IMG/VR virus record: IMGVR_UViG_3300029681_000010 | Length of the DNA stretch: 42,262 bases | Strand: one strand, 5' to 3' | Origin: a virus | In this document: positions 1 through 42,262 of the stretch, piece by piece | Position numbering within the stretch: position 1 is the stretch's first letter | How the letters are laid out: each line of letters opens with the position of its first letter | The notes under the pieces: model-generated | Seen by the model: only the letters and a program-made list of their open reading frames with translations | What the model was told of the DNA's origin: nothing | Databases searched by the model: none | Translations under genes and position numbers: made by a program

Positions 1-25
1 GCGGGGGAGGGGTTGCCTCCCCCGC
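1..25 (-). promoter_or_regulatory. Perfect 10-bp GC stem-loop just 3' of the major capsid gene
   Basis: gcgggggagg / ggttg / cctcccccgc. It sits 6 nt after the capsid stop (32-34) and, across the junction, just before the RBS of the 83-aa gene. No T-run follows on the minus strand, so it is not a classical terminator. Confidence 0.5.
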
Positions 26-95
26 CGTTACTCAGTTTGCCTCGACCGACGCGCTCCACGCATCGGACACGCTCTCCACGCGCACCATATTCTGC
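1..95. repeat. Direct terminal repeat copy A (circular assembly overlap)
   Basis: Read base by base, it is identical to 42168-42262. It includes the 3' end of the major capsid gene. Confidence 0.95.
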
Positions 96-1078
96 TCGAG
101 CAGGATTTTGGCCGTGCGGATACCCTTCCAGCCGACAGTCGAGCGCTGATCCAGCGGGTCAGCCGTACCGGCGCTGCCCTTGGGCTTGACGATGGTCTGC
201 AGGCCGCCGCCGGTGACCTCGGTGACGCCATAGGCGTTTTTGCCAAGGATCAGCGTGCCAAACACGCCGTAGTGGTTGTCGGTACTGCCGATCTTGGGGC
301 AAGAGGCATCCTTCCAGACCTTCGCCTCGGTCGACTCGACAAACCGCACGCCCGCAATCTCGCCAAGCTCCCCCGTGTACAGGTTGGTAGGATTGGCATA
401 CTTGTGCGCGTCGACCCACTCCGGGTCGCGCATCAGATCGTACGCGACGTACGGGTGAATGATACCGACGTACTTGCCGTTGATGGTCGGCACGTTTTTG
501 CTCTTCAGCGTCGCCACGGCACGCTGAATGGCCTTGACGGTCAGCTGGGACGTGTTGTCTAGCCCGGCGCGGGTGGTAACAGCCGTCTCCACGCCGGCGG
601 CGACCTTGGGGCAAAACAGCACGTTGGTGCCGCCCTGCAGGACGTTGCGCACGATGGTATCCATCGTAACGCCCGCCTGATCGCCAAGCAGCTGCGCGGC
701 CTCGACGGCCACGTTGTCGATGGCGGTAAGATCAAGCACATCGGTGATGCGGACAAAATAGCCGTACTGGTTGACGGTCGCCGTCAGGCTCGTCACGTCC
801 AGTGCGCCGCCGCTGGGGGTCACGCCCTCGGTCAGCGCGGTCAGCGCCTTGGGCAGCTGGTTAAACTTGCGGAACTCGATCGTTTTGCCGTTGCCGCGCG
901 GGATATCGCGCTTTTGTCCAAACTGATCGTGGACAAGGTGCGGCCCGGCCTCGCGCAGCAGCACCTTGTCGTAAAATGTCTTCATCTCGGCGGACAGGTT
1001 GTTGCCGGTTGCCGCCGAGGTCGTCGCATTGGTCACATCTGCAAACAGCTGCAGATCGATGTATCTCAGGTCGTTCAT
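32..1078 (-). CDS. Major capsid protein (HK97-fold type) with N-terminal LQLFA processing motif
   Basis: 348 aa. RBS AAGGGAG. Follows the scaffold gene. The central TIEFRK...LTEGVTPSG...QYGYFVRITD pattern is typical of HK97/N4-gp56-like capsid proteins. The N-terminus reads MNDLRYIDLQLFAD. Confidence 0.85.
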   Translation of the reverse strand: MNDLRYIDLQLFADVTNATTSAATGNNLSAEMKTFYDKVLLREAGPHLVHDQFGQKRDIPRGNGKTIEFRKFNQLPKALTALTEGVTPSGGALDVTSLTATVNQYGYFVRITDVLDLTAIDNVAVEAAQLLGDQAGVTMDTIVRNVLQGGTNVLFCPKVAAGVETAVTTRAGLDNTSQLTVKAIQRAVATLKSKNVPTINGKYVGIIHPYVAYDLMRDPEWVDAHKYANPTNLYTGELGEIAGVRFVESTEAKVWKDASCPKIGSTDNHYGVFGTLILGKNAYGVTEVTGGGLQTIVKPKGSAGTADPLDQRSTVGWKGIRTAKILLEQNMVRVESVSDAWSASVEAN

Positions 1079-1098
1079 ATTTCTCCCTTCCGGAGGGG

Positions 1099-1989
1099 TT
1101 AAAACCTGATCTTTTCGCCCCTCCTTGCTCGTCTGATAATCTCGTCCATATCAGCGTCAGACAGCTGCGACACGTCGCTTTTGACGGTGATCGGGGGCTT
1201 CGCGCCGCTCTCTGTCGGACGCTTGCCCTGTGCCTGGATCTTGTTGGCGATTTTGCGCTCGGTCTCCTGCGCCGTAAACTGCATGGCCTGTGGGATAAGC
1301 TGATCATGGTACAGCCCCCAGTAAGCGCCCTCGACGCTTGCCCCGTTCATCAGCGCGTTGAAAAACTGCGGATTCTGCAGCTCCTGCTGGAGATCCAGCT
1401 GCGGGTACTTTGCCGCGATTTCATCGGCTTCCCGCATCCACCTGGAGATGTTTTCATCCATCTTCCGGCGGTTCTCCTGCTCCGCAAGCTGTTCGCGCAG
1501 CTGGGCATTCTCCCGCTCGGCCTTGCGCATCGTCTTGACCTGCTCAACGCCGATGCCAAGCCGCTCGGCCTCCTGCTCGTAAAAGGCGTCATCCTCGGCC
1601 ACGGCCTTTGTCAGCCCATCCACGTCCGATACATCGACGTGATACCGCTCCGACAGCATCTGCAGAAGCGGCTGTGCCGCCCTGTACTTATCTGCCGTCT
1701 CCCGTGTACCCTTTGTGCGCCGCTGGATCGTATCCTGCATCCGCTTGTTGTACACGTCCCGGTACTCGCCCTTGATAAGCGCGTCAAACTCCTTGACAAG
1801 ATCTCTCGGTTTTTGCTCGGCCTGATCCTCGGCGGCAGGATCTGTCTGCTGATCGGCCTGCAGTCCGTAGGCCACCTTGCTCAGGTCGCCCGTCTCTGCC
1901 GCCGCGCCCGTGCCCCCCTCTGCGGGAGCTGCCGCTGTGCCGCCCTCTGCGAAAAGCTGAAGGGTAAGCGGCCTTGCCATAATGTCCAT
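1099..1989 (-). CDS. Capsid scaffolding protein with N-terminal LQLFA processing motif
   Basis: 296 aa, charged and predicted helical (E/Q/K/A rich). Lies between the Prp and capsid genes. RBS GGAG 6 nt upstream. The N-terminus reads MDIMARPLTLQLFAEGG. Confidence 0.7.
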   Translation of the reverse strand: MDIMARPLTLQLFAEGGTAAAPAEGGTGAAAETGDLSKVAYGLQADQQTDPAAEDQAEQKPRDLVKEFDALIKGEYRDVYNKRMQDTIQRRTKGTRETADKYRAAQPLLQMLSERYHVDVSDVDGLTKAVAEDDAFYEQEAERLGIGVEQVKTMRKAERENAQLREQLAEQENRRKMDENISRWMREADEIAAKYPQLDLQQELQNPQFFNALMNGASVEGAYWGLYHDQLIPQAMQFTAQETERKIANKIQAQGKRPTESGAKPPITVKSDVSQLSDADMDEIIRRARRGEKIRF

Positions 1990-2052
1990 AGCGTACTCCT
2001 GCCCGTATGGTGGGCGATCCCGTAATCTGCCCGTATGGTGGGCGATCCCTTG

Positions 2053-2394
2053 TTATCGGGGATGCTCCCCGCTATCAACTCTGATGCAGCCCGGGTACTC
2101 CCTTTGCAGCAGCAATAGCCCGGACTCGACCGTGCCCCAGATTGCCCGCGCCTCGCGTTCCGCTGCCCCGCGCGGCCTGATCGCAATCGCCGCGTGCCCG
2201 TCGGAAAAGTCCACGCGCGGCTTTGCCCGAAGCTTGCCGTCTGCGCTTAGCTTGCCCGCCTGTGCCGCCAGCGTATAGCACAGGATGCTTGCCGCCGCGC
2301 ATACCAGATCATGCCCCGCCGGAGCGCTGCCGGCATGGCCGTCCATCTCCAGCGTCAGCAGTCCCGCGCGGTCGCCCATCCGCGCCGTAATCAT
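2053..2394 (-). CDS. prp: Prp-family cysteine protease (ribosomal-processing cysteine protease homolog)
   Basis: 113 aa. The motif LEMDGHAG...GHDLVCAAASIL matches the His/Cys dyad context of Prp (YsxB-like). ATGA overlap with the portal stop. Positioned between portal and scaffold. Confidence 0.8.
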   Translation of the reverse strand: MITARMGDRAGLLTLEMDGHAGSAPAGHDLVCAAASILCYTLAAQAGKLSADGKLRAKPRVDFSDGHAAIAIRPRGAAEREARAIWGTVESGLLLLQREYPGCIRVDSGEHPR

Positions 2395-4274
2395 CGCGGT
2401 GCGGCTCTGTCAGCCGCCTCCTGCCGCGCATTGCGCGTCGTGCTGCTCTCGCCGCCGTCTGCGGCGGTCTGATCCACCTTGCCCGGCGCCGCCTGTGTGC
2501 CGCCCTGCATCCCCGCCAACATCTGCTGCGAGTAATTTGTCCCGCCGAGCGTATCCGCAAGCTGCGCCATCGCCACGGCCTGCTGCTGCGCCGCCATAAG
2601 CTGCTGGTACAGTGTGCCGTTTGCGGCGATCCGCTGCATGATCTCGTCCTTGCGATCAAAATCCATCATCTCCAGGCACGCGAGCGCCTGATCCGAGAGC
2701 TGCGGATTAAAAAATCCGGCGCCAAAAAACTGCAGTGCCAGTTCGTTTTGGCTCATTCGGCTGTAGGGGCTGGCCTTTTCCGCCGAGATGTCGATGTCAA
2801 ACAGCGGCACGCGCGTCCCCATGTCGATGCCAAAGTCCGTCCCCTGCGCCTGCGGCTGCAGTCCCGCATTGGTGTAGCTGATAAATCGCTGCACACCGTT
2901 TTCCCCGATGATCCTGAACTGGCGGGGGAGATCGTAAAACTGCCGGATCAGCTCCACAACAAGAAGCACCACCTCGCGAAATGCGCGGTATGCCGCCTTG
3001 TTGCTGTCGCGCGATAGCTTGCTCCCCGCCTCCTGCATCGCCGCAATCGCCGACGCAGCCGTAACGCCGGAGGCCGTGCCGCCCGTAGATACGTCGCGGT
3101 TGCCGGTGGTCTCCTTCAGCTCGTCCACCTTGTGCTCCAGCACTGACAAATAGATGGCGCTTAGGCCGTATCCGGTCACCGGGGCGATGGAGTCCGTCCC
3201 CAGATTGCCGTCCGTGTGAACAAACGGCCTCGTCCAGTCGGCGTATTCCTCTTCGTTCACCGCGCCGTCTGCGCGGACGAAAAACCGAGGGGCCGCATTG
3301 GAGAGCATATTGCGCATGATCGCCTGCTCTCCGCGGTCGATGTACTCCTGCGCCCCCTTGCCTACGTCCACATAGCCAAAGCCGCACGGCGTCCCCTTGC
3401 ACCGGTACAGCGGGTCAAGCACAAACGGGTACTTCCCGTGATCGTACCATCCGCGATCCGCCATGCTCCGCCCTGTCGCATCCGGCTCCCGCTCGTTTTC
3501 CGTCGCATAGAGGACCGTGTCCCCCACGAACTTGCAGTAATGCAGGATCATCTGCCCATCGACGGATCGCTTGTAATACCAGTCCACCACCACGCTTTTG
3601 TCGCTGGTGTCCACGGCGTCATCGTAGCAGTACTTGCTGACGTCGATATTGCTGCCGCCCAGATGTCCGTCCAACTGCGGGTACATCCTGACAAGCGCGT
3701 CGTTATCCATCAGACTAAGGTGGTACACGTTGGGGGAGTCCTGGATGTCCGTCACGCCCGGCTCCCAGAACAGGTTGAGGACATCCACCGTCTCGATGGC
3801 GATGTCCCCCAGCCCGCCCAGCTTGTGCGCGTCCCAAAATACGCCGTAGATGCCCGTACCGCCGATCAGCTTGTCCCACGCTTCGTCGGAGTAAACCTGC
3901 TCGAAGCCCTCCTGCGCCAGCACCACCGGGACAATATCGCTCAGCCTCTCGGCCTCTTCCACGTCCCCCTGCTCCCGCGGGAGGATGTTCGGCGCGGGGT
4001 AGTTGTCCATCGCGTCCGCGTGCTTGTTGGCGATCGCGTTGAGCAGCCACGCCGAGACCGGCTCCACGTCCTGCTTGTGCCCCCGCATACACTCCCAGTG
4101 CCGGAGGCGATACCACTCCTCGTCGTCAATCACGCGCCGCTCCAGATTCGCTTTGCCCTGCTTGTAGCGGTTCAGCGTGTCTACGGCCGCGCGGATCTGC
4201 TCCGCGCCAATCACCGCCCTTACAACGTCGGCGGCCTTAATCTCCACGCCCTGCGTGGCGGTTGCGTCATCCAT
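2391..4274 (-). CDS. Portal protein
   Basis: 627 aa. Overlaps the terL stop by 8 nt. Size and position are canonical, and the C-terminal tail is Q/A rich. Confidence 0.8.
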   Translation of the reverse strand: MDDATATQGVEIKAADVVRAVIGAEQIRAAVDTLNRYKQGKANLERRVIDDEEWYRLRHWECMRGHKQDVEPVSAWLLNAIANKHADAMDNYPAPNILPREQGDVEEAERLSDIVPVVLAQEGFEQVYSDEAWDKLIGGTGIYGVFWDAHKLGGLGDIAIETVDVLNLFWEPGVTDIQDSPNVYHLSLMDNDALVRMYPQLDGHLGGSNIDVSKYCYDDAVDTSDKSVVVDWYYKRSVDGQMILHYCKFVGDTVLYATENEREPDATGRSMADRGWYDHGKYPFVLDPLYRCKGTPCGFGYVDVGKGAQEYIDRGEQAIMRNMLSNAAPRFFVRADGAVNEEEYADWTRPFVHTDGNLGTDSIAPVTGYGLSAIYLSVLEHKVDELKETTGNRDVSTGGTASGVTAASAIAAMQEAGSKLSRDSNKAAYRAFREVVLLVVELIRQFYDLPRQFRIIGENGVQRFISYTNAGLQPQAQGTDFGIDMGTRVPLFDIDISAEKASPYSRMSQNELALQFFGAGFFNPQLSDQALACLEMMDFDRKDEIMQRIAANGTLYQQLMAAQQQAVAMAQLADTLGGTNYSQQMLAGMQGGTQAAPGKVDQTAADGGESSTTRNARQEAADRAAPR

Positions 4275-5691
4275 CAGTTGCCTCCTTGATCGTCATCGGC
4301 GCAAGCTCCGGCGCGGGAAGAATGTCCTCGCGCGGAATATCCAGCGCCGTATACAGCGGGCTATCCAGATACGGATCCCGCGCATGCTTTGTGCGCGGCT
4401 TGATCGGCCTTGCCATGCACAGATACCGCATCTCGTCGGCGACGTGATCCTCGCCGGTGGTGTCCAGATCCTCGACGTGGTGTTCGTCGTACTGCAGCAG
4501 CGGGATCGTGCGGATCGCCGCGCGGCAGTTGGAAAAGATGTACATCTGCGCCCGCCCGGCCTCGTCGAAGGCCATCCGATAGTGCATCTGCATCCAGCCC
4601 GGTATGCGGCGGTTGTCCCCGCGCGAAAAGTACACGCCGTGCCGCGCGGCAGTCTCCTGGATGCTCTCGCCGCGCTCCGCGTCCCAGATGGCCGGATCTG
4701 CAATGCCCGTGATCATCTTGCCCTTCAGCCACCGGTGCTCCGTCTCGATCCGGTGGATCTCCGCAAACACCTTGTCCGGCGGCCACTTAAGCCCGGTGTT
4801 CGCCTCCCGTGTGCATCCGTACAGCTCCAGAATCCGGTAGAGGCATCCGTCGTAGTCGACCGCCCACCACCCGCATGAGAAGGGCTTGGCATAGCCCCAG
4901 TCAAACGACCGATAGATCCGCCAGTCCGGCGGGATCTCAAACGGCGCGATGACGTGCGTATAGCGCCGATCATCATAATGCGCCGGCGCATCCGCGAACT
5001 CCTCGAAAAATTGGCCCCAAAACACATCCCAGTCCCCGTTCAGCCATGCCCGGCGCAGACGCTCCGGCAGGGCCTCCAACTGCTGGATGTACTCCGGGTC
5101 CCGCCGCATCAGCGCGGTGTTGTCCGTCACCAGCGACTTGATAAACGCGTAATCTTCTGGGTTTTCCCCCGGCAAAAAGTGCCTGTCCACAAATAGCCGC
5201 TTGATGTACTGGTGGCCTTGCCCGCCGGGGTTACAGGTGTAGTACACCCGCTTCGGAAAGGCGTTCACGCCGCGAAGACACGCCGTGATGGTGGTCATCT
5301 GATACTCGCTCAGCTGCGTCGCCTCGTCCAGAAAAATCACGTCATATTCCACGCCCTGCAGCCGATCAAGATCCCCGTCCTTGGCGCAGTAGGCGAACGA
5401 AATAGAACTGCCGCCCGGCATCATCAGGATCTTGTCCTTGTCGTTATATCGCGCAACACCGGCCAGCTCCTGCCGCAGCTGCCGGATGTGGTTGTTGATC
5501 AGCTCCGGGTATGTCCGCCGGACGATCAGACACCGTATGCCGGGATACCGCAGGCACAGCAGCTTAGCCTTGGTGCGCACCGCCCAGCTTTTGCCGCCGC
5601 CGCGCGCACCGCCGAAGGCGATGTACTTGTGCCGATCGCGCAAAAACAGCTCCTGCCGCGCGTTGGGCTTGTCGATGTGGATTGTGATCAT
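4267..5691 (-). CDS. terL: Terminase large subunit
   Basis: Walker A FGGARGGGKS and Walker B-like VIFLDEA. The start is moved to MITIHIDK (ATG 5691), which forms an ATGA overlap with the terS stop. The ORF-track start at 5766 is an upstream extension. Confidence 0.9.
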   Translation of the reverse strand: MITIHIDKPNARQELFLRDRHKYIAFGGARGGGKSWAVRTKAKLLCLRYPGIRCLIVRRTYPELINNHIRQLRQELAGVARYNDKDKILMMPGGSSISFAYCAKDGDLDRLQGVEYDVIFLDEATQLSEYQMTTITACLRGVNAFPKRVYYTCNPGGQGHQYIKRLFVDRHFLPGENPEDYAFIKSLVTDNTALMRRDPEYIQQLEALPERLRRAWLNGDWDVFWGQFFEEFADAPAHYDDRRYTHVIAPFEIPPDWRIYRSFDWGYAKPFSCGWWAVDYDGCLYRILELYGCTREANTGLKWPPDKVFAEIHRIETEHRWLKGKMITGIADPAIWDAERGESIQETAARHGVYFSRGDNRRIPGWMQMHYRMAFDEAGRAQMYIFSNCRAAIRTIPLLQYDEHHVEDLDTTGEDHVADEMRYLCMARPIKPRTKHARDPYLDSPLYTALDIPREDILPAPELAPMTIKEATDG

Positions 5692-6089
5692 CCGCTGTAA
5701 TCCTCCGCGCCGCCGAGATCCACCTGTACCCCGCTCTGCGTCTGCCGGTCGCGGACCATCGTCCACTTGTCGATCAGCGTGCCGATCGCCGTGGTGATCT
5801 GCGCCGGGTTGGCCGCTGCCAGCTTATCATCATCGGCCAGCGCCGACAGCCCCTTGCCGATGATTTCGCACACAAGATCGGACTGCTGCCCCATGTACGC
5901 CAGCACGTCCTGCGTGTCCTGTTCTTTTTTTTGTGCGCAAAGCCGCGCGATCTCCGGTTCCGCCGCCACGATCCGCTTAACGCTGTTGGGTGCCACGCCG
6001 TTGATCCGCGCCGCTGCCGCGTATGATCCCAGCGCCACATAGTCGGCCACGATTTTTTTCCGCTTGCGCGGATTAATCACCTCGGCCAC
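5688..6089 (-). CDS. terS: Terminase small subunit (putative; N-terminal HTH)
   Basis: 133 aa, translationally coupled to terL. GTG start preceded by a G8 run acting as RBS. The N-terminal RKKIVADYVALGSYAAAARINGVAPNSVKR segment is HTH-like. Confidence 0.6.
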   Translation of the reverse strand: MAEVINPRKRKKIVADYVALGSYAAAARINGVAPNSVKRIVAAEPEIARLCAQKKEQDTQDVLAYMGQQSDLVCEIIGKGLSALADDDKLAAANPAQITTAIGTLIDKWTMVRDRQTQSGVQVDLGGAEDYSG

Positions 6090-6472
6090 GGCGTATCCCC
6101 CCCCATCGTGTGTCTGTTGTATTGATCTGCCAGCTCCCGCCCTTGCATATCGGCAGATAGTCCCCAGCCGTCACCGGCTACATCCTGCCGCGCTTACGGG
6201 AGCGGCTCCCCGCTTTGGCAGATGTCGCTGAACGCCTGCCCGTCATCCATGATTGGGGGATGATCAGCCCATTCTGGCGCGGCCCCGCGGAGTTGCACCG
6301 CGTAGATACTCTTGGCCGCATAGCCCCCCTTGCGGGGGGCGACAAAAAGGAGAATGTGGAGCCCCAAGCCATAACCCACGCATCTATTATATCCCTGATT
6401 TTTGCCAATGTCCCACGCCCAGCCCCGTCAAAACACGCAATTCCTAATGCGAATCTTTGTGCAGTATGCCTA

Positions 6473-6501
6473 TTGCGGTATGTTAAACATTGTTATACAA
6501 T
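6473..6501 (+). promoter_or_regulatory. Sigma-70-like promoter of the plus-strand cassette
   Basis: TTGCGG (6473-6478), 17-nt spacer, TACAAT (6496-6501), about 65 nt upstream of the 161-aa gene. Confidence 0.45.
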
Positions 6502-6564
6502 ATAGGCAAGATCAAACGATAGACACCCACCCACATCGGACAGGCCTTTGGCCGGAAAAGGAGA

Positions 6565-7050
6565 ATGAAAATGAAGTATGAAGTTAGCCTGAGCAATGAT
6601 AGCTGCATCTTTGACAGCGAAATCGGATTTGACACAATCGCGGAGGCGATCGAGTGGGGTCTGGGACGTGGACACCGCTATGTGCTCCAAGTCGGCGCGC
6701 AGGATGGCTACACCGTGTCGCTTGGCGTTGTCGGTGATAGGCTCACTTTCAACGTCGGCAGCCCCTGGGAGTGTACCTTCTCCGCCACCAAGTCCCTTGA
6801 CAAGATTGTCGACCACGTCCTGTGCGAGATCGTCGCCCACATCGGCGAATACGGGATGGGGCCTGACTGGAGCGAGGTCACGGTCAAGGAGGCCGTGCAG
6901 GCGTTTCGGATCACGCGCAAGAAGGACGGCAAACTTAGATACACCATGTGGGACGGGCAGGAGGACGCAACGCGCGATTATATCAAAGCCCATCGCGCGG
7001 AAATCATCCAGTATCTGGACGCGCAGGACGGCGTAAGTAAGGAGGCGTAA
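6565..7050 (+). CDS. Hypothetical protein (first gene of moron-like cassette)
   Basis: 161 aa. RBS AAGGAG, with spacing that favours the second ATG at 6571. No motif recognised. Confidence 0.65.
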   Translation: MKMKYEVSLSNDSCIFDSEIGFDTIAEAIEWGLGRGHRYVLQVGAQDGYTVSLGVVGDRLTFNVGSPWECTFSATKSLDKIVDHVLCEIVAHIGEYGMGPDWSEVTVKEAVQAFRITRKKDGKLRYTMWDGQEDATRDYIKAHRAEIIQYLDAQDGVSKEA

Positions 7051-7052
7051 CC

Positions 7053-7202
7053 ATGGCTAAAACCGCAACCGTCGGCCTACGCATCGATGCTGGCTTAAAG
7101 TCCCGTCTCGAGCAACTGGCCGCCGCCGACGGCAGATCTCTCTCCAACTACATCGAGCAGATCCTGCTCAAGGCCGTCAACGACGGCCAGAAAGGAGCAT
7201 AA
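7053..7202 (+). CDS. Ribbon-helix-helix (CopG/Arc-like) DNA-binding protein, 49 aa (absent from ORF track)
   Basis: Translated by hand as MAKTATVGLRIDAGLKSRLEQLAAADGRSLSNYIEQILLKAVNDGQKGA. The N-terminal beta strand followed by two helices is typical of RHH proteins. RBS AAGGAGG 7 nt upstream. Tightly packed between its neighbours. Confidence 0.7.
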   Translation: MAKTATVGLRIDAGLKSRLEQLAAADGRSLSNYIEQILLKAVNDGQKGA

Positions 7203-7203
7203 C

Positions 7204-7521
7204 ATGATTATCACCACACCCACCCGTACCGTCACCGTCTCCCTCCGCCGTTATACCGGCGGCTGGGACATGGGCTACAGCCCCGATTGCCTGCAGGATC
7301 TGGAACCCGATTTCCCGCGCACCCACCCCGATCGTCTGCCTGGCTCCGACATCATCGTCTCCAGCGATGAGGATCTCGACGATATGCTCGACTTTTGGCA
7401 CACCGCAGTCTATGCATCAAATCAGGGGCAGGACAACGATGGCCTCGATGGCCTGACCGAGGAGGAGATCGAGCGCGGCGACCAGTGGATCCTCGATGTT
7501 ATCGAGGGAGAGCGCATATAA
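7204..7521 (+). CDS. Highly acidic hypothetical protein (about 24 D/E versus 7 R, no K)
   Basis: 105 aa. RBS AAGGAG. Followed directly by a strong terminator. Confidence 0.65.
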   Translation: MIITTPTRTVTVSLRRYTGGWDMGYSPDCLQDLEPDFPRTHPDRLPGSDIIVSSDEDLDDMLDFWHTAVYASNQGQDNDGLDGLTEEEIERGDQWILDVIEGERI

Positions 7522-7526
7522 CAAAC

Positions 7527-7560
7527 AGCACCCAGCGTGATTGCTGGGTGCTTTCTTTTT
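7527..7560 (+). terminator. Rho-independent terminator of the cassette
   Basis: Stem agcacccagc / gctgggtgct, loop gtgatt, then ttcttttt. Confidence 0.8.
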
Positions 7561-7624
7561 GCTTTCCGTTTGCTTCCGTTTTGCTTGCTATTTGCTTCCG
7601 GTTTGCTTGCAACTTGCTTCCGCG
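7559..7624. repeat. Six tandem 11-bp repeats, TTGCTT(C/G)C core
   Basis: Cores start at 7559, 7570, 7581, 7592, 7603 and 7614, an exact 11-bp period. A purine-rich stretch at 7624-7655 follows, with two copies of gcaaagaaaagaaa that are roughly the reverse complement of the pyrimidine-rich left flank. Confidence 0.85.
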
Positions 7625-7704
7625 CAAAGAAAAGAAAGAAGCAAAGAAAAGAAATACTCCCCTAAGTAGATAAAAAGAATCTATCTTGTTACGCGGAAGG
7701 CTCT

Positions 7705-7736
7705 CCCCTCTCCCCCCTATAGTCCCCCCTCCCCCC
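7705..7736 (-). other. G-quadruplex / i-motif-capable tract (four G runs on the minus strand)
   Basis: Plus-strand C runs are cccc 7705-7708, cccccc 7712-7717, cccccc 7724-7729 and cccccc 7731-7736. On the minus strand this is G6-N1-G6-N6-G6-N3-G4. Confidence 0.6.
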
Positions 7737-7746
7737 TCTCATCCGT

Positions 7747-7787
7747 CAAAAAAATCCCGCCCCCAATCAAGGGACGGGATTTTTTTG
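7747..7787 (-). terminator. Bidirectional rho-independent terminator after the repressor gene
   Basis: Stem atcccgcccc / gggacgggat (one mismatch), flanked by A7 on one side and T7 on the other. It lies immediately 3' of the 7789 stop. Confidence 0.8.
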
Positions 7788-7788
7788 C

Positions 7789-8163
7789 TTACGGCTCCTG
7801 CCGGATCTTTTTTGCGATCCGCTCCAGCGCGCTCCAGTCCTGCGGGTCCAGCCGCGCCATGATCCGCAGGAGCTGGCGCTGGAACTCACGATCCGGATCC
7901 GTCAGCACCTGCGCCGCGTACTTCGCCAGCTCCTCCTCGAGAGACAGACGTACAAACATCTCTCCCTCTCCGGTGCGGAGCCAGTGCTCATCGACATGGA
8001 ACTCGCGGCAGATATCCGAGATCGTGCGGTCGCTGGGGATCGACCGCCCAGCCGCAATTTTTGAAACAAACGACTGAGAGACATTAAGCCTATCTGCAAA
8101 TGCCGTGTTTGTCATCCCAAGCGCTTGCATTATGGCCTTAATGCGCTCGTTTACGGTCGTCAC
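7789..8163 (-). CDS. XRE-family HTH repressor (CI-like, no peptidase domain)
   Basis: 124 aa. HTH segment IKAIMQALGMTNTAFADRLNVSQSFVSKIAAGRSIPS. GTG start with RBS GAGGAGGTG. Divergent from the early operon. Confidence 0.85.
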   Translation of the reverse strand: MTTVNERIKAIMQALGMTNTAFADRLNVSQSFVSKIAAGRSIPSDRTISDICREFHVDEHWLRTGEGEMFVRLSLEEELAKYAAQVLTDPDREFQRQLLRIMARLDPQDWSALERIAKKIRQEP

Positions 8164-8185
8164 GGGGTATCACCTCCTCGCTTAT

Positions 8186-8214
8186 ATTAAACCATGTAGC
8201 AGCAGAAAAGTCAA
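8186..8214 (-). promoter_or_regulatory. Repressor-gene promoter (PRM-like)
   Basis: On the minus strand: TTGACT (8214-8209), 17-nt spacer, TTTAAT (8191-8186). Confidence 0.55.
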
Positions 8215-8220
8215 GCAGAA

Positions 8221-8236
8221 CTGTGACCACGGAACA
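8221..8236. promoter_or_regulatory. Operator-like repeat copy 1 (ctgtgaccacggaaca)
   Basis: Matches 8273-8288 at 15 of 16 positions. Lies between the two divergent -35 boxes. Confidence 0.6.
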
Positions 8237-8245
8237 AATTTACGC

Positions 8246-8274
8246 TTGACATTGTGATTAAGTCCTGTTATACT
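8246..8274 (+). promoter_or_regulatory. Early promoter (PR-like), near-consensus
   Basis: TTGACA (8246-8251), 17-nt spacer, TATACT (8269-8274). Confidence 0.7.
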
Positions 8275-8288
8275 GTGACCATGGAACA
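8273..8288. promoter_or_regulatory. Operator-like repeat copy 2 (ctgtgaccatggaaca)
   Basis: Overlaps the -10 box and the start-site region of the early promoter. A third inverted CTGTGA half-site lies at 8304-8309. Confidence 0.6.
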
Positions 8289-8321
8289 TGTATCGGTGAC
8301 TGTATCACAGGAGGTGAGCAA

Positions 8322-8567
8322 GTGATGCAAGCAGTACGCATAATCGCAGTGATCCTTGAGACATACGCCCTGCATACATCGCTCATCGCGTTTGTCCGGC
8401 ACATCCGGGCAGTGTATGACGAGGTACGCAAGTATGGCGACGAGGACGGCGATATCCCATGCTATCACGCTTACATCAAGCGTGCGGTGTTGCTCGGTAC
8501 GATCATCGGGTCGCTCTTTGTGGCAATCTGCGACAACATGATCAAGTTTTGCCGCACAATGAGCTGA
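8322..8567 (+). CDS. Hypothetical early protein with C-terminal hydrophobic segment
   Basis: 81 aa. RBS AGGAGG. GTG at 8322 or ATG at 8325. First gene after the early promoter. No HTH seen. Confidence 0.55.
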   Translation: MMQAVRIIAVILETYALHTSLIAFVRHIRAVYDEVRKYGDEDGDIPCYHAYIKRAVLLGTIIGSLFVAICDNMIKFCRTMS

Positions 8568-8593
8568 GAGGTCAATTACAGGAGGTGACGTTT

Positions 8594-8746
8594 ATGACCC
8601 AGCAGGATAAGAGAGCATTTGCCCGCGTGGCAGCTGAGGTAAGCTGCCTGTCGCCGGAGCAGCGGAAGCTATTTCTGGCGTACGCAAGCGGGTTTGCCGA
8701 CGGCGCGAACGCCGCCGAAGATCGGAAGCAGAAGAAGGAGGAGTAA
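8594..8746 (+). CDS. Hypothetical small early protein (50 aa)
   Basis: RBS AGGAGGTG 6 nt before ATG 8594. The longer ORF-track start at 8459 has no RBS and overlaps the previous gene. Confidence 0.55.
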   Translation: MTQQDKRAFARVAAEVSCLSPEQRKLFLAYASGFADGANAAEDRKQKKEE

Positions 8747-8749
8747 CCC

Positions 8750-8938
8750 ATGGCAAAGCGAGAGAAGCCCCAGTACAAGGTGATTTTTGATCGCCCGCCG
8801 GATCGTGTAAAGATCCTGCTGAACCTCGCCATCGTGTCCTCGCACGGGGACTATGAGTACATCGACATCGTCGACCCGGAGACCAACACAAGACAGCGGT
8901 TCACGCCGCAGGACGTGGAAAGGAGACTTGCCCAGTGA
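8750..8938 (+). CDS. Hypothetical small early protein (62 aa)
   Basis: RBS AGGAGG. Tightly packed with its neighbours. Confidence 0.6.
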   Translation: MAKREKPQYKVIFDRPPDRVKILLNLAIVSSHGDYEYIDIVDPETNTRQRFTPQDVERRLAQ

Positions 8939-9027
8939 CCATCACATGGATTTGCGCCTACATCGGCGCCGCAGCAATCGCCGCCTCGGCGGTGCGGCTC
9001 ATCTGCCGGATCGGGGGTGACCGCTGA
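8935..9027 (+). CDS. Possible 30-aa membrane peptide (absent from ORF track)
   Basis: GTGA overlap with the upstream stop and TGATG overlap with the downstream start. Translation VTITWICAYIGAAAIAASAVRLICRIGGDR is mostly hydrophobic. Confidence 0.35.
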   Translation: MTITWICAYIGAAAIAASAVRLICRIGGDR

Positions 9028-9245
9028 TGCGCGCGGAAGATTGGATTTCCGTCGAGGATGCCCTCCCCCCGTGCAGCGGGGAGTACCTAATCCTCACGCC
9101 GACGCCGTGCGTCCTGTCCGTGGAGTACTCCGCCGTCCATCAGGCTTTTAATGCCCGGGACGAAGTTCCGGATGCGCCCCACGCATTAGAGGCGACGCAC
9201 TGGATGCCGATCGTCCTCCCCGAAGGAGGCTGCGGGGATGATTAA
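9027..9245 (+). CDS. DUF551-like phage protein
   Basis: 72 aa. The WISVEDALPP ... THWMPIVLPEG pattern is what I recall for DUF551. Confidence 0.55.
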   Translation: MRAEDWISVEDALPPCSGEYLILTPTPCVLSVEYSAVHQAFNARDEVPDAPHALEATHWMPIVLPEGGCGDD

Positions 9246-9615
9246 GTGTAAAAAGTGCCGCTACGGCGTCGGCGCCGGCGTGATCGGCTATCTCTGCAAC
9301 TATGCCGAGATCAAAGGGCACACCAAACTGTATGCCTTTGCCGCGGAGTACGCCGAGGGCAAGCCCCTCACCGGCTGCGGCTGCGTGGCCTTCGAGCCGC
9401 GCGGAGGCCGCCGCCGGAGGGTGAAGCTTCGGCTGCCCCCGCCGAGCGGGAGGCCCTCAGCCCCGATCTATGATCAGATGCGCCAGCTGTATTCTGCCGG
9501 CAAAAATGACGTCGAGATCAGCCGCGAGGTCGGCACAAGCAAGTCCTATGTCGCCCGCTGGCGGCGGGGCGAGTGCCTGCCGCCCAACCAGGTCGGCAGC
9601 AAACGCTGCAAGTAG
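9238..9615 (+). CDS. Putative DNA-binding protein (N-terminal Cys cluster, C-terminal HTH)
   Basis: 125 aa. CKKC...CNY...CGC cluster, an Arg-rich linker, and the HTH-like segment NDVEISREVGTSKSYVARWRRG. RBS AAGGAGG. Confidence 0.6.
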   Translation: MIKCKKCRYGVGAGVIGYLCNYAEIKGHTKLYAFAAEYAEGKPLTGCGCVAFEPRGGRRRRVKLRLPPPSGRPSAPIYDQMRQLYSAGKNDVEISREVGTSKSYVARWRRGECLPPNQVGSKRCK

Positions 9616-9705
9616 CTGGCCGAGATGACCGGCAAGCCGTATCAGACGGTGAGCAAGGCCATTGGAAAATCGAAGAACACCCGGTATACATGGGTGGACA
9701 TATAA
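9616..9705 (+). pseudogene. Remnant of an HTH gene paralogous to 10880-11092
   Basis: In frame after the TAG at 9613-9615. Encodes LAEMTGKPYQTVSKAIGKSKNTRYTWVDI. The 25 nt at 9614-9638 are identical to 10950-10974. It lacks the N-terminal half of the paralog. Confidence 0.55.
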
Positions 9706-9720
9706 GGGAGGAACCAGGAC

Positions 9721-10077
9721 ATGAACGAAGATCTCAGAAAATCCATCCTGCAGATGTGCAACGGCGCATTTCAGGAAAGGGCGGACTACGCGATGGCGGC
9801 AATTGTGGAGAACATTCTCGACCCGAACACGACGGCGAAGGCAAAGCGCAAGGTGACAATCACGCTGGAGCTTTGCCCCGACGACAGCCGTCAGAACGTC
9901 GTTGTCAATTGCTCGGTGACGACCAAGCTCGCACCGGCGAACCCCGTGACGACGATGCTGTATGTGGCGGATCGTGACACGGTGCTCGAGATGACGCCGC
10001 AGGTGCCGGGACAGCTCTCCGTGGACTGCACGGAGCAGGGCGAGCCGGCGGAACTCAAACTCATTAAATTTGCGTAA
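9721..10077 (+). CDS. Hypothetical protein
   Basis: 118 aa. RBS GGGAGG. Confidence 0.65.
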   Translation: MNEDLRKSILQMCNGAFQERADYAMAAIVENILDPNTTAKAKRKVTITLELCPDDSRQNVVVNCSVTTKLAPANPVTTMLYVADRDTVLEMTPQVPGQLSVDCTEQGEPAELKLIKFA

Positions 10078-10085
10078 GGAGGAGA

Positions 10086-10826
10086 ATGAACATGCTGAAG
10101 GCAGCTATCGAAAAGATCATTGAGGTATCCGGGCCGAAGATCGTGACGGACAACGCGGGCACTATGTACAGCGTCTCGAACGGTGGTATCGAGCAGATCC
10201 GCCCTGAGCTGGATTACGCCGATCCGATCAGCCTGAACAGTCTGGACGCGCTGGTGCAGATGGTGAAAACCGAGGCCACACTGCTCGAGGGGAGCCGGAT
10301 CTACCTGTCTGTGCGCGATCATCTGACGGTGTCCTGCTTCGGGCATCCCCGCAATGACCTCCGCCAGAAGCGCATCGTCTACTATGATGCGCAGGCGAAG
10401 GACGTTCCCGGATGGGACAGCCAGACGAAGCTCCCGTTTGATCAGGCGGCGGTGGCCCTGCAGACGCGCTTTCAGGAGAGCGCAGACCGGACGTACACAC
10501 TGACACTGCTGAGCCAGATCACGACCGGCGCGAAGATCACCTACAACGACATCGGCGTTGCGACGACGGTCGTGACGTCGAAGGGCGTCTCGCTCCAGCA
10601 GAACAGCACGATCCGCCCGCTGGTGAAACTGCGGCCTTACCGCACGTTTCAGGAGGTGGAGCAGCCGGAGGGGCTGTTCCTGATCCGCATCGACGAGCGC
10701 GGGATCACCTTTACGGAGGCGGACGGCGGCATGTGGAAGCTCGCAGCGCGGCAGACGATCAAGTCGTATCTGAGCGAAGCGCTGAAGGACGAGATTGAGA
10801 GGGATCTTGTAACGGTGATGATGTAA
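10086..10826 (+). CDS. Hypothetical protein (possibly DUF2303/YfdQ-like; weak recollection)
   Basis: 246 aa. RBS AGGAGG. Start at 10086 or 10092. Confidence 0.65.
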   Translation: MNMLKAAIEKIIEVSGPKIVTDNAGTMYSVSNGGIEQIRPELDYADPISLNSLDALVQMVKTEATLLEGSRIYLSVRDHLTVSCFGHPRNDLRQKRIVYYDAQAKDVPGWDSQTKLPFDQAAVALQTRFQESADRTYTLTLLSQITTGAKITYNDIGVATTVVTSKGVSLQQNSTIRPLVKLRPYRTFQEVEQPEGLFLIRIDERGITFTEADGGMWKLAARQTIKSYLSEALKDEIERDLVTVMM

Positions 10827-10879
10827 CGGACATGCCCCGGCGGGGACGGCCCGCCGGGGCGCAAGGGAGGGTGATGCTG

Positions 10880-11092
10880 ATGCGGGTGTACCAGCTTGTT
10901 ACCCGCGACAAATACCGGCTCCCGATCGCACAGGCCGACTCCATCGCCGAGCTGGCCGAGATGACCGGCAAGCCATACGCCACCGTCCGCAAGGCGTTCA
11001 CCCGCCTTTTTATGGGCGGTCGAGCGAACCAATATCAGTACGTTGATATCGACACCGAGGAGGAGACAACCCATGACATACATCTGCGATAA
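10880..11092 (+). CDS. Small HTH protein
   Basis: RBS GGGAGGG 9 nt before ATG 10880. HTH-like segment SIAELAEMTGKPYATVRKAF. Confidence 0.55.
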   Translation: MRVYQLVTRDKYRLPIAQADSIAELAEMTGKPYATVRKAFTRLFMGGRANQYQYVDIDTEEETTHDIHLR

Positions 11093-11417
11093 CTGCGGCG
11101 GCTCGTTTACCGCGCCGCTGGAAAAACACTACGACTCGCCGGAGTACGGCTCCGTCACCGACATCTACTGCCCGCACTGCGGCGAGGAGCTGGGCAACCT
11201 CGACGAGTACGAGGCCGACGAGTGCCCCGTTTGCGGCGGGGACAAAAACAAATCCGATCTGCTTTGCCCGCACTGCCGCCTCGCGACGCGCAGCTTGCTC
11301 CGGCTTCAGCTCGGCTGCTTTACGGCTGACCAGCTGGCGTACATCGATCAGCTCTGGGAGGATCACACCGCCTCCGAGATGGCCTCCGGCGCGTGGAAGG
11401 AGGCCAGATCATGCTAA
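11073..11417 (+). CDS. Zinc-ribbon protein
   Basis: Start MTYICDNCGG with RBS GAGGAGGAG. Four CxxC pairs: CDNC, CPHC, CPVC, CPHC. Confidence 0.6.
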   Translation: MTYICDNCGGSFTAPLEKHYDSPEYGSVTDIYCPHCGEELGNLDEYEADECPVCGGDKNKSDLLCPHCRLATRSLLRLQLGCFTADQLAYIDQLWEDHTASEMASGAWKEARSC

Positions 11418-12055
11418 AGCCGTTTGCCGAGCTGTCCCGGCTCGATGTGCGCCCGTATTGCTCGCTGCGCGACGCAAAGGACGAGCGCGGGAACCCCATC
11501 AAAGTCCCGTATCTCAGTTGGGCAAAATGCGCCCAGCTCCTGCACGAAAACGGCGCGGAGAGCGTGTTTTACACGCCCGTGCCGTGCCCCGGTACCGGGA
11601 CATACCTTTGGCCGCAGATGCGCGTAGAGACCAGCAAGGGGCGCGTCACGGAGTGCTGGTTTGTCCGCGTGGAGATCCACATCGATGACCTGGTGTTTCC
11701 CTACGACATGCCGCTCCTCAATGGCACGCTTGTGGTCTATGAGGATACCCTCAACCAGCTGCGGATCAACAATGCGCTCGCCCGCGCATTTGTCAAGGGC
11801 GTGGCGATCCGCACCGGCCTCGGCTTTGCCCTCTGGGCGGACGGAGACGGCGACGACGGCGAGGACGACCTCTCCCGCCATAACATCTACGCCGTCAAGG
11901 AGCGCCTTGAGCGGCTCATCACCGCCAAGGAGCAGCGCGGCATGAGCCATCGCGATCTCCTCGCCGCGCTCAACATCAGCGATAAGCAGCTGGCGACGAT
12001 GATGGGCTGGTTCGATCGCCTCGACCATCTGGAGCGGGCGGTGGGCAAGCTATGA
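11411..12055 (+). CDS. Single-strand annealing protein, Rad52-like (Sak / DUF1071 type)
   Basis: Motifs VPYLSWAKCAQLL and NALARAFVKGVAIRTGLGFALWADGDGDD. RBS AAGGAGG 7 nt before ATG 11411. An exonuclease gene follows. Confidence 0.65.
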   Translation: MLKPFAELSRLDVRPYCSLRDAKDERGNPIKVPYLSWAKCAQLLHENGAESVFYTPVPCPGTGTYLWPQMRVETSKGRVTECWFVRVEIHIDDLVFPYDMPLLNGTLVVYEDTLNQLRINNALARAFVKGVAIRTGLGFALWADGDGDDGEDDLSRHNIYAVKERLERLITAKEQRGMSHRDLLAALNISDKQLATMMGWFDRLDHLERAVGKL

Positions 12056-12633
12056 TTCGGGATCAGGACCGCTCCGGCTGGTTTGGTGCCAGCGACACGG
12101 CGCAGATCATGCGCGCGTGGGACACCGAGTCGTTCCGGCGCTGGTGGGCGGTGAAACTCGGCATCCGCGCAGAGACCTTCGCCTCGCCCGCTATGCGGGC
12201 GGGGACGGCGTATGAGCATCGCATCCTCGACGCGCTCGGCATCGTGGAGCGTGATCGCCAGATCCGTATCCCGTCGCTCAGACTCCGCGTAAACCTCGAC
12301 GGCGAGACCCCCGCAACGATCTGCGAGGTCAAAACGCACAAGGGCGATAAGCCCTTTGCCGTCTCAAAGGCATACCGCCAGCAGTGTCAGGTCGAGATGT
12401 TCGCCTCCGGCCACGGACTCCGCCGCCGGAAGGAGTGCCAGATCATCGCCTATCGGCTCACCGATGCCGAGTACGGCAACTACTTCCTCCCGATCCAGAT
12501 GGACCGGATATCCCGGCACCCGATCCCGTATGACGCGGAGTGGATCGAGCGGGCGTATCTCCCGCGGCTAAAATACCTGGCGGCGTGCCTGAAGGCGGGA
12601 CGGTGGCCGAGGGAGGAGGAGATCCCCATATGA
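12052..12633 (+). CDS. YqaJ-type (lambda Exo-like, PD-(D/E)xK) recombination exonuclease
   Basis: 193 aa. Motifs GASDTAQIM, GTAYEHRIL, LDGE...ICEVKT and YRQQCQVEM. ATGA overlap with the annealing protein gene. Confidence 0.75.
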   Translation: MIRDQDRSGWFGASDTAQIMRAWDTESFRRWWAVKLGIRAETFASPAMRAGTAYEHRILDALGIVERDRQIRIPSLRLRVNLDGETPATICEVKTHKGDKPFAVSKAYRQQCQVEMFASGHGLRRRKECQIIAYRLTDAEYGNYFLPIQMDRISRHPIPYDAEWIERAYLPRLKYLAACLKAGRWPREEEIPI

Positions 12634-13166
12634 CGGAGGTAAAATTCGACCGGGTCAGCTGGCAGCAGGATCGGGACGGGGTATGGCTCTGCCTGCGGGC
12701 GGAGGCCCCGTCGCAAGTGGCGGAGGTATGCCGCCAGTACGCAGAACCGAAGAAGTACGTCGCCGAGCTGAAGGAATGGCGGCAGAAGCGGAGTCTCGAT
12801 GCCAACCGCTACATGTGGCAGCTGCTCGACAAGCTCGGTGAGGCGCTCGGCACGACGAAAGAAGAGCTTTACATCGGGTACGTTCGGAGAATCGGGCCGT
12901 TCAAGGATTTCCATCTGGCGGAGGACGAGGCCAAGACCTTCCGCAAGGCGTGGGAGATGCTGGGGACGGGCTGGCCGACGGAACAGGTCGGCTTTACGGC
13001 GGACGGCGAGCAGATCGTGATCCGCGCCTATTACGGCTCGTCCACCTACAACAGCCGCCGCATGGCGCGGCTGATCGACGAGGTGGTCGGCGGCTGCAAG
13101 GAGGCGGGCATCGAGACGCTGACGCCGATGGAGCTGGATCGGATGAAGGAGGAATGGGGGAGGTGA
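12630..13166 (+). CDS. ninB: NinB/Orf-family recombination mediator
   Basis: Start MTEVKF (ATGA overlap). RSLDANRYMWQLLDKLG and STYNSRRMARLIDEV resemble lambda Orf RSLDQNRKLWACLGDV and STSRMRVGEFAELLELI, as recalled. Confidence 0.55.
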   Translation: MTEVKFDRVSWQQDRDGVWLCLRAEAPSQVAEVCRQYAEPKKYVAELKEWRQKRSLDANRYMWQLLDKLGEALGTTKEELYIGYVRRIGPFKDFHLAEDEAKTFRKAWEMLGTGWPTEQVGFTADGEQIVIRAYYGSSTYNSRRMARLIDEVVGGCKEAGIETLTPMELDRMKEEWGR

Positions 13167-13181
13167 TGCAGCGTGTGCGGA

Positions 13182-13464
13182 ATGGATAGAAAGTGCTTCC
13201 TTTGTGGGCGAAACGGAGCGGACGATCCCTTAGACCGCCACCATTAGCCACATCTTCGGCGGCGCGTACCGCCGCAAAAGCGAGGTCTACGGGCTGACTG
13301 TGTACCTGTGCCATAACAGATGCCACATCTTCGGGCCGTCCTCCGTCCACCGCAGCGGCGCACAGATGCGCCGTCTGCGCCGTTACGGACAACTCAAGTG
13401 TATGCAGGAACAGGGCTGGAGCGTGGATGATTTTATCCGCGCATTTGGTAAAAACTATCTATAA
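13182..13464 (+). pseudogene. Small Cys/His phage protein (HHIFGG family) broken by a 7-nt insertion
   Basis: Frame 1 reads MDRKCFLCGRNGADDPLDRHH and then TAG (13245-13247). The +1 frame from 13249 reads HIFGGAYRRKSEVYGLTVYLCHNRCHIFGPSSVHRSGAQMRRLRRYGQLKCMQEQGWSVDDFIRAFGKNYL. Removing 7 nt (cattagc) restores LDRHHIFGG. Confidence 0.7.
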
Positions 13465-13485
13465 CAACAAAAAGGAGACAGCAAC

Positions 13486-13938
13486 ATGAACTCAGCGTAT
13501 GTAAAAATCAACGCAGAGGCCATCCGCAGACACTGCGTGGCCAGCGGCTACACGATGGCCGATCTTGCGCGCCGCATGGGGCGCACCCAGTCGTATTTTT
13601 CCAACTGCCTCTCGCGAGGCTCGATTTCGGCCTCGGCGTATCCGCTGCTTGTGGAGGTCGCCGGTGTTGATCCTGCTGCGTTTCTGGCGCGGGAGACGCC
13701 GCCCAAAACGGAGGCGCAGCACGCCCCCCCCCAGCCCGGCGGGCGGTACAGCCTCACTCTGCAGACAAAGCCGGACCGCATCCGTCTCGCCCTTTGCGAT
13801 GGCGCCAAGGAGATCTCCTACGCGTGGAGCAAGCTGCGTGGATCGTCCGAGCTGGATCTGGCACAGGCGATCTCCTACGCCGCCCACCTGATCTACAAAT
13901 TCTCCGAGCAGCGCACACTCGGGACGGAGGACAAGTAA
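13486..13938 (+). CDS. HTH (XRE-like) domain protein
   Basis: 150 aa. HTH segment IRRHCVASGYTMADLARRMGRTQSYFSNCLSRGS. RBS AAGGAG. Confidence 0.7.
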   Translation: MNSAYVKINAEAIRRHCVASGYTMADLARRMGRTQSYFSNCLSRGSISASAYPLLVEVAGVDPAAFLARETPPKTEAQHAPPQPGGRYSLTLQTKPDRIRLALCDGAKEISYAWSKLRGSSELDLAQAISYAAHLIYKFSEQRTLGTEDK

Positions 13939-14346
13939 ATGCTCAATAAGATTGTCATCATGGGTCGCCTGACCCGTGACCCCGAGCTGCGCAGAACGCA
14001 GTCAGGAACCCCTGTCACCAGCTTTTCTCTGGCCGTCGACCGCGACTTCAAGTCCCAGTCCGGCGACAAGGAGACGGACTTCATCGACGTGGTCGCGTGG
14101 CGCAATACGGCGGAGTTCGCCGCAAAGTATTTCACAAAGGGGCGTATGGCTATTGCGTCCGGTCGGCTGCAGATTCGCGACTGGCAGGACAACAACGGCA
14201 ACAAGCGCCGCAGCGCGGAGGTTATCGCCGACAGCATCTATTTCGGTGACAGCAAGCCGCAGGACGCGCAGCCAGCAGTGCACGCCGTAAACGTGGATGC
14301 ATCCGACTTCGACGAAATCGAAGATGATCCGGATATCCCGTTCTGA
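13939..14346 (+). CDS. ssb: Single-stranded DNA-binding protein
   Basis: 135 aa. OB-fold signature MLNKIVIMGRLTRDPELRRTQSGTPVTSFSLAV...DFIDVVAWRNTAE and an acidic C-terminal tail ending in DDPDIPF. Confidence 0.95.
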   Translation: MLNKIVIMGRLTRDPELRRTQSGTPVTSFSLAVDRDFKSQSGDKETDFIDVVAWRNTAEFAAKYFTKGRMAIASGRLQIRDWQDNNGNKRRSAEVIADSIYFGDSKPQDAQPAVHAVNVDASDFDEIEDDPDIPF

Positions 14347-14354
14347 GGTGTGCC

Positions 14355-15110
14355 ATGCCGAACAGAATCATTAAGGAAAGCATCTGCACGAACGAGAAGA
14401 TCGCAGCTCTGAAGGATTTTGAATTCCGGCTATGGATTGGACTAATTACGCAGGCGGATGATGCGGGGCGAGGAGATGCCCGCCCCGCAATCATCAAGGG
14501 GCATATATTTCCGCTTCGAGATCAGGTAACAGCAAAGAATATTACTGACGCCCTCGACGCACTGGCGACCGTAGGACTGATTTCCCTCTACACTGTAGGC
14601 GGGAAGTTGATCTACTGGCTACCGGGCTGGAATGAGCATCAGCGGATTCGAGACTGCAAACCTAAATTCCCAGGGCCGGAGGATGCCGATCCGCCGCAAA
14701 CCGCCGCAACTTGCGGCAACTCGCCGCAGATTGCGGCAACTCGCGGCAACTTGCCGCAAACCGCCGCAACTTGCGGCCTTAATCCAATCCAATCCGAATC
14801 CAATCCGAATCCTAATCCGAATCCAACCCGCGCAAGCGCGTTTGACACGTTTTGGGCAGCGTATCCACGCAAAGTTGGTAAGGGCGATGCTCGCAAGGCG
14901 TTCGGCAAAGTCAAGGTTCCCGTCGAAATGCTCATTGCCGCCGTCGAAAAGCAGAAGCAGAGCAATGATTGGCTGAAAGATGGCGGTAGGTATATCCCGA
15001 ACCCGTCCACGTGGCTCAATCAGGGGCGATGGGAGGATGACCTCCCCGGCGAGCAAACACAGATCCATGAAGCGACACAAGCGGATCTTGACAAGTACAT
15101 GAGGTGGTGA
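14355..15110 (+). CDS. Replication initiator / replisome organizer (DUF4373-like N-terminus)
   Basis: 251 aa. N-terminal IKESICTNEKIAAL...RLWIGLITQADDAGRGDARPAIIKGHIFPL and C-terminal FDTFWAAYPRKVGKGDARKAF are patterns recalled from phage initiators. An iteron-rich linker lies inside the gene. Confidence 0.6.
   Translation: MPNRIIKESICTNEKIAALKDFEFRLWIGLITQADDAGRGDARPAIIKGHIFPLRDQVTAKNITDALDALATVGLISLYTVGGKLIYWLPGWNEHQRIRDCKPKFPGPEDADPPQTAATCGNSPQIAATRGNLPQTAATCGLNPIQSESNPNPNPNPTRASAFDTFWAAYPRKVGKGDARKAFGKVKVPVEMLIAAVEKQKQSNDWLKDGGRYIPNPSTWLNQGRWEDDLPGEQTQIHEATQADLDKYMRW
14691..14826. repeat. Putative origin: phased palindromic iterons plus AATCC-type microsatellite inside the initiator gene
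   Basis: The 25-nt direct repeat gccgcaaaccgccgcaacttgcggc occurs at 14693-14717 and 14753-14777. Four palindromes of GCCGCAA-N-TTGCGGC type start near 14703, 14723, 14743 and 14763, a 20-bp spacing. An (aatcc/aatccg)n tract follows at 14781-14826. Confidence 0.65.
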
Positions 15111-15113
15111 CAT

Positions 15114-15488
15114 ATGACCGAGTTTACAATTCAATACCCGCCGACGCAGCGCGGGAAGGCCGCGTGGAACAAGCGCTACGGGTTAAATGCCTACTACGCC
15201 GGCAAGTGCTGGCAGCAGCGCAAGCGCGATGCGGAGGAGCTGCACGCAATCACCCGCGCAGCGCTGCGCAAAGCCGGTATCCCGCGTCGCCTGACGTCTG
15301 CTCCGGTATCAATCCGGTTTTTGTGGGACGATCGCCTCGATATCGACAACCATGCCGTCATCGGCAAGGCAATCGTCGACGCCCTAAAGGGCTGGATCCT
15401 GCCGGACGACAACCAAAGGTGGGTGCGTCGTGTCACGCATGAGGTGTGGCATGGCGGATCTATCAAAGTGGAGGTGACGCAATGGTGA
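15114..15488 (+). CDS. rusA: RusA-family Holliday junction resolvase
   Basis: 124 aa. RLDIDNHAVIGKAIVDALKGWILPDDNQRWV matches the RusA D-x-D-N...K...D...DD catalytic region. Confidence 0.7.
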   Translation: MTEFTIQYPPTQRGKAAWNKRYGLNAYYAGKCWQQRKRDAEELHAITRAALRKAGIPRRLTSAPVSIRFLWDDRLDIDNHAVIGKAIVDALKGWILPDDNQRWVRRVTHEVWHGGSIKVEVTQW

Positions 15489-15649
15489 TCCATGCAGACG
15501 CGCAGTCCCCCGTCCCACAGTCCCCGTGCGCGGTTTGCCCGCGTGAGCCGGTTTGCCATGATAACGGGCGCGTATGCCGCCGCTGGGGAAAATGGTTTAA
15601 AGCGGCGTGGCCCATCGTCGCGAAAATGATAAAGGAGGGTAAAAAATAG
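15482..15649 (+). CDS. Hypothetical Cys-containing small protein
   Basis: ATGGTGA overlap with the rusA stop. 55 aa, MVIHADAQSPVPQSPCAVCPREPVCHDNGRVCRRWGKW. Confidence 0.45.
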   Translation: MVIHADAQSPVPQSPCAVCPREPVCHDNGRVCRRWGKWFKAAWPIVAKMIKEGKK

Positions 15650-15650
15650 T

Positions 15651-16199
15651 ATGGAACGACTGACAAAACATAGCAAGCAAACATCACACGAAAACGGTAT
15701 CTGTTGCACACATTTTTACGGCCCCGAATGCCTCGAAGTTGGCGGAAACTGCGCCATGAATTGCAAGTGGGAAGAAGCGGCGTGGAGCCGCCTCGCCGCC
15801 TACGAGGACACGGGGCTGGAGCCGGAACAGTGCGAAAACGCAAAGGCCATCATCGAATCTGCCTTTAGCGATGACACATCAAAGGCAGAACGGATTCGGG
15901 AGCTGTTGAAAGCAGACAGGGACGGGCGGTTGGTGGTGCTGCTGAGCTTTACGGACGCGGTGGACGGGTACTGGGTGTGGGACAACTTCCTGCACGAGCA
16001 GCATAAAAAGCGGGAGACGCGCACGGCCACAGTGAACGGGCGGACGATGTCTCTCTATGCGTGGGGCAAGAAGCTGGGCCTGAACCTCGGGGCGCTCAAC
16101 GGCTATTACAAGGCCCACGGGAAGGAAAAGACGGAGGAGAAGATCGCGGAGATGGTGAGGAGGGCGAAAAGCAATGGGCGCGCAGTTGTTTCACGATAA
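15651..16199 (+). CDS. Hypothetical protein (N-terminal Cys-rich)
   Basis: 182 aa. RBS AGGAGGG upstream. Confidence 0.6.
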   Translation: MERLTKHSKQTSHENGICCTHFYGPECLEVGGNCAMNCKWEEAAWSRLAAYEDTGLEPEQCENAKAIIESAFSDDTSKAERIRELLKADRDGRLVVLLSFTDAVDGYWVWDNFLHEQHKKRETRTATVNGRTMSLYAWGKKLGLNLGALNGYYKAHGKEKTEEKIAEMVRRAKSNGRAVVSR

Positions 16200-16974
16200 C
16201 TTCCAGAACTACAAGAAATACGGGATCCCCAAAGCACAGCTTGTGATCGCGGACATCCCGTACAACGTCGGCGCAGACGCATATGGCAGCAATCCGATGT
16301 GGTACAAGGGCGGAAACAACGCCAACGGGGAGAGCAAGTTCGCGCGGAAGAGTTTTTTCAACTCGGACGGCTATTTCAAGATCGCGGAGTATATGCATTT
16401 CTGCTCCCGCCTGCTGAAGCCGGAGCCGAAGCAGAAGGGGCAGGCCCCGGCGATGATCGTTTTCTGCGCCTTTGACCAGATCCATACGGTGGCGGAGTAC
16501 GGCGCGCGATACGGGTTTAAGAACTGGTTCCCCATCTTTTTCTGCAAAAACTACTCGGCGCAGGTGCTGAAGGCGAACATGCGGATTGTGGGCGCTACGG
16601 AGTTTGCCGTGGTGCTGTACAGGGACAAGCTGCCGAAGTTTAATAACGGGCGCCAGATCGATGAAAATGGCAAGGCGGTGCGTGGAACCGGGAAGATGGT
16701 TTTCGACTGGTTTGCGTGGGAACGGGACGGGAAGGAAATCCCGAAGATCCACCCCACGCAGAAGCCGGTAAAAGTTCTGAAGCGGCTGGTCGAGATTTTC
16801 ACAGATCCGGGGGATGTGGTAATCGACCCGTGCGCCGGTTCCGGGGCGACGCTGCGCGCGGCAGAAGAGCTGGGCCGCAAGGCATACGGGTTTGAGATCG
16901 ATCGGAATTTTTACAGGCTGGCGAAAGAACGGATGCTCAAAACACCAGATGATGGGCAGCTATGTTTGATGTGA
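16174..16974 (+). CDS. Orphan DNA methyltransferase (N6-adenine/N4-cytosine, beta-class motif order)
   Basis: 266 aa. Motif IV ADIPYN precedes motif I VIDPCAGSGATLRAAEELGRKAYGFEID. RBS GAGGAGGG. No cognate endonuclease is present. Confidence 0.85.
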   Translation: MGAQLFHDNFQNYKKYGIPKAQLVIADIPYNVGADAYGSNPMWYKGGNNANGESKFARKSFFNSDGYFKIAEYMHFCSRLLKPEPKQKGQAPAMIVFCAFDQIHTVAEYGARYGFKNWFPIFFCKNYSAQVLKANMRIVGATEFAVVLYRDKLPKFNNGRQIDENGKAVRGTGKMVFDWFAWERDGKEIPKIHPTQKPVKVLKRLVEIFTDPGDVVIDPCAGSGATLRAAEELGRKAYGFEIDRNFYRLAKERMLKTPDDGQLCLM

Positions 16975-16984
16975 GGAGGACAAG

Positions 16985-17152
16985 ATGCTGAGGATTATCG
17001 TGGAAGTAGACGCGCCTGCGGGGCAGGCGATCGGGGTCAAGGAGCAGATCGCGATGGATCTGGAGAAGTACGGAGACACGCGCGTGGTGCGCGTGGAGGA
17101 GATCCAGCCACGGCAGATGGATCTTTTGGGAGGCGGCGATGGGACTGACTGA
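16985..17152 (+). CDS. Small conserved protein, paralog A (55 aa; absent from ORF track)
   Basis: RBS GAGGAGG. Translation begins MLRIIVEVDAPAGQAIGVKEQIAMDLEKYGDTRVVRVEEIQPRQM. About 70 percent identical to the product of 18334-18486. Confidence 0.6.
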   Translation: MLRIIVEVDAPAGQAIGVKEQIAMDLEKYGDTRVVRVEEIQPRQMDLLGGGDGTD

Positions 17153-17330
17153 CGACCGCACGTTTATGGGCGCAATGGCTGACGCGATCGGCGAAAAGCC
17201 GACGCGGGAGGGGCTTATTGCGATGCTGCGCGAATACGCGGAGTGGGCCGAGGCGAATATCCATGATGTTCCGATTATGCTGCCGGACGACCTAAGAGCG
17301 GCGGCGGACATGCTGGAGAAGGGAGAATAA
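17139..17330 (+). CDS. Hypothetical protein
   Basis: 63 aa. RBS GGGAGG. Confidence 0.55.
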   Translation: MGLTDDRTFMGAMADAIGEKPTREGLIAMLREYAEWAEANIHDVPIMLPDDLRAAADMLEKGE

Positions 17331-17331
17331 T

Positions 17332-17697
17332 ATGGATGCGGTGAAGTTTATCAAAGAGCGAAAAAGGATGTGTAATGGGCGCCTGTGCGCTACTTGCCCA
17401 TTGTTTGCAGTGCATCAGCTGGGATGTTTACCTGACTGCAAAAAGTGGTGCATGGATCATCCGGAGGCGAGCGTGACCGTTGTGGAGAAGTGGGCGGAGG
17501 AGCATCCGCGCAAGACGCGGCAGAGCGATTTTCTGCGGCTGTTCCCACAGGTCATGCTTACCGACGATGGAATAATCGACTTGTGCCCATCCCGATTGTC
17601 AGAGAATTATCGCGTTCCCGGAACAACGTTATGCGGGAGCGTGGATAAAAATTGCAGGAGCTGTCTTCGCGAGTTCTGGGGGCAGGAGGTGGAGTGA
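17332..17697 (+). CDS. Cys-rich hypothetical protein
   Basis: 121 aa with 10 Cys. RBS AAGGGAG. Confidence 0.6.
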   Translation: MDAVKFIKERKRMCNGRLCATCPLFAVHQLGCLPDCKKWCMDHPEASVTVVEKWAEEHPRKTRQSDFLRLFPQVMLTDDGIIDLCPSRLSENYRVPGTTLCGSVDKNCRSCLREFWGQEVE

Positions 17698-17945
17698 TGA
17701 ACGACATCACGAAACAGCCGTATGCGGCATGGCTGGAAGAATCGCTGCAGGTCATCGCGGGGCTTGACCCCGTGTGCCTGTGCATCGCCGCAACATCGCC
17801 CGACGGCGACGTCTTTACGGGGTACTATGGGGCAGACGCAACGGACAAGACCGTGTTTGCACACCACATCCAGAGCGACGTGACGATGGATATTATCCGG
17901 GCAAATATTGACGAGATCAAAGATATGTTGAGGGAGGCGGAATAA
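17697..17945 (+). CDS. Hypothetical protein
   Basis: TGATG overlap start. 82 aa beginning MNDITKQPYAAWLEE. Confidence 0.55.
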   Translation: MNDITKQPYAAWLEESLQVIAGLDPVCLCIAATSPDGDVFTGYYGADATDKTVFAHHIQSDVTMDIIRANIDEIKDMLREAE

Positions 17946-18154
17946 TGTGCCGACAGGAGGTTTATCGGCAGGCGCGGGACGTGGAAGAGGTGGTGCGCGG
18001 GAAGTGGAAGGTCTACCGGTATGCAACGGGAGAGATCGATCTGGTGTGCCCGTTTTGCTGCGCGTTGAACGCGCACGAAGATCTGCGGGAATTTGATCTG
18101 CGCGACTGGCATTATTGCCGGAGGTGCGGCACGAGACTGGATGGAGGAGGCTAA
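17945..18154 (+). CDS. Zinc-ribbon-like small protein
   Basis: 69 aa. TAATG overlap. CPFC...CRRC. Confidence 0.5.
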   Translation: MCRQEVYRQARDVEEVVRGKWKVYRYATGEIDLVCPFCCALNAHEDLREFDLRDWHYCRRCGTRLDGGG

Positions 18155-18155
18155 A

Positions 18156-18353
18156 ATGAAGGAAACCAGAAGGCACTCAGAATGGCGGGGTATCCCCCCG
18201 CTCGATTTGTGGTTTTGCGTTACTTGCGAGGGCGCGACTACAGAACCTACTCCCGTTTGCCCTCAATGCAGAGCGATCATGGATCGGTGCATCGACATTA
18301 CGCATGATGCGGATATCGGAAAGGTGTGGGAGCGTGCTAAAGATCATCGTTGA
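18156..18353 (+). CDS. Zinc-ribbon-like small protein
   Basis: RBS GGAGGAGG 6 nt before ATG 18156. CVTC...CPQC. Confidence 0.5.
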   Translation: MKETRRHSEWRGIPPLDLWFCVTCEGATTEPTPVCPQCRAIMDRCIDITHDADIGKVWERAKDHR

Positions 18354-18486
18354 GGTCAATGCCCCTGTCGGCCAGGCGATCGGGGTCAAGGAGCAAATCG
18401 CGCAGGACCTGGAGAGATATGGGGACACCCGCATTATCTCTGTCGAGGAGATCTCCCCGTACCGCCAAATGCCGATCAAGATATAG
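18334..18486 (+). CDS. Small conserved protein, paralog B
   Basis: GTG 18334 chosen by alignment to paralog A (VLKIIVEVNAPVGQAIGVKEQIAQDLERYGDTRIISVEE). The 23 nt at 18373-18395 are identical to 17024-17046. The start is uncertain; the ORF track gives 18304. Confidence 0.55.
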   Translation: MLKIIVEVNAPVGQAIGVKEQIAQDLERYGDTRIISVEEISPYRQMPIKI

Positions 18487-18488
18487 GT

Positions 18489-18514
18489 AAAAGCCCCCGA
18501 ATCCGGGGGCTTTT
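18489..18514. terminator. Bidirectional rho-independent terminator ending the early operon
   Basis: aaaagcccccg / aatc / cgggggctttt. Confidence 0.75.
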
Positions 18515-18809
18515 ACTCTAATGTAGTCCTCGCACAAACGCGAGGGCTACGCGCAGGACTGGCGGCGGCAAACCGTCCAGCTGTGCGCAGATTTTGCAGA
18601 TCAGGTCTCCTCGTTCCATCCCAATTCCCCTTCCGTTTCGGCGTTTTGCTTCATTGGCGCGTCGGTACTTGTGCAATCATCCAAATACGCCCGGCGCGGA
18701 AACTTTGCCTTGCAGATGCAGACGATTTGCCGTAAACTATAATTAATAAATCATTGTTTGGAGGGATTTTATGCTCGATTCTGCGCGATGACTAAATATG
18801 CGGTTTAAC

Positions 18810-18847
18810 AGGATCCACGGCGCCTCCGCAGCAGCGCCGCGGATCCT
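18810..18847. other. 14-bp imperfect inverted repeat with 10-bp spacer (attP core or regulatory hairpin candidate)
   Basis: aggatccacggcgc - ctccgcagca - gcgccgcggatcct, one mismatch. Lies in the 370-bp non-coding region upstream of the integrase operon. Confidence 0.4.
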
Positions 18848-19010
18848 GAGGAGCGGTGGGCTATAACCGCCCCGTTGCGCTTATCGTATCATGTGCGCCC
18901 TTGATATCGCAACTCAGTCTGCTGGTATGCGCACGCAAAAGCTTACTCCCCACATCTTGGCACAGATGCCAAACTATGGGGAGGCAAAAAGGAGATGTAC
19001 TGTAATCCAA

Positions 19011-19418
19011 ATGGACAGTTTGCAGGATCTGTGCCGTAAGGCTCGGCACGACAAAGGGCTGACCAACGCAGACATTGCAGAGCAATCCGGCATCCCGATC
19101 TCAACAGTCAGCAACTTTTTTACGGCGGGATCAAAGGCTCCGTCCGTTTACACGGCTGGCCCTATTTGCGCCGTACTCGGCGTATCGATCAACCAATTTT
19201 TCGGCATCAACCCGCAGGATGAGCCAATTCCGGACTCAGAGCGCAAGCTGCTGCTCCAGCAGATCGCGTTTGGCAACGAGCGCTGTGCCATACTGGAGCG
19301 GTCAATCGCCACGAAAAAGAGGATCATCTTGGCTTTGTTTGCGATTGTGCTCACGGTCCTAATATACGGCGTAACGCTCGATGTACTCTGCGGGAGCATC
19401 GGATTTATCAGGAGGTAA
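19011..19418 (+). CDS. Membrane-anchored XRE-family HTH protein
   Basis: HTH segment LQDLCRKARHDKGLTNADIAEQSGIPISTVSNFF and C-terminal TM segment IILALFAIVLTVLIYGVTLDVL. Ends 4 nt before the integrase ATG. The start is uncertain (19011 or 18966; the ORF track gives 18891). Confidence 0.6.
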   Translation: MDSLQDLCRKARHDKGLTNADIAEQSGIPISTVSNFFTAGSKAPSVYTAGPICAVLGVSINQFFGINPQDEPIPDSERKLLLQQIAFGNERCAILERSIATKKRIILALFAIVLTVLIYGVTLDVLCGSIGFIRR

Positions 19419-19422
19419 CACC

Positions 19423-20739
19423 ATGCCAAAGCAGATACGCGCCGCGCTTTATGTGCGCGTCTCGAGTGAGGAGCAGGCCCGCCACGGCTACTCCCTCGCG
19501 GAGCAGCGTGCGCGGCTCCTTGCCTACGCAAAAGCCCACGGCTTAAAGGTCGTGGGCGTCTACGAGGATGCAGGCATATCTGCCCGCAAGTCGTACCGAA
19601 AACGTCCCGCGCTCCTCCGGTTGCTGGAGGATTGCAAGGCCGGCAAAATCGATACCATCTATTTTATCAAACTTGATCGCTGGTTTCGCAACGTAGCCGA
19701 TTACTACGCTGTCCAGCCAACGCTGGAAAAGGCCGGTGTAACGTGGTGCGCAACGGAGGAGAGCTATGAGACGCAGACTGCCGCCGGCCGCCTGAAGGTA
19801 AACATCATGCTGTCTGTCGCGCAAGACGAGGCCGACCGTACCAGTGAGCGGATCCGTTTTATAAACGATGGCCGCAGAGCAAACGGGATCCCAATCGGGA
19901 CAAAAGCCCCATTGGGGCTGATGATCAAAAACGGGGCTTACATCCAGACAAAGGACGCACCCGCCGTCCAAGCCATGTTTAAATACTACATCCAGACGCG
20001 CAGCGTCAACGCCACAAAAAAATATATGCTAAAGCAGTGGGGGATCGACGGCGTGTACAATACGTTTAATCGCGCCCTCCGCAACCGGCTCTATATCGGT
20101 GAGGTTTACGGTGTCCCCGATCGGATCCCGGCGCTCATCCAAAAGGCCGATTTTGATCTTGTGCAGGGCATGCTCGCAAAGCAATCCCAGCGGTGCAGCG
20201 GGGTTGAGGATTCACGCATATACCTGTATTCCGGCCTAATCTATTGTCGCGAGTGCGGAAAAACGATGCAAGCAGAGACCGTCAAGGGGACTTACACGTA
20301 TTACCGTTGCCGCACACACAACCTTGATACTACGGCTTGCCCACATACAAAACGGGTCCGCGAATCGGAACTCGAAATATACCTACTCGAGGAGCTGGAG
20401 CATATCGTCAAAACGGCCTACTCTTCCGCCAAAAAGGGGCGCGAGAGAAAGTCTCGGATTGCCCCGGCCAAGATCTTGCGCAAGCTTGATCGGCTGAAAG
20501 AGCTGTACCTCGCAGAGATGATTGATATGCCAACCTATCGCGCCGACTATGACAAATTGCAGGAGCAGCTCAACGCCGCGCAAGCTGAGACTCCAGATCC
20601 CCCAGACATAGCCAGCTTGCATGAGGCCATCGCACAGTATCCAAAGCTCTCGCGGATCGAAAAAAAAGAATTTTGGACTCGCACCATCAAGCGCATTGAC
20701 GCCGACAACAATGGCGCATTTTTTGTAACCACGCGTTAG
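19423..20739 (+). CDS. int: Large serine recombinase (phage integrase)
   Basis: Start MPKQIRAALYVRVSSEEQ (catalytic Ser context) with RBS AGGAGG. Resolvase domain, recombinase domain, zinc ribbon CRECGK...YYRCRTH and a coiled-coil C-terminus. Confidence 0.95.
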   Translation: MPKQIRAALYVRVSSEEQARHGYSLAEQRARLLAYAKAHGLKVVGVYEDAGISARKSYRKRPALLRLLEDCKAGKIDTIYFIKLDRWFRNVADYYAVQPTLEKAGVTWCATEESYETQTAAGRLKVNIMLSVAQDEADRTSERIRFINDGRRANGIPIGTKAPLGLMIKNGAYIQTKDAPAVQAMFKYYIQTRSVNATKKYMLKQWGIDGVYNTFNRALRNRLYIGEVYGVPDRIPALIQKADFDLVQGMLAKQSQRCSGVEDSRIYLYSGLIYCRECGKTMQAETVKGTYTYYRCRTHNLDTTACPHTKRVRESELEIYLLEELEHIVKTAYSSAKKGRERKSRIAPAKILRKLDRLKELYLAEMIDMPTYRADYDKLQEQLNAAQAETPDPPDIASLHEAIAQYPKLSRIEKKEFWTRTIKRIDADNNGAFFVTTR

Positions 20740-20752
20740 GCATAGTTTACAC

Positions 20753-20770
20753 TGCCGCTATATAGCGTCA
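20753..20770. other. Palindrome just 3' of the integrase gene (alternative attP or operator candidate)
   Basis: Perfect 12-bp palindrome cgctatatagcg at 20756-20767, extended imperfectly to tgccgctatatagcgtca. Confidence 0.35.
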
Positions 20771-20781
20771 ACTACGCCCAA

Positions 20782-20815
20782 CTCCCCCAGCCAAAGCGGC
20801 TGGGGGAGTTTTCTT
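20782..20815 (+). terminator. Rho-independent terminator after the integrase gene
   Basis: Stem ctcccccagcc / ggctgggggag, loop aaagc, then ttttctt. Lies between convergent genes. Confidence 0.8.
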
Positions 20816-21300
20816 CACTTCGCGATAGCGCAATAGTACGCCGCCAGTTTCGCTTTCGGTTCCGGCGCATCCTTATCCCACAAAAACGCCTTTGCCAAGT
20901 CCCCGTAAAACTCAGCCGTAAAAACGCCGTGCCGCTCCGCGACAAGGCAGTAGTCCGAGTACATCATGTTCATCGCGACCCACCAGCACAACGGGGTAAT
21001 GTGATCCCATGTCACGCCGAGGCTTTCCGCGACGCTGGTGGTCTGTTCCTTCGTCCAGTGTGCGCCGGTCGTGCCGTCAGCGTTCTCCATCTTCTCGCAC
21101 CACGCCTCTGCGTCTGCGCGGGAGAAATCGCTCACGCACTCCAGCGATTCGGCATACGCCTTAATATGCTCATAGCACTCCACCATCGCCGTGACGGCGG
21201 TCGCGCTCCGCTCGGATACCGGCATGGACATATACTCGGCCAGCCCCTTCTCAAGGCGCTCACAGTACGCTTTAACCTTGTCCTTCATGCCGCACCTCAC
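20815..21300 (-). CDS. Hypothetical protein (last gene of the int-proximal cluster)
   Basis: 161 aa. GTGA-coupled GTG at 21300, or ATG 21288 (MKDKV) with RBS GAGGTG. W/Y/C-rich, no motif recognised. Confidence 0.6.
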   Translation of the reverse strand: MRCGMKDKVKAYCERLEKGLAEYMSMPVSERSATAVTAMVECYEHIKAYAESLECVSDFSRADAEAWCEKMENADGTTGAHWTKEQTTSVAESLGVTWDHITPLCWWVAMNMMYSDYCLVAERHGVFTAEFYGDLAKAFLWDKDAPEPKAKLAAYYCAIAK

Positions 21301-21698
21301 AGCTTCCGCACGGTGACGGCGGCATTGGTCACGCTGCCAGCTGCGCTAAGCGTCAGACGCAGCGTAGCCCTCGGAGAGTACCGAAGGAGCCGTACCGCAG
21401 CGGGGAAGGAAAGCGTCACCGACGTATCCGTAGCCGCCACGGTCGCCGACGCAGTCGCGCCGGGGATTGCTACGCCGTCCTGCAGGAGCGTAGCAGTGAT
21501 CGTTCCAGCCGCCGTTGGAATCACGGTAACGGATACATCCGCGTCATAGTATCCATCCCCGTTCAGGGAAATGGCATTCCCATTCAGCGTCGCGCCGCAT
21601 CCATAGCGACGAACAACGTTGCCGAGAGGAATGTCTCCGCCAGCGGCCACAGTGGTGGGAGAGGTCATCGCGGTAAAGAGGATCGAATTGCAGCTCAT
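21297..21698 (-). CDS. BclA C-terminal-like (C1q/TNF-like jelly-roll) domain protein, stand-alone
   Basis: 133 aa. RBS AAAGGAG. ISLNGDGYYDADVSVTVIPTAAGTITATLLQDGVAIPGATAS resembles the BclA-CTD core GFYKITVIA...LTIQVNGVPVPGTGSS, as recalled. The length matches that domain. Confidence 0.45.
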   Translation of the reverse strand: MSCNSILFTAMTSPTTVAAGGDIPLGNVVRRYGCGATLNGNAISLNGDGYYDADVSVTVIPTAAGTITATLLQDGVAIPGATASATVAATDTSVTLSFPAAVRLLRYSPRATLRLTLSAAGSVTNAAVTVRKL

Positions 21699-21713
21699 AA
21701 AAATACTCCTTTC

Positions 21714-21743
21714 ACAAAAACAGGCGGGGCTTTTGCCCCGCCT
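21714..21743 (-). terminator. Rho-independent terminator or attenuator after the 199-aa gene
   Basis: Minus strand: aggcggggc / aaaa / gccccgcct, then gtttttgtg. Confidence 0.7.
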
Positions 21744-21768
21744 TACTCATGCCCAGCAGGGGCAATGC

Positions 21769-22368
21769 TCAGATGTTACCGCAGCCGCAGCCATTCATCG
21801 CAAACTGAGGCACGATGCCGAACCCGTAAGGGTTCACGCGCGGAACGCCGCACATGGCGTTCTGGAGCGTCAGCTGGTTGATCTGGTTCTGCAGGCTCTC
21901 GATCTTGTTCTGAGCCAGCGCATCAAGAATCTTCTGGGTCTGCGCGGTCGTGGTGGCATTGATGCTCGCCGTGTTGATCGCACCGTTGTAGTTCACGCCG
22001 TCGATGGCGCGAAGCGTCTCGCAGCAACACTCCTGCTGGCGGGCGAAGCCAGAAGCCGTCGCCATCTGCAGATCGCGCAGCTCACCGAGGATGTTGTAGT
22101 TGCCGTCCTTGATCGCGCCGGCATTGTCGTACGCCGCCTGACGGACTGCCGCAACAGTCTCGTTGTTCTGCCGCTCCAGCGCGGCAAAATCAGTGGCGCG
22201 CTGGACATCGCCGACCGTGGCGTTGCGATCTCGATTGCCGCCGAAGTTGCCAAAGCCGCCGCCCATCAGCGCAAGGATCGCAAAGAGCCACAGCCCCTCG
22301 CCACCAAAACCGCCGAAGCCGCCGCCGCTCACCGCCGCGTAATCAGCAGGAGACATAGAGTCGTTCAT
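21769..22368 (-). CDS. Hypothetical membrane protein with Gly/Phe-rich N-terminus, CCC motif and CGCG C-terminus
   Basis: 199 aa. RBS GGAGGG. Contains GGGFGGFGGEGLWLFAILALMGGGFGNFGG, then coiled-coil-like Q/N/A-rich sequence with QQECCCETL. Ends NGCGCGNI. Confidence 0.6.
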   Translation of the reverse strand: MNDSMSPADYAAVSGGGFGGFGGEGLWLFAILALMGGGFGNFGGNRDRNATVGDVQRATDFAALERQNNETVAAVRQAAYDNAGAIKDGNYNILGELRDLQMATASGFARQQECCCETLRAIDGVNYNGAINTASINATTTAQTQKILDALAQNKIESLQNQINQLTLQNAMCGVPRVNPYGFGIVPQFAMNGCGCGNI

Positions 22369-22416
22369 GTGTGTTCCCTCCGTTATTCATATTATTTTCA
22401 CGCGCGCTGTGAAAAT

Positions 22417-22656
22417 TCACGAAAACTGAGAAAGGATCGTCTGCGGATCCACGCCCTGAGACTGGCACATTGCATAAAATGTTTGCTGGAGATTCCCTCC
22501 ATTCAGCTGTCGGATCTGATTCAGCATCGGATTCTGATTCAGGATCTGTTGCATTGCCAGCGCAGGATTCTGTGCAGCCTGATATGCGTGATACATCTGC
22601 ACGGCACGGGATACGCCGCTATTCTGCCCGTTCAGCTGCTGCAGGATGGGATTCAT
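22417..22656 (-). CDS. Q/N-rich small protein with three NP-x-L-x-Q repeats
   Basis: 79 aa. RBS GGAGG 9 nt upstream. The start lies 38 nt inside the preceding gene, in another frame. Confidence 0.5.
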   Translation of the reverse strand: MNPILQQLNGQNSGVSRAVQMYHAYQAAQNPALAMQQILNQNPMLNQIRQLNGGNLQQTFYAMCQSQGVDPQTILSQFS

Positions 22657-22918
22657 TCAGCGCCGCCTCCAATCTTGAAATCCGTTCAGCCAGCGCCGCC
22701 AAGTCAACCGGAGGCGCGTCTACATGGGGTGCAATGTCGTAAGGCGTCGCCGTCTTGTACCCAGCTCCGTCTGTTTGGCAAAGCCACACGATCGGCGCAG
22801 TCTCGTCCAGCAACAGCTCACTGCAGTTTGGCGCCATCTGATAGGCGTTCACGCCGCCGCGCCCGTTGACGCGTACGATCTCGCGTCGCTGGTATGCGGG
22901 CGGATACCCATACATCAT
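22619..22918 (-). CDS. Hypothetical protein (first gene of the int-proximal cluster)
   Basis: 99 aa, MMYGYPPAYQRREIVRVNGRGG.... The C-terminal segment LAALAERISRLEAAL is helical. RBS GAAAGGA. Confidence 0.55.
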   Translation of the reverse strand: MMYGYPPAYQRREIVRVNGRGGVNAYQMAPNCSELLLDETAPIVWLCQTDGAGYKTATPYDIAPHVDAPPVDLAALAERISRLEAALNESHPAAAERAE

Positions 22919-22990
22919 TGGATCACGTCCTTTCTGGATCTATCGTACCCCAAATCAGCGGTTGGAAAGCGTAGAGTATCGGCATCAAAA

Positions 22991-23022
22991 GGCGCAAAAA
23001 AGGAGGGCATAAAGCCCTCCTT
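22991..23022 (-). terminator. Strong rho-independent terminator ending the long late transcript
   Basis: Minus strand: aaggagggc / tttat / gccctcctt, then ttttttgcgcc. It abuts the stop of the 84-aa gene. Confidence 0.8.
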
Positions 23023-23276
23023 CAATTTGTGCCGATGATCCCGTATGAGATCCCGTCAGCAATCTTTCCGTATGCTCTTCGTCTGCAATTTTTGATCGTG
23101 TCAGGAGAAACAAACAGATCCATCGCCACGTCTACGCAACTTCGCCCGCGCACATCGCACTCGATGATGCACGCCTCCTCCATGGGCGGCAGATCAAACG
23201 CCTTGACGTAGTCCACCGCCCGCTGAGGAGCCATTCGTGATAGCCTTGCTCTGATCTCCCTATGCTGTGCGTTCAT
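23022..23276 (-). CDS. Small sigma-70 region-4-like / LuxR-type HTH regulator
   Basis: 84 aa. EEACIIECDVRGRSCVDVAMDLFVSPDTIKNCRRRAYGKI fits the region-4 HTH pattern. RBS GGAGGGG. Confidence 0.55.
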   Translation of the reverse strand: MNAQHREIRARLSRMAPQRAVDYVKAFDLPPMEEACIIECDVRGRSCVDVAMDLFVSPDTIKNCRRRAYGKIADGISYGIIGTN

Positions 23277-23360
23277 CCATTCCCCTCCGCGCCGTGAGCC
23301 TGCGGAGCTTTCGCGGGGGAGCGGGGTCGGCGTATCGTTGCCCGCTCCCCGCCCAGAGGG

Positions 23361-26300
23361 TTAATGCCACGGAGCGTCTGCCAGCTGTTTTTCTCCGTAG
23401 CCCTTCATTCGATAGAGCGCGTCCTTCTGTGCCGTGGAGATGTTCATCTTGTTGATCGCCTCCAGCACAAACTGCTTCTTCTCGATCTTCCCGTCGCCGT
23501 CGGTATCCTCGCCCTTGACCGCGTTAAGATCCTTGTACGCCTCCGCAAAGGTTTTCTTGTCGAATCCTGCCTCGGAGCCGTAACTCTGGTACGCTTTGAC
23601 GATGGAATTCGTCGCGTCAGAAACTCCAGCGTTTTTCCAGTCGTACACCGTAGCTTTCAGCTCCGCATCTTCCGCAGACAGTCCGCCGACATTTTGCAAC
23701 GCCCGAATTACCTCTCGGCGAGAAATATTCCCGTCAGCGTATTCGTCGGCAAGATCGTCGTACGAGAATCCGTAGGACTGCTTGAATTCCTGCTGTTTAA
23801 TGACGGTCTCCGCATCCTCGCGGCTGAACCCGACGTCTTCAAGCTGTGAGAGCATATCGCTTCCACCAGCGTTCTTGATGGCGTTCTTCATGCCGGTCTT
23901 GATCTGCTTATCAGTATAGCCCTTACTGATAAGATCGGCATAAATCCGGTCGTATGCGGCCTTATCATCCTGCAATGCGTGATAGAGGATTGAGTAGTAC
24001 CGCGAGGTGTTTTTCGCGTCCGGAGCGACTCGGTAGATCATCTGCTCCATCTGATACATCGCCCAGTAACTGCCGGTCTCCTGCGCGATGCTTCGCGCCA
24101 CCGCCCAAGTGTCGCGCCCGATGTTGCCGACGGAAACGCCGAAGATCTTACTGCCAGTCACCAGAAGCTGCTTGAATGCATAGAGCGGAGTTTTCTGCCC
24201 ATCACCCTGTGCGGCCTTTGTAAACAACTGTGCCGCAGAAATGAAGTCCGAGACCGCGTCCGCATCCATGCGGGATACTGTGTAGCCCTGGAGCATGGAC
24301 TTGATGTCCTTGGCGAACGGAATCCGTCCTACGGGGTCGATGTTGTCCCACAGGTTACTGCCCAGCAGGACGCTGACGACCGTGTCGTCCTCTCCGGTTA
24401 CGCCGGTCAGAACCTCGAAGTATCTTCCCCAGTAATCCTTGTCCTTATCATCCTTCCGCGCCGCGTCGACGAGGGACTGGACAAGCGCGTTTACGCCGTC
24501 GGTAACCAGCAACGCGATGCTCGTCCGAGCAAACTGCTTCAGAGCCGCGCTCTTCTTGCTGGGATTGGTTTCATAACGCCACGCGTCATAGGCCCTGAGG
24601 AGCATATTCAGGGACTTCATCGGTTCGCCCATAAATGCGGTGGCCTGTTTCGTCAGGCCGTTCCCGCTGCGCATGATCTGCGTGCGCTGGAGGATACCGT
24701 CAACGACCTGCGACTGGTCGATTACGTCGGAAAACACCTCTGCCGTGCGCGTGTAAAACTCCTCGCTCCCGACTTCATAGCGCCCTTCCTTCTGCACGGT
24801 ATACTCACACGCGTTCCAGATCTTGCCCCACGTCACAGCGTCGGCCTTTGCCGCCGCCGCACTGGATGCGTCGCTGAGCTTGTCCATAAAGGTCTGATCC
24901 GCGCCGTTGAGGATGCCCTTCATGATCGTGTACTGCCCGGCCTGATCAAATCCGGACGAATCCTTGATGGCGGCGATGCCCGCATACTGCTTAGCCTTTT
25001 TCCAGCCATTCCCCTTGGTGGGGGCTTTGACAAGCCCCTTGGCCATGTCGCTGGGATCGATGATCGCCGCCGCACGGAAGAATGCCGTGGGCTGCTGGAG
25101 CACCACGCGGGCGTTCATGCCGACGCTTGCGGCCTTCGTCCTGCCGACAAGCTTCTCGATCATGCGCGTGATCGGCTCATCATCGTGGGCGATGCCGTTC
25201 TGCACGTCACTCATGAGGTTTCGCCAGTACTTCAGCGCCTGTTCGCCGTAAACATCCGTCAGCACATTCTTGACGTTCTTGCCGGTAAGGTTCCCGGCAG
25301 AGTCGCGGTAGCGATAGTTAAAAAGACGGTTGATGTCCTCCATCGGTTCGAGCATTGTGCTGTAGGTAATCATGTCGCTTGCGTTTTTCGTGAAAACGTC
25401 AAACACTCCGCCAAGATCCAGCGCGTTGCTGGCGTTCTCGTTCAGGGCTTTCGCGCTGCCCATGTTGCGGATCTCGCGCGGCATATTTTCGCCGCGTTCA
25501 GCGTTCTGCACGATTGCCTCTCGCGCCGACTTGATCGGCCAATAATGCTCCTCGGTAAACTTGTTGTACCCATACACGGCCATGCTGGACTCGTTGCCCC
25601 ACTTGGCAAGCATGGTAGACGCGATTTTCTGCAGTCCCTTTGCGACCTTGATCTGCTCATCCGTCAGGACATCAGTGATCTGAGCCACATCGCTTGCAGT
25701 GAGAGGAATGCTCTTCGTGCCGCGCTCGATGGCCGGCAACTTGCCGTCGCGCTTGATGTAGGGCTGTATAACGCCGCCGACAGAGAGGTGCTGCATCGAG
25801 TGCTTCCCGCGATTCGCGAGGTTGTAAAGGTTCATGATCTGGTCATTCGTCAGCGTGATCGTCTGCCCGCCCTCGGTCGTAAACGTATGCCGCTCGTTCC
25901 GCTGTTTATAGACCTCGCGGCTCATGAACTTCTCCGTCAGCTTCGCGACCTCTGCGACCCTGCGGTTCTGCGTGTCCTCCGCATTCCGCAGAGCGCGGAA
26001 CACGTCCAGACCAGCATCACCATATGCGTTGAAAAATGTGCGCGGATCGTAAAGGCTGAGCGCAGCCTTCTTGTTCGTCCGTTTGCGGCTACTTACGCCG
26101 CTCCTGAGATCGTTTGCCCACTGGGAGATAAACATATACTTCCCGCTTGCAAGTGCCTTGTCGTAGCTTGTGATGGTCGTCTCGATGCCCTTGATGGCCT
26201 TCCAGATGACATTCAGCTGGGCGGTATTCATCTCGTCGATGCGCTGATTGCCCAGCTGGACGAGTTGATCGATAAACCCGCTCGTCCCGTCACCGCCAAA

Positions 26301-29300
26301 CAAAGCCGGATCGATAACAAAGTTCGGATCATTGGAGAGGATCGAGTCGTACGCCTCGCGCAGTCTGATCGCATCCTGCGTGCGCTTGGTGGGTGTCCCG
26401 TTGTTCCCGCTCCGCAGCCTGCCGTTTTCGTCGTAGCTTCTGGCGCTCTCCATATTGATGCTACGCAAGAGTGCGGCAACGGGCATCCGCAGGCTCTCCG
26501 GGATGTGTTGCTTATCCGTTGGGCGGAGCAACTTCCGAGAGAGCGTTTCGGTGTGCCGCGAGATCTTGGCTCGGATCTCTCTGGCCTTTCGCCTTTCCGC
26601 TCCGGCCTTCGTTCGCTCGGCATAAGCTGTGCGCATCTGCTTGATCTTCTCGTCGCGACCAGCCCGCGTCTTGCTGAGCAGATCCTTCAGGTGTGCGATC
26701 TCCTGCTCCTTCCGGTCTGCGTAGGTAGGTCTTGTCTGCCGGACATCGTCGCTGATCATGCCCTCAATCAGCGCATTGCCAAGTGCCTTTATCGCAATGT
26801 CGCGGTACTCATCATAAGGATTCGACCAAATGCTGTCGATATCCTCCAACACCTCGCCCATGCGCGTAAGCTGATCCGCCGGATGCACGATGTTCTCCGG
26901 GAAATAGCCGCCGCCAAACAGTTCTGTCAGCTCGTGATATGCCACGTCAACAGGGAGGCCGCCGTCCTTTGCAAACTTAATGTCACGGTGTTCCTTCTTC
27001 CATGCCAAAAAATCCGGGATGGATCCGTCATCCGTATACGCCAGCTTGACAGACTTGAGATGTTTTTGGATCTCCAGCAAGTCCTCGCCGCCCTCCTCAA
27101 GCACACGGGAATTCTGGATGATCTTTTCTGCCACATACTCTGCATAAGCGTGGAGATCTGTGTCAGGGACATCCTGCGATAGAAGAGCCTTGCCGATGTT
27201 CTCCATATCCGTCTTGATCTCGCTGTACTTCGTCGAGCTGTCGAAATCACTGATAAGCCGATTGCCGAGTTTCTTCAGATCTCCCTCGCGGAAGCTCGGC
27301 ATAGAGGGCTTGACTTCCGCTTTCCACCGTGCCACCTGCCGCTCAAGCGATTTCACGCGCGTCTTGAGCCGGTCGCGCTCCTTCTTGATGTCGCGCATTT
27401 CCGAATCGATCTGCGTCTGAGACTTGAGCTGAAATCTCGCGTTGTCCACACTGTTTACCGCATTCAACCTACCTGTTTCGTCTCCCGCAGGATACTCGAT
27501 AACGCGAACGCCAGCATCCGATAAAGACTGGCGAATTTCCGCACTGGAATTATCCGGAATTACTGCCGCAAGCACTTCATTAAACCCTACGGCTCTTTGC
27601 GGTTTCGCTTCGAAGTAGCCCGTCGGAAGTTCAGCCGCCGCTCGGAACACCTCGCGGATTTCGCGGGCGGTGCTTTCGCTGATGGAATACCCCTCCTGCG
27701 AGAACGCCCGTCGGATGGCTGCTTCTGTCTGCTTACCCTGCGCGGCCTGCATCATCACGTCGCCGATGATCTGCATCTCATCGAACTGGTTGTCCGAGTG
27801 CGCCTTGTTCTCGCGCATGACCGCCCGCGTGGCCTGCTCGATGCGCTTTTCCACTGCGTCCACGTCGGCCTTGTACTGCTCCGTGTCCACATTGCCGAGC
27901 CTGCCGCTCGCGGCCTTCACCGCGTCGATGCTCTGGAAGTCCTCCGTGCTGACCGCCTGCATGGCCTTCGCCGACGCGCCGAACGTCTGCCCGCCGCGCT
28001 CTGCCTGCGTCTCGGTCATGGCGCGCACGATGTTCTCCAGCGTGTACCCCCAGTGCAGCTGTGAAAAGCTCCGCCGGTTGCCGCTCCGGTCGAAGCGCTC
28101 CGAACCGTTGTAAATGCCCGGCTCGCCCAGCACGCCCTCCAGCTGCGGCAGCAGCCATGCCTTCACGGCCTCAGCGCTCGCCGCTTCATGGAGCTTGTCG
28201 CTGGTCGCCCACCGGTCGATCTCGCTCGTCGTCGCGCCCTGATCCTGATAGTATTCCCACGCGTTTCGGACGAAATTCTCCACCGTGTATGTGTGGACAT
28301 TGTTCTCCATGAAGTAGTTGATCCGCTTCTCCTTCTGCTCCGGTTTCCGGTCGAGGAATCTGCGGTGCTGCTCTTCGTAGCTGTCGCGGATGATCTGCCG
28401 CACCGTATCCTCGATCTCCCGCACCGGCTGATAGTCGCCCGTCTCCATGCTGGCTTCGATGCTGCCCAGCTCCTGCACGCCGATTTTCTGCACCAGCTTC
28501 GCCAGTGCGTCATTGCCGTATCGGTTGAACTCCTTTGCCTGCATGACCGGCTCCAGCGTTTTCCCATGATCGGCCAGATAGGCCGCGCGGATGCTGTCAT
28601 CCCGCGCGAGCTTGTCCGCCAGCTCCGGCGCGCTCATACTGCTCTCTTCGACAACGCCTGCGCGCTGCAATGCGCTGTCATTGCGGAATACGCCGCCCGC
28701 GACCTTCTCGCTCAGCCTCGCGAGTCGTTTTTCCACGGCGCGCATTCGGTCGTAGTTCACTGGATATTCCACCGCCGGGGCCGTCGGCGTATACGCGTCG
28801 CCGCCGTAGATCTTGTTCCGGCTGTCCGTCTGCGGGTCGATGCTCTCGCGTCCGAACACGATGGAGATCGGCCCGTACATGCTGTGTCCCTGCGCCGCCT
28901 TGACGACCGCGATGCTCGGCATCGGCAGTCCGCCCAACTTCATCGCATCCCGCAGGTTCTGTTCCGTCAGGTTGTGGACGGCCACGAGATCCTTTGTCTG
29001 TTCTACCGGTGCTCGCAGGGAGAATTTTTCTTTTACTCCCCGCTGATCCTGTGCGCCTGCTCCAGAACTTCCTCGTCCGTTACCGTCTCCTTTGACAGTA
29101 GATACTCGACCATATCCATCTGCTGAACTTCCTTCTTCAGAAGCAAACACACTACCATAGCTTTTCCTTTGCTTATCTCGAAGTGTTTTAAACACCCGAT
29201 TAAGAGTTTCTGCGCCTCTGTTAAAACCATAATCGAACTCCTTCCTGGCTGCCATAAGCGTCTGATGGTCAGATAATGCGGCTTTACCCCCAGAAGCATA

Positions 29301-32084
29301 CAGCGGCGTAGCTTCCGTACCGTCTCCGATCCCATACAACGCGAACACCTGTACGCCTTTTTCATCAGCATACAGCCATTTCGTTGATTCGTCAAGATAC
29401 TGTTCGGAACTTTCAATCTCTTCCGTCATCCGCCGGTTCAGAAGATTCCATTCCGAGCGGTTGAGATCCGGCCGCCAGTATTTCTTGCGGATCTGCATTT
29501 TCGAGGTGCCATCGGCGTTTGTTTCCGCTTCATCGCTTGTATCGGCGACCGTCTCTGCCGCCTTGTCATACGCCGTCTGCCAAAGGTCTGCGATCTTCTG
29601 CAGCTCCGCGAAGTTTTTGCCGTAAGCCTCCTGCGCTGCCTTATTGCGCTTGGATGCAACAAGGCCCTTGACCTTGGAGATAAACTCCTTCAGCCGGTCA
29701 AGGAGGGTCTTCGCCGCCGTTCGGTTTTTTGCCGCGAACCGCTCAAAGAGGTCAGCATCATTGAGCATCTCTGCTGTGAAATCCGCCGCGATCTCGTCCA
29801 TGGCCTCTTCCTGCGTCAGCGTCACGCCAGCCTCGCGGCTTGCGTCGCGGTAGCGCTCTACCATATGCGCCGCCGTGTCATCCCCCAGCTCGTTCGCGCG
29901 GTATGCCATCACCGCGTCGCGATACGCGTGGTATTCCGTGGGCGCGGCATCCTGCATCCGGTGCGTCACCTCATGCGCCGCGACAAAGGTGAGCGGGTTG
30001 TCCGCGTCCGCCGCAAGCTGGATCGTGTTTGTTTTACTGACGTACTTGCCGTTCGCCGCGCCGCCCTGTACCTGTGGGACGATCTCAATCCTTACGCCCA
30101 TGTCGCTTGCCAAAGCCCCCAGTACGCGTGCCGTTCCGGCGTCTTTGTTGGCAAGATTCCGGCTGTAATCGTTGTCAGCAAGCCCGGCATCACCGGAGCG
30201 CGTAACCAGTTTCACCCCGGCCTTTTCCCGCGCAAGGCTGCTCGCCGCGTCCGCAAGCCCCGCCTGATATGCCGCCGTCTGTACGGATGGGGGGATATAC
30301 TTTGCCGCGTCGCTCTTCACGTCGGTCAGCGCTTTCCCGCTCAGCCCCGCCTGATACATCGAGGTAAAGCCCGTGCGGAGGCGCGGGTTGCTCCTCACGG
30401 CCTGATTCTGCTGTACCTGCGTCCACGCGGCGCTGCCGTTTTCACCGAGTCCGGTGTCGGAGCGGAAACTCTGAAGCCCGTCTGCCGCGCCCTGATTCCA
30501 CGCAGCGGTGCGCTGCGCGTCCGTCAGATCGTCCGCAAACGTCCCACGTTTCTCGGTTACGACACCGGCGCGGCCATCCTCATACGCCTCCTGCATCCCC
30601 AGCAAATAGCGGCTTACATCTCCCCCGGCATAGGAGTCGACAAAGACGTTCGCCGCCCCGGCATTGGCCGCGCGGTTAATTGCGCCCTCATAAAGGTCTG
30701 CGGTATTCCGATCCGCAAACGTTACCTTGTCAGGGGAGACGATGTCGCCGGTTTCCATCTCGATCTGCCCGCCTTTTACGATGGACTTAATCGCAGACTC
30801 ACTGCCGCCGACCGTGGTCTTCCCGTCCTCCTGTGTTTGATACGTCCCCTTTACACCGGAGCGGTCTCTCACCATCTGCTGCGCCTGTTCATAGCGCTTG
30901 CTCTGCTTCTCGATCTGCTTGTTATAGACGCTGTCTGCGGCTTTCCCAGCCGCCATCTGTGCGCCGGAAAGAATGCCTCCGACGGCAAACCCTTCCGCAA
31001 ACTCCTGTGCGGATGTCACGGGGTTAAAGATCGCGCGGTCGTCCGAAAGTGACGCGATAGGATTGTCTGCGCCGTACACAACGTTCTGCATTGTGCGCCC
31101 GACAGGCCCTTGCCAGATTTCCTCCATGCCCTCCTCTGCGGCGCTGCGCAGGAGATTCTTCACGCTGAATCCCTTCGGAACGTTTTGGATACCGCCGCCA
31201 ATCTCAATCACCGAGTTGAGCAGACTTGTGCCGATGGCGTAGTTCATGGCCTCGGACGTGCTTGCTCCGTCGGACAGGGCTTCCTGATAATCCGACCCGA
31301 CCTCGGACGCAAACGCCGTCCAGTAATTTTTAGACGTCAGCGTGTCGCGGAAGCCCTTGCCAAGCGTACTGAGGATGCCGGAGCTTTCGACAACGGATGC
31401 CCCAAGATTTGCAAGTGCCTCTGTCGACGTTGCCACGCCGTTGACAATGGGTGCGACGGCTGCCACTCCGGCAGTCATTGCCATCGGAATCGCGCCGCCA
31501 ACGCCGTATGCAATGTCACCGCCATAAGATGCCGCTTTCTTCGCGGCCTTCCCGGCGATGGTGGAGTCGTTGATCTTGGAAACCTCCTCCTCGCGCTCCG
31601 CGTCAAGGTATGCCTTATTTTGCTCGATACCCACAAGACCGTTCTCGCCGAGGAATTTCCAGTCAGGCCGTCCGTGGTACAGCGCGTTAAAAAGCCCGCT
31701 TCCCTTGGTGTTCGCCCCCTGAAAGATCGTGTCTATTACAGACGTCACGGCGTCCTCGGCCATCGCTCCCGTAGCCGCAGAGATGCTTGCCGCCCCAGCC
31801 AGAAGCGTTTTGCCGAGGTTTTCAAAATACTTCCAGCCGTTAAACTTGCCCTTGCTCTCCTGCCGCTCCTTCGCGGGGTCGATCCGCTGCGACGGGAGGC
31901 TGACGGTGGGCTGCGCCGCTTCGCGCTCTTTTCGCGCCTGGATCCGCTGAGACAAAAGCTCCTGCGCAAGAGCGGCCTGTCCGCTCATGCTCTGCGTGCT
32001 GGTTTGCGTCGCCGCAGACTGCGGATCCTCGCGCTTCTTCTTACGCTGCTGCAGCAGCTCCACCGCCAGATCGTTGTTGGTCAT
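23361..32084 (-). CDS. Giant multidomain virion/ejection-type protein (about 2,907 aa) with zincin HExxH motif; polyvalent-protein-like
   Basis: Uninterrupted 8.7-kb ORF. The start is set at MTNNDLAV (ATG 32084, RBS GGGAGG). HEVTH lies at nt 29961-29975. Residues about 110-400 contain Gly/Ala-rich hydrophobic segments. The EF-hand-like loop DTDGDGKIEKKQ is at nt 23472-23507. The remainder is unassigned. Confidence 0.8.
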   Translation of the reverse strand: MTNNDLAVELLQQRKKKREDPQSAATQTSTQSMSGQAALAQELLSQRIQARKEREAAQPTVSLPSQRIDPAKERQESKGKFNGWKYFENLGKTLLAGAASISAATGAMAEDAVTSVIDTIFQGANTKGSGLFNALYHGRPDWKFLGENGLVGIEQNKAYLDAEREEEVSKINDSTIAGKAAKKAASYGGDIAYGVGGAIPMAMTAGVAAVAPIVNGVATSTEALANLGASVVESSGILSTLGKGFRDTLTSKNYWTAFASEVGSDYQEALSDGASTSEAMNYAIGTSLLNSVIEIGGGIQNVPKGFSVKNLLRSAAEEGMEEIWQGPVGRTMQNVVYGADNPIASLSDDRAIFNPVTSAQEFAEGFAVGGILSGAQMAAGKAADSVYNKQIEKQSKRYEQAQQMVRDRSGVKGTYQTQEDGKTTVGGSESAIKSIVKGGQIEMETGDIVSPDKVTFADRNTADLYEGAINRAANAGAANVFVDSYAGGDVSRYLLGMQEAYEDGRAGVVTEKRGTFADDLTDAQRTAAWNQGAADGLQSFRSDTGLGENGSAAWTQVQQNQAVRSNPRLRTGFTSMYQAGLSGKALTDVKSDAAKYIPPSVQTAAYQAGLADAASSLAREKAGVKLVTRSGDAGLADNDYSRNLANKDAGTARVLGALASDMGVRIEIVPQVQGGAANGKYVSKTNTIQLAADADNPLTFVAAHEVTHRMQDAAPTEYHAYRDAVMAYRANELGDDTAAHMVERYRDASREAGVTLTQEEAMDEIAADFTAEMLNDADLFERFAAKNRTAAKTLLDRLKEFISKVKGLVASKRNKAAQEAYGKNFAELQKIADLWQTAYDKAAETVADTSDEAETNADGTSKMQIRKKYWRPDLNRSEWNLLNRRMTEEIESSEQYLDESTKWLYADEKGVQVFALYGIGDGTEATPLYASGGKAALSDHQTLMAARKEFDYGFNRGAETLNRVFKTLRDKQRKSYGSVFASEEGSSADGYGRVSTVKGDGNGRGSSGAGAQDQRGVKEKFSLRAPVEQTKDLVAVHNLTEQNLRDAMKLGGLPMPSIAVVKAAQGHSMYGPISIVFGRESIDPQTDSRNKIYGGDAYTPTAPAVEYPVNYDRMRAVEKRLARLSEKVAGGVFRNDSALQRAGVVEESSMSAPELADKLARDDSIRAAYLADHGKTLEPVMQAKEFNRYGNDALAKLVQKIGVQELGSIEASMETGDYQPVREIEDTVRQIIRDSYEEQHRRFLDRKPEQKEKRINYFMENNVHTYTVENFVRNAWEYYQDQGATTSEIDRWATSDKLHEAASAEAVKAWLLPQLEGVLGEPGIYNGSERFDRSGNRRSFSQLHWGYTLENIVRAMTETQAERGGQTFGASAKAMQAVSTEDFQSIDAVKAASGRLGNVDTEQYKADVDAVEKRIEQATRAVMRENKAHSDNQFDEMQIIGDVMMQAAQGKQTEAAIRRAFSQEGYSISESTAREIREVFRAAAELPTGYFEAKPQRAVGFNEVLAAVIPDNSSAEIRQSLSDAGVRVIEYPAGDETGRLNAVNSVDNARFQLKSQTQIDSEMRDIKKERDRLKTRVKSLERQVARWKAEVKPSMPSFREGDLKKLGNRLISDFDSSTKYSEIKTDMENIGKALLSQDVPDTDLHAYAEYVAEKIIQNSRVLEEGGEDLLEIQKHLKSVKLAYTDDGSIPDFLAWKKEHRDIKFAKDGGLPVDVAYHELTELFGGGYFPENIVHPADQLTRMGEVLEDIDSIWSNPYDEYRDIAIKALGNALIEGMISDDVRQTRPTYADRKEQEIAHLKDLLSKTRAGRDEKIKQMRTAYAERTKAGAERRKAREIRAKISRHTETLSRKLLRPTDKQHIPESLRMPVAALLRSINMESARSYDENGRLRSGNNGTPTKRTQDAIRLREAYDSILSNDPNFVIDPALFGGDGTSGFIDQLVQLGNQRIDEMNTAQLNVIWKAIKGIETTITSYDKALASGKYMFISQWANDLRSGVSSRKRTNKKAALSLYDPRTFFNAYGDAGLDVFRALRNAEDTQNRRVAEVAKLTEKFMSREVYKQRNERHTFTTEGGQTITLTNDQIMNLYNLANRGKHSMQHLSVGGVIQPYIKRDGKLPAIERGTKSIPLTASDVAQITDVLTDEQIKVAKGLQKIASTMLAKWGNESSMAVYGYNKFTEEHYWPIKSAREAIVQNAERGENMPREIRNMGSAKALNENASNALDLGGVFDVFTKNASDMITYSTMLEPMEDINRLFNYRYRDSAGNLTGKNVKNVLTDVYGEQALKYWRNLMSDVQNGIAHDDEPITRMIEKLVGRTKAASVGMNARVVLQQPTAFFRAAAIIDPSDMAKGLVKAPTKGNGWKKAKQYAGIAAIKDSSGFDQAGQYTIMKGILNGADQTFMDKLSDASSAAAAKADAVTWGKIWNACEYTVQKEGRYEVGSEEFYTRTAEVFSDVIDQSQVVDGILQRTQIMRSGNGLTKQATAFMGEPMKSLNMLLRAYDAWRYETNPSKKSAALKQFARTSIALLVTDGVNALVQSLVDAARKDDKDKDYWGRYFEVLTGVTGEDDTVVSVLLGSNLWDNIDPVGRIPFAKDIKSMLQGYTVSRMDADAVSDFISAAQLFTKAAQGDGQKTPLYAFKQLLVTGSKIFGVSVGNIGRDTWAVARSIAQETGSYWAMYQMEQMIYRVAPDAKNTSRYYSILYHALQDDKAAYDRIYADLISKGYTDKQIKTGMKNAIKNAGGSDMLSQLEDVGFSREDAETVIKQQEFKQSYGFSYDDLADEYADGNISRREVIRALQNVGGLSAEDAELKATVYDWKNAGVSDATNSIVKAYQSYGSEAGFDKKTFAEAYKDLNAVKGEDTDGDGKIEKKQFVLEAINKMNISTAQKDALYRMKGYGEKQLADAPWH

Positions 32085-32104
32085 AGTTGCCTCCCTCGCT
32101 CGCG

Positions 32105-33133
32105 TTACTTCTTCTTGTGGAACGTGATTGTCTTCTTGCTGTTGTCCCACGTTGCGGTCGCAGTTCCGTTCTGGAGCATCTTAATCAGCTCAGTTTCACC
32201 GTATCGGCTTCCGCCTTCAAGCTTGATCCATCCGTTACCGGATCGATTTGTGATGGTATACTCGTTGATCGGCCTATAGCCGCTCTCATATGCCGCCTGA
32301 GTCTGAGCGCCCCAAATGCCGTCCTGCGTGAGACCAGCCGCCATCTGGATCTGCTTGATCTGATCGGACGAGTACCCGTGGGTGTCGTAGCTCTTGCTGG
32401 ATCTGCGAGAGCTGGACGAACCACTGCGGCTAGAACTGCTTGCCGCCGCCTTCTGAGCCGCAAGCTGAGCCTGCTCCATTGCCATCTGCTGGTTAAACTG
32501 CCTGACGTTCTCGTCATACTGTTTTTGCCACTGCGCGTCTGAGATCTGATCCCTGTAGTCCTGATAGGCGTAGCTTTTTGCGTCGCCGTATCGGCTGTAA
32601 TCAAGCTGCCGCTCGGCATCGTACCGATTCGCGGCGTAATCGCGCTGGTTTTGCCAGTCGCTCATCTTATCCCGATGCTCTCCGTACTCCTTCGAGTACC
32701 TGTCCGCGAGGAGGGAGTACTGCGTCTTGAGATCGTCGCCCTCCGCGTTATAACGATCCAGAGCCATCTGATACAGCTCCGGCACAACGTCGTTGAGGCT
32801 CTGCAGATACGCGTTATACTGCTGCTGCCCGGCGCTTTGGCTGTATGTCGAGCCATACCCGCCGGTAAGCGCCGCCGCCTGTCCCATCGTATCCTGCATG
32901 GCCTGCTTGCCCTGCTGGACGTATCGATCCTTGTACTGCTGATAGAGCGCGTCGCCGTTCAGGTCGTACTTAAATTTTTCGCGGTTCTGCAGTTTGCTGA
33001 GCGCGTCCTGCATCTGCTGGCCATACGTCCCGCCGTTCCACTCGCCCGGCTTCCGTGCGTCCGCCTGCTGGAGCTGATTGTACAGATCCCTGACGCGCTC
33101 GCTCTCCTCATAGTCTTTGTAGCTAAACGCCAC
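32105..33133 (-). CDS. Q/Y/D-rich protein with Ser-rich linker and partial peptidoglycan-binding-like C-terminal motif
   Basis: 342 aa. The C-terminal IKQIQMAAGLTQDGIWGAQTQAAYESGY resembles the second half of a PG_binding_1 repeat. Lies between the endolysin and the giant gene. Confidence 0.6.
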   Translation of the reverse strand: MAFSYKDYEESERVRDLYNQLQQADARKPGEWNGGTYGQQMQDALSKLQNREKFKYDLNGDALYQQYKDRYVQQGKQAMQDTMGQAAALTGGYGSTYSQSAGQQQYNAYLQSLNDVVPELYQMALDRYNAEGDDLKTQYSLLADRYSKEYGEHRDKMSDWQNQRDYAANRYDAERQLDYSRYGDAKSYAYQDYRDQISDAQWQKQYDENVRQFNQQMAMEQAQLAAQKAAASSSSRSGSSSSRRSSKSYDTHGYSSDQIKQIQMAAGLTQDGIWGAQTQAAYESGYRPINEYTITNRSGNGWIKLEGGSRYGETELIKMLQNGTATATWDNSKKTITFHKKK

Positions 33134-33163
33134 CCGTGTCTCCCTCCTTTCCGGTTCTCCGGA

Positions 33164-33871
33164 TTACTTCTTGAGCAGCGCTCCCCAAGTATCCTTACCG
33201 CAGATGCCGTCCGCCGTCAGGCCGTTTGCGCGCTGACAAGCCTTGATTGCCGCCACGGTCGCCGCGCCGCAGATACCGTCCGCGCCGTAGCTGCCGCAAT
33301 TGTAGCCCTGCGCGATGAGCGCGCCCTGCATGCTGCGCACCGCGTTGCCGCGGTCGCCGTTGCCGATCATCTGTGTTGCTACCATGATAATGTCCTCCTC
33401 GGTCGTGTTTTTGTTCTGGGCCTCCGGCGTCCCGGAGACGATAGCCTCAAACGGGAAATACTTGCCGGGGCAGTCCGTGGTAGACCCGGCGACGTCCTTG
33501 TGGCCGATCACCTTAGTGATGCCCCAGCGCCGCTTGATATCGGCCACCAGCGCCTGTCCAGCGGCCAGCTGCGCGGCGGGCATGGTCGGTTCCACCTGAT
33601 AATTACCCTCGAAGCACACGCCGATGCTATGGCTGTTAGCCCCGTAAGCGTGCGCGCCTACGGTATCTTCGGGGCGACCACGATAGATCGTGCCGTCCTT
33701 GCGCACCAGATAGTGGTAGCCGATACCCGCCCAGCCGTTGCCGACGTGAGAGCTGTGTACGCCATTCGGCGTGCAAGTGGTCGTGCCGGAGTGGTGCAGG
33801 ATCAGCAGATCCGTCGAGTTTCGCTTGCTGAGCGGCATTGCCCATTTGTAGGTTTTTTCGACGATGTTCAT
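33164..33871 (-). CDS. Endolysin: N-acetylmuramoyl-L-alanine amidase (Amidase_2/PGRP) plus PG_binding_1 domain
   Basis: Start MNIVEK (ATG 33871, RBS GAGGAGG; the holin stop is at 33873-33875). Motifs LILHHSGT, GIGYHYLV, VGAHAYGANSHSIGVCFEGNY and CPGKYFP. The C-terminus reads GNAVRSMQGALIAQGY...DGICGKDTWGAL. Confidence 0.9.
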   Translation of the reverse strand: MNIVEKTYKWAMPLSKRNSTDLLILHHSGTTTCTPNGVHSSHVGNGWAGIGYHYLVRKDGTIYRGRPEDTVGAHAYGANSHSIGVCFEGNYQVEPTMPAAQLAAGQALVADIKRRWGITKVIGHKDVAGSTTDCPGKYFPFEAIVSGTPEAQNKNTTEEDIIMVATQMIGNGDRGNAVRSMQGALIAQGYNCGSYGADGICGAATVAAIKACQRANGLTADGICGKDTWGALLKK

Positions 33872-33872
33872 C

Positions 33873-34346
33873 TTATTCCTCCTCGTTGCCCGCCGGAATC
33901 TTGTCCTCCACACTTACCTTCAGGCGCTTGATCAGGCTCTGCAAAAATCCCGGCACAGGCGCACCCAGCGCGGCCACATTCTCCAAAATACTAATCAGCT
34001 CATTAATGACCAGCCAAATCACCACGATCGAAGCGATCAGGAAATCCAGTTTCCAATCCAGCCCCATCTGGTCAGCACCATACCGCACCAGCCAGTCCAG
34101 CACGCAGGCCACCGCGACGATCACCAGATAGCCGACCTTTTTCAGGATGCCTCCGATGCCGACGCGGCTGCTCAGCTCTCCGGCCTGCCACGCCTTGGCC
34201 ATGCCGGTGATGTAGTCCAGCACCATCACCGCGACGAGGATGATCGCCGGGATGATGAGCTGCGTGCCGTAGGATGCCAGCGCCCCCAGCGCTGCCGCAA
34301 GCACGGCCTTGATTGCGTTTTCTTTCATGATGTGTACCCCTTTCAT
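33873..34346 (-). CDS. Holin (toxin-secretion/phage-lysis holin family, TcdE-like)
   Basis: 157 aa with 3-4 TM segments. LDYITGMAKAW...ILKKVGYL is characteristic. Two candidate starts, ATG 34346 and ATG 34328; the latter has the better RBS, AAAGGGG. Confidence 0.8.
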   Translation of the reverse strand: MKGVHIMKENAIKAVLAAALGALASYGTQLIIPAIILVAVMVLDYITGMAKAWQAGELSSRVGIGGILKKVGYLVIVAVACVLDWLVRYGADQMGLDWKLDFLIASIVVIWLVINELISILENVAALGAPVPGFLQSLIKRLKVSVEDKIPAGNEEE

Positions 34347-34411
34347 ATTATGTCGTAAACGCTTTCGTGCTTAGGTTGCCGCTATTGTCCACGAAGAGCG
34401 TATACAGCGTA

Positions 34412-36340
34412 CTATTGGATTTCCTCATTGATCGTCACCACAACAGCGGTCGTGTCCGTGCAGATAACGGATACCCTGATATCGTTTTCGGATTCTCTGT
34501 TTACGATTTTAATAAGTCCGTTTCCTTCGTCCGAACAGAGCATCCCATTAAAGTGGGCGCCGTTGTATAGGTAAGTCGCCGAATAAAACGTACCGTCTGC
34601 ATTGTACTTCACGATTGCGCTGTTCCCATCGGATGCCGCCGGTATACCCACTCCCTTAATACGGAGCACATCTCCAACTGCCAGATGGATCAGGCTTGCC
34701 GCGTCCATATTCGCGCCGATTGTTGCCCAGCCTGTCCGCGCTTTGTTCACACCGCTCGACGTACTCAGCCGCGTGTCCGTAGAGATTCCGACGGTATTGA
34801 TGATGTTCGTGATCTCAGCCGCACAGGTAATCACGATGTTGCCCGTTACCTTGGAAATTGTGATCGTGCTGCCGGAAACCGTAGATGCGGAAATGTTTGT
34901 GCCGCCCATCATGACGGTGATCGCACCCAGCTTCTTGAAAGTTCCCGTCGGAGAGAGCACCGTGGTATAGGCCGCGCCCTCGGCGATGGTATTCGCTGTG
35001 TTGGACGATGCACAGTTGGTAAGATTGCGCGTGATGTTGTAAGTCACAGACGGTGCAGAGGCCGCCGCAGTGATCGTGACCGATCCAGTCACCTTGGCGA
35101 TGTTGATTGCACCGCTGCCAGCCGAGTAAGACGTGGCCGTGATATCCACGCCTCCCATTTTGACTACTACCGACGTGATCGTCTTTCCGCTTTCCGCCGC
35201 GATGTTCGCTGTGTACGCTTCGCCGTAATCCACCTGATATGCGGAGTTGCTGATCGTGCAGCCCGTGAGATTTTTGGTGATCGTCTGATACCAGTGCAGC
35301 GTCTCCGGCGTTCCGTTGATCATTGCCGCTCGGTAAGCGTTGATATCGGCCATTGACATTCCGCACGTTCCCACGGCAAAATGCATGCACTTATCGCGGA
35401 ACGTATCGCCGGAAACGGCGTTGATCGCATTGATAAGCCTCTTCCAGTCTGATTCATTCCGTCGGCGGGCAAGTGCATCTGTCCCGGAGCCGGAATAAAA
35501 TGTAGTCAGCTCATAATCCTTGTCGATGTCGGACTGGCTCATGCCGAGCAAGCCCTCCAGCACACACGCGAGCGTGCCGGTACGGTCCGCACCTGCGGTG
35601 CAGTGGAAATACACCGGCTCCCGATGCGTCACTGCGTCGATCACGCAGCGAAGATAGAGCTGCCACGTTTCAACCGGCGTCAGCGCGTAGGACGCTGCCT
35701 TGTCGGCAATCGTAAACCACACATCGCCGCCAAGCGGAGATTCCGTTGCAACGTCACCGTCGGACGGGTCGCGCCCCTCTTTGCCTCTAAGGTCAATTTC
35801 ATGCTGCACGCCAAGCTGGCCGACCAGTACCGCCCGATCTGCGGCAGAGATACGCCCGCCCCGAATCAGTAGGCCGTATTTTACCGTGCCGCCGTCGCAG
35901 GCCCATCCGCCAAGGTCGCGCACGTTCCACGCTTCTGCAGAGTTTTCTCGCGTGCGAATCCACCGCAGTGCATCCTGCGGTTTGAGCGTGCCCGCTTTCC
36001 CGCCGGAGGCAAACGGCGTGAGCACATTCGGTACTTCGTTGTAGTGCGTCACCCCACCAGCCGTCTGCCCAATGGGCTTGTAATTGCTCACAACATCTGT
36101 TGCGGGCGCATAGTTGGCAATCTGTGACGTGCTGTAATCGCTCGGGTCATAGGTCACGTTGGCAAGATAATTCCGTACCGCCTCCGGGCACTGATGCCAC
36201 TCAACTGCTTCGCTTCCGGAGAGTGCTCGCACAGCAGCGCCCATCTCGGCAACTTTGTACTTCGTGGCCGTGCCGTTTTTCTCGCGGATAGCTGCCGCAA
36301 TGTCCTGCACGGAGGACTCTTCATACAGCTTTTTCGCCAT
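34412..36340 (-). CDS. Tail fibre/appendage protein with internal CX5R phosphatase domain and two tandem Ig-like repeats
   Basis: 642 aa. WNVRDLGG and FHCTAGADRTG (nt 35576-35605) are the hallmark motifs of the Y_phosphatase3-type family. Two 76-aa repeats cover residues 352-427 and 433-508. ATGA-type overlap with the upstream fibre gene. Confidence 0.75.
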   Translation of the reverse strand: MAKKLYEESSVQDIAAAIREKNGTATKYKVAEMGAAVRALSGSEAVEWHQCPEAVRNYLANVTYDPSDYSTSQIANYAPATDVVSNYKPIGQTAGGVTHYNEVPNVLTPFASGGKAGTLKPQDALRWIRTRENSAEAWNVRDLGGWACDGGTVKYGLLIRGGRISAADRAVLVGQLGVQHEIDLRGKEGRDPSDGDVATESPLGGDVWFTIADKAASYALTPVETWQLYLRCVIDAVTHREPVYFHCTAGADRTGTLACVLEGLLGMSQSDIDKDYELTTFYSGSGTDALARRRNESDWKRLINAINAVSGDTFRDKCMHFAVGTCGMSMADINAYRAAMINGTPETLHWYQTITKNLTGCTISNSAYQVDYGEAYTANIAAESGKTITSVVVKMGGVDITATSYSAGSGAINIAKVTGSVTITAAASAPSVTYNITRNLTNCASSNTANTIAEGAAYTTVLSPTGTFKKLGAITVMMGGTNISASTVSGSTITISKVTGNIVITCAAEITNIINTVGISTDTRLSTSSGVNKARTGWATIGANMDAASLIHLAVGDVLRIKGVGIPAASDGNSAIVKYNADGTFYSATYLYNGAHFNGMLCSDEGNGLIKIVNRESENDIRVSVICTDTTAVVVTINEEIQ

Positions 36341-37092
36341 CAGTAACTCACCTCCGTACCGCCGGGAAGCGCCGCAATGACGCTGTTGACAATCTCCTGT
36401 TTATCAGCTGCCGTCCAGTAGTCCGTGCCTCTGACAGGGGTCTTGCCATCAGCGCCCTTTTCTCCCTGCGCTCCATCTTTCCCGTTTGCGCCGTCCGCGC
36501 CTTTCGGGCCGTCAAACGCGCCGGATGCCTTGGCCTGCGCAAGCGCCGCGTCCGTCGCAGCCTGCAGATCGGTCTGGGCGACAGCCCCCACTTCCGCTGC
36601 TGTGTAGGTAGGTTTCTTTTCGGCCTTCGCCCACTCCGGGACGGTCGGGTCGGTTTCTTCGACCGGGTGCTCGGTCAGATACTCGGCGACGGCTGTCTTG
36701 ATTGCTTCCGGATCTGCGCCGCCCAGTCCCTTGATAAGATCCATTAGTTGGTCGTACACGTCGGGCGTGGGATCGGCAGGCGCGCCAGCCGCAGACCGGA
36801 CGGACGGCAGCGCGCGCAGGATTGCCACGCGCGACGTGCGGAGGTTGCCAGCATACAAGCCGATCTGTACCACACCCGGCACGGTGCAAACGGGCAGCTC
36901 GATCGTGTCGCCCGCAAACACCTTATCCGTGAACGTGCCGTCCATGTAGATTGTTCGCATGGTTTTGGTATCGTAAGCGCTCCACTCTTCGTCCAGCGTC
37001 CAATGCACCGTGTAGTCGCTGTTGTCGCATACGATGGATTGCGTATCAGACACCGCGACCTTGTGCGCAACTGTGATATTGATATCAGGCAT
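36340..37092 (-). CDS. Tail fibre protein with short collagen-like (G-X-Y)8 segment
   Basis: 250 aa. GPKGADGANGKDGAQGEKGADGKT at nt 36439-36510. Confidence 0.65.
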   Translation of the reverse strand: MPDINITVAHKVAVSDTQSIVCDNSDYTVHWTLDEEWSAYDTKTMRTIYMDGTFTDKVFAGDTIELPVCTVPGVVQIGLYAGNLRTSRVAILRALPSVRSAAGAPADPTPDVYDQLMDLIKGLGGADPEAIKTAVAEYLTEHPVEETDPTVPEWAKAEKKPTYTAAEVGAVAQTDLQAATDAALAQAKASGAFDGPKGADGANGKDGAQGEKGADGKTPVRGTDYWTAADKQEIVNSVIAALPGGTEVSY

Positions 37093-37104
37093 ATTGTTCC
37101 CTCC

Positions 37105-38937
37105 TCATGCTGTGCGTTTCCACGTGTACACAGCCAAATACGGCGGCATGTTGTTGTGCGCCTTGCCCCCGCAGTTGCTGCTTTGTGGCCCCGTGTACTG
37201 GTTCGGCTGTCCGTTGACATCGTACAGCCGGATAGCGTCCGTACCAATGACAGTGCTCTGGCCAGTGTACTGATAGCTCATCTTGATCTCAGGGATTTCG
37301 TCAGCTGTCAGCGTTACCTCGGATTCACCGCCAATCGTACCGGGACGATAGATTGTGCCAGCTGCCAGCAGAAACACGTTAGTAATGGCTTCCCACGTTC
37401 CGCCAAACAAATCAGCCGGATTGGTCGATTTTGTGGACTGATAGATGCTTCCTACCGGATAGATCCAGTCGAGCAGCATCCGTCCGCCCACACGCAGCGA
37501 CGCCGCCTGCACCTCTCCCTGAAATTCCGCGTCCCACGCGCACTCAAGCCCGGCCTTCTCGCTGTACTTGCCAAAGGCCACTCCGTTGCCGCCCTCGCGC
37601 AAATGCATCGTAACAGCCTGCGTCGGGATAACCGCCGTTACGCTGGCGACGTTACCGAGCTTGTCGACTACCTCGATTTTGCCCTCATAGCTGGCCGTCG
37701 TAAGGATATCCACACTACCGGTGACGAGAGCCGCCTTGCCGCTTGCCATCGCAAGCCCCGCGCTCCATGAGCCTCCCACGGCTCTCCAATAGCCTTTGAG
37801 CGTGTAGGTGTTCTCTCCGCCGCAGTCGGAGTGCTTGACCGTGGCCACGCCCGCGATGTGCAGCCCCGTGTCCGCCGGGAGCATCGCGTCATCCGATCGG
37901 TAGATCTGTACGCCCGTCAGCACCGGAGCGGCGTAGGAGTATAGGTTGACCGTCAGCGTTTCCTCGGCATACATCCCGCGCGAATCCGTCACGCGGCAGA
38001 TGATCTGTGCGCTTTTCCCGTACAGCACCCCCGTCTTATACGGCGCACTCTCCGCGCTCACGCCTTCGCAGGTGATCCTGTATCCGGCGATGCTTGCCCC
38101 GTACTTGGTCGATATCTTGTCCGCTGCAAATGCGATCTGCGCCCGCGAGAATCCGCTGATAAACCCCTTAAGGCTTGCGGCCTTGCCGCCGCTGTTGTCT
38201 GCCGCCGCCGCTGCCCAGCCGGAGGCCACCGTGGGCGCCGCATCCGCCGGAACGCGCAGCGTGAAGCTTACGCTCTGCTCGTCGCCGATCTGCTCCGTCA
38301 GGCTGCTGTCGCTCCATGTCTTGAGGTAAACCGTACACGTCCCGCTTGCGGCGTTTGGGATCCTGCTTGCAAGCGCCTTGCGCGGGGTCAGCGCGAACCA
38401 GTTGTACGCCGTCTCCCCGTCGAAGTCTCCCGCGTAGCCGTCTCCCGCGAACGCATAGCGCACCGTGTGGACAAATCCGGTCTTTTTGCTGTTGGTGTAG
38501 ATGATGATCTCCTCGCCCATGGCGATGGAACTCTTGTTGAGCGTCGGCACGCTGGCGCGCGGGATCGTGTCGAGCGTCACCGTCGCCGAGATCGAGGTCG
38601 ATGAGAGCGTCGTGCCGCTGATCCGTCCATCTGCCGAAATCGTCACGTCCCGACTGCCGTCCGCATTGTGGTACACCCGCACCGTCGCAGAGACCGCCAT
38701 CGTGTCGGAATTATAGGAGATCTCGATGTGACGGCTCCCCGCCGTGCGCTGTCCGTCGATCGTAATGCCGCCGGACCACGTGCCGCTCGTCGTATAGCCG
38801 CTGTTGCTGCGGCTGTAGTACAGCGTCGCGGTTACGTCGCTGTAGTTGCCGTCCTGCGACTGTGCCGCCGACCAGTAGATGTCCGGCCTGATATACTGGT
38901 TGCCGGTCGATCCGGAAAAATTGCCGGAGAGCGCCAT
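37105..38937 (-). CDS. Receptor-binding / host-specificity protein (DUF859-like N-terminus, tail-collar-like C-terminus)
   Basis: 610 aa. N-terminal SGNFSGSTGNQYIRPDIYWSAAQSQDGNYSDVTATLYY...TLDTIPR. C-terminal YPVGSIYQS...LFGGTWEAI...GGESEVTLTADEIP...HNNMPPYLAVYTWKRTA. Confidence 0.7.
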   Translation of the reverse strand: MALSGNFSGSTGNQYIRPDIYWSAAQSQDGNYSDVTATLYYSRSNSGYTTSGTWSGGITIDGQRTAGSRHIEISYNSDTMAVSATVRVYHNADGSRDVTISADGRISGTTLSSTSISATVTLDTIPRASVPTLNKSSIAMGEEIIIYTNSKKTGFVHTVRYAFAGDGYAGDFDGETAYNWFALTPRKALASRIPNAASGTCTVYLKTWSDSSLTEQIGDEQSVSFTLRVPADAAPTVASGWAAAAADNSGGKAASLKGFISGFSRAQIAFAADKISTKYGASIAGYRITCEGVSAESAPYKTGVLYGKSAQIICRVTDSRGMYAEETLTVNLYSYAAPVLTGVQIYRSDDAMLPADTGLHIAGVATVKHSDCGGENTYTLKGYWRAVGGSWSAGLAMASGKAALVTGSVDILTTASYEGKIEVVDKLGNVASVTAVIPTQAVTMHLREGGNGVAFGKYSEKAGLECAWDAEFQGEVQAASLRVGGRMLLDWIYPVGSIYQSTKSTNPADLFGGTWEAITNVFLLAAGTIYRPGTIGGESEVTLTADEIPEIKMSYQYTGQSTVIGTDAIRLYDVNGQPNQYTGPQSSNCGGKAHNNMPPYLAVYTWKRTA

Positions 38938-38938
38938 G

Positions 38939-39721
38939 TTAACCTCCGATCCAGCGGAACGTAATCCCGCTTGTAAAATTTACGTCCCACTTGCCTGCGC
39001 CCGTGATCCGCTCCAGTTCAACGTGCGTGACATGCAGTGCACCGTTGGAGAAATACGCGATCTCCGTACCCTCGACGTAAAACGACAGCTTCTTGCTCGT
39101 CCAGACCGACATATTGTGACTGGTGTCGATCACGTCGTATGTCTTGCCGCCCACACTTTGCGTGCCGGTCGTCTGGATGTTTTGCCCGATGGCGATGCCG
39201 ATGACCGGGACGGTGTCCTCATAGCCGACGATGCCCTGCCGGATGTATCCGGTGGTCTCCGTCCTGTATGCCAGCAAGCCCTCGATATCTCCGGCCTGTC
39301 CGTCGATCCGTCCCTCTAACTCGCTGACGTACTGGATGCTCTGCGTCACATCCTCTGCCGTTGCCGTAAACTTTGCGTCGACTTGCTCCTTGTACTGTCC
39401 AAACTCGCTCTTGGCGAGGTAGCTGCTCTGCAGCTCGGCCTCGACGCGCTGCACCTCGCTGCGCACGGTATCTGCCGTCTTGATGATCAGGCTTTTGAGG
39501 GCGTTGGCGCTCGCTCCGATCTCCTGCCGCGTCTGATCCTGTGCCGCCTTTTGCGCTCCGGATCCCAAAGCGGTCTTTGCCGCATCCGTCAGACTGTCTG
39601 CCTCGATCGCGTTGAGAGATTCGTTAAGCTGCCTCGCCAGCGCATAAAGGTATCGCCGTACGCTGAGCAGCTGCTCGGTCTGCCCGCCTTGGATCGTCGG
39701 CGGGGTCGGGATAACTACCAT
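38939..39721 (-). CDS. Coiled-coil tail protein (needle/fibre-like)
   Basis: 260 aa. A long helical N-terminal half and a beta-rich C-terminal half. Overlaps the upstream gene by 7 nt. Confidence 0.55.
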   Translation of the reverse strand: MVVIPTPPTIQGGQTEQLLSVRRYLYALARQLNESLNAIEADSLTDAAKTALGSGAQKAAQDQTRQEIGASANALKSLIIKTADTVRSEVQRVEAELQSSYLAKSEFGQYKEQVDAKFTATAEDVTQSIQYVSELEGRIDGQAGDIEGLLAYRTETTGYIRQGIVGYEDTVPVIGIAIGQNIQTTGTQSVGGKTYDVIDTSHNMSVWTSKKLSFYVEGTEIAYFSNGALHVTHVELERITGAGKWDVNFTSGITFRWIGG

Positions 39722-41472
39722 CCGAGATCACTCCCCAGCTCAAGAATTTTCGCGATGGAAAACACCCTCACGACGCCCTTGCCGGAGAGCTTAAGCCGCA
39801 TATGGTCGCACCGCCGGGGGATCACGGGCACCGTAAACGTCCCATGGCCCTTTCGCCGCACTGTCCCCGCCTCGCGCCAAATGCCGTCGGAGTCATACAT
39901 GCAGTATAGCCGCAGCTCCCCGCCCTGCTCAATCTGGAGCCGGATGTTATAGCGGCTCAGGTATTTTTTGTCGGGGTAGTCGTACCCGATCACGCCCGTC
40001 TCCGCAGACCACTCGGGAGCGTCCTCCGGCGTGCCCTGCGTGCCGTTGACGCACATCATCCACTTGGTGTCCGCATCGATGTAAAACAGGTCATCGTCCA
40101 TCCGTGCGAATACAAGCGCGTGTGTATTGTCCTCCCGATGCCACATTGCCCGGTTTGCGTCGTACACAAAGAGATGCCATGCCGAGCCATCGTACATGCT
40201 GATGTAATACTTGCCGCACACGCACCCCGCAGTCGCCTTGCTGTATAGCACATCGCCAAACGCCGCCCCAATCGACGTGGGGAAACTCCCGTCGTACGCG
40301 CATACATCCGTGCGGGACTTGTAAAGAAGCATCTCGTTGACTACGCACAGGCTGCGCCAGCTGCCGTTTTGCACGCCTCGCGCCGCCGTCTCAACGACCT
40401 GATGCCCCCCGGAGGATGCGACGGAAATCCGGTGGATCACGTCCTCTTTAAAAAACGTGGGATATCCCTGATAGTTGATCGCACCCGTCCACGCGCCGTC
40501 CGAACCAACAGATGCCGCCCAAGCGTCCGTCGACACGCCGGCATAGACTCGCCAGTTCTTGAAATCGCCGAGCTTGCAGCAGTACAACTCATTAACGGTC
40601 TTGCCGTCCACCATGCCGTACTTGCATCCCCAGATGCGGTTTTGCGCCTCGCAGACATAGTCCATGTCCGGCACGCTGCGTGCCGCCTTAACCGGGCCGC
40701 TCTCCTGCGTGTAAGTCAGGTCGATCAGCCCGATGACCACGATCCAGTCATCGCCCTTGCTCTGCACGACCTTTGTGCCGTTTAGGTCCTCATACTGCGC
40801 CTTGACGGCCTCGCTGTCTCCCCCGTAGGCGATGCCGCTGATCTCCAGCCCGTCGCCTTCGGCAAAGGCCTTGCCGATCCCGTCTGCCGAGATCTTGGTG
40901 TAGACCGTCGCGACACCCATCCACATGCTCTGCGACGCGGAGTACGTCATCAGCTGGTGTGGGGTCTGCGTCGTATCGATCCAATACTCGCCGCCTGTCG
41001 GATTCTCCGGCTGCGTAAGCGGGATATCTCCCATCGCTTTGCCATCCATTGTGCTCAGCGAGTATACCACGTTGCCGGTGCTCTCCCACGACGCCTCAAG
41101 GCTCCCGCAGTCCGTCACATCCTTGGTGTTGAGATACACCTTGTCCGGCCAGATCACAAGGTATGCCCCCATGCTGACCATCTGCTTGTCGCCGTCGCTC
41201 AGCGTCAGCCCGGTGATCTCCTTCCCGTTGTAGTACAGCTTGCCCCCGTCGACCACGGCCATCGCGTCCTTTGCCAGCATCCCGCCCGGAGCGGTCAGCT
41301 GCTGCACCTTGCCGCGTGCGGGTCTGCTCATCAGAAGCGGATACCCGCTCGACGTGAGGTTTGTCATGTCGTAAAACTCGCCGTCGCTGATCCTGCGGTT
41401 GTGGTTGTACCCTCCAAACACGGACAGCATCTCGCGGCTCTGGCTCGTCTCGGTGAGCGTCGGATTATACAT
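39715..41472 (-). CDS. Large tail structural protein (nozzle/tail-tubular candidate)
   Basis: 585 aa, beta-rich. Directly follows the connector-like gene. The function is inferred only from position. Confidence 0.5.
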   Translation of the reverse strand: MYNPTLTETSQSREMLSVFGGYNHNRRISDGEFYDMTNLTSSGYPLLMSRPARGKVQQLTAPGGMLAKDAMAVVDGGKLYYNGKEITGLTLSDGDKQMVSMGAYLVIWPDKVYLNTKDVTDCGSLEASWESTGNVVYSLSTMDGKAMGDIPLTQPENPTGGEYWIDTTQTPHQLMTYSASQSMWMGVATVYTKISADGIGKAFAEGDGLEISGIAYGGDSEAVKAQYEDLNGTKVVQSKGDDWIVVIGLIDLTYTQESGPVKAARSVPDMDYVCEAQNRIWGCKYGMVDGKTVNELYCCKLGDFKNWRVYAGVSTDAWAASVGSDGAWTGAINYQGYPTFFKEDVIHRISVASSGGHQVVETAARGVQNGSWRSLCVVNEMLLYKSRTDVCAYDGSFPTSIGAAFGDVLYSKATAGCVCGKYYISMYDGSAWHLFVYDANRAMWHREDNTHALVFARMDDDLFYIDADTKWMMCVNGTQGTPEDAPEWSAETGVIGYDYPDKKYLSRYNIRLQIEQGGELRLYCMYDSDGIWREAGTVRRKGHGTFTVPVIPRRCDHMRLKLSGKGVVRVFSIAKILELGSDLGW

Positions 41473-41481
41473 ACGCCCTCC

Positions 41482-41853
41482 TCACCAAAACCGCACGGAC
41501 GCGCTTACCGGCGTGTGCGTCCGGTTGTACCAGCGGCTGTACTCGTTGTACGCCGCCGTAAAGAGCGCGATGGAGTTGTTGTACTTGCCGATCTCCCCGT
41601 TGACGAGGTCGATCTGTGCCTCGACGTACAGGGGATAGAGCCGGTCATACGGAGCGTCCGCGAGCAGCTCTGCGCGCTGATCCGTGCCGCCGTTGACCGT
41701 CGGGATCTTCGCCTCCTCGCCGCCGGCGTGCGTCCTGATGATCTCATGGGTGATGATCCCCTCCAGCTCCTGCAGCCACGCCAGCTTCTGCGCGTCATCG
41801 ATCACGTTCGGCTTGCACGCATCGACGGTACTCAGCACTCGCTCAATTGTCAT
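41482..41853 (-). CDS. Head-tail connector/adaptor-like protein
   Basis: Start MTIERVL (ATG 41853, RBS GAAGGAGGG). 123 aa. Position and size fit; the ORF-track GTG start at 41871 lies inside the RBS. Confidence 0.5.
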   Translation of the reverse strand: MTIERVLSTVDACKPNVIDDAQKLAWLQELEGIITHEIIRTHAGGEEAKIPTVNGGTDQRAELLADAPYDRLYPLYVEAQIDLVNGEIGKYNNSIALFTAAYNEYSRWYNRTHTPVSASVRFW

Positions 41854-41898
41854 CGCGCATCCCTCCTTCACAAAAAATGGGGGTCGCGCAGACCCCCA

Positions 41899-42150
41899 TT
41901 ACATCTCGCCGCCCGTCTCGGCGGCTTTCGCGGCCTGCTGCTGATAGCGGTATGCCTCTCGCTTCTGGTTTTCGCTCAGTTTCAGCACCTCTGCCACGCA
42001 CTCCGGCACTTCGACTTCCTCGCCGCGCCGAATCAGCCACGATCTGCCGTTGATGCCGACATACTGCTCCATATCATGCTCGTTGATGATCGGGAGCGTC
42101 ACGCGCACCATCTTCTCGCCCGTTTCGGGCTTTTTGGTAGTTTCAGCCAT
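41899..42150 (-). CDS. Small head-associated hypothetical protein
   Basis: 83 aa. RBS GGAGACG. First gene after the capsid gene across the circular junction. Confidence 0.55.
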   Translation of the reverse strand: MAETTKKPETGEKMVRVTLPIINEHDMEQYVGINGRSWLIRRGEEVEVPECVAEVLKLSENQKREAYRYQQQAAKAAETGGEM

Positions 42151-42167
42151 TTTTCGTCTCCTGTTCT

Positions 42168-42262
42168 GCGGGGGAGGGGTTGCCTCCCCCGCCGTTACTC
42201 AGTTTGCCTCGACCGACGCGCTCCACGCATCGGACACGCTCTCCACGCGCACCATATTCTGC
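42168..42262. repeat. Direct terminal repeat copy B (circular assembly overlap; duplicates the capsid gene 3' end)
   Basis: Identical to 1-95. Confidence 0.95.

Follow-up and report, generated by a model that had tools for sequence, protein, structure and literature searches.

A conserved gene cassette with a putative regulator of its own at the end of the late region in Clostridia phages

At one end of the late region of a 42,262-nucleotide viral genome stretch (IMG/VR record IMGVR_UViG_3300029681_000010; the window), a small HTH gene is followed by five packed genes that run up to an integrase gene, which raises the question of whether the six genes are a unit and, if so, whether they serve the lysogen, the virion or the end of the lytic cycle. 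The original prediction regarded the five genes as a terminator-insulated set of unknowns of the kind found in lysogenic-conversion or accessory modules. The predicted places of the 84-aa HTH gene, of the hairpin terminators and of the five minus-strand genes were all confirmed (Table 1), and the good ribosome-binding sites described for them were borne out by a Shine-Dalgarno-like sequence upstream of every start in g84 and the five cassette genes. For g161, the gene callers used on identical contigs place the start at the ATG at 21288, and the true length of the protein is probably the resulting 157 aa (20815-21288).

Table 1. Positions of the genes, hairpins and attachment site in and around the cassette (window coordinates).
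Feature	Position	Strand	Description
Serine integrase	19381-20739	+	Convergent with cassette; neighbour, outside the module
attP crossover region	20750..20762	none	From alignment with integrated copies
T3	20780-20810	both	13-bp hairpin common to cassette end and convergent integrase gene
g161	20815-21300	-	161 aa if GTG start (ORF list)
g133	21297-21698	-	133 aa (ORF list)
T2	21722-21743	-	Attenuator-like, in g199/g133 gap; g133 ribosome-binding site directly after
g199	21769-22368	-	199 aa (ORF list)
g79	22417-22656	-	79 aa; 38-nt overlap with g99 (ORF list)
g99	22619-22918	-	99 aa, first cassette gene (ORF list)
T1	~22991-23022	-	Hairpin from HTH stop codon; cassette 72 nt further on
g84	23022-23276	-	84 aa, HTH gene (ORF list)

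Antisense ORFs of 206 and 416 aa overlap the cassette region, and so the length of an ORF says little by itself in this DNA. These ORFs speak for the view that there is no functional unit here, only neighbouring small ORFs with no relation to each other, or false calls in G+C-rich DNA, but the probability of this is close to nil, because every minus-strand cassette ORF has hundreds to thousands of homologues, the gene order is kept down to about 35% identity, and the AF2 models of g99 (pLDDT 84.9) and g161 (pLDDT 94.6) are confident.

Homologues of all six genes were found in conserved order in many diverged loci. The original prediction had named co-occurrence in other genomes as a test, and the five-gene set does recur beyond this genome: the order g99-g79-g199-g133-(terminal helical gene) was unchanged throughout 136 related loci, with g99 present in 120, g79 in the same position in 108, and g133 in 114 (an alternative protein fills the g133 slot in 10). 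Chance adjacency of the six genes was refuted by these co-occurrence data. The cassette is always on the late strand and co-oriented with the late genes; several loci have an endolysin gene about 1.8 kb upstream, mid-size phages have the cassette between an endolysin gene and a downstream SNF2 helicase gene, and contigs of 76-147 kb have the order tail fibre, cassette, holin, amidase.

The Clostridium perfringens phages CPD1, XP41-N3, CPQ4 and 17DYC carry the cassette, and no integrase is annotated in the 12-kb stretches examined of the isolated C. perfringens phages that have it. In phages phiCP39-O, phiCP26F and phiCP13O, only the downstream part of the query has a counterpart, and an anti-repressor gene replaces the cassette. 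Therefore, as the cassette is present in CPD1-type phages and absent from the closely related phiCP39-O-type phages, it is dispensable. The HTH gene and the five genes are, with high probability, one conserved, portable and dispensable phage module at the late-region end in Clostridia phages.

The HTH protein g84 alone gave sub-threshold matches to GerE in Pfam (E 0.0039, 17.2 bits against a cut-off of 23.5 bits) and to residues 117-181 of SigM (E 0.027). Families were built by jackhmmer with seven seeds, g84 included, which recovered 23-108 ORFs each from the fetched loci (106 loci in total). When 46 diverse members of the g84 family were compared, 19 matched Sigma70_r4, 12 GerE and 12 Sigma70_r4_2 (best E 2.5e-9), and only two matched Mor/C. 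The family profile matched GerE (1fse, 5e-7) and SigF region 4 (2e-6) in the PDB, its matches to these and to UPF0122/YlxM covering E values from 2e-7 to 1e-5, and the family resembles GerE in having a single HTH domain and in size (about 62-110 aa). By family-level profile matching, g84 is a stand-alone HTH protein of the sigma-70 region 4/LuxR (GerE) type. The predicted sigma-like character is thus upheld for region 4 and not for a sigma factor as such: Sigma70_r2 is missing from the matches of g84 and from the list of 25 families for the 46 relatives, and, unlike sigma factors, g84 has no region 2. A sigma factor was rejected as an identity for g84, which is 84 aa long and aligns with region 4 alone.

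Of the 127 loci with sequence on the upstream side, at least 96 have such an HTH gene immediately before the cassette (median gap 96 nt, median length 79 aa), and the dedicated control that had been proposed for the cluster fits this synteny. In the large-phage contigs of 76-147 kb, neither an HTH gene nor an upstream hairpin was found before the cassette. To our knowledge, GerE-like proteins have not previously been described as having a set place ahead of a terminator and an effector operon.

The terminator between g84 and the cassette, T1, has a G+C-rich 10-bp stem and a 5-nt loop followed by UUUUUUGCGCCUUUUG; its centroid energy is -18.5 kcal/mol (z -4.2), and none of 200 shuffles folded as well. 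A simple terminator scan does not list T1. On the minus strand from 41876 to 23022 no terminator of T1-like strength was found, and therefore T1 ends a long transcript of tail, lysis, polyvalent protein and HTH genes, as the original prediction had it. The long late transcript thus has g84 as its final gene, and g84 is a putative regulator of the cassette. The internal attenuator-like terminator was likewise recovered as T2, with a 9-bp stem (8 GC pairs) and a U-run (dG -24.2, z -4.5). Under strict criteria, a hairpin and T-run within 55 nt past the HTH gene was found in 60 of 92 distinct loci, and some more, such as L005, escaped the criteria solely through longer loops; at the T2 position the count of loci with a hairpin and T-run was 26 of 42 distinct diverged ones, and their stem sequences were unrelated. 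Bracketing of the cluster by terminators is thus conserved in diverged phages by position and not by sequence, for T1 and T2 equivalents alike.

A promoter scan found no sigma-70-type promoter upstream of g84 or g99. A -10-like hexamer (TAnAAT-like) follows the T-run of T1 in most loci, at a frequency without significance when compared with composition-matched shuffles (mean p about 0.38). Phage lambda Q-tR' and Mu C-mom are gated late units with a regulator gene, a terminator and the controlled genes at the genome end, and the arrangement of regulator, terminator and would-be controlled genes, by which a Q-type unit is judged, is conserved across the cassette loci. Unlike in those systems, there is no homology to Q, the Mor/C likeness is confined to the two family members mentioned above, and read-through and activation are here proposed steps. 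Judging from synteny, the chance that the HTH protein gates the cassette is about even.

About 60 bp separate the end of the cassette from attP, and the cassette is convergent with the integrase gene, which encodes a large serine recombinase (Resolvase, 1.2e-30; Zn_ribbon_recom, 2.9e-14), so that the predicted adjacency to int and attP and the convergence on the integrase terminator, T3, were confirmed. The fold of T3 has a z of -5.4 for the minus and -6.6 for the plus strand, and its U-tract is on the plus strand only; T3 is therefore mainly the integrase terminator. Homology to two integrated copies (L082 and L083) ends at about 20755/20756, beyond which the host flank carries clpP, HAD hydrolase, cupin and RelA_SpoT genes. 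The window is an excised or circular form, and in the integrated copies the cassette closes the prophage at the border with host DNA. In unrelated prophages, too, it is the final prophage element, with host groEL or fusA next. The int/att position had been read as telling, and this did not stand: a tblastn homologue of the integrase was found in only 9 of 80 cassette-bearing viral loci, and the cassette goes with the end of the late (tail-fibre/lysis) region, not with int or att. Because the late-region end adjoins attP in a temperate phage of standard layout, the integrase neighbour is explained.

This position is what makes a conversion or moron module worth weighing, in which the genes would be expressed from the prophage under their own regulator and would help the lysogen, for example by a surface change, superinfection exclusion or an effect on sporulation. 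In favour of such a module, the cassette occupies the interval between the lysis genes and att as the final element ahead of host DNA, is insulated by terminators, has an HTH gene that may be dedicated to it and is polymorphic in presence among close relatives, and a membrane protein could serve as an exclusion factor. Morons and conversion cassettes share with this unit its position, its delimitation by terminators and its presence or absence among close relatives. They differ from it in that this is a conserved multi-gene cassette in hundreds of phages, which also turns up within late operons, with tail fibres on one side and holin on the other, and in phages in which no integrase was seen close by, and in that a recognisable constitutive promoter was not found. 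Further against conversion, the HTH protein is encoded on the late transcript, and the composition is ordinary (G+C of 0.58-0.60 at 21-23 kb against 0.53-0.64 across the window). No cassette protein had a defence match in PADLOC-DB 2.0 apart from a weak one of g79 to PDC-S57 (E 0.0035, 15 bits). A role specific to sporulation is unlikely, since the hosts of cassette phages include the isolate Ruminococcus flavefaciens FD-1, which is not known to form spores. The conversion reading thus keeps its co-occurring, terminator-bracketed genes next to int and loses ground on the late-region link, the promoter and the G+C content; we regard it as unlikely.

The core protein of the cassette, g199, belongs to phrog_16490 (E 6e-14) and has more than 5,268 relatives (clusters at 90% identity), none informatively named; no relative was found in the PDB. 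It has an acidic N-tail, a short Gly-flanked hydrophobic segment GLWLFAILALMGGGF, a coiled-coil region, a CCC motif, a near-invariant C-terminal helix NTTAQTQKILDALAQNKIESLQ and a CGCG tail. Family statistics give invariant cysteines (7.4 on average), an N-tail with a mean of 3.8 D/E versus 0.9 K/R, and a hydrophobic core of about 12-15 residues, which is short for a transmembrane helix. From charge bias only, the acidic N-tail would probably be outside and the large C-terminal domain cytoplasmic.

Lysis genes lie within 1-9 kb of the cassette, and in its single N-terminal hydrophobic segment, coiled-coil domain of about 150 aa, conserved cysteines and place beside lysis genes g199 resembles the class III holin T4 T and the i-spanin lambda Rz. 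Unlike in those proteins, the charge bias suggests the opposite topology, with the C-terminal domain inside; g199 has no sequence or profile similarity to holin or spanin families, and canonical holins are encoded in the same phages. No homology to holin, spanin or XhlA/BhlA proteins was found for any cassette protein in Pfam, PHROG 'lysis' or NCBIfam.

The protein g133 aligned over its full length with Pfam BclA_C (PF18573; E 2.5e-7), at 31.1 bits against a cut-off of 38 bits, and its family profile matched the PDB entries of BclA 2z5w (1.7e-5), 3twi and 1wck and, over the full length, F-BclA-CTD 9h38 (0.0037). By these matches g133 resembles, with a Pfam score below the cut-off, a stand-alone TNF/C1q-like jelly-roll of the type of the BclA C-terminal domain. 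The closest known proteins are the TNF/C1q-like trimers of the BclA/ExsF (BxpB) exosporium nap and the F-ENA tip of Bacillus; like ExsF, g133 stands alone, at about 130-150 aa, and the partners of g133 are cysteine-rich. Unlike BclA, g133 is phage-encoded and lacks a collagen-like GXY stalk: no GXY run, Collagen match or exosporium leader was found in its 133 aa (sequence, Pfam, NCBIfam).

BclA_C-type heads cap fibres (bioRxiv 10.1101/2025.02.11.637640), which counts for a virion accessory, an optional fibre or decoration in which g199 would be the coiled-coil shaft, g133 the TNF/C1q-like head and g99 an adaptor, with g79 and the terminal protein as assembly helpers. The TNF/C1q-like heads and the place of the cassette among the tail-fibre genes of large phages, which it follows with no terminator between, favour this reading; the cassette is co-oriented with late genes everywhere, the cysteines of g199 and of many g133 homologues could cross-link the two proteins, and dispensability and exchangeability are typical of side fibres. 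Against it, a Gly-flanked hydrophobic N-terminus is odd for a fibre, a regulator and strong terminator before a fibre operon would be unusual, and the g99 family spans contigs labelled sipho-, myo- and podovirus. No significant match to PHROG 'tail' and no fusions to fibre proteins were seen. We consider a virion accessory improbable, to about the same degree as conversion.

Among the other proteins, g99 consists of a Tyr/Pro-rich N-tail, a small beta domain (about residues 15-61) and a C-terminal helix (73-89). Its family is phrog_21718, with relatives in 1,674 clusters at 50% identity, the best 150 of which span 95-193 aa. Its model matched no PDB fold (best E 0.84) and had 18 BFVD matches at E<=1e-3, all from uncultured siphoviruses, myoviruses and podoviruses. 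The small, Gln/Asn-rich g79, which overlaps the end of g99, has a homologue in CPD1 and XP41-N3 (E 5e-9) and no family match (Pfam, NCBIfam) or structure match.

The terminal slot is variable. In the window it holds g161, a DUF7841 protein (PF25223; E 2e-23, 83.3 bits against a curated cut-off of 25.2), and PF25223 was matched in all 120 listed relatives; the model is all-alpha with seven helices and matched no PDB fold (best E 1.5). The prediction that none of the five genes had a recognisable function no longer holds for g161, or for g133 with its BclA_C match. Over the 136 loci the slot is filled by a 99-aa family in 54, DUF7841 in 38 and a 174-aa family in 15. In phages other than this one its occupants are a rubrerythrin-like protein of 97-99 aa or one of 174 aa, the homologue of which in phiCP39-O carries the annotation 'contains ferritin domain'. 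Kinship of g161 to either of these was not detectable.

The best explanation of the whole, to which we give slightly less than an even chance, is a dispensable late operon gated by its regulator, with products assembled on a membrane-anchored coiled-coil g199. The cassette would be a late or 'very late' unit of the lytic cycle, a timing taken from synteny alone. The HTH protein would be made last on the late transcript, which would halt at T1, and would then turn on the cassette, either at a promoter overlapping T1, which it would activate, or by letting transcription read through T1. T2 would set dosage, giving an excess of g99, g79 and g199 relative to g133 and the terminal protein. As a single-pass, membrane-anchored, cysteine-rich coiled-coil scaffold, g199 would receive partners without a recognisable signal peptide, g133 presumably in trimeric form and g99 by way of its C-terminal helix. 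As infection ends, the complex would act at the cell envelope, as an accessory of lysis, egress or envelope remodelling, and would not be a lysogenic-conversion factor. That the function is late and envelope-directed is by itself a tentative proposal and rather doubtful.

Several observations weigh against the gated late operon. T1 may be just a leaky terminator, and the HTH protein might control something else. The window already encodes a canonical holin and amidase, and no cassette protein is like a known lysis protein. TNF/C1q-like heads are typical of fibres and extracellular proteins, and the lysis-to-att interval is the classic site of conversion genes in temperate phages.

A bolder version of the late operon, which we hold to be quite unlikely, is that a membrane-anchored g199 coiled-coil stalk, cross-linked by cysteines, capped by a TNF/C1q-like g133 trimer and joined by g99, would be a new phage apparatus. 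Switched on at the last moment of infection by the region-4-like regulator, it would reshape or break through the Gram-positive envelope, or else tag lysing cells or material that has been released. In design logic, such a stalk and head would resemble the BclA-ExsF nap of the exosporium or a TNF ligand.

Taken together, these results turn six anonymous ORFs into a defined phage unit with a putative regulator of its own and a proposed dosage control. The module is real, widespread and uncharacterised, and is not cargo peculiar to the integrase end of this prophage. Unannotated genes abound in phages of gut Clostridia, and this unit is abundant, with more than 5,000 g199 clusters and well over a thousand of g99 at the identities given above, an architecture that is fixed across the examined loci, and two predicted folds (g99 and g161) without a match among solved structures. 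Cultivable C. perfringens phages with the cassette and their close relatives without it provide a natural plus/minus pair. If the unit is a late envelope-directed apparatus, it would add a component to the egress of Gram-positive phages, and if the stalk-and-head arrangement is true, it would be a new functional class of phage late genes in thousands of Clostridia phages; if it is expressed in lysogens, gut Firmicutes would have in it a very common conversion module. In either case, adjacency to int does not say what the cassette does.

The late region of the window is carried on the minus strand in the order listed in the table below, and a search of this strand for a strong minus-strand terminator found none interrupting it. 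This order of tail and lysis genes, together with the HTH gene g84, five small genes (g99, g79, g199, g133 and g161, named by protein length; here called the cassette) and a convergent serine recombinase, identifies the window as a temperate siphovirus-like phage with a G+C-rich gut Clostridia host. All six small ORFs were found where the original prediction had placed them, and the predicted convergence of the cluster with the integrase was confirmed. Gene callers made the same calls on contigs with identical proteins, except that g161 starts at an ATG at 21288, giving 157 aa. The predicted terminator T1 has a stem of 10 bp with a U-run behind it (z -4.2), the predicted internal attenuator-like hairpin T2 folds with -24.2 kcal/mol (z -4.5), and T3 is a 13-bp hairpin that folds on both strands, with a U-tract on the integrase strand.

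Features of the window, from the start of the late region down to the integrase
Feature	Position	Strand	Remarks
Late region	~41.9 kb down to 23.0 kb	minus	gene order in the rows below
Tail proteins (DUF859/Gp10_C)		minus	first in late order
Collagen-like fibre		minus	after tail proteins
PTP-like protein, 642 aa	34412-36340	minus	tyrosine-phosphatase-family domain (Y_phosphatase3, E 4e-25)
Phage_holin_4_1 holin		minus	after PTP-like protein
Amidase_2/PG_binding_1 endolysin		minus	after holin
342-aa protein		minus	after endolysin
Polyvalent protein, 2,929 aa	23361-32150	minus	PBECR5 nuclease domain and HExxH motif
G+C-rich hairpin	23277-23362	minus	between polyvalent and HTH genes
g84	23022-23276	minus	HTH gene, 84 aa
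T1	22991-23022		hairpin after g84
T2	21722-21743		hairpin between g199 and g133
T3	20780-20810		hairpin between cassette and integrase
Sigma-70-like match	20771-20744	minus	TTGACG-16-TAAACT
attP	within 20740-20815		
Large serine recombinase	19381-20739	convergent with cassette	integrase

The tyrosine-phosphatase-family protein is flanked by the collagen-like tail fibre on one side and the holin on the other, an unusual location for such a domain. The hairpin upstream of g84 is very G+C-rich, lacks a U-tract and spans 86 nt (-44.8 kcal/mol, z -2.4). An Rfam scan of 20600-23500 returned no family, and no tRNAs were found in the window.

Co-occurrence of the five genes elsewhere had been suggested as a check of the original prediction, and it was found that the set recurs across loci in constant order, which refutes the idea that these are unrelated ORFs lying side by side. 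A scan of IMG/VR with g199 yielded 80 loci, in which tblastn found g99 in 62 and g133 in 62, with no change in their order even at identities as low as about 35%. After 48 further loci from GTDB genomes and C. perfringens phages were obtained and ORFs were labelled with family HMMs, g99 was present in 120, g79 in 108 and g133 in 114 of 136 loci with g199, an alternative protein occupied the g133 slot in 10 more, and the gene order was invariant. These are large families without names: more than 5,268 relatives were found for g199, and g99 has 1,674 clusters at 50% identity, with lengths of 95-193 aa among the best 150 of these clusters. For g161 there are 346 relatives, with PF25223 in all of those listed. 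No fusion proteins linking the cassette families were found.

The terminal slot is filled by one of three helical, apparently unrelated proteins: a 97-99-aa protein (54 loci) that matches Rubrerythrin weakly (E about 0.002; e.g., 7313-7612 of locus L050 and 7051-7344 of L045), DUF7841 (38 loci), which is the family of g161, or a 174-aa protein (15 loci; e.g., L076, 7608-8132) whose homologue in phage phiCP39-O (L137, gp45) is annotated "contains ferritin domain". Comparison of g161 with the 99-aa rubrerythrin-like and the 174-aa proteins by hhalign detected no relationship, nor did that of g133 with a 125-aa protein of phage CPD1. Phage phiCP39-O keeps gp45 despite the absence of the remaining cassette.

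Taken alone, g84 gave a weak GerE/region-4 match. In very different loci, the ORF directly upstream of the cassette is almost always 62-110 aa long with a pattern like that of g84, and jackhmmer searches with seven different seeds, including g84, each recovered 23-108 ORFs in the fetched loci, from 106 loci altogether. The predicted pairing of an HTH gene with the cluster was borne out in at least 96 of the 127 loci whose upstream sequence was long enough, within 200 nt in 68 and with a median gap of 96 nt; the true count is higher, as some cases were hidden by over-extended g99 ORFs. Among 46 diverse members, 19 matched Sigma70_r4, 12 GerE and 12 Sigma70_r4_2 (best E 2.5e-9), and the family profile matched GerE, LuxR-type regulators and region 4 of SigF, SigA and ECF sigmas in the PDB. 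The g84 family is thus a stand-alone region-4/LuxR-type HTH and not a sigma factor.

A T1 equivalent (an 8-16-bp stem and a T-run within 55 nt after the HTH gene) was found with strict criteria in 60 of 92 distinct loci; other loci escaped these criteria solely because of longer loops. The stems are wholly different between clades, with compensatory changes within clades; the terminators are conserved in position and not in sequence. The first ribosome-binding site follows the T-run after only 25-70 nt, and a TAnAAT-like hexamer is usually present in this interval, although not significantly in comparison to shuffled sequences; a promoter may overlap T1. Translation-coupled attenuation, with the T1 hairpin over the HTH stop codon, was considered as a general mechanism and rejected, as it holds in the window clade only: of 60 loci, 8 have a hairpin that begins at or before the stop codon, and across the loci its median start is +14 nt. 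Of 42 distinct loci, 26 have a T2-type hairpin in the gap from g199 to g133, and an additional, third hairpin follows the last cassette gene in other loci. In the window, the g133 ribosome-binding site is immediately 3′ of T2; therefore, g133 and g161 would depend on read-through, which implies a lower dosage than that of g99, g79 and g199. With moderate confidence, we propose that the cassette is a late unit, the expression of which would be gated by the HTH protein at T1.

A possible alternative, a lysogenic-conversion module expressed from the prophage, was the emphasis of the original prediction, in view of the neighboring integrase. Two metagenome scaffolds that carry the same cassette beside host genes (clpP, HAD hydrolase, cupin and RelA_SpoT) were aligned to the window, and homology was lost at about 20755/20756, a point flanked by the integrase stop codon and the shared hairpin; therefore, the window is the excised form. 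The attP site lies in the interval given in the table, and the cassette is the final element before host DNA in the integrated prophage. In two unrelated prophages, the cassette is a few kb from host groEL or fusA. The comparative data, however, do not support this weight on integrase and lysogeny: a homologue of the window integrase was found by tblastn in only 9 of the 80 IMG/VR loci, and the constant association is with the end of the late region and not with the integrase or att. In mid-size phages, the cassette shares a strand with the holins and endolysin that it follows and with the SNF2 helicase or recombination genes that come after it. Contigs of 76-147 kb have tail-fibre genes, then the cassette, then a holin and amidase, and at the cassette of these contigs neither an HTH gene nor an upstream hairpin was found.

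Several further observations were made at these loci. The sigma-70-like match listed in the table spans the attP crossover, so integration would split it. Some SNF2 helicase genes downstream of the cassette have LAGLIDADG or intein insertions (L053, 8193-10955; L079, 8074-9096). Loci L142-L145 have a 44%-identical serine integrase and a much more divergent cassette, again convergent with int, with a g199 of about 270 aa and about 440 nt of additional spacing upstream of the DUF7841 gene. Ruminococcus flavefaciens FD-1 (L123, 6764-8103) has a reduced set, a g199-like gene and the 174-aa protein only, near a serine recombinase and with the upstream genes on the opposite strand; this reduced cassette would need its own promoter.

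The hosts on genome contigs include Oscillospiraceae, Oscillibacter (80% identity to the window g199), Acutalibacteraceae, R. flavefaciens FD-1, Lachnospiraceae, Christensenellales, Erysipelotrichaceae, Mogibacterium and Bulleidia. Cassette contigs were also binned in Alistipes, Bacteroidaceae, Prevotella and Treponema MAGs (L098, L099, L101, L105, L116, L117, L128 and L130); for most of them, which are phage-sized contigs, a binning error is probable, whereas L130 is on a 359-kb contig labelled Treponema.

On other contigs, an identical g199 and the same gene order were found, yet the polyvalent protein is a different version (MuF_C, 3,072 aa, or ART-PolyVal, 2,627 aa), and therefore a recombination break is located just upstream of the HTH gene. 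The isolated C. perfringens phages CPD1 and XP41-N3 have g99-like, g79-like and g199-like genes, and phages CPQ4, 17DYC, HMD-PC1 and PMQ04 have 84-94% DNA identity to this stretch. In CPD1 (L087), the g79-like and g199-like genes are separated by an inserted HNH endonuclease-like gene, CPD1_038 (5182-5805); XP41-N3 has no gene at this spot, and CPQ4 has no match to that part of CPD1. The close relatives phiCP39-O, phiCP26F and phiCP13O are without these genes and have an anti-repressor gene in their place.

The g133 protein gave a full-length BclA_C match, and because its family profile matches BclA structures and F-BclA-CTD, it is probably TNF/C1q-like, a domain described for exosporium and endospore-appendage proteins (bioRxiv 10.1101/2025.02.11.637640). 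Unlike BclA, g133 has neither a collagen stalk nor a recognizable exosporium leader, and many homologues have an N-terminal Cys and a CC/CCC motif. The N-tail of g199 is acidic and is followed by a hydrophobic core, about 12-15 residues long, between glycine runs; the middle is helical and variable, and the protein further carries an invariant cysteine within a CCC motif, a C-terminal helix that is near-invariant and a CGCG tail. The g199 profile matched generic coiled coils only in the PDB. An optional virion fibre, with g199 as the shaft and g133 as the head, is a possible rival reading of the module. We instead propose, tentatively, that g199 would be a membrane-anchored scaffold on which the cassette products come together, and that these may act at the envelope as infection ends. 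No signal peptides were recognizable in the sequences of the g199 partner proteins.

AF2 models were very confident and all-alpha for g161 (pLDDT 94.6) and showed a small beta domain and a helix for g99 (pLDDT 84.9); Foldseek against the PDB gave neither a match better than E 0.8. All proteins matched in the BFVD fold search were uncharacterised phage proteins with automatic "zipper" names, the g99 relatives being from contigs labelled sipho-, myo- and podovirus. PDB sequence searches with g133 alone, g161 and g79 found no relatives, scanning all six proteins against NCBIfam and PADLOC was uninformative, and the cassette proteins matched no defence, holin or other named families. Literature searches found no papers on DUF7841 and, under the phage names, a genome announcement only. 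The idea that g79 serves the g199 hydrophobic segment as an STI1/ubiquilin-like holdase was dropped, as no search supported such a resemblance. A link to sporulation, raised by the spore-coat flavour of the g84 (GerE), g133 (BclA_C) and 99-aa protein (Rubrerythrin) matches and by an apparent resemblance of the g199 N-terminus to YjcZ proteins, was also rejected: GerE is simply the Pfam label for LuxR-type HTHs, and the cassette host R. flavefaciens FD-1 is, to our knowledge, not spore-forming.

Taken together, these results show a conserved, dispensable module at the end of the late region; it has an HTH gene of its own, is bracketed by terminators and contains an internal attenuator. Widespread and uncharacterised, this module lends itself to experiments in C. 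perfringens phages that differ in its presence.

Follow-up and report, generated by a model that had tools for sequence, protein, structure and literature searches.

The 2,907-aa protein encoded towards the end of the late operon of this phage is, judged by its domain content, a phage-type polyvalent protein, and it brings to this known class a frame that has not been described before, in which two constant blocks enclose a swappable centre; neither this constant-frame organisation nor the RFSLK-type motif associated with it was found in PMC5512222 or in a literature search. We favour, at a probability of roughly 0.6, the reading that the protein is a late-made, packaged and ejected polyvalent delivery frame with exchangeable effector cassettes. 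The DNA that we analysed (the window, 42,262 nt) is a circular assembly, its bases 1-95 recurring at 42168-42262, of the ~42.2-kb genome of a temperate phage of gut Oscillospiraceae. The giant gene takes up 8,724 of the 42,167 nt (20.7%), in line with an earlier sequence-only reading that had put it at one fifth of the genome. The gene and its surroundings are as follows.

23361..32084, minus strand: giant polyvalent-protein gene, 2,907 aa plus stop (ATG at 32084, stop codon 23361-23363)
32090..32097, minus strand: ribosome-binding site GAGGGAGG, read directly, with a 5-nt spacer to the ATG at 32084-32082
32105..33133, minus strand: 342-aa partner gene, directly upstream, with homologues in distant loci and a PG_binding_1-like motif
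39715..41472, minus strand: gene for a 585-aa protein matching phrog_511 ('internal virion protein'), with homologues beside the partner and giant genes in distant phages
22996..23350, minus strand: operon end, comprising a hairpin without a T-run (23316-23350), an 84-aa ORF (23022-23276) and an intrinsic terminator (22996-23020)

The earlier reading had described a single 8.7-kb open reading frame with a good ribosome-binding site and had named no strand. The frame is real and lies on the minus strand, where it is open without a break over 23361..32150 (2,929 codons counted from a GTG); by our own arithmetic, the chance of 2,907 open codons is ~1e-45 at the ~3.5% stops per random codon of this composition. 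The ATG lies 20 nt beyond the TAA of the upstream 342-aa gene. An identical protein is present in nr under the name 'MAG TPA: nuclease [Caudoviricetes sp.]', and a protein search of nr gave 732 homologues at E<=1e-5. Comparison of the late region with 50,697 phage records by megablast returned no match, and a search of the whole protein against PDB sequences returned low-complexity helical noise only.

The giant gene shares strand and operon with the terminase, portal, capsid, tail and lysis genes and, as had been read before, lies downstream of the lysis cassette, being preceded by a holin (33873-34346), an endolysin (33164-33913) and the 342-aa ORF. No convincing terminator or promoter was detected between the upstream gene and the giant gene, which is the second-to-last of the operon and is followed by the 84-aa ORF and then by the intrinsic terminator. 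In sister phages the gene order terminase-portal-capsid-tail-lysis-partner-giant is identical. Together, the co-orientation with late genes, the 20-nt gap and this identical order argue for late, virion-linked expression of the giant protein. The product of the 84-aa ORF is GerE/sigma-70 region-4-like (GerE E=0.0039); its homologue in a distant locus (L019) is 64% identical and annotated Sigma70_r4, and the gene is kept in two sister phages whose cassettes differ. No tail-tube, sheath, tail-chaperone or tape-measure families were found among the late-operon genes scanned, which makes the tail-tube-less virion proposed earlier, and a short tail as predicted from gene content, plausible.

The gene directly upstream emerged as a conserved partner. 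Its 342-aa product has a Gln/Tyr/Asp-rich N-terminal region and a Ser-rich linker, followed by a PG_binding_1-like motif (LTQDGIWGAQTQAAY) that matches PG_binding_1 at E=0.0012 and, over the same residues, PDB 4lpq at E=6e-4. Homologues with 31-39% identity lie upstream of the giant gene in four distant loci, immediately so in three of the four, and this linkage of a ~350-aa partner gene to the giant gene has not been described before. Homologues of the 585-aa protein with 30-35% identity adjoin the giant-gene module in L019 and in a second distant locus, L013, and the 585-aa protein is a possible third member of the module. Within the giant protein itself we delimited the following features.

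29547..32084, minus strand: constant N-block, aa 1-846 (BLAST segment map)
31362..31517, minus strand: most hydrophobic Gly/Ala/Ser/Thr-rich segment, aa 190-241 (Kyte-Doolittle peaks 1.15-1.64)
29655..30182, minus strand: zincin-like metallopeptidase domain, aa ~635-810 (invariant columns, AF2 topology)
29484..29501, minus strand: punctuation motif 1, KMQIRK, aa 862-867, degenerate here, at the end of the N-block
29028..29546, minus strand: variable slot A, aa 847-1019 (breakpoints aa ~846 and 1024; pLDDT <50)
29013..29027, minus strand: punctuation motif 2, KFSLR, aa 1020-1024, at the start of the PBECR5 cassette
28332..29030, minus strand: PBECR5 domain, aa 1019-1251 (Pfam PF18814, E=4.5e-69, 233 bits against a 25-bit cutoff)
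27438..28331, minus strand: PBECR5-associated region, aa 1252-1549, which co-travels with PBECR5 in other phages
27423..27437, minus strand: punctuation motif 3, RFQLK, aa 1550-1554, at the start of the constant C-block
23364..27437, minus strand: constant C-block, aa 1550-2907 (1,358 aa; BLAST segment map, HMMER search)
23865..26687, minus strand: C-module core, aa ~1800-2740 (~950 aa; exhaustive HMMER search, alignment, AF2)
23364..23864, minus strand: C-terminal helical tail, aa 2741-2907, with a non-canonical DxDxDG loop

The class of polyvalent proteins was established by computation in 2017, by Iyer, Burroughs, Anand, de Souza and Aravind (J Bacteriol; PMC5512222), and the earlier description of the giant protein as polyvalent-protein-like is borne out by its PBECR5 domain, a signature domain of that class. 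The protein resembles the class in being a giant multidomain product of a phage late or virion gene setting, in carrying a putative HExxH zincin-like domain, a counterpart of which is the hub domain of the class, and in the domain mosaicism of its orthologues, as in H. pylori jhp1044 (PMC5512222). Unlike the class, it has no LPD domain (none at E<=0.1) and no Pfam MPTase-PolyVal match; the LPD domains that the earlier reading associated with such proteins appear only in more distant relatives of the C-module, some of which carry LPD3. LPD domains are frequent in polyvalent proteins, not obligatory. An NCBIfam search of the giant protein gave nothing, and ~70% of it, that is, the N-block outside the zincin-like domain together with the C-block, has no Pfam family, so that the protein is indeed mostly uncharacterised, as had been stated.

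The frame became apparent from the BLAST segment map, in which recombination breakpoints fall sharply at aa 846, 1024 and 1550. The N-block is 84-99% identical across sister phages, whichever central cassette they carry (53-60% identity is retained over aa 397-867 in the 50%-identity clade), and all sister proteins resume 93-98% identity exactly at aa 1550. The centre is hypervariable: the 119 close relatives, encoded by syntenic sister phages, display at least 21 architectures of it. The enzyme domains swapped there are unrelated, measure 213-999 aa and bring protein length to between 2,548 and 3,317 aa among the relatives examined. Other occupants of the same slot in close relatives are ART-PolyVal, an ADP-ribosyltransferase, or the RNase domains MuF_C or PBECR3, and some sister phages carry domains without known function in this position. 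In one sister protein the variable slot is filled by MuF_C, which belongs to the PBECR domains. These dozens of syntenic sister phages, which differ almost only in their enzyme cassette, constitute a natural experiment.

The cassette of the phage studied here had escaped the sequence-only reading, which regarded an HEVTH motif as the only catalytic signature and missed the PBECR5 domain, by far the strongest match in the protein. His1036, at the catalytic position, and Pro-Ser 1055-1056, with its putative catalytic alcohol, are invariant in an alignment of nine homologues that includes Gram-negative phages, and GG1050-1051 is likewise conserved between Clostridia and Gram-negative phage homologues. 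A BECR-fold endoRNase is expected to have a His in an N-terminal helix and a Ser/Thr in a late strand, and we predict the PBECR5 domain to be a metal-independent endoRNase of this fold. Matches obtained with tblastn extend over aa 1031-1553 in Acinetobacter phage Ab9 and Bacteroides phage BF1-TP2, and over aa 1033-1394 in Cobetia phage Carin1. The PBECR5-associated region also matches positions 1600-1888 of phrog_22978, with a pLDDT of 70-90 in part.

At the cassette boundaries stands a short motif, D-x-[RK]-[FY]-S-L-K, that we refer to as the punctuation motif. In 149 representatives that are pairwise <=50% identical it occurs 161 times, compared with 15.5 +/- 3.6 times in shuffles (~10-fold enrichment), with a median spacing of 216 aa and with Ser, Leu and Lys present at their respective positions in 98%, 89% and 90% of the regex matches. 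At the position of motif 1, relatives read GRYQIK or ERYSLK. The residues flanking the motif are acidic or rich in Pro, Gly and Asn and are predicted to be disordered, and the AF2 models are of low confidence around the motifs. We rejected a role as a general site of prohead-protease cleavage, since the motif occurs in none of the 16 other late-gene products checked of the same phage, the capsid, scaffold-position and portal proteins included.

The HEVTH motif itself was confirmed at nt 29961-29975, corresponding to aa 704-708, and together with E717, E759, D763 and E764 it is invariant or nearly so in the alignment. The AF2 model of this region comprises three strands, the HExxH helix and a helix bearing the acidic residues (pLDDT 65-83), an arrangement compatible with the MPTase hub domain, in which the HExxH helix and a later Glu helix pack on a 3-stranded sheet, and sub-threshold profile matches were obtained to Zn_peptidase, Zincin_2, Peptidase_M64 and DUF6782 (E 0.003-0.1). 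The earlier proposal of a metallopeptidase is thus favoured by an invariant motif, by the predicted topology and by these profiles, but it finds no counterpart in Pfam MPTase-PolyVal (PF18818), nor does the region match any curated peptidase family. The best zincin-related Foldseek match of the model was PprI, at E=0.98, and Foldseek searches of the PDB with both AF2 models (N-block/zincin and C-module) gave nothing at E<0.1; the N-block/zincin model is shallow (pLDDT 60) because a further homologue search, started from a distant relative of the N-block, gave only seven proteins. An HMM of the zincin region matches 108 of the 149 distant family representatives, 94 of which have HExxH.

The zincin-like domain and the punctuation motif occur together (odds ratio 5.5, p=1.3e-5), the domain ending ~50-60 aa ahead of the first motif; the strict motif is missing in 33 of the 108 zincin-bearing representatives. 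In the reading that we favour, the zincin would act in cis, cutting at the punctuation motifs and freeing the cassettes in the new cell. Another possibility, to which we give a minor share of the probability, is that the frame is packaged and stays uncleaved, in which case the motif could demarcate modules or mark a recombination joint, as VENN does in CdiA, or could correspond to a conserved opening beta-strand of each module, and the zincin could be directed, as an effector, at the proteins or the cell wall of the host. Two of the cassette-exchange breakpoints, aa 1024 and 1550, fall on motifs, which is in keeping with this, as is the fact that the Pfam PBECR5 model already begins at the motif; furthermore, N4 vRNAP, ArdC and TraC1 are transferred unprocessed despite their metallopeptidase domains (PMC5512222), and a muralytic role has been proposed for the peptidase of phi24B (bioRxiv 10.64898/2026.04.10.717836). 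Against it, the flanks of the motif are predicted to be disordered, as in exposed linkers, the motif keeps company with the zincin, and the three junctions in the protein studied here differ in sequence, offering little nucleotide homology for within-genome recombination. An APIM-type peptide identical to the [RK][FY]SLK termini binds the bacterial beta-clamp (PMC7261172), and it might be supposed, more speculatively, that termini released by cleavage also target the host sliding clamp.

The blocks on either side of the cassettes suggest how the protein might be delivered. Gly/Ala-rich hydrophobic segments near the N-terminus, noted earlier, are present, and their hydrophobic character is conserved in relatives; the strongest, aa 190-241 (peak 1.64), may contain membrane-inserting helices. 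The C-module belongs to a family of 4,096 50%-identity clusters (exhaustive HMMER search) and is modelled by AF2 as mostly helical with small sheets (pLDDT 77.6, pTM 0.65); its invariant residues are K2317, Q2331, R2337, K2374, D2415, W2419, Q2459 and D2462. It has no Pfam or NCBIfam family and, by fold (Foldseek) and by sequence profile, no match in the PDB, where the profile picked up nothing beyond low-complexity helical noise. Its 84 BFVD matches are mostly C-terminal pieces of giant viral proteins; a weak one is to a protein of Tenacibaculum phage Gundel_1 labelled 'structural protein', a label that is not traceable to proteomics in the paper on that phage. Any role for the C-module is a guess, since its fold matches nothing solved. 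A Peptidase_M23 domain is often found in distant C-module proteins and, together with the PG_binding_1-like motif of the partner, suggests a link to the cell envelope. A module of ~950 aa with ~4,100 clusters, outside both family collections and with no PDB relative, marks a large blind spot in phage annotation.

Gene context and two analogues, phi24B gp47 and N4 vRNAP, lead us to infer that the giant protein is packaged and ejected. Direct virion evidence for polyvalent proteins is only now appearing: phi24B gp47 (2,811 aa; LPD5, LPD1, LPD38 and MuF-C) was detected in abundance by proteomics of virions, has no visible counterpart in the cryo-EM map and has been proposed to be encapsidated and ejected (bioRxiv 10.64898/2026.04.10.717836). 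It shares with the protein studied here its giant size, its polyvalent character, its origin in a temperate podovirus and a gene location at the distal end of the late genes (for gp47, the end of the deposited genome record); unlike it, gp47 has no punctuation motif, comes from a phage of a Gram-negative host and shows no detectable sequence or profile similarity. In N4 vRNAP (gp50, 3,500 aa) the N-terminal ~1,000 aa serve injection, the enzyme is central and the C-terminal ~1,400 aa, which include a zincin, serve encapsidation (PMC5512222). The giant protein has a similar tripartite layout, whereas its zincin is in the N-block, it has no RNAP domain and it shows no HMM similarity to N4 vRNAP (hhalign probability 1%). 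N4 vRNAP is co-ejected with two smaller proteins, and the 342-aa and 585-aa proteins are candidate counterparts of these.

PBECR5 is also found in giant proteins of Acinetobacter phage Ab9 (2,839 aa), Cobetia phage Carin1 (gp32, 2,854 aa) and Bacteroides phage BF1-TP2 (gp68, 3,633 aa), and those of Ab9 and BF1-TP2 share the ~300-aa associated region as well (25-26% identity). In Ab9 and Carin1 the giant gene belongs to an internal-virion-protein block, after genes for a nozzle/tail protein, small internal proteins and a lysozyme-like protein. The Carin1 record bears the label 'structurally identified and validated'. Unlike the protein studied here, these three lack the punctuation motif and are unmatched by the C-module and zincin profiles; attempts to establish C-module or zincin homology to them, to phi24B gp47 or to N4 vRNAP failed in BLAST, HMM and hhalign comparisons.

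There are also points against packaging, namely that no homology of the giant protein was found to the packaged proteins compared (phi24B gp47, N4 vRNAP and, outside PBECR5, the giants of Ab9, Carin1 and BF1-TP2), that a profile search found no Phage_Mu_F (PF04233) or portal-binding domain in it, and that its gene follows the lysis cassette. The spot after the lysis cassette, near the prophage end, is typical of accessory 'moron' genes, and in an integrated prophage copy (L015) the giant gene lies ~2.6 kb from the prophage end. This position and the lack of a recognised packaging or portal-binding domain would suit a late-expressed effector that is not packaged and that acts in the producing cell (host RNA shutdown, anti-abortive infection) or, released by lysis, as a polymorphic toxin against neighbours. 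The hypervariable, toxin-like centre in a constant frame points the same way: MuF/SPP1-gp7 and CdiA/Rhs toxins likewise combine a constant delivery part, exchangeable RNase or ART domains and a short demarcation motif. In those toxins, however, the variable part is C-terminal and not central; the giant protein differs further in that none of the examined loci has an immunity gene after the cassette, and here no signal peptide was found and the 84-aa downstream gene is regulator-like. An effector whose synthesis is confined to cells on the verge of lysis would not be expected to come with an immunity gene. We consider a non-packaged effector unlikely. The giant gene is closely coupled in translation to the late operon, no separate promoter was detected for it, and one-fifth of a 42-kb genome is hard to justify for a factor acting only in a dying cell. 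In distant relatives, moreover, the gene, which is frequently divided into two, is embedded among the structural genes, ahead of those for baseplate, fibres and lysis, and its neighbours there include homologues of the 342-aa partner and of the phrog_511 'internal virion protein'.

Proximity to structural genes, as in the split gene pair just upstream of baseplate-like genes in locus L020, could also indicate a structural penetration device, that is, a tape-measure-like or tail/fibre protein with incidental enzymatic parts. The Gly/Ala-rich N-terminal segments resemble those of tape-measure proteins, and the Peptidase_M23 fusions of distant relatives are reminiscent of tape-measure and tail proteins with muralytic activity. 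We regard this as highly improbable: the protein matches no tape-measure, tail-tube or fibre family (Pfam, PHROGs, NCBIfam), none of the late-operon genes scanned matches a tail-tube, sheath or tail-chaperone family, a self-BLAST revealed no internal repeats, a ruler of 2,907 aa would by our estimate specify a tail of ~0.4 um, and swaps of 213-999 aa in the centre are incompatible with a length-determining ruler.

Packaging and ejection of a delivery frame, the reading that we prefer, would proceed as follows. The giant protein would be made late, and the capsid of this temperate and presumably short-tailed phage would take up a few copies of it, which would enter the next host before the DNA or together with it. 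The N-block, with its hydrophobic segments and zincin-like peptidase, and the C-block would form the frame around the cassettes, each introduced by a punctuation motif, here the putative PBECR5 endoRNase and its associated domain of ~300 aa. The constant blocks, with the PG-binding-like partner and the phrog_511 protein, would provide for encapsidation and for passage across the Gram-positive envelope, and the RNase would act on host or defence RNAs in the first minutes of infection. Should cleavage take place at the motif, and should the constant blocks serve for loading and ejection, the expenditure of 20% of a 42-kb genome on one gene would be explained, and there would be a testable rule for the delivery of anti-defence enzymes by phages of Gram-positive gut anaerobes as well as a scaffold for engineered protein delivery by phages. 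A bolder version, which we put forward tentatively and consider doubtful, is that the zincin N-block, RFSLK cassettes and C-module make up a widespread self-processing 'polyprotein cargo bus' that encapsidates itself, crosses the Gram-positive envelope and cuts itself at its motifs, setting free interchangeable enzymes directed against the host or its defences; the C-module would then be a new translocation or encapsidation fold and the motif a portable cargo-loading rule.

The C-terminal tail contains the loop DTDGDGKIEKKQ, at aa 2860-2871 (nt 23472-23507), near the C-terminus. The EF-hand-like loop reported earlier is therefore present, but it is neither canonical nor conserved. An EF-hand has a 12-residue loop with a bidentate acidic ligand at position 12 and flanking helices; here position 12 is Gln, and one clade of relatives has a longer loop while another has lost it, so that an EF-hand was ruled out. 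The AF2 model places a helix-loop-helix at this loop and leaves room for a DxDxDG-type metal site.

The open frame on the minus strand spans 23361..32150 of the window, and the giant gene begins within it at an ATG at 32084, 20 nt past the stop codon of the 342-aa gene before it, with a Shine-Dalgarno sequence (GAGGGAGG) 5 nt upstream, confirming the single 8.7-kb ORF with a good ribosome-binding site described in the sequence-only reading. An identical protein is already in nr, under the name 'MAG TPA: nuclease [Caudoviricetes sp.]'; homologues at E<=1e-5 number 732. Bases 1-95 of the window recur exactly at 42168-42262 (an assembly overlap), so the window represents a circular assembly of ~42,167 bp, and the giant gene occupies 20.7% of it, in agreement with the one fifth estimated earlier. 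As the genome is circular, the single long late operon on the minus strand wraps across the window ends.

Gene order in and just past the late operon
4267-5766, minus: large terminase, first in the operon
2391-4274, minus: portal, after the large terminase
minus: small peptidase, then a phrog_13908 protein, between portal and major capsid protein
32-1078, minus: major capsid protein
minus: two small proteins, after the major capsid protein
39715-41472, minus: phrog_511 'internal virion protein', 585 aa
minus: 260-aa protein, between the phrog_511 protein and the tail protein
37105-38937, minus: DUF859/Gp10_C tail protein
minus: collagen-like fibre protein, after the tail protein
34412-36340, minus: 642-aa protein with a tyrosine-phosphatase-like domain (Y_phosphatase3, E=4e-25)
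minus: holin, amidase endolysin, 342-aa protein (32105-33133) and giant gene, in this order, the last stretch of the operon
23361-32084, minus: giant gene, 2,907 aa from the ATG at 32084
22996-23350, minus: hairpin, 84-aa ORF and a strong, clean intrinsic terminator

The giant gene thus lies downstream of the lysis cassette, as had been noted. Among the late-operon genes scanned, none for a tail tube, sheath, chaperone or tape measure was detected, which makes a short-tailed virion plausible; the earlier claim of a tail-tube-less virion holds to that extent. The plus strand carries recombination, SSB, replication-initiation, DNA methyltransferase, repressor-like and large serine integrase genes, from which it follows that the phage is temperate. 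A sister genome sits integrated in a 149-kb bacterial contig, with the prophage end ~2.6 kb beyond the giant gene. The related loci are found in genomes of uncultured Oscillospiraceae and Clostridiales from the human gut.

The sole strong Pfam match of the giant protein is PBECR5 (aa 1019-1251, E=4.5e-69), a family derived from the polyvalent proteins described by Iyer et al. 2017 (PMC5512222), who predicted PBECR domains to be metal-independent endoRNases. This match bears out the description of the protein as polyvalent-protein-like, and it means that HEVTH is not the only catalytic signature to be read. Neither H1036, the His of the N-terminal helix, nor a GG...PS motif varies, even when homologues from phages of Acinetobacter, Cobetia and Bacteroides are included. 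HEVTH itself was correctly placed, at aa 704-708; AAHEVTHRMQ together with E717, E759, D763 and E764 is invariant or almost so among relatives, and an AF2 model of the region (pLDDT 65-83) has three strands, the HExxH helix and a helix bearing acidic residues. Five divergent copies of the region gave sub-threshold matches only, to Zn_peptidase, Zincin_2, M64 and DUF6782, and none matched MPTase-PolyVal. Taking motif, topology and sub-threshold matches together, we call this a divergent zincin-like domain, in which the motif is observed and catalysis is inferred. The LPD domains expected by analogy are absent from the giant protein in Pfam. Gly/Ala-rich hydrophobic segments do occur near the N-terminus (strongest at aa 190-241). 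The DTDGDGKIEKKQ loop was also rightly located, at aa 2860-2871 close to the C-terminus; its identity as an EF-hand was ruled out, as it has no acid at position 12 and is deleted in one clade of relatives. PHROGs assigned the protein to phrog_22978 (3,513 positions), a family of no assigned function that spans the C-terminal block as well as the zincin and PBECR5-associated regions.

When the 120 closest cluster representatives were placed on the giant protein, aa 1-846 (or 1-1024) and aa 1550-2907 kept 84-99% identity, whereas the centre was swapped wholesale. At least 21 arrangements of the centre, 213-999 aa long, occurred among 119 proteins; they contained ART-PolyVal, MuF_C, PBECR3, DUF3990 or no known domain, and the genomes around them were fully syntenic. 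A motif, D-x-[RK]-[FY]-[SQ]-[LI]-[KR], stands at every cassette boundary.

Copies of the punctuation motif in the giant protein
aa 862: KMQIRK, degenerate
aa 1020-1024, window 29013-29027, minus: KFSLR, start of PBECR5
aa 1550-1554, window 27423-27437, minus: RFQLK, start of the C-terminal block

In 149 representatives pairwise <=50% identical, a loose motif regex occurred 161 times versus 15.5 +/- 3.6 in shuffles, with Ser (98%), Leu (89%) and Lys (90%) dominating their positions within matches and with flanks rich in acidic residues, Pro, Gly and Asn. Median spacing was 216 aa, and the final copy lay a median of 1,470 aa from the C-terminus. The zincin-region HMM matched 108 of the 149; the first motif comes ~50-60 aa after the zincin, and the presence of one is correlated with that of the other (odds ratio 5.5, p=1.3e-5). 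The motif was absent from the other late proteins of the phage that were checked and from Gram-negative phage giants, and our literature search found no description of it. The [RK][FY]SL[KR] of the giant protein and its relatives is identical to the APIM-variant peptide RFSLK, the sole hit of that search, which is reported to bind the bacterial beta sliding clamp (KD <50 uM) and to inhibit growth when over-expressed (PMC7261172); this likeness may be coincidence.

In an exhaustive HMMER search, aa 1550-2749 matched 4,096 cluster representatives at E<=1e-3, 2,819 of them at <=1e-30. Nearly all of the 150 matches listed were proteins of 2,000-4,200 aa that matched over ~950 residues (aa ~1800-2740, the C-module) near their C-terminus. 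More distant relatives (~30% identity) were 900-1,850 aa long, often with a Peptidase_M23 domain and in some cases ART-PolyVal, LPD3 or MuF_C. Several phages split the protein into two adjoining genes; in three related loci (L012, L019 and L020) the N-part is 1,851-2,457 aa long and the C-module protein 1,031-1,737 aa, with the L019 split at about aa 1,940 of the giant protein and the L020 pair ahead of the genes for baseplate, fibre and lysis. Modelled with AF2, aa 1790-2907 gave a structure of reasonable confidence (pLDDT 77.6, pTM 0.65); it had no PDB match (best E=0.11) and matched 84 BFVD entries at E<=1e-3, those listed being mostly C-terminal pieces of giant viral proteins with nuclease, PolyVal ART, MuF-C or LPD-containing labels. 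Eight polar or aromatic residues (K2317, Q2331, R2337, K2374, D2415, W2419, Q2459 and D2462), invariant across 69 sequences at ~25-30% identity, could mark an active site or binding surface.

Four distant loci have a homologue of the 342-aa protein (31-39% identity) upstream of their giant gene, directly adjacent in three; in two of these loci, homologues of the 585-aa phrog_511 protein adjoin too. In the 342-aa protein, a helical N-terminus rich in Gln, Tyr and Asp is followed by a Ser-rich linker and, at the end, a PG_binding_1-like motif; the protein may be a co-ejected partner. Two smaller proteins beside one giant resemble the three-protein ejection sets of podoviruses, by analogy and not homology.

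The reading that these results favour most, to which we give a probability of about 0.6, is that the giant protein is packaged in the capsid and ejected. In this model, the constant blocks would form the loading and envelope-crossing apparatus, the zincin would act in cis to free the central cassettes at the punctuation motifs, and the effector of this phage would be its PBECR5 RNase. Packaging is suggested by the position of the gene in the late operon and of its relatives' genes inside structural modules, by the envelope link provided by M23 fusions in relatives and the peptidoglycan-binding-like partner, by the lack of an immunity gene after the cassette, and by precedents: phi24B gp47, detected by virion proteomics (bioRxiv 10.64898/2026.04.10.717836), the giant PBECR5 proteins of Ab9 and Carin1 in internal-protein blocks, and the N4 vRNAP (PMC5512222), none homologous to the giant protein outside PBECR5. 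We consider it unlikely that the protein is instead a late effector that stays unpackaged, or a toxin set free when the cell lyses. That a protein with exchangeable centres is a tape-measure or fibre protein seems highly improbable. If the protein is packaged, its motif might still be a joint or strand with no role as a cleavage site; the association with the zincin favors cleavage, and we regard this alternative as possible but doubtful.

The giant protein belongs to a known class, the polyvalent proteins, and cassette mosaicism among orthologues has been described for H. pylori jhp1044 (PMC5512222), so it is not new as a class. To our knowledge, there is no earlier description of the constant zincin/C-module frame, of the punctuation motif or of how large the C-module family is, and the three yield specific testable predictions.

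The 642-aa phosphatase-like protein occupies the receptor-binding position of the tail module. In sister phages, its gene and the adjoining collagen-like fibre gene are exchanged for another pair, one with CBM_5_12, which makes it a variable tail-tip or receptor-binding cassette with an unusual enzyme domain. Past the giant gene, the hairpin (10 bp, GC-rich, without a T-run) precedes the 84-aa ORF, whose GerE/sigma-70 region-4-like product may be a late regulator; a 64% identical homologue lies downstream of the giant and lysis genes in the distant phage L019. Between the late-operon terminator and the integrase, small minus-strand ORFs at 20815-22918, one weakly similar to BclA_C and one a DUF7841, are kept in sister phages as 98/78/199/133/157-aa genes, and a second strong terminator lies at 21722-21743. 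Since these are the final prophage genes before host DNA in the integrated copy, they are candidate lysogeny-expressed morons. The early region carries a DNA methyltransferase (16174-16974, plus strand), and sister phages have extra methylases, a PAPS-reductase-like gene and Lar-like restriction-alleviation genes; the lineage is thus heavily invested in anti-restriction beside the polyvalent protein.

Follow-up and report, generated by a model that had tools for sequence, protein, structure and literature searches.

A PF13350 cysteine-phosphatase module in a tail-fibre-like protein of a temperate phage

Genomic setting and layout of the fibre gene

The window, i.e., the whole 42,262-nt stretch of DNA that was analysed, is a complete, circularly assembled genome of a temperate gut phage that apparently lacks a tail tube. 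On its minus strand the genes run from large terminase, portal and major capsid protein through a separate internal virion protein (39715-41472), a tail protein with DUF859 and Gp10_C (37105..38937) and a 250-aa collagen-like fibre protein (36340..37092) to the gene under study (34412..36340), which encodes a 642-aa tail-fibre-like protein with a phosphatase domain. This is the last virion gene, directly ahead of a lysis cassette (33164..34346, minus strand) with the holin (33873-34346) and an endolysin containing Amidase_2 and PG_binding_1 (33164-33913). The phage also encodes a giant polyvalent protein. The stop codon of the collagen-like gene overlaps the start of the phosphatase-fibre gene as TGATG, with a GGAGG ribosome-binding site upstream; from this arrangement, the two genes are translationally coupled.

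The 250-aa upstream partner has weak PHROG matches to collagen and tail-fibre families. Its last 57 aa share 70% identity with the upstream protein of an unrelated siphovirus prophage carrying a homologous fibre, and this C-terminal stretch is the sole part common to the partner proteins of the two different backbones. Homologs of the partner adjoin the fibre gene in 48 of 82 loci, and lysis-gene homologs lie just downstream of the fibre homolog in 47 of 81 related loci; in the sampled exceptions to the latter, the fibre gene adjoins holin, amidase, tail-collar or head genes. A P22-portal-type backbone and an HK97-type siphovirus prophage both encode an identical protein (P0057), in each case from the final gene ahead of the endolysin. 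Some relatives carry the gene next to head-morphogenesis genes and not lysis genes, a position that counts against a tail-fibre reading.

The protein begins with an exchangeable leader (residues 1-43; 36212..36340, minus strand), presumed to be a virion-attachment adaptor, with two helices at residues 8-22 and 30-39 in the AlphaFold model of residues 1-350. Relatives that are 78-83% identical over residues 44-641 bear at least three unrelated leaders ahead of a WHQCPE motif, and the phage leaders found in front of the module are interchangeable and ~30-47 aa long. The leader is followed by a conserved pre-domain (residues 44-135; 35936..36211, minus strand) with the motif string WHQCPEAVRNYL...VTYDPSDY...KPxG...LRWI, which always accompanies the phosphatase. 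It is kept in every distant relative, be the unit at the N-terminus, at the C-terminus or in tandem, and in two of them (P0252 and P0261) it directly follows a lipobox. A family profile search of the PDB returned no sequence relative of this pre-domain. Residues 44-350 thus appear, by their recurrence, as one enzymatic module to whose phosphatase unit residues 44-135 are integral. The preliminary description had read everything ahead of the phosphatase as a typical fibre N-terminus, which fits residues 1-43 and not residues 44-135; these belong to the enzyme module, and a construct of residues 120-350, as suggested there, would therefore probably cut into the folded unit.

Downstream of the catalytic domain are two Ig-like beta-sandwich repeats (residues 351-431, 35048..35290, model pLDDT 80-85; residues 432-515, 34796..35047; both minus strand), which share 42% identity (E 1e-13) and were both modelled as beta-sandwiches at pLDDT 80-90. 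The C-terminal head (residues 516-642; 34415..34795, minus strand) is all-beta in the model (pLDDT 82-90) and presumed to be the receptor-binding tip. The repeats and the beta-rich C-terminal domain that had been read from the letters are therefore both real. The head shows alternative sequence types at residues ~575-625, shares a closing motif, ...T(I/V)NE(E/P)I, with distant relatives and is, in sequence comparison, the most variable folded domain of the protein. A diversity-generating retroelement was considered as the cause of this variability and rejected because a template repeat of the 3' region is absent across the whole window. A first AlphaFold run with 18 close homologs gave pLDDT <50 for residues 1-350 and was usable for residues 351-640 only; with that model, Foldseek returned only generic tandem-Ig matches.

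Searches with the 642-aa protein found no PHROG and no Pfam tail-fibre family, which counts against the fibre reading, and no match of any kind in PHROGs or NCBIfam. Two relatives carry Phage_fiber_rpt. There were no Pfam matches to glycosidases or lyases, and the models, in which a PTP alpha/beta domain is followed by the two Ig-like sandwiches and the beta head, contain no right-handed beta-helix or equivalent glycan-cleaving domain of the kind found in classical virion depolymerases.

The phosphatase domain and its conservation

The catalytic domain occupies residues 136-350 (35291..35935, minus strand), close to the stretch that had first been assigned to it (35306-35938, residues 135-345). 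Pfam identified it as PF13350 (Y_phosphatase3) over residues 136-313, with 89.6 bits against a cut-off of 22.2 (E 4.1e-25). The family profile matched the Clostridioides difficile PTP structure 8dhi (E 1.8e-17) and Mycobacterium tuberculosis PtpB (1ywf; E 4.5e-7) with the P-loops aligned. For residues 1-350, AlphaFold produced a model with pLDDT 94.2 and pTM 0.88, which Foldseek placed with 8dhi and PtpB at E 5e-8 to 1e-6 and probability 1.00. For 8dhi the E-value was 4.7e-8 and the target-normalised TM 0.61-0.64, and for PtpB (1ywf/2oz5) the TM was 0.52-0.57; further matches included TpbA, dual-specificity phosphatases, Siw14, PIR1, PTPMT1 and poxvirus phosphatases. The PF13350-type fold proposed from two short motifs is therefore borne out, well above chance level, by both profile and structure searches.

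The two motifs are WNVRDLGG at residues 138-145 and FHCTAGADRTG at residues 245-255, as first noticed, and their positions make C247 the catalytic Cys and R253 the catalytic Arg. Within the former, NVRDLGG (residues 139-145; 35906..35926, minus strand) aligned with NFRDLGG of 8dhi. The CX5R P-loop, HCTAGADRTG (residues 246-255; 35576..35605, minus strand), aligned with HCTAGKDRTG of 8dhi and HCFAGKDRTG of PtpB. The domain is thus a PF13350 Cys-phosphatase fold with its Cys, Asp and Arg intact. We assigned the roles of the P-loop residues after PMC3091653, in which the loop Asp is the essential catalytic residue of this family. As a WPD-loop-type general acid, D206 was considered and rejected; it is not conserved in distant relatives, and the general acid was accordingly placed at Asp252 of the P-loop, following the same study. 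Taken by its sequence, the module is apparently a catalytically competent cysteine phosphatase.

Conservation was examined at several depths. N139, R141, D142, G144 and G145 do not vary across 86 sequences that reach down to 38% identity, and D252 is kept in at least 90% of these sequences. Of the representatives of 149 clusters that share no more than 50% identity, 142 carry HCxxGxD[R/K] (Arg in 136, Lys in six); the full catalytic loop is kept in ~95% and Cys, Asp and Arg together in ~91%. HCxxGxDR is also found in 20 of 21 GTDB loci. At 0.08, dN/dS is lower in the phosphatase domain than anywhere else in the protein, followed by the pre-domain (0.10), the head (0.16) and the leader, which has the highest value (0.45); mean pairwise identity in 120 homologs was 0.91 for the phosphatase, 0.70 for the head and 0.75 for the leader. 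The phosphatase domain is under strong purifying selection. Some lineages lack the catalytic Arg (Arg to Gly in L025) or a recognisable loop, and activity is therefore not universally required.

The closest characterised enzymes are the atypical lipid phosphatases of the MptpB type, i.e., M. tuberculosis PtpB and Listeria LipA/Lmo1800, together with the C. difficile PTP 8dhi. They share the fold, the family, the NxRDxGG motif and a P-loop skeleton, HCxxGxDR[T]G, that itself contains the catalytic Asp, and several members are secreted. Of the signature HCXXGKDR[TA]G (Beresford et al. 2010), the fibre protein has the Asp at position 6 (D252), whereas the substrate-binding Lys at position 5 is replaced by Ala251. 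Ala occupies this position in 130 of 145 loops of the clade, Arg in six and Lys in one; on the loops compared, the Lys-to-Ala change is clade-specific and sets the clade apart from phosphoinositide-active PtpB-type enzymes. In characterised enzymes, mutating this Lys to Ala removes most of the activity on phosphoinositides (PMC3091653), and by analogy the change predicts that the fibre enzyme would be a weak phosphoinositide phosphatase. The clade further differs from the MptpB type in its obligatory ~90-aa pre-domain, which lacks a PDB sequence relative, and in being embedded in multidomain phage-fibre or wall-anchored proteins, whereas the MptpB-type proteins are ~30-kDa stand-alone enzymes.

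Relatives in phages and in gut bacteria

The phosphatase fibre is widespread and not a single-genome curiosity. Homologs form >4000 clusters at 90% identity, and 335 clusters at 50% identity were found below E 1e-30. The exact 642-aa protein is present on 20 public contigs, most of them about 42-45 kb, and recurs in many human-gut metagenomes. Relatives in GTDB were recovered by an alignment-based contig search, while a single-protein query confirmed none; the best match, at 77% identity, comes from a MAG of Subdoligranulum variabile. In UniProt, A0A8S5QN55 (Ackermannviridae sp. ctQad106) is 92% identical and essentially the same protein. The names given to database copies do not go beyond "hypothetical" or "tyrosine phosphatase family protein"; A0A8S5QN55, A0A8S5V632 and A0A8S5T7U1 all bear the name 'Tyrosine phosphatase family protein', a domain label for which we found no tail-fibre assignment, analysis or publication.

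We searched 50,697 GenBank phage records by tblastn with the whole protein, residues 44-350, the N-terminal leader and the C-terminal half, and found neither a phosphatase-bearing tail fibre nor a cultured phage with the protein; the matches were only unannotated faecal fragments and Listeria-phage-labelled 2-3 kb fragments at 27% identity. Our literature searches likewise yielded no paper on a phosphatase-bearing tail fibre or a virion-associated cysteine phosphatase, in agreement with the initial remark that a phosphatase fold would be unusual on a virion. The tail-borne phage enzymes described so far comprise, to our knowledge, glycosidases, lyases, esterases, peptidoglycan hydrolases and a GlpQ-like phosphodiesterase, and we found no earlier description of a Cys-based phosphatase among them.

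Cellular copies of the module occur in Ruminococcus and other Oscillospiraceae. Its fusion partners in relatives are a signal peptide, a lipobox, a pilin-type N-terminus, Dockerin_1, SLH, Choline_bind_3 and LRR_5, and one relative is fused to three copies of GDSL/SGNH. The position of the module behind signal peptides and lipoboxes and its association with dockerin, SLH, choline-binding and SGNH domains mark it as extracellular. The phage version has no signal peptide and would therefore reach the outside solely on the virion or at lysis. One cellular copy ends a surface-polysaccharide locus and one copy is divergent from two polysaccharide deacetylase genes, although these links to polysaccharide genes are single anecdotes; a cellular copy also adjoins a secreted alkyl sulfatase. 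One contig carries both a cellular and a prophage fibre copy, 3.1 kb apart and with 48% identity between their units.

Proposed role on the virion and alternative explanations

The 642-aa gene lies at the distal end of the tail module, after the tail protein and the collagen-like gene, and its product shows fibre-like modularity, with three alternative leaders, a variable head and an identical protein in unrelated backbones. Because of this gene position and modularity, which uphold the original reading as a fibre protein, display on the virion is likely. The best explanation, which we hold with moderate confidence, is a distal tail-fibre component with an extracellular enzyme module acting on a phosphorylated envelope receptor; we infer its presence in the virion, its enzymatic activity, the identity of its substrate and its role in adsorption. 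In terms of chemistry, the best reading is a virion-displayed phosphomonoesterase that modifies such a receptor.

According to this explanation, the tail fibre most likely has the 642-aa protein as its distal component. The leader of this protein would dock to the C-terminal end of the collagen-like stalk, the product of the gene just upstream, while the two Ig-like spacers and the variable beta-sandwich head (residues 351-642) would bind the host surface. Between leader and spacers would lie the self-contained ~300-residue extracellular enzyme module (residues 44-350). By homology, Cys247 would attack a phosphate monoester, with Asp252 of the P-loop as acid/base and Arg253 and the loop amides holding the phosphate. 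The putative substrate is a phosphorylated envelope component, i.e., a glycopolymer decoration, a glycolipid or a surface protein; an envelope substrate is suggested because gut Ruminococcus and Oscillospiraceae use the same module on their own secreted, wall-anchored proteins. As far as is known, most phosphate in Gram-positive walls is in diesters, and a monoester substrate on Gram-positive hosts is for this reason hypothetical. On the virion the module would act as a receptor-modifying or receptor-destroying enzyme and not as a backbone depolymerase, in analogy to tailspike deacetylases, viral esterases and neuraminidases.

Two groups of known enzymes provide the closest functional parallels. 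Virion receptor-modifying esterases include the SGNH-type tailspike deacetylases of O-antigen or capsule and the haemagglutinin-esterases of influenza C and coronaviruses. The proposed logic is the same, in that an enzyme on the attachment organelle strips a small receptor decoration and leaves the polymer uncut; these esterases, however, have an unrelated fold and cleave an acetyl ester, whereas the predicted activity of the fibre is on a phosphate ester. The glucan phosphatases laforin, SEX4 and LSF2 combine a CX5R dual-specificity fold with a carbohydrate-binding module and are intracellular or plastidial. They are a precedent for a CX5R phosphatase that acts on a polysaccharide phosphomonoester and is targeted by an attached glycan-binding domain. 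None of the three has a detectable sequence relationship to the fibre protein, laforin and SEX4 are absent among its best 50 structural matches, and Pfam found no CBM20, CBM48 or other CBM family in the 642-aa protein; the resemblance is a functional analogy only.

An alternative already raised in the preliminary description is that the domain is a repurposed binding module, its PTP fold serving as a lectin-like pocket that holds a phosphorylated surface ligand and hardly turns it over, if at all, i.e., as a receptor-binding site and not an enzyme. Pseudophosphatases and substrate-trapping PTP domains are well known, the domain is located in a receptor-binding protein, and the relatives with Gly or, in six representatives, Lys in place of the Arg would suit such a role. 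However, Cys, Asp and Arg are all retained in ~91% of clusters, where a pure binder would not need nucleophile and acid together; the dN/dS of 0.08 also speaks against it, and a separate variable head is already there for specificity. The proposal is weakened by these values and by the catalytic loop present in ~95% of the 149 clusters, and we regard it as unlikely.

It is also conceivable, although quite unlikely, that the protein is a non-virion accessory enzyme freed at lysis, with targets in the lysing cell wall, neighbouring cells or gut phosphates such as phytate and host phosphoinositides. The gene adjoins the lysis cassette, a secreted alkyl sulfatase lies beside one cellular copy, and PF13350 relatives include secreted phytase-active (PMC6409689) and phosphoinositide-active enzymes (PMC3091653). 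Against this, the P-loop of the fibre carries the Lys-to-Ala change that sharply lowered phosphoinositide activity in characterised enzymes (PMC3091653). Moreover, the coupling with the collagen-like fibre gene, the backbone-specific swapping of leaders and the joint transfer with the C-terminal part of the fibre protein encoded upstream also stand against it, and Ig-like spacers with a variable head are typical fibre anatomy.

The suggestion that the fibre is a depolymerase, which would open a path to the cell by cleaving phosphodiester-linked wall polymers (teichoic acids, phospho-glycan repeat units or phosphorylated capsule), has likewise lost ground and is improbable. The known CX5R enzymes use a phospho-cysteine intermediate on phosphomonoesters or terminal phosphoanhydrides, and we know of none described that cleaves a polymer phosphodiester backbone. 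The structural neighbours of known substrate (PtpB, dual-specificity phosphatases, Siw14, PIR1, PTPMT1) are monoesterases or pyrophosphatases, and neither of the depolymerase folds, beta-helix or TIM-barrel, is present in the models. It is chemically unlikely that this domain cleaves the backbone of teichoic acid, and a decoration-removing monoesterase is more plausible than a phosphodiester depolymerase. A precedent for a teichoic-acid virion enzyme does exist in the GlpQ/GDPD-like phosphodiesterase domain of the central tail spike of Staphylococcus phage 812 (Kayvirus), also a tail-borne phosphate-ester hydrolase fold of a Gram-positive phage directed at wall polymers (PMC13433997). The fibre protein, in contrast, has a Cys-based PTP fold and is expected to be a monoesterase. 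Wall-anchoring systems (SLH) in related hosts and the polysaccharide loci beside cellular copies would also be in accordance with a depolymerase.

Phages eject proteins, eukaryotic viruses such as poxviruses package dual-specificity phosphatases in their particles, poxvirus enzymes are among the structural matches and this phage encodes a giant polyvalent protein, yet an effector that is injected along with the DNA to act on phosphorylated signalling or defence proteins of the host is very improbable, given that cellular versions of the module are exported and wall-anchored and so point to an extracellular substrate, that the build with Ig-like domains and head is fibre-like and unlike an internal protein, and that a separate internal virion protein is present.

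Returning to the virion-displayed phosphomonoesterase, its occurrence suggests that phages with the phosphatase fibre strip a phosphate group off the surface of their host cells. A broader and more tentative proposal is that of an undescribed class of virion enzyme, a receptor-destroying cysteine phosphatase on the fibres of a very large set of human-gut and rumen phages. It would imply that a so far undescribed surface structure with phosphomonoesters, on abundant Oscillospiraceae (Subdoligranulum, Gemmiger and Ruminococcus-like bacteria), is used as a phage receptor and remodelled by the hosts' own wall-anchored copies. If active, the fibre points to a phosphorylated surface receptor in dominant, poorly studied gut Firmicutes, for which the phosphatase domain would be a direct handle, and the tools for engineering phage host range would gain one more class of enzyme. 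Within PF13350, the fibre phosphatases define a new Lys-less clade with its own pre-domain.

The phosphatase domain and its extended unit

The gene for the 642-aa tail-fibre-like protein lies at 34412..36340 on the minus strand. The preliminary description had placed a phosphatase domain at 35306-35938, corresponding to residues 135-345, and sequence comparison confirmed its presence within the protein. WNVRDLGG occupies residues 138-145 and FHCTAGADRTG residues 245-255, so that the cysteine and arginine of the CX5R loop are C247 and R253, both intact. Residues 136-313 matched PF13350 (Y_phosphatase3) in Pfam with 89.6 bits (E 4.1e-25; cut-off 22.2 bits), and other cysteine-phosphatase families gave weak matches only, around the P-loop. 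A PDB sequence search aligned both motifs with 8dhi and M. tuberculosis PtpB. The 8dhi match improved to E 1.8e-17 with a profile from 86 family members.

AlphaFold modeling of residues 1-350, using 86 diverse relatives, yielded a pLDDT of 94.2 and a pTM of 0.88. The best Foldseek superposition was with the C. difficile protein tyrosine phosphatase 8dhi/8dhj (E 5e-8, target-normalised TM 0.61-0.64); the model also superposed on PtpB (1ywf/2oz5), next on TpbA, dual-specificity phosphatases, Siw14, PIR1 and PTPMT1. Residues 351-640, modeled from 18 close homologs, formed two beta-sandwich repeats and an all-beta C-terminal domain (pLDDT 80-90), the two Ig-like repeats being 42% identical to each other (E 1e-13). 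The Ig repeats and beta-rich C-terminus of the earlier domain map stand, but the enzymatic unit is predicted to comprise residues 44-350, not 135-345. Residues ~44-135 (WHQCPE.VRNYL..VTYDP.DY...KP.G...LR.I) are kept beside the PF13350 domain in every distant relative. This pairing holds whether the unit is N-terminal, C-terminal (related loci L017, L020 and L021; homologous proteins P0217, P0229 and P0230) or in tandem, with three copies in P0128 and two in P0146; one compact unit of this extent also agrees with the high pTM of the model. P0128 (990 aa; L090, 5094-8066) and P0146 are cellular proteins with an intact HCxxGADR loop in each tandem copy.

The catalytic loop HCxxGxD[R/K] was found in 142 of 149 cluster representatives (Arg in 136, Lys in 6), and 20 of 21 GTDB loci encode HCxxGxDR. 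The exception, L025 (4494-5972), carries HCVAGADG, with Gly replacing Arg. HCG.GADK occurs in the six Lys representatives (P0199, P0241, P0252, P0256, P0261 and P0267), which include two lipoprotein versions; all these variants could be inactive or altered-specificity sublineages. Across 86 sequences, with identity down to 38%, N139, R141, D142, G144, G145, H246, C247 and G250 are invariant, while D252 and R253 are conserved in at least 90%. No conserved WPD-loop-type Asp was detected in the distant relatives or the 86-sequence alignment, since the candidate D206 is not conserved and was rejected; D252 is assigned as the putative acid.

The diagnostic loop of the MptpB-type family is HCXXGKDR[TA]G, with a catalytically essential Asp and a phosphoinositide-binding Lys; when this Lys is mutated to Ala, most PI(3,5)P2 activity is lost and ~10% remains on PI(3)P (PMC3091653; PMC6409689). 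The fibre protein is likewise a PF13350 member but lacks this Lys: of 145 P-loops in its clade, 130 have Ala at position 5 and just one has Lys. This suggests that the clade retains the chemistry and has lost a determinant of lipid-substrate binding.

Genome organization and fibre-like behaviour

An exact 95-bp terminal direct repeat (window 1-95 and 42168-42262) indicates a circular assembly of ~42.2 kb, an apparently complete phage genome whose virion operon spans the window junction. A large serine recombinase (19381-20739), a Cro/C1-type HTH regulator (18891-19418), an N6/N4 DNA methylase (16174-16974) and a weakly matching Sak-like single-strand annealing protein (11393-12055), all on the plus strand, indicate a temperate phage; the window contains no tRNA genes. 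The virion operon, on the minus strand, starts with the large terminase (4267-5766), portal (2391-4274) and major head protein (32-1078) and continues across the junction with an internal virion protein (39715-41472), a 260-aa protein, a DUF859/Gp10_C tail protein (37105-38937) and a 250-aa collagen-like protein with tail-fibre PHROG matches (36340-37092). The fibre gene follows directly, its ATG overlapping the stop of the collagen-like gene (TGATG) and preceded by GGAGG; a holin and then an Amidase_2/PG_binding_1 endolysin lie downstream on the same strand. The window proteins that were scanned included no identifiable tape-measure or tail-tube component, so the phage may be short-tailed.

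By position and modularity, the protein behaves as a tail fibre or receptor-binding protein, but no described fibre family in Pfam or PHROG matched it. One and the same relative, P0057 (639 aa), is encoded immediately ahead of the endolysin both in a P22-portal-type backbone and, after a Prophage_tail gene, in an HK97-capsid siphovirus prophage flanked by host genes (e.g., CotJ, SLH). P0057 was found on 57 or more contigs (L001-L006), and its occurrence in such plainly distinct backbones points to very recent horizontal transfer of the fibre cassette. Among relatives that share 78-83% identity over residues 44-641, WHQCPE is preceded by at least three unrelated leaders (~30-47 aa). The upstream proteins of two different backbones have only their C-terminal 57 residues in common (70% identity), consisting of a collagen-like Gly-X-Y run, then RGTDYWT..DKQEIVN.V.AALP.GTEVSY; in 48 of 82 loci a homolog of these proteins adjoins the fibre gene. 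We infer a two-gene cassette in which the C-terminus of the stalk would dock the leader of the enzyme-bearing protein.

Mean pairwise identity among 120 close homologs was highest for the phosphatase (0.91), followed by the pre-domain, residues 44-135 (0.85), the Ig repeats (0.83-0.84), the leader (0.75) and the C-terminal head (0.70). Nei-Gojobori dN/dS over 52 distinct coding sequences, with dS near saturation at ~1.1, rose from 0.08 in the phosphatase and 0.10 in the pre-domain, through 0.10-0.15 in the Ig repeats and 0.16 in the head, to 0.45 in the leader. A diversity-generating retroelement in the window genome was rejected as the driver of head variability because the fibre 3' region (34381-35400) is neither duplicated nor matched by a template-like repeat anywhere in the window.

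In L063 (12054-13808, plus strand) and L062, the next gene downstream of the phosphatase fibre encodes a Phage_Mu_F head protein with a fused ADP-ribosyltransferase exoenzyme domain (PF03496); in such phages the cassette adjoins head-morphogenesis genes, not lysis genes.

Distribution, extracellular use and proposed function

Homologs of the protein form more than 4000 clusters at 90% identity. A search of residues 1-350 against 1.8 billion 50%-identity representatives returned 7198 matches, 335 of them at E < 1e-30; the best 150 of the 7198 are all multidomain proteins of 170-1760 aa. Twenty public contigs (the longest listed ~42-45 kb) carry the exact protein, named only 'hypothetical protein', and BFVD includes three gut-virome copies auto-annotated as 'Tyrosine phosphatase family protein', one of them 92% identical. 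No match was found among cultured phages in GenBank. The GTDB matches, all from gut or rumen samples, include a Subdoligranulum variabile MAG (77% identity), Oscillospiraceae, Ruminococcus, Butyricicoccaceae and other Clostridia (28-52%), and one small contig binned as Megasphaera.

Cellular versions place the unit behind signal peptides, lipoboxes or a pilin-type N-terminus; in P0252 and P0261 the lipobox is followed directly by the WxQCP motif. Fusion partners include Dockerin_1, LRR_5, SLH, Choline_bind_3, Big_2 and three GDSL/SGNH domains. Export signals were present in ~14 of 142 representatives and in none of the phage versions, and the unit is predicted to be extracellular. The gene-neighbourhood observations are single anecdotes: a Ruminococcus copy ends a surface-polysaccharide locus (pyruvyl transferase, flippase, Polysacc_synt_2 dehydratase, CapF-like gene, UDP-GlcNAc 2-epimerase), the triple-unit P0128 is divergent from two Polysacc_deac_1 (polysaccharide deacetylase) genes, and another copy adjoins a secreted alkyl sulfatase. 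On one contig, a prophage fibre copy and a signal-peptide-bearing cellular copy lie 3.1 kb apart, their units 48% identical. The 1682-aa cellular protein of L017 (6077-11125) has three GDSL/SGNH acylhydrolase repeats before a C-terminal unit and looks like a multi-enzyme 'decoration-stripping' surface protein; P0217 and P0230 are similar.

The protein is most likely a virion-displayed cysteine phosphomonoesterase, predicted to modify a phosphorylated component of the host envelope. The phosphatase would be carried on the fibre and remove a phosphate monoester, with the variable head and Ig spacers providing binding. Because bacteria anchor copies of their own in the wall, the substrate may be a normal feature of the envelope. 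The preliminary description, whose interpretation was partly supported overall, had proposed instead a teichoic-acid depolymerase. The chemistry weakens this idea: to our knowledge, CX5R enzymes act via a phospho-cysteine intermediate on monoesters or terminal anhydrides. The Foldseek neighbours with known substrates are of this type, and the tail-borne enzymes known to target teichoic acid rely instead on a GlpQ-like barrel (PMC13433997). Its other proposal, a fold retained for binding only, loses ground because Cys, Asp and Arg are conserved together and dN/dS is very low. Release of the protein at lysis, not as a virion component, appears improbable, and injection into the cell highly improbable.

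By analogy, the predicted phosphomonoesterase functionally resembles virion receptor-modifying esterases most closely. Its enzyme-plus-glycan-binding logic is also analogous to that of the glucan phosphatases laforin and SEX4, to which no homology was found. No description of a phosphatase-bearing tail fibre was found in the literature searched, and sequence databases already name copies 'tyrosine phosphatase family protein'. What appears new is the predicted catalytic class for a virion-associated receptor-modifying enzyme and a putatively distinct Lys-less, pre-domain-bearing PF13350 clade. The feature is widespread and unexpected, and it offers a testable prediction on the surface chemistry of dominant gut Firmicutes.

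Other genes beside the lysis cassette

Directly after the endolysin, a 342-aa Gln-rich, Ser-rich protein (32105-33133, minus strand) matches PG_binding_1 only in part, close to the C-terminus, and matches no PHROG; a role as lysis accessory or in wall binding is possible. A 2929-aa ORF after the lysis genes (23361-32150, minus strand) carries a PBECR5 nuclease domain (E 4.5e-69) and is similar to the giant 'polyvalent' proteins known from phages and conjugative elements. Its position is occupied in related phages by proteins of 1685 aa (L001) and 2108 aa with LPD3 (L002).
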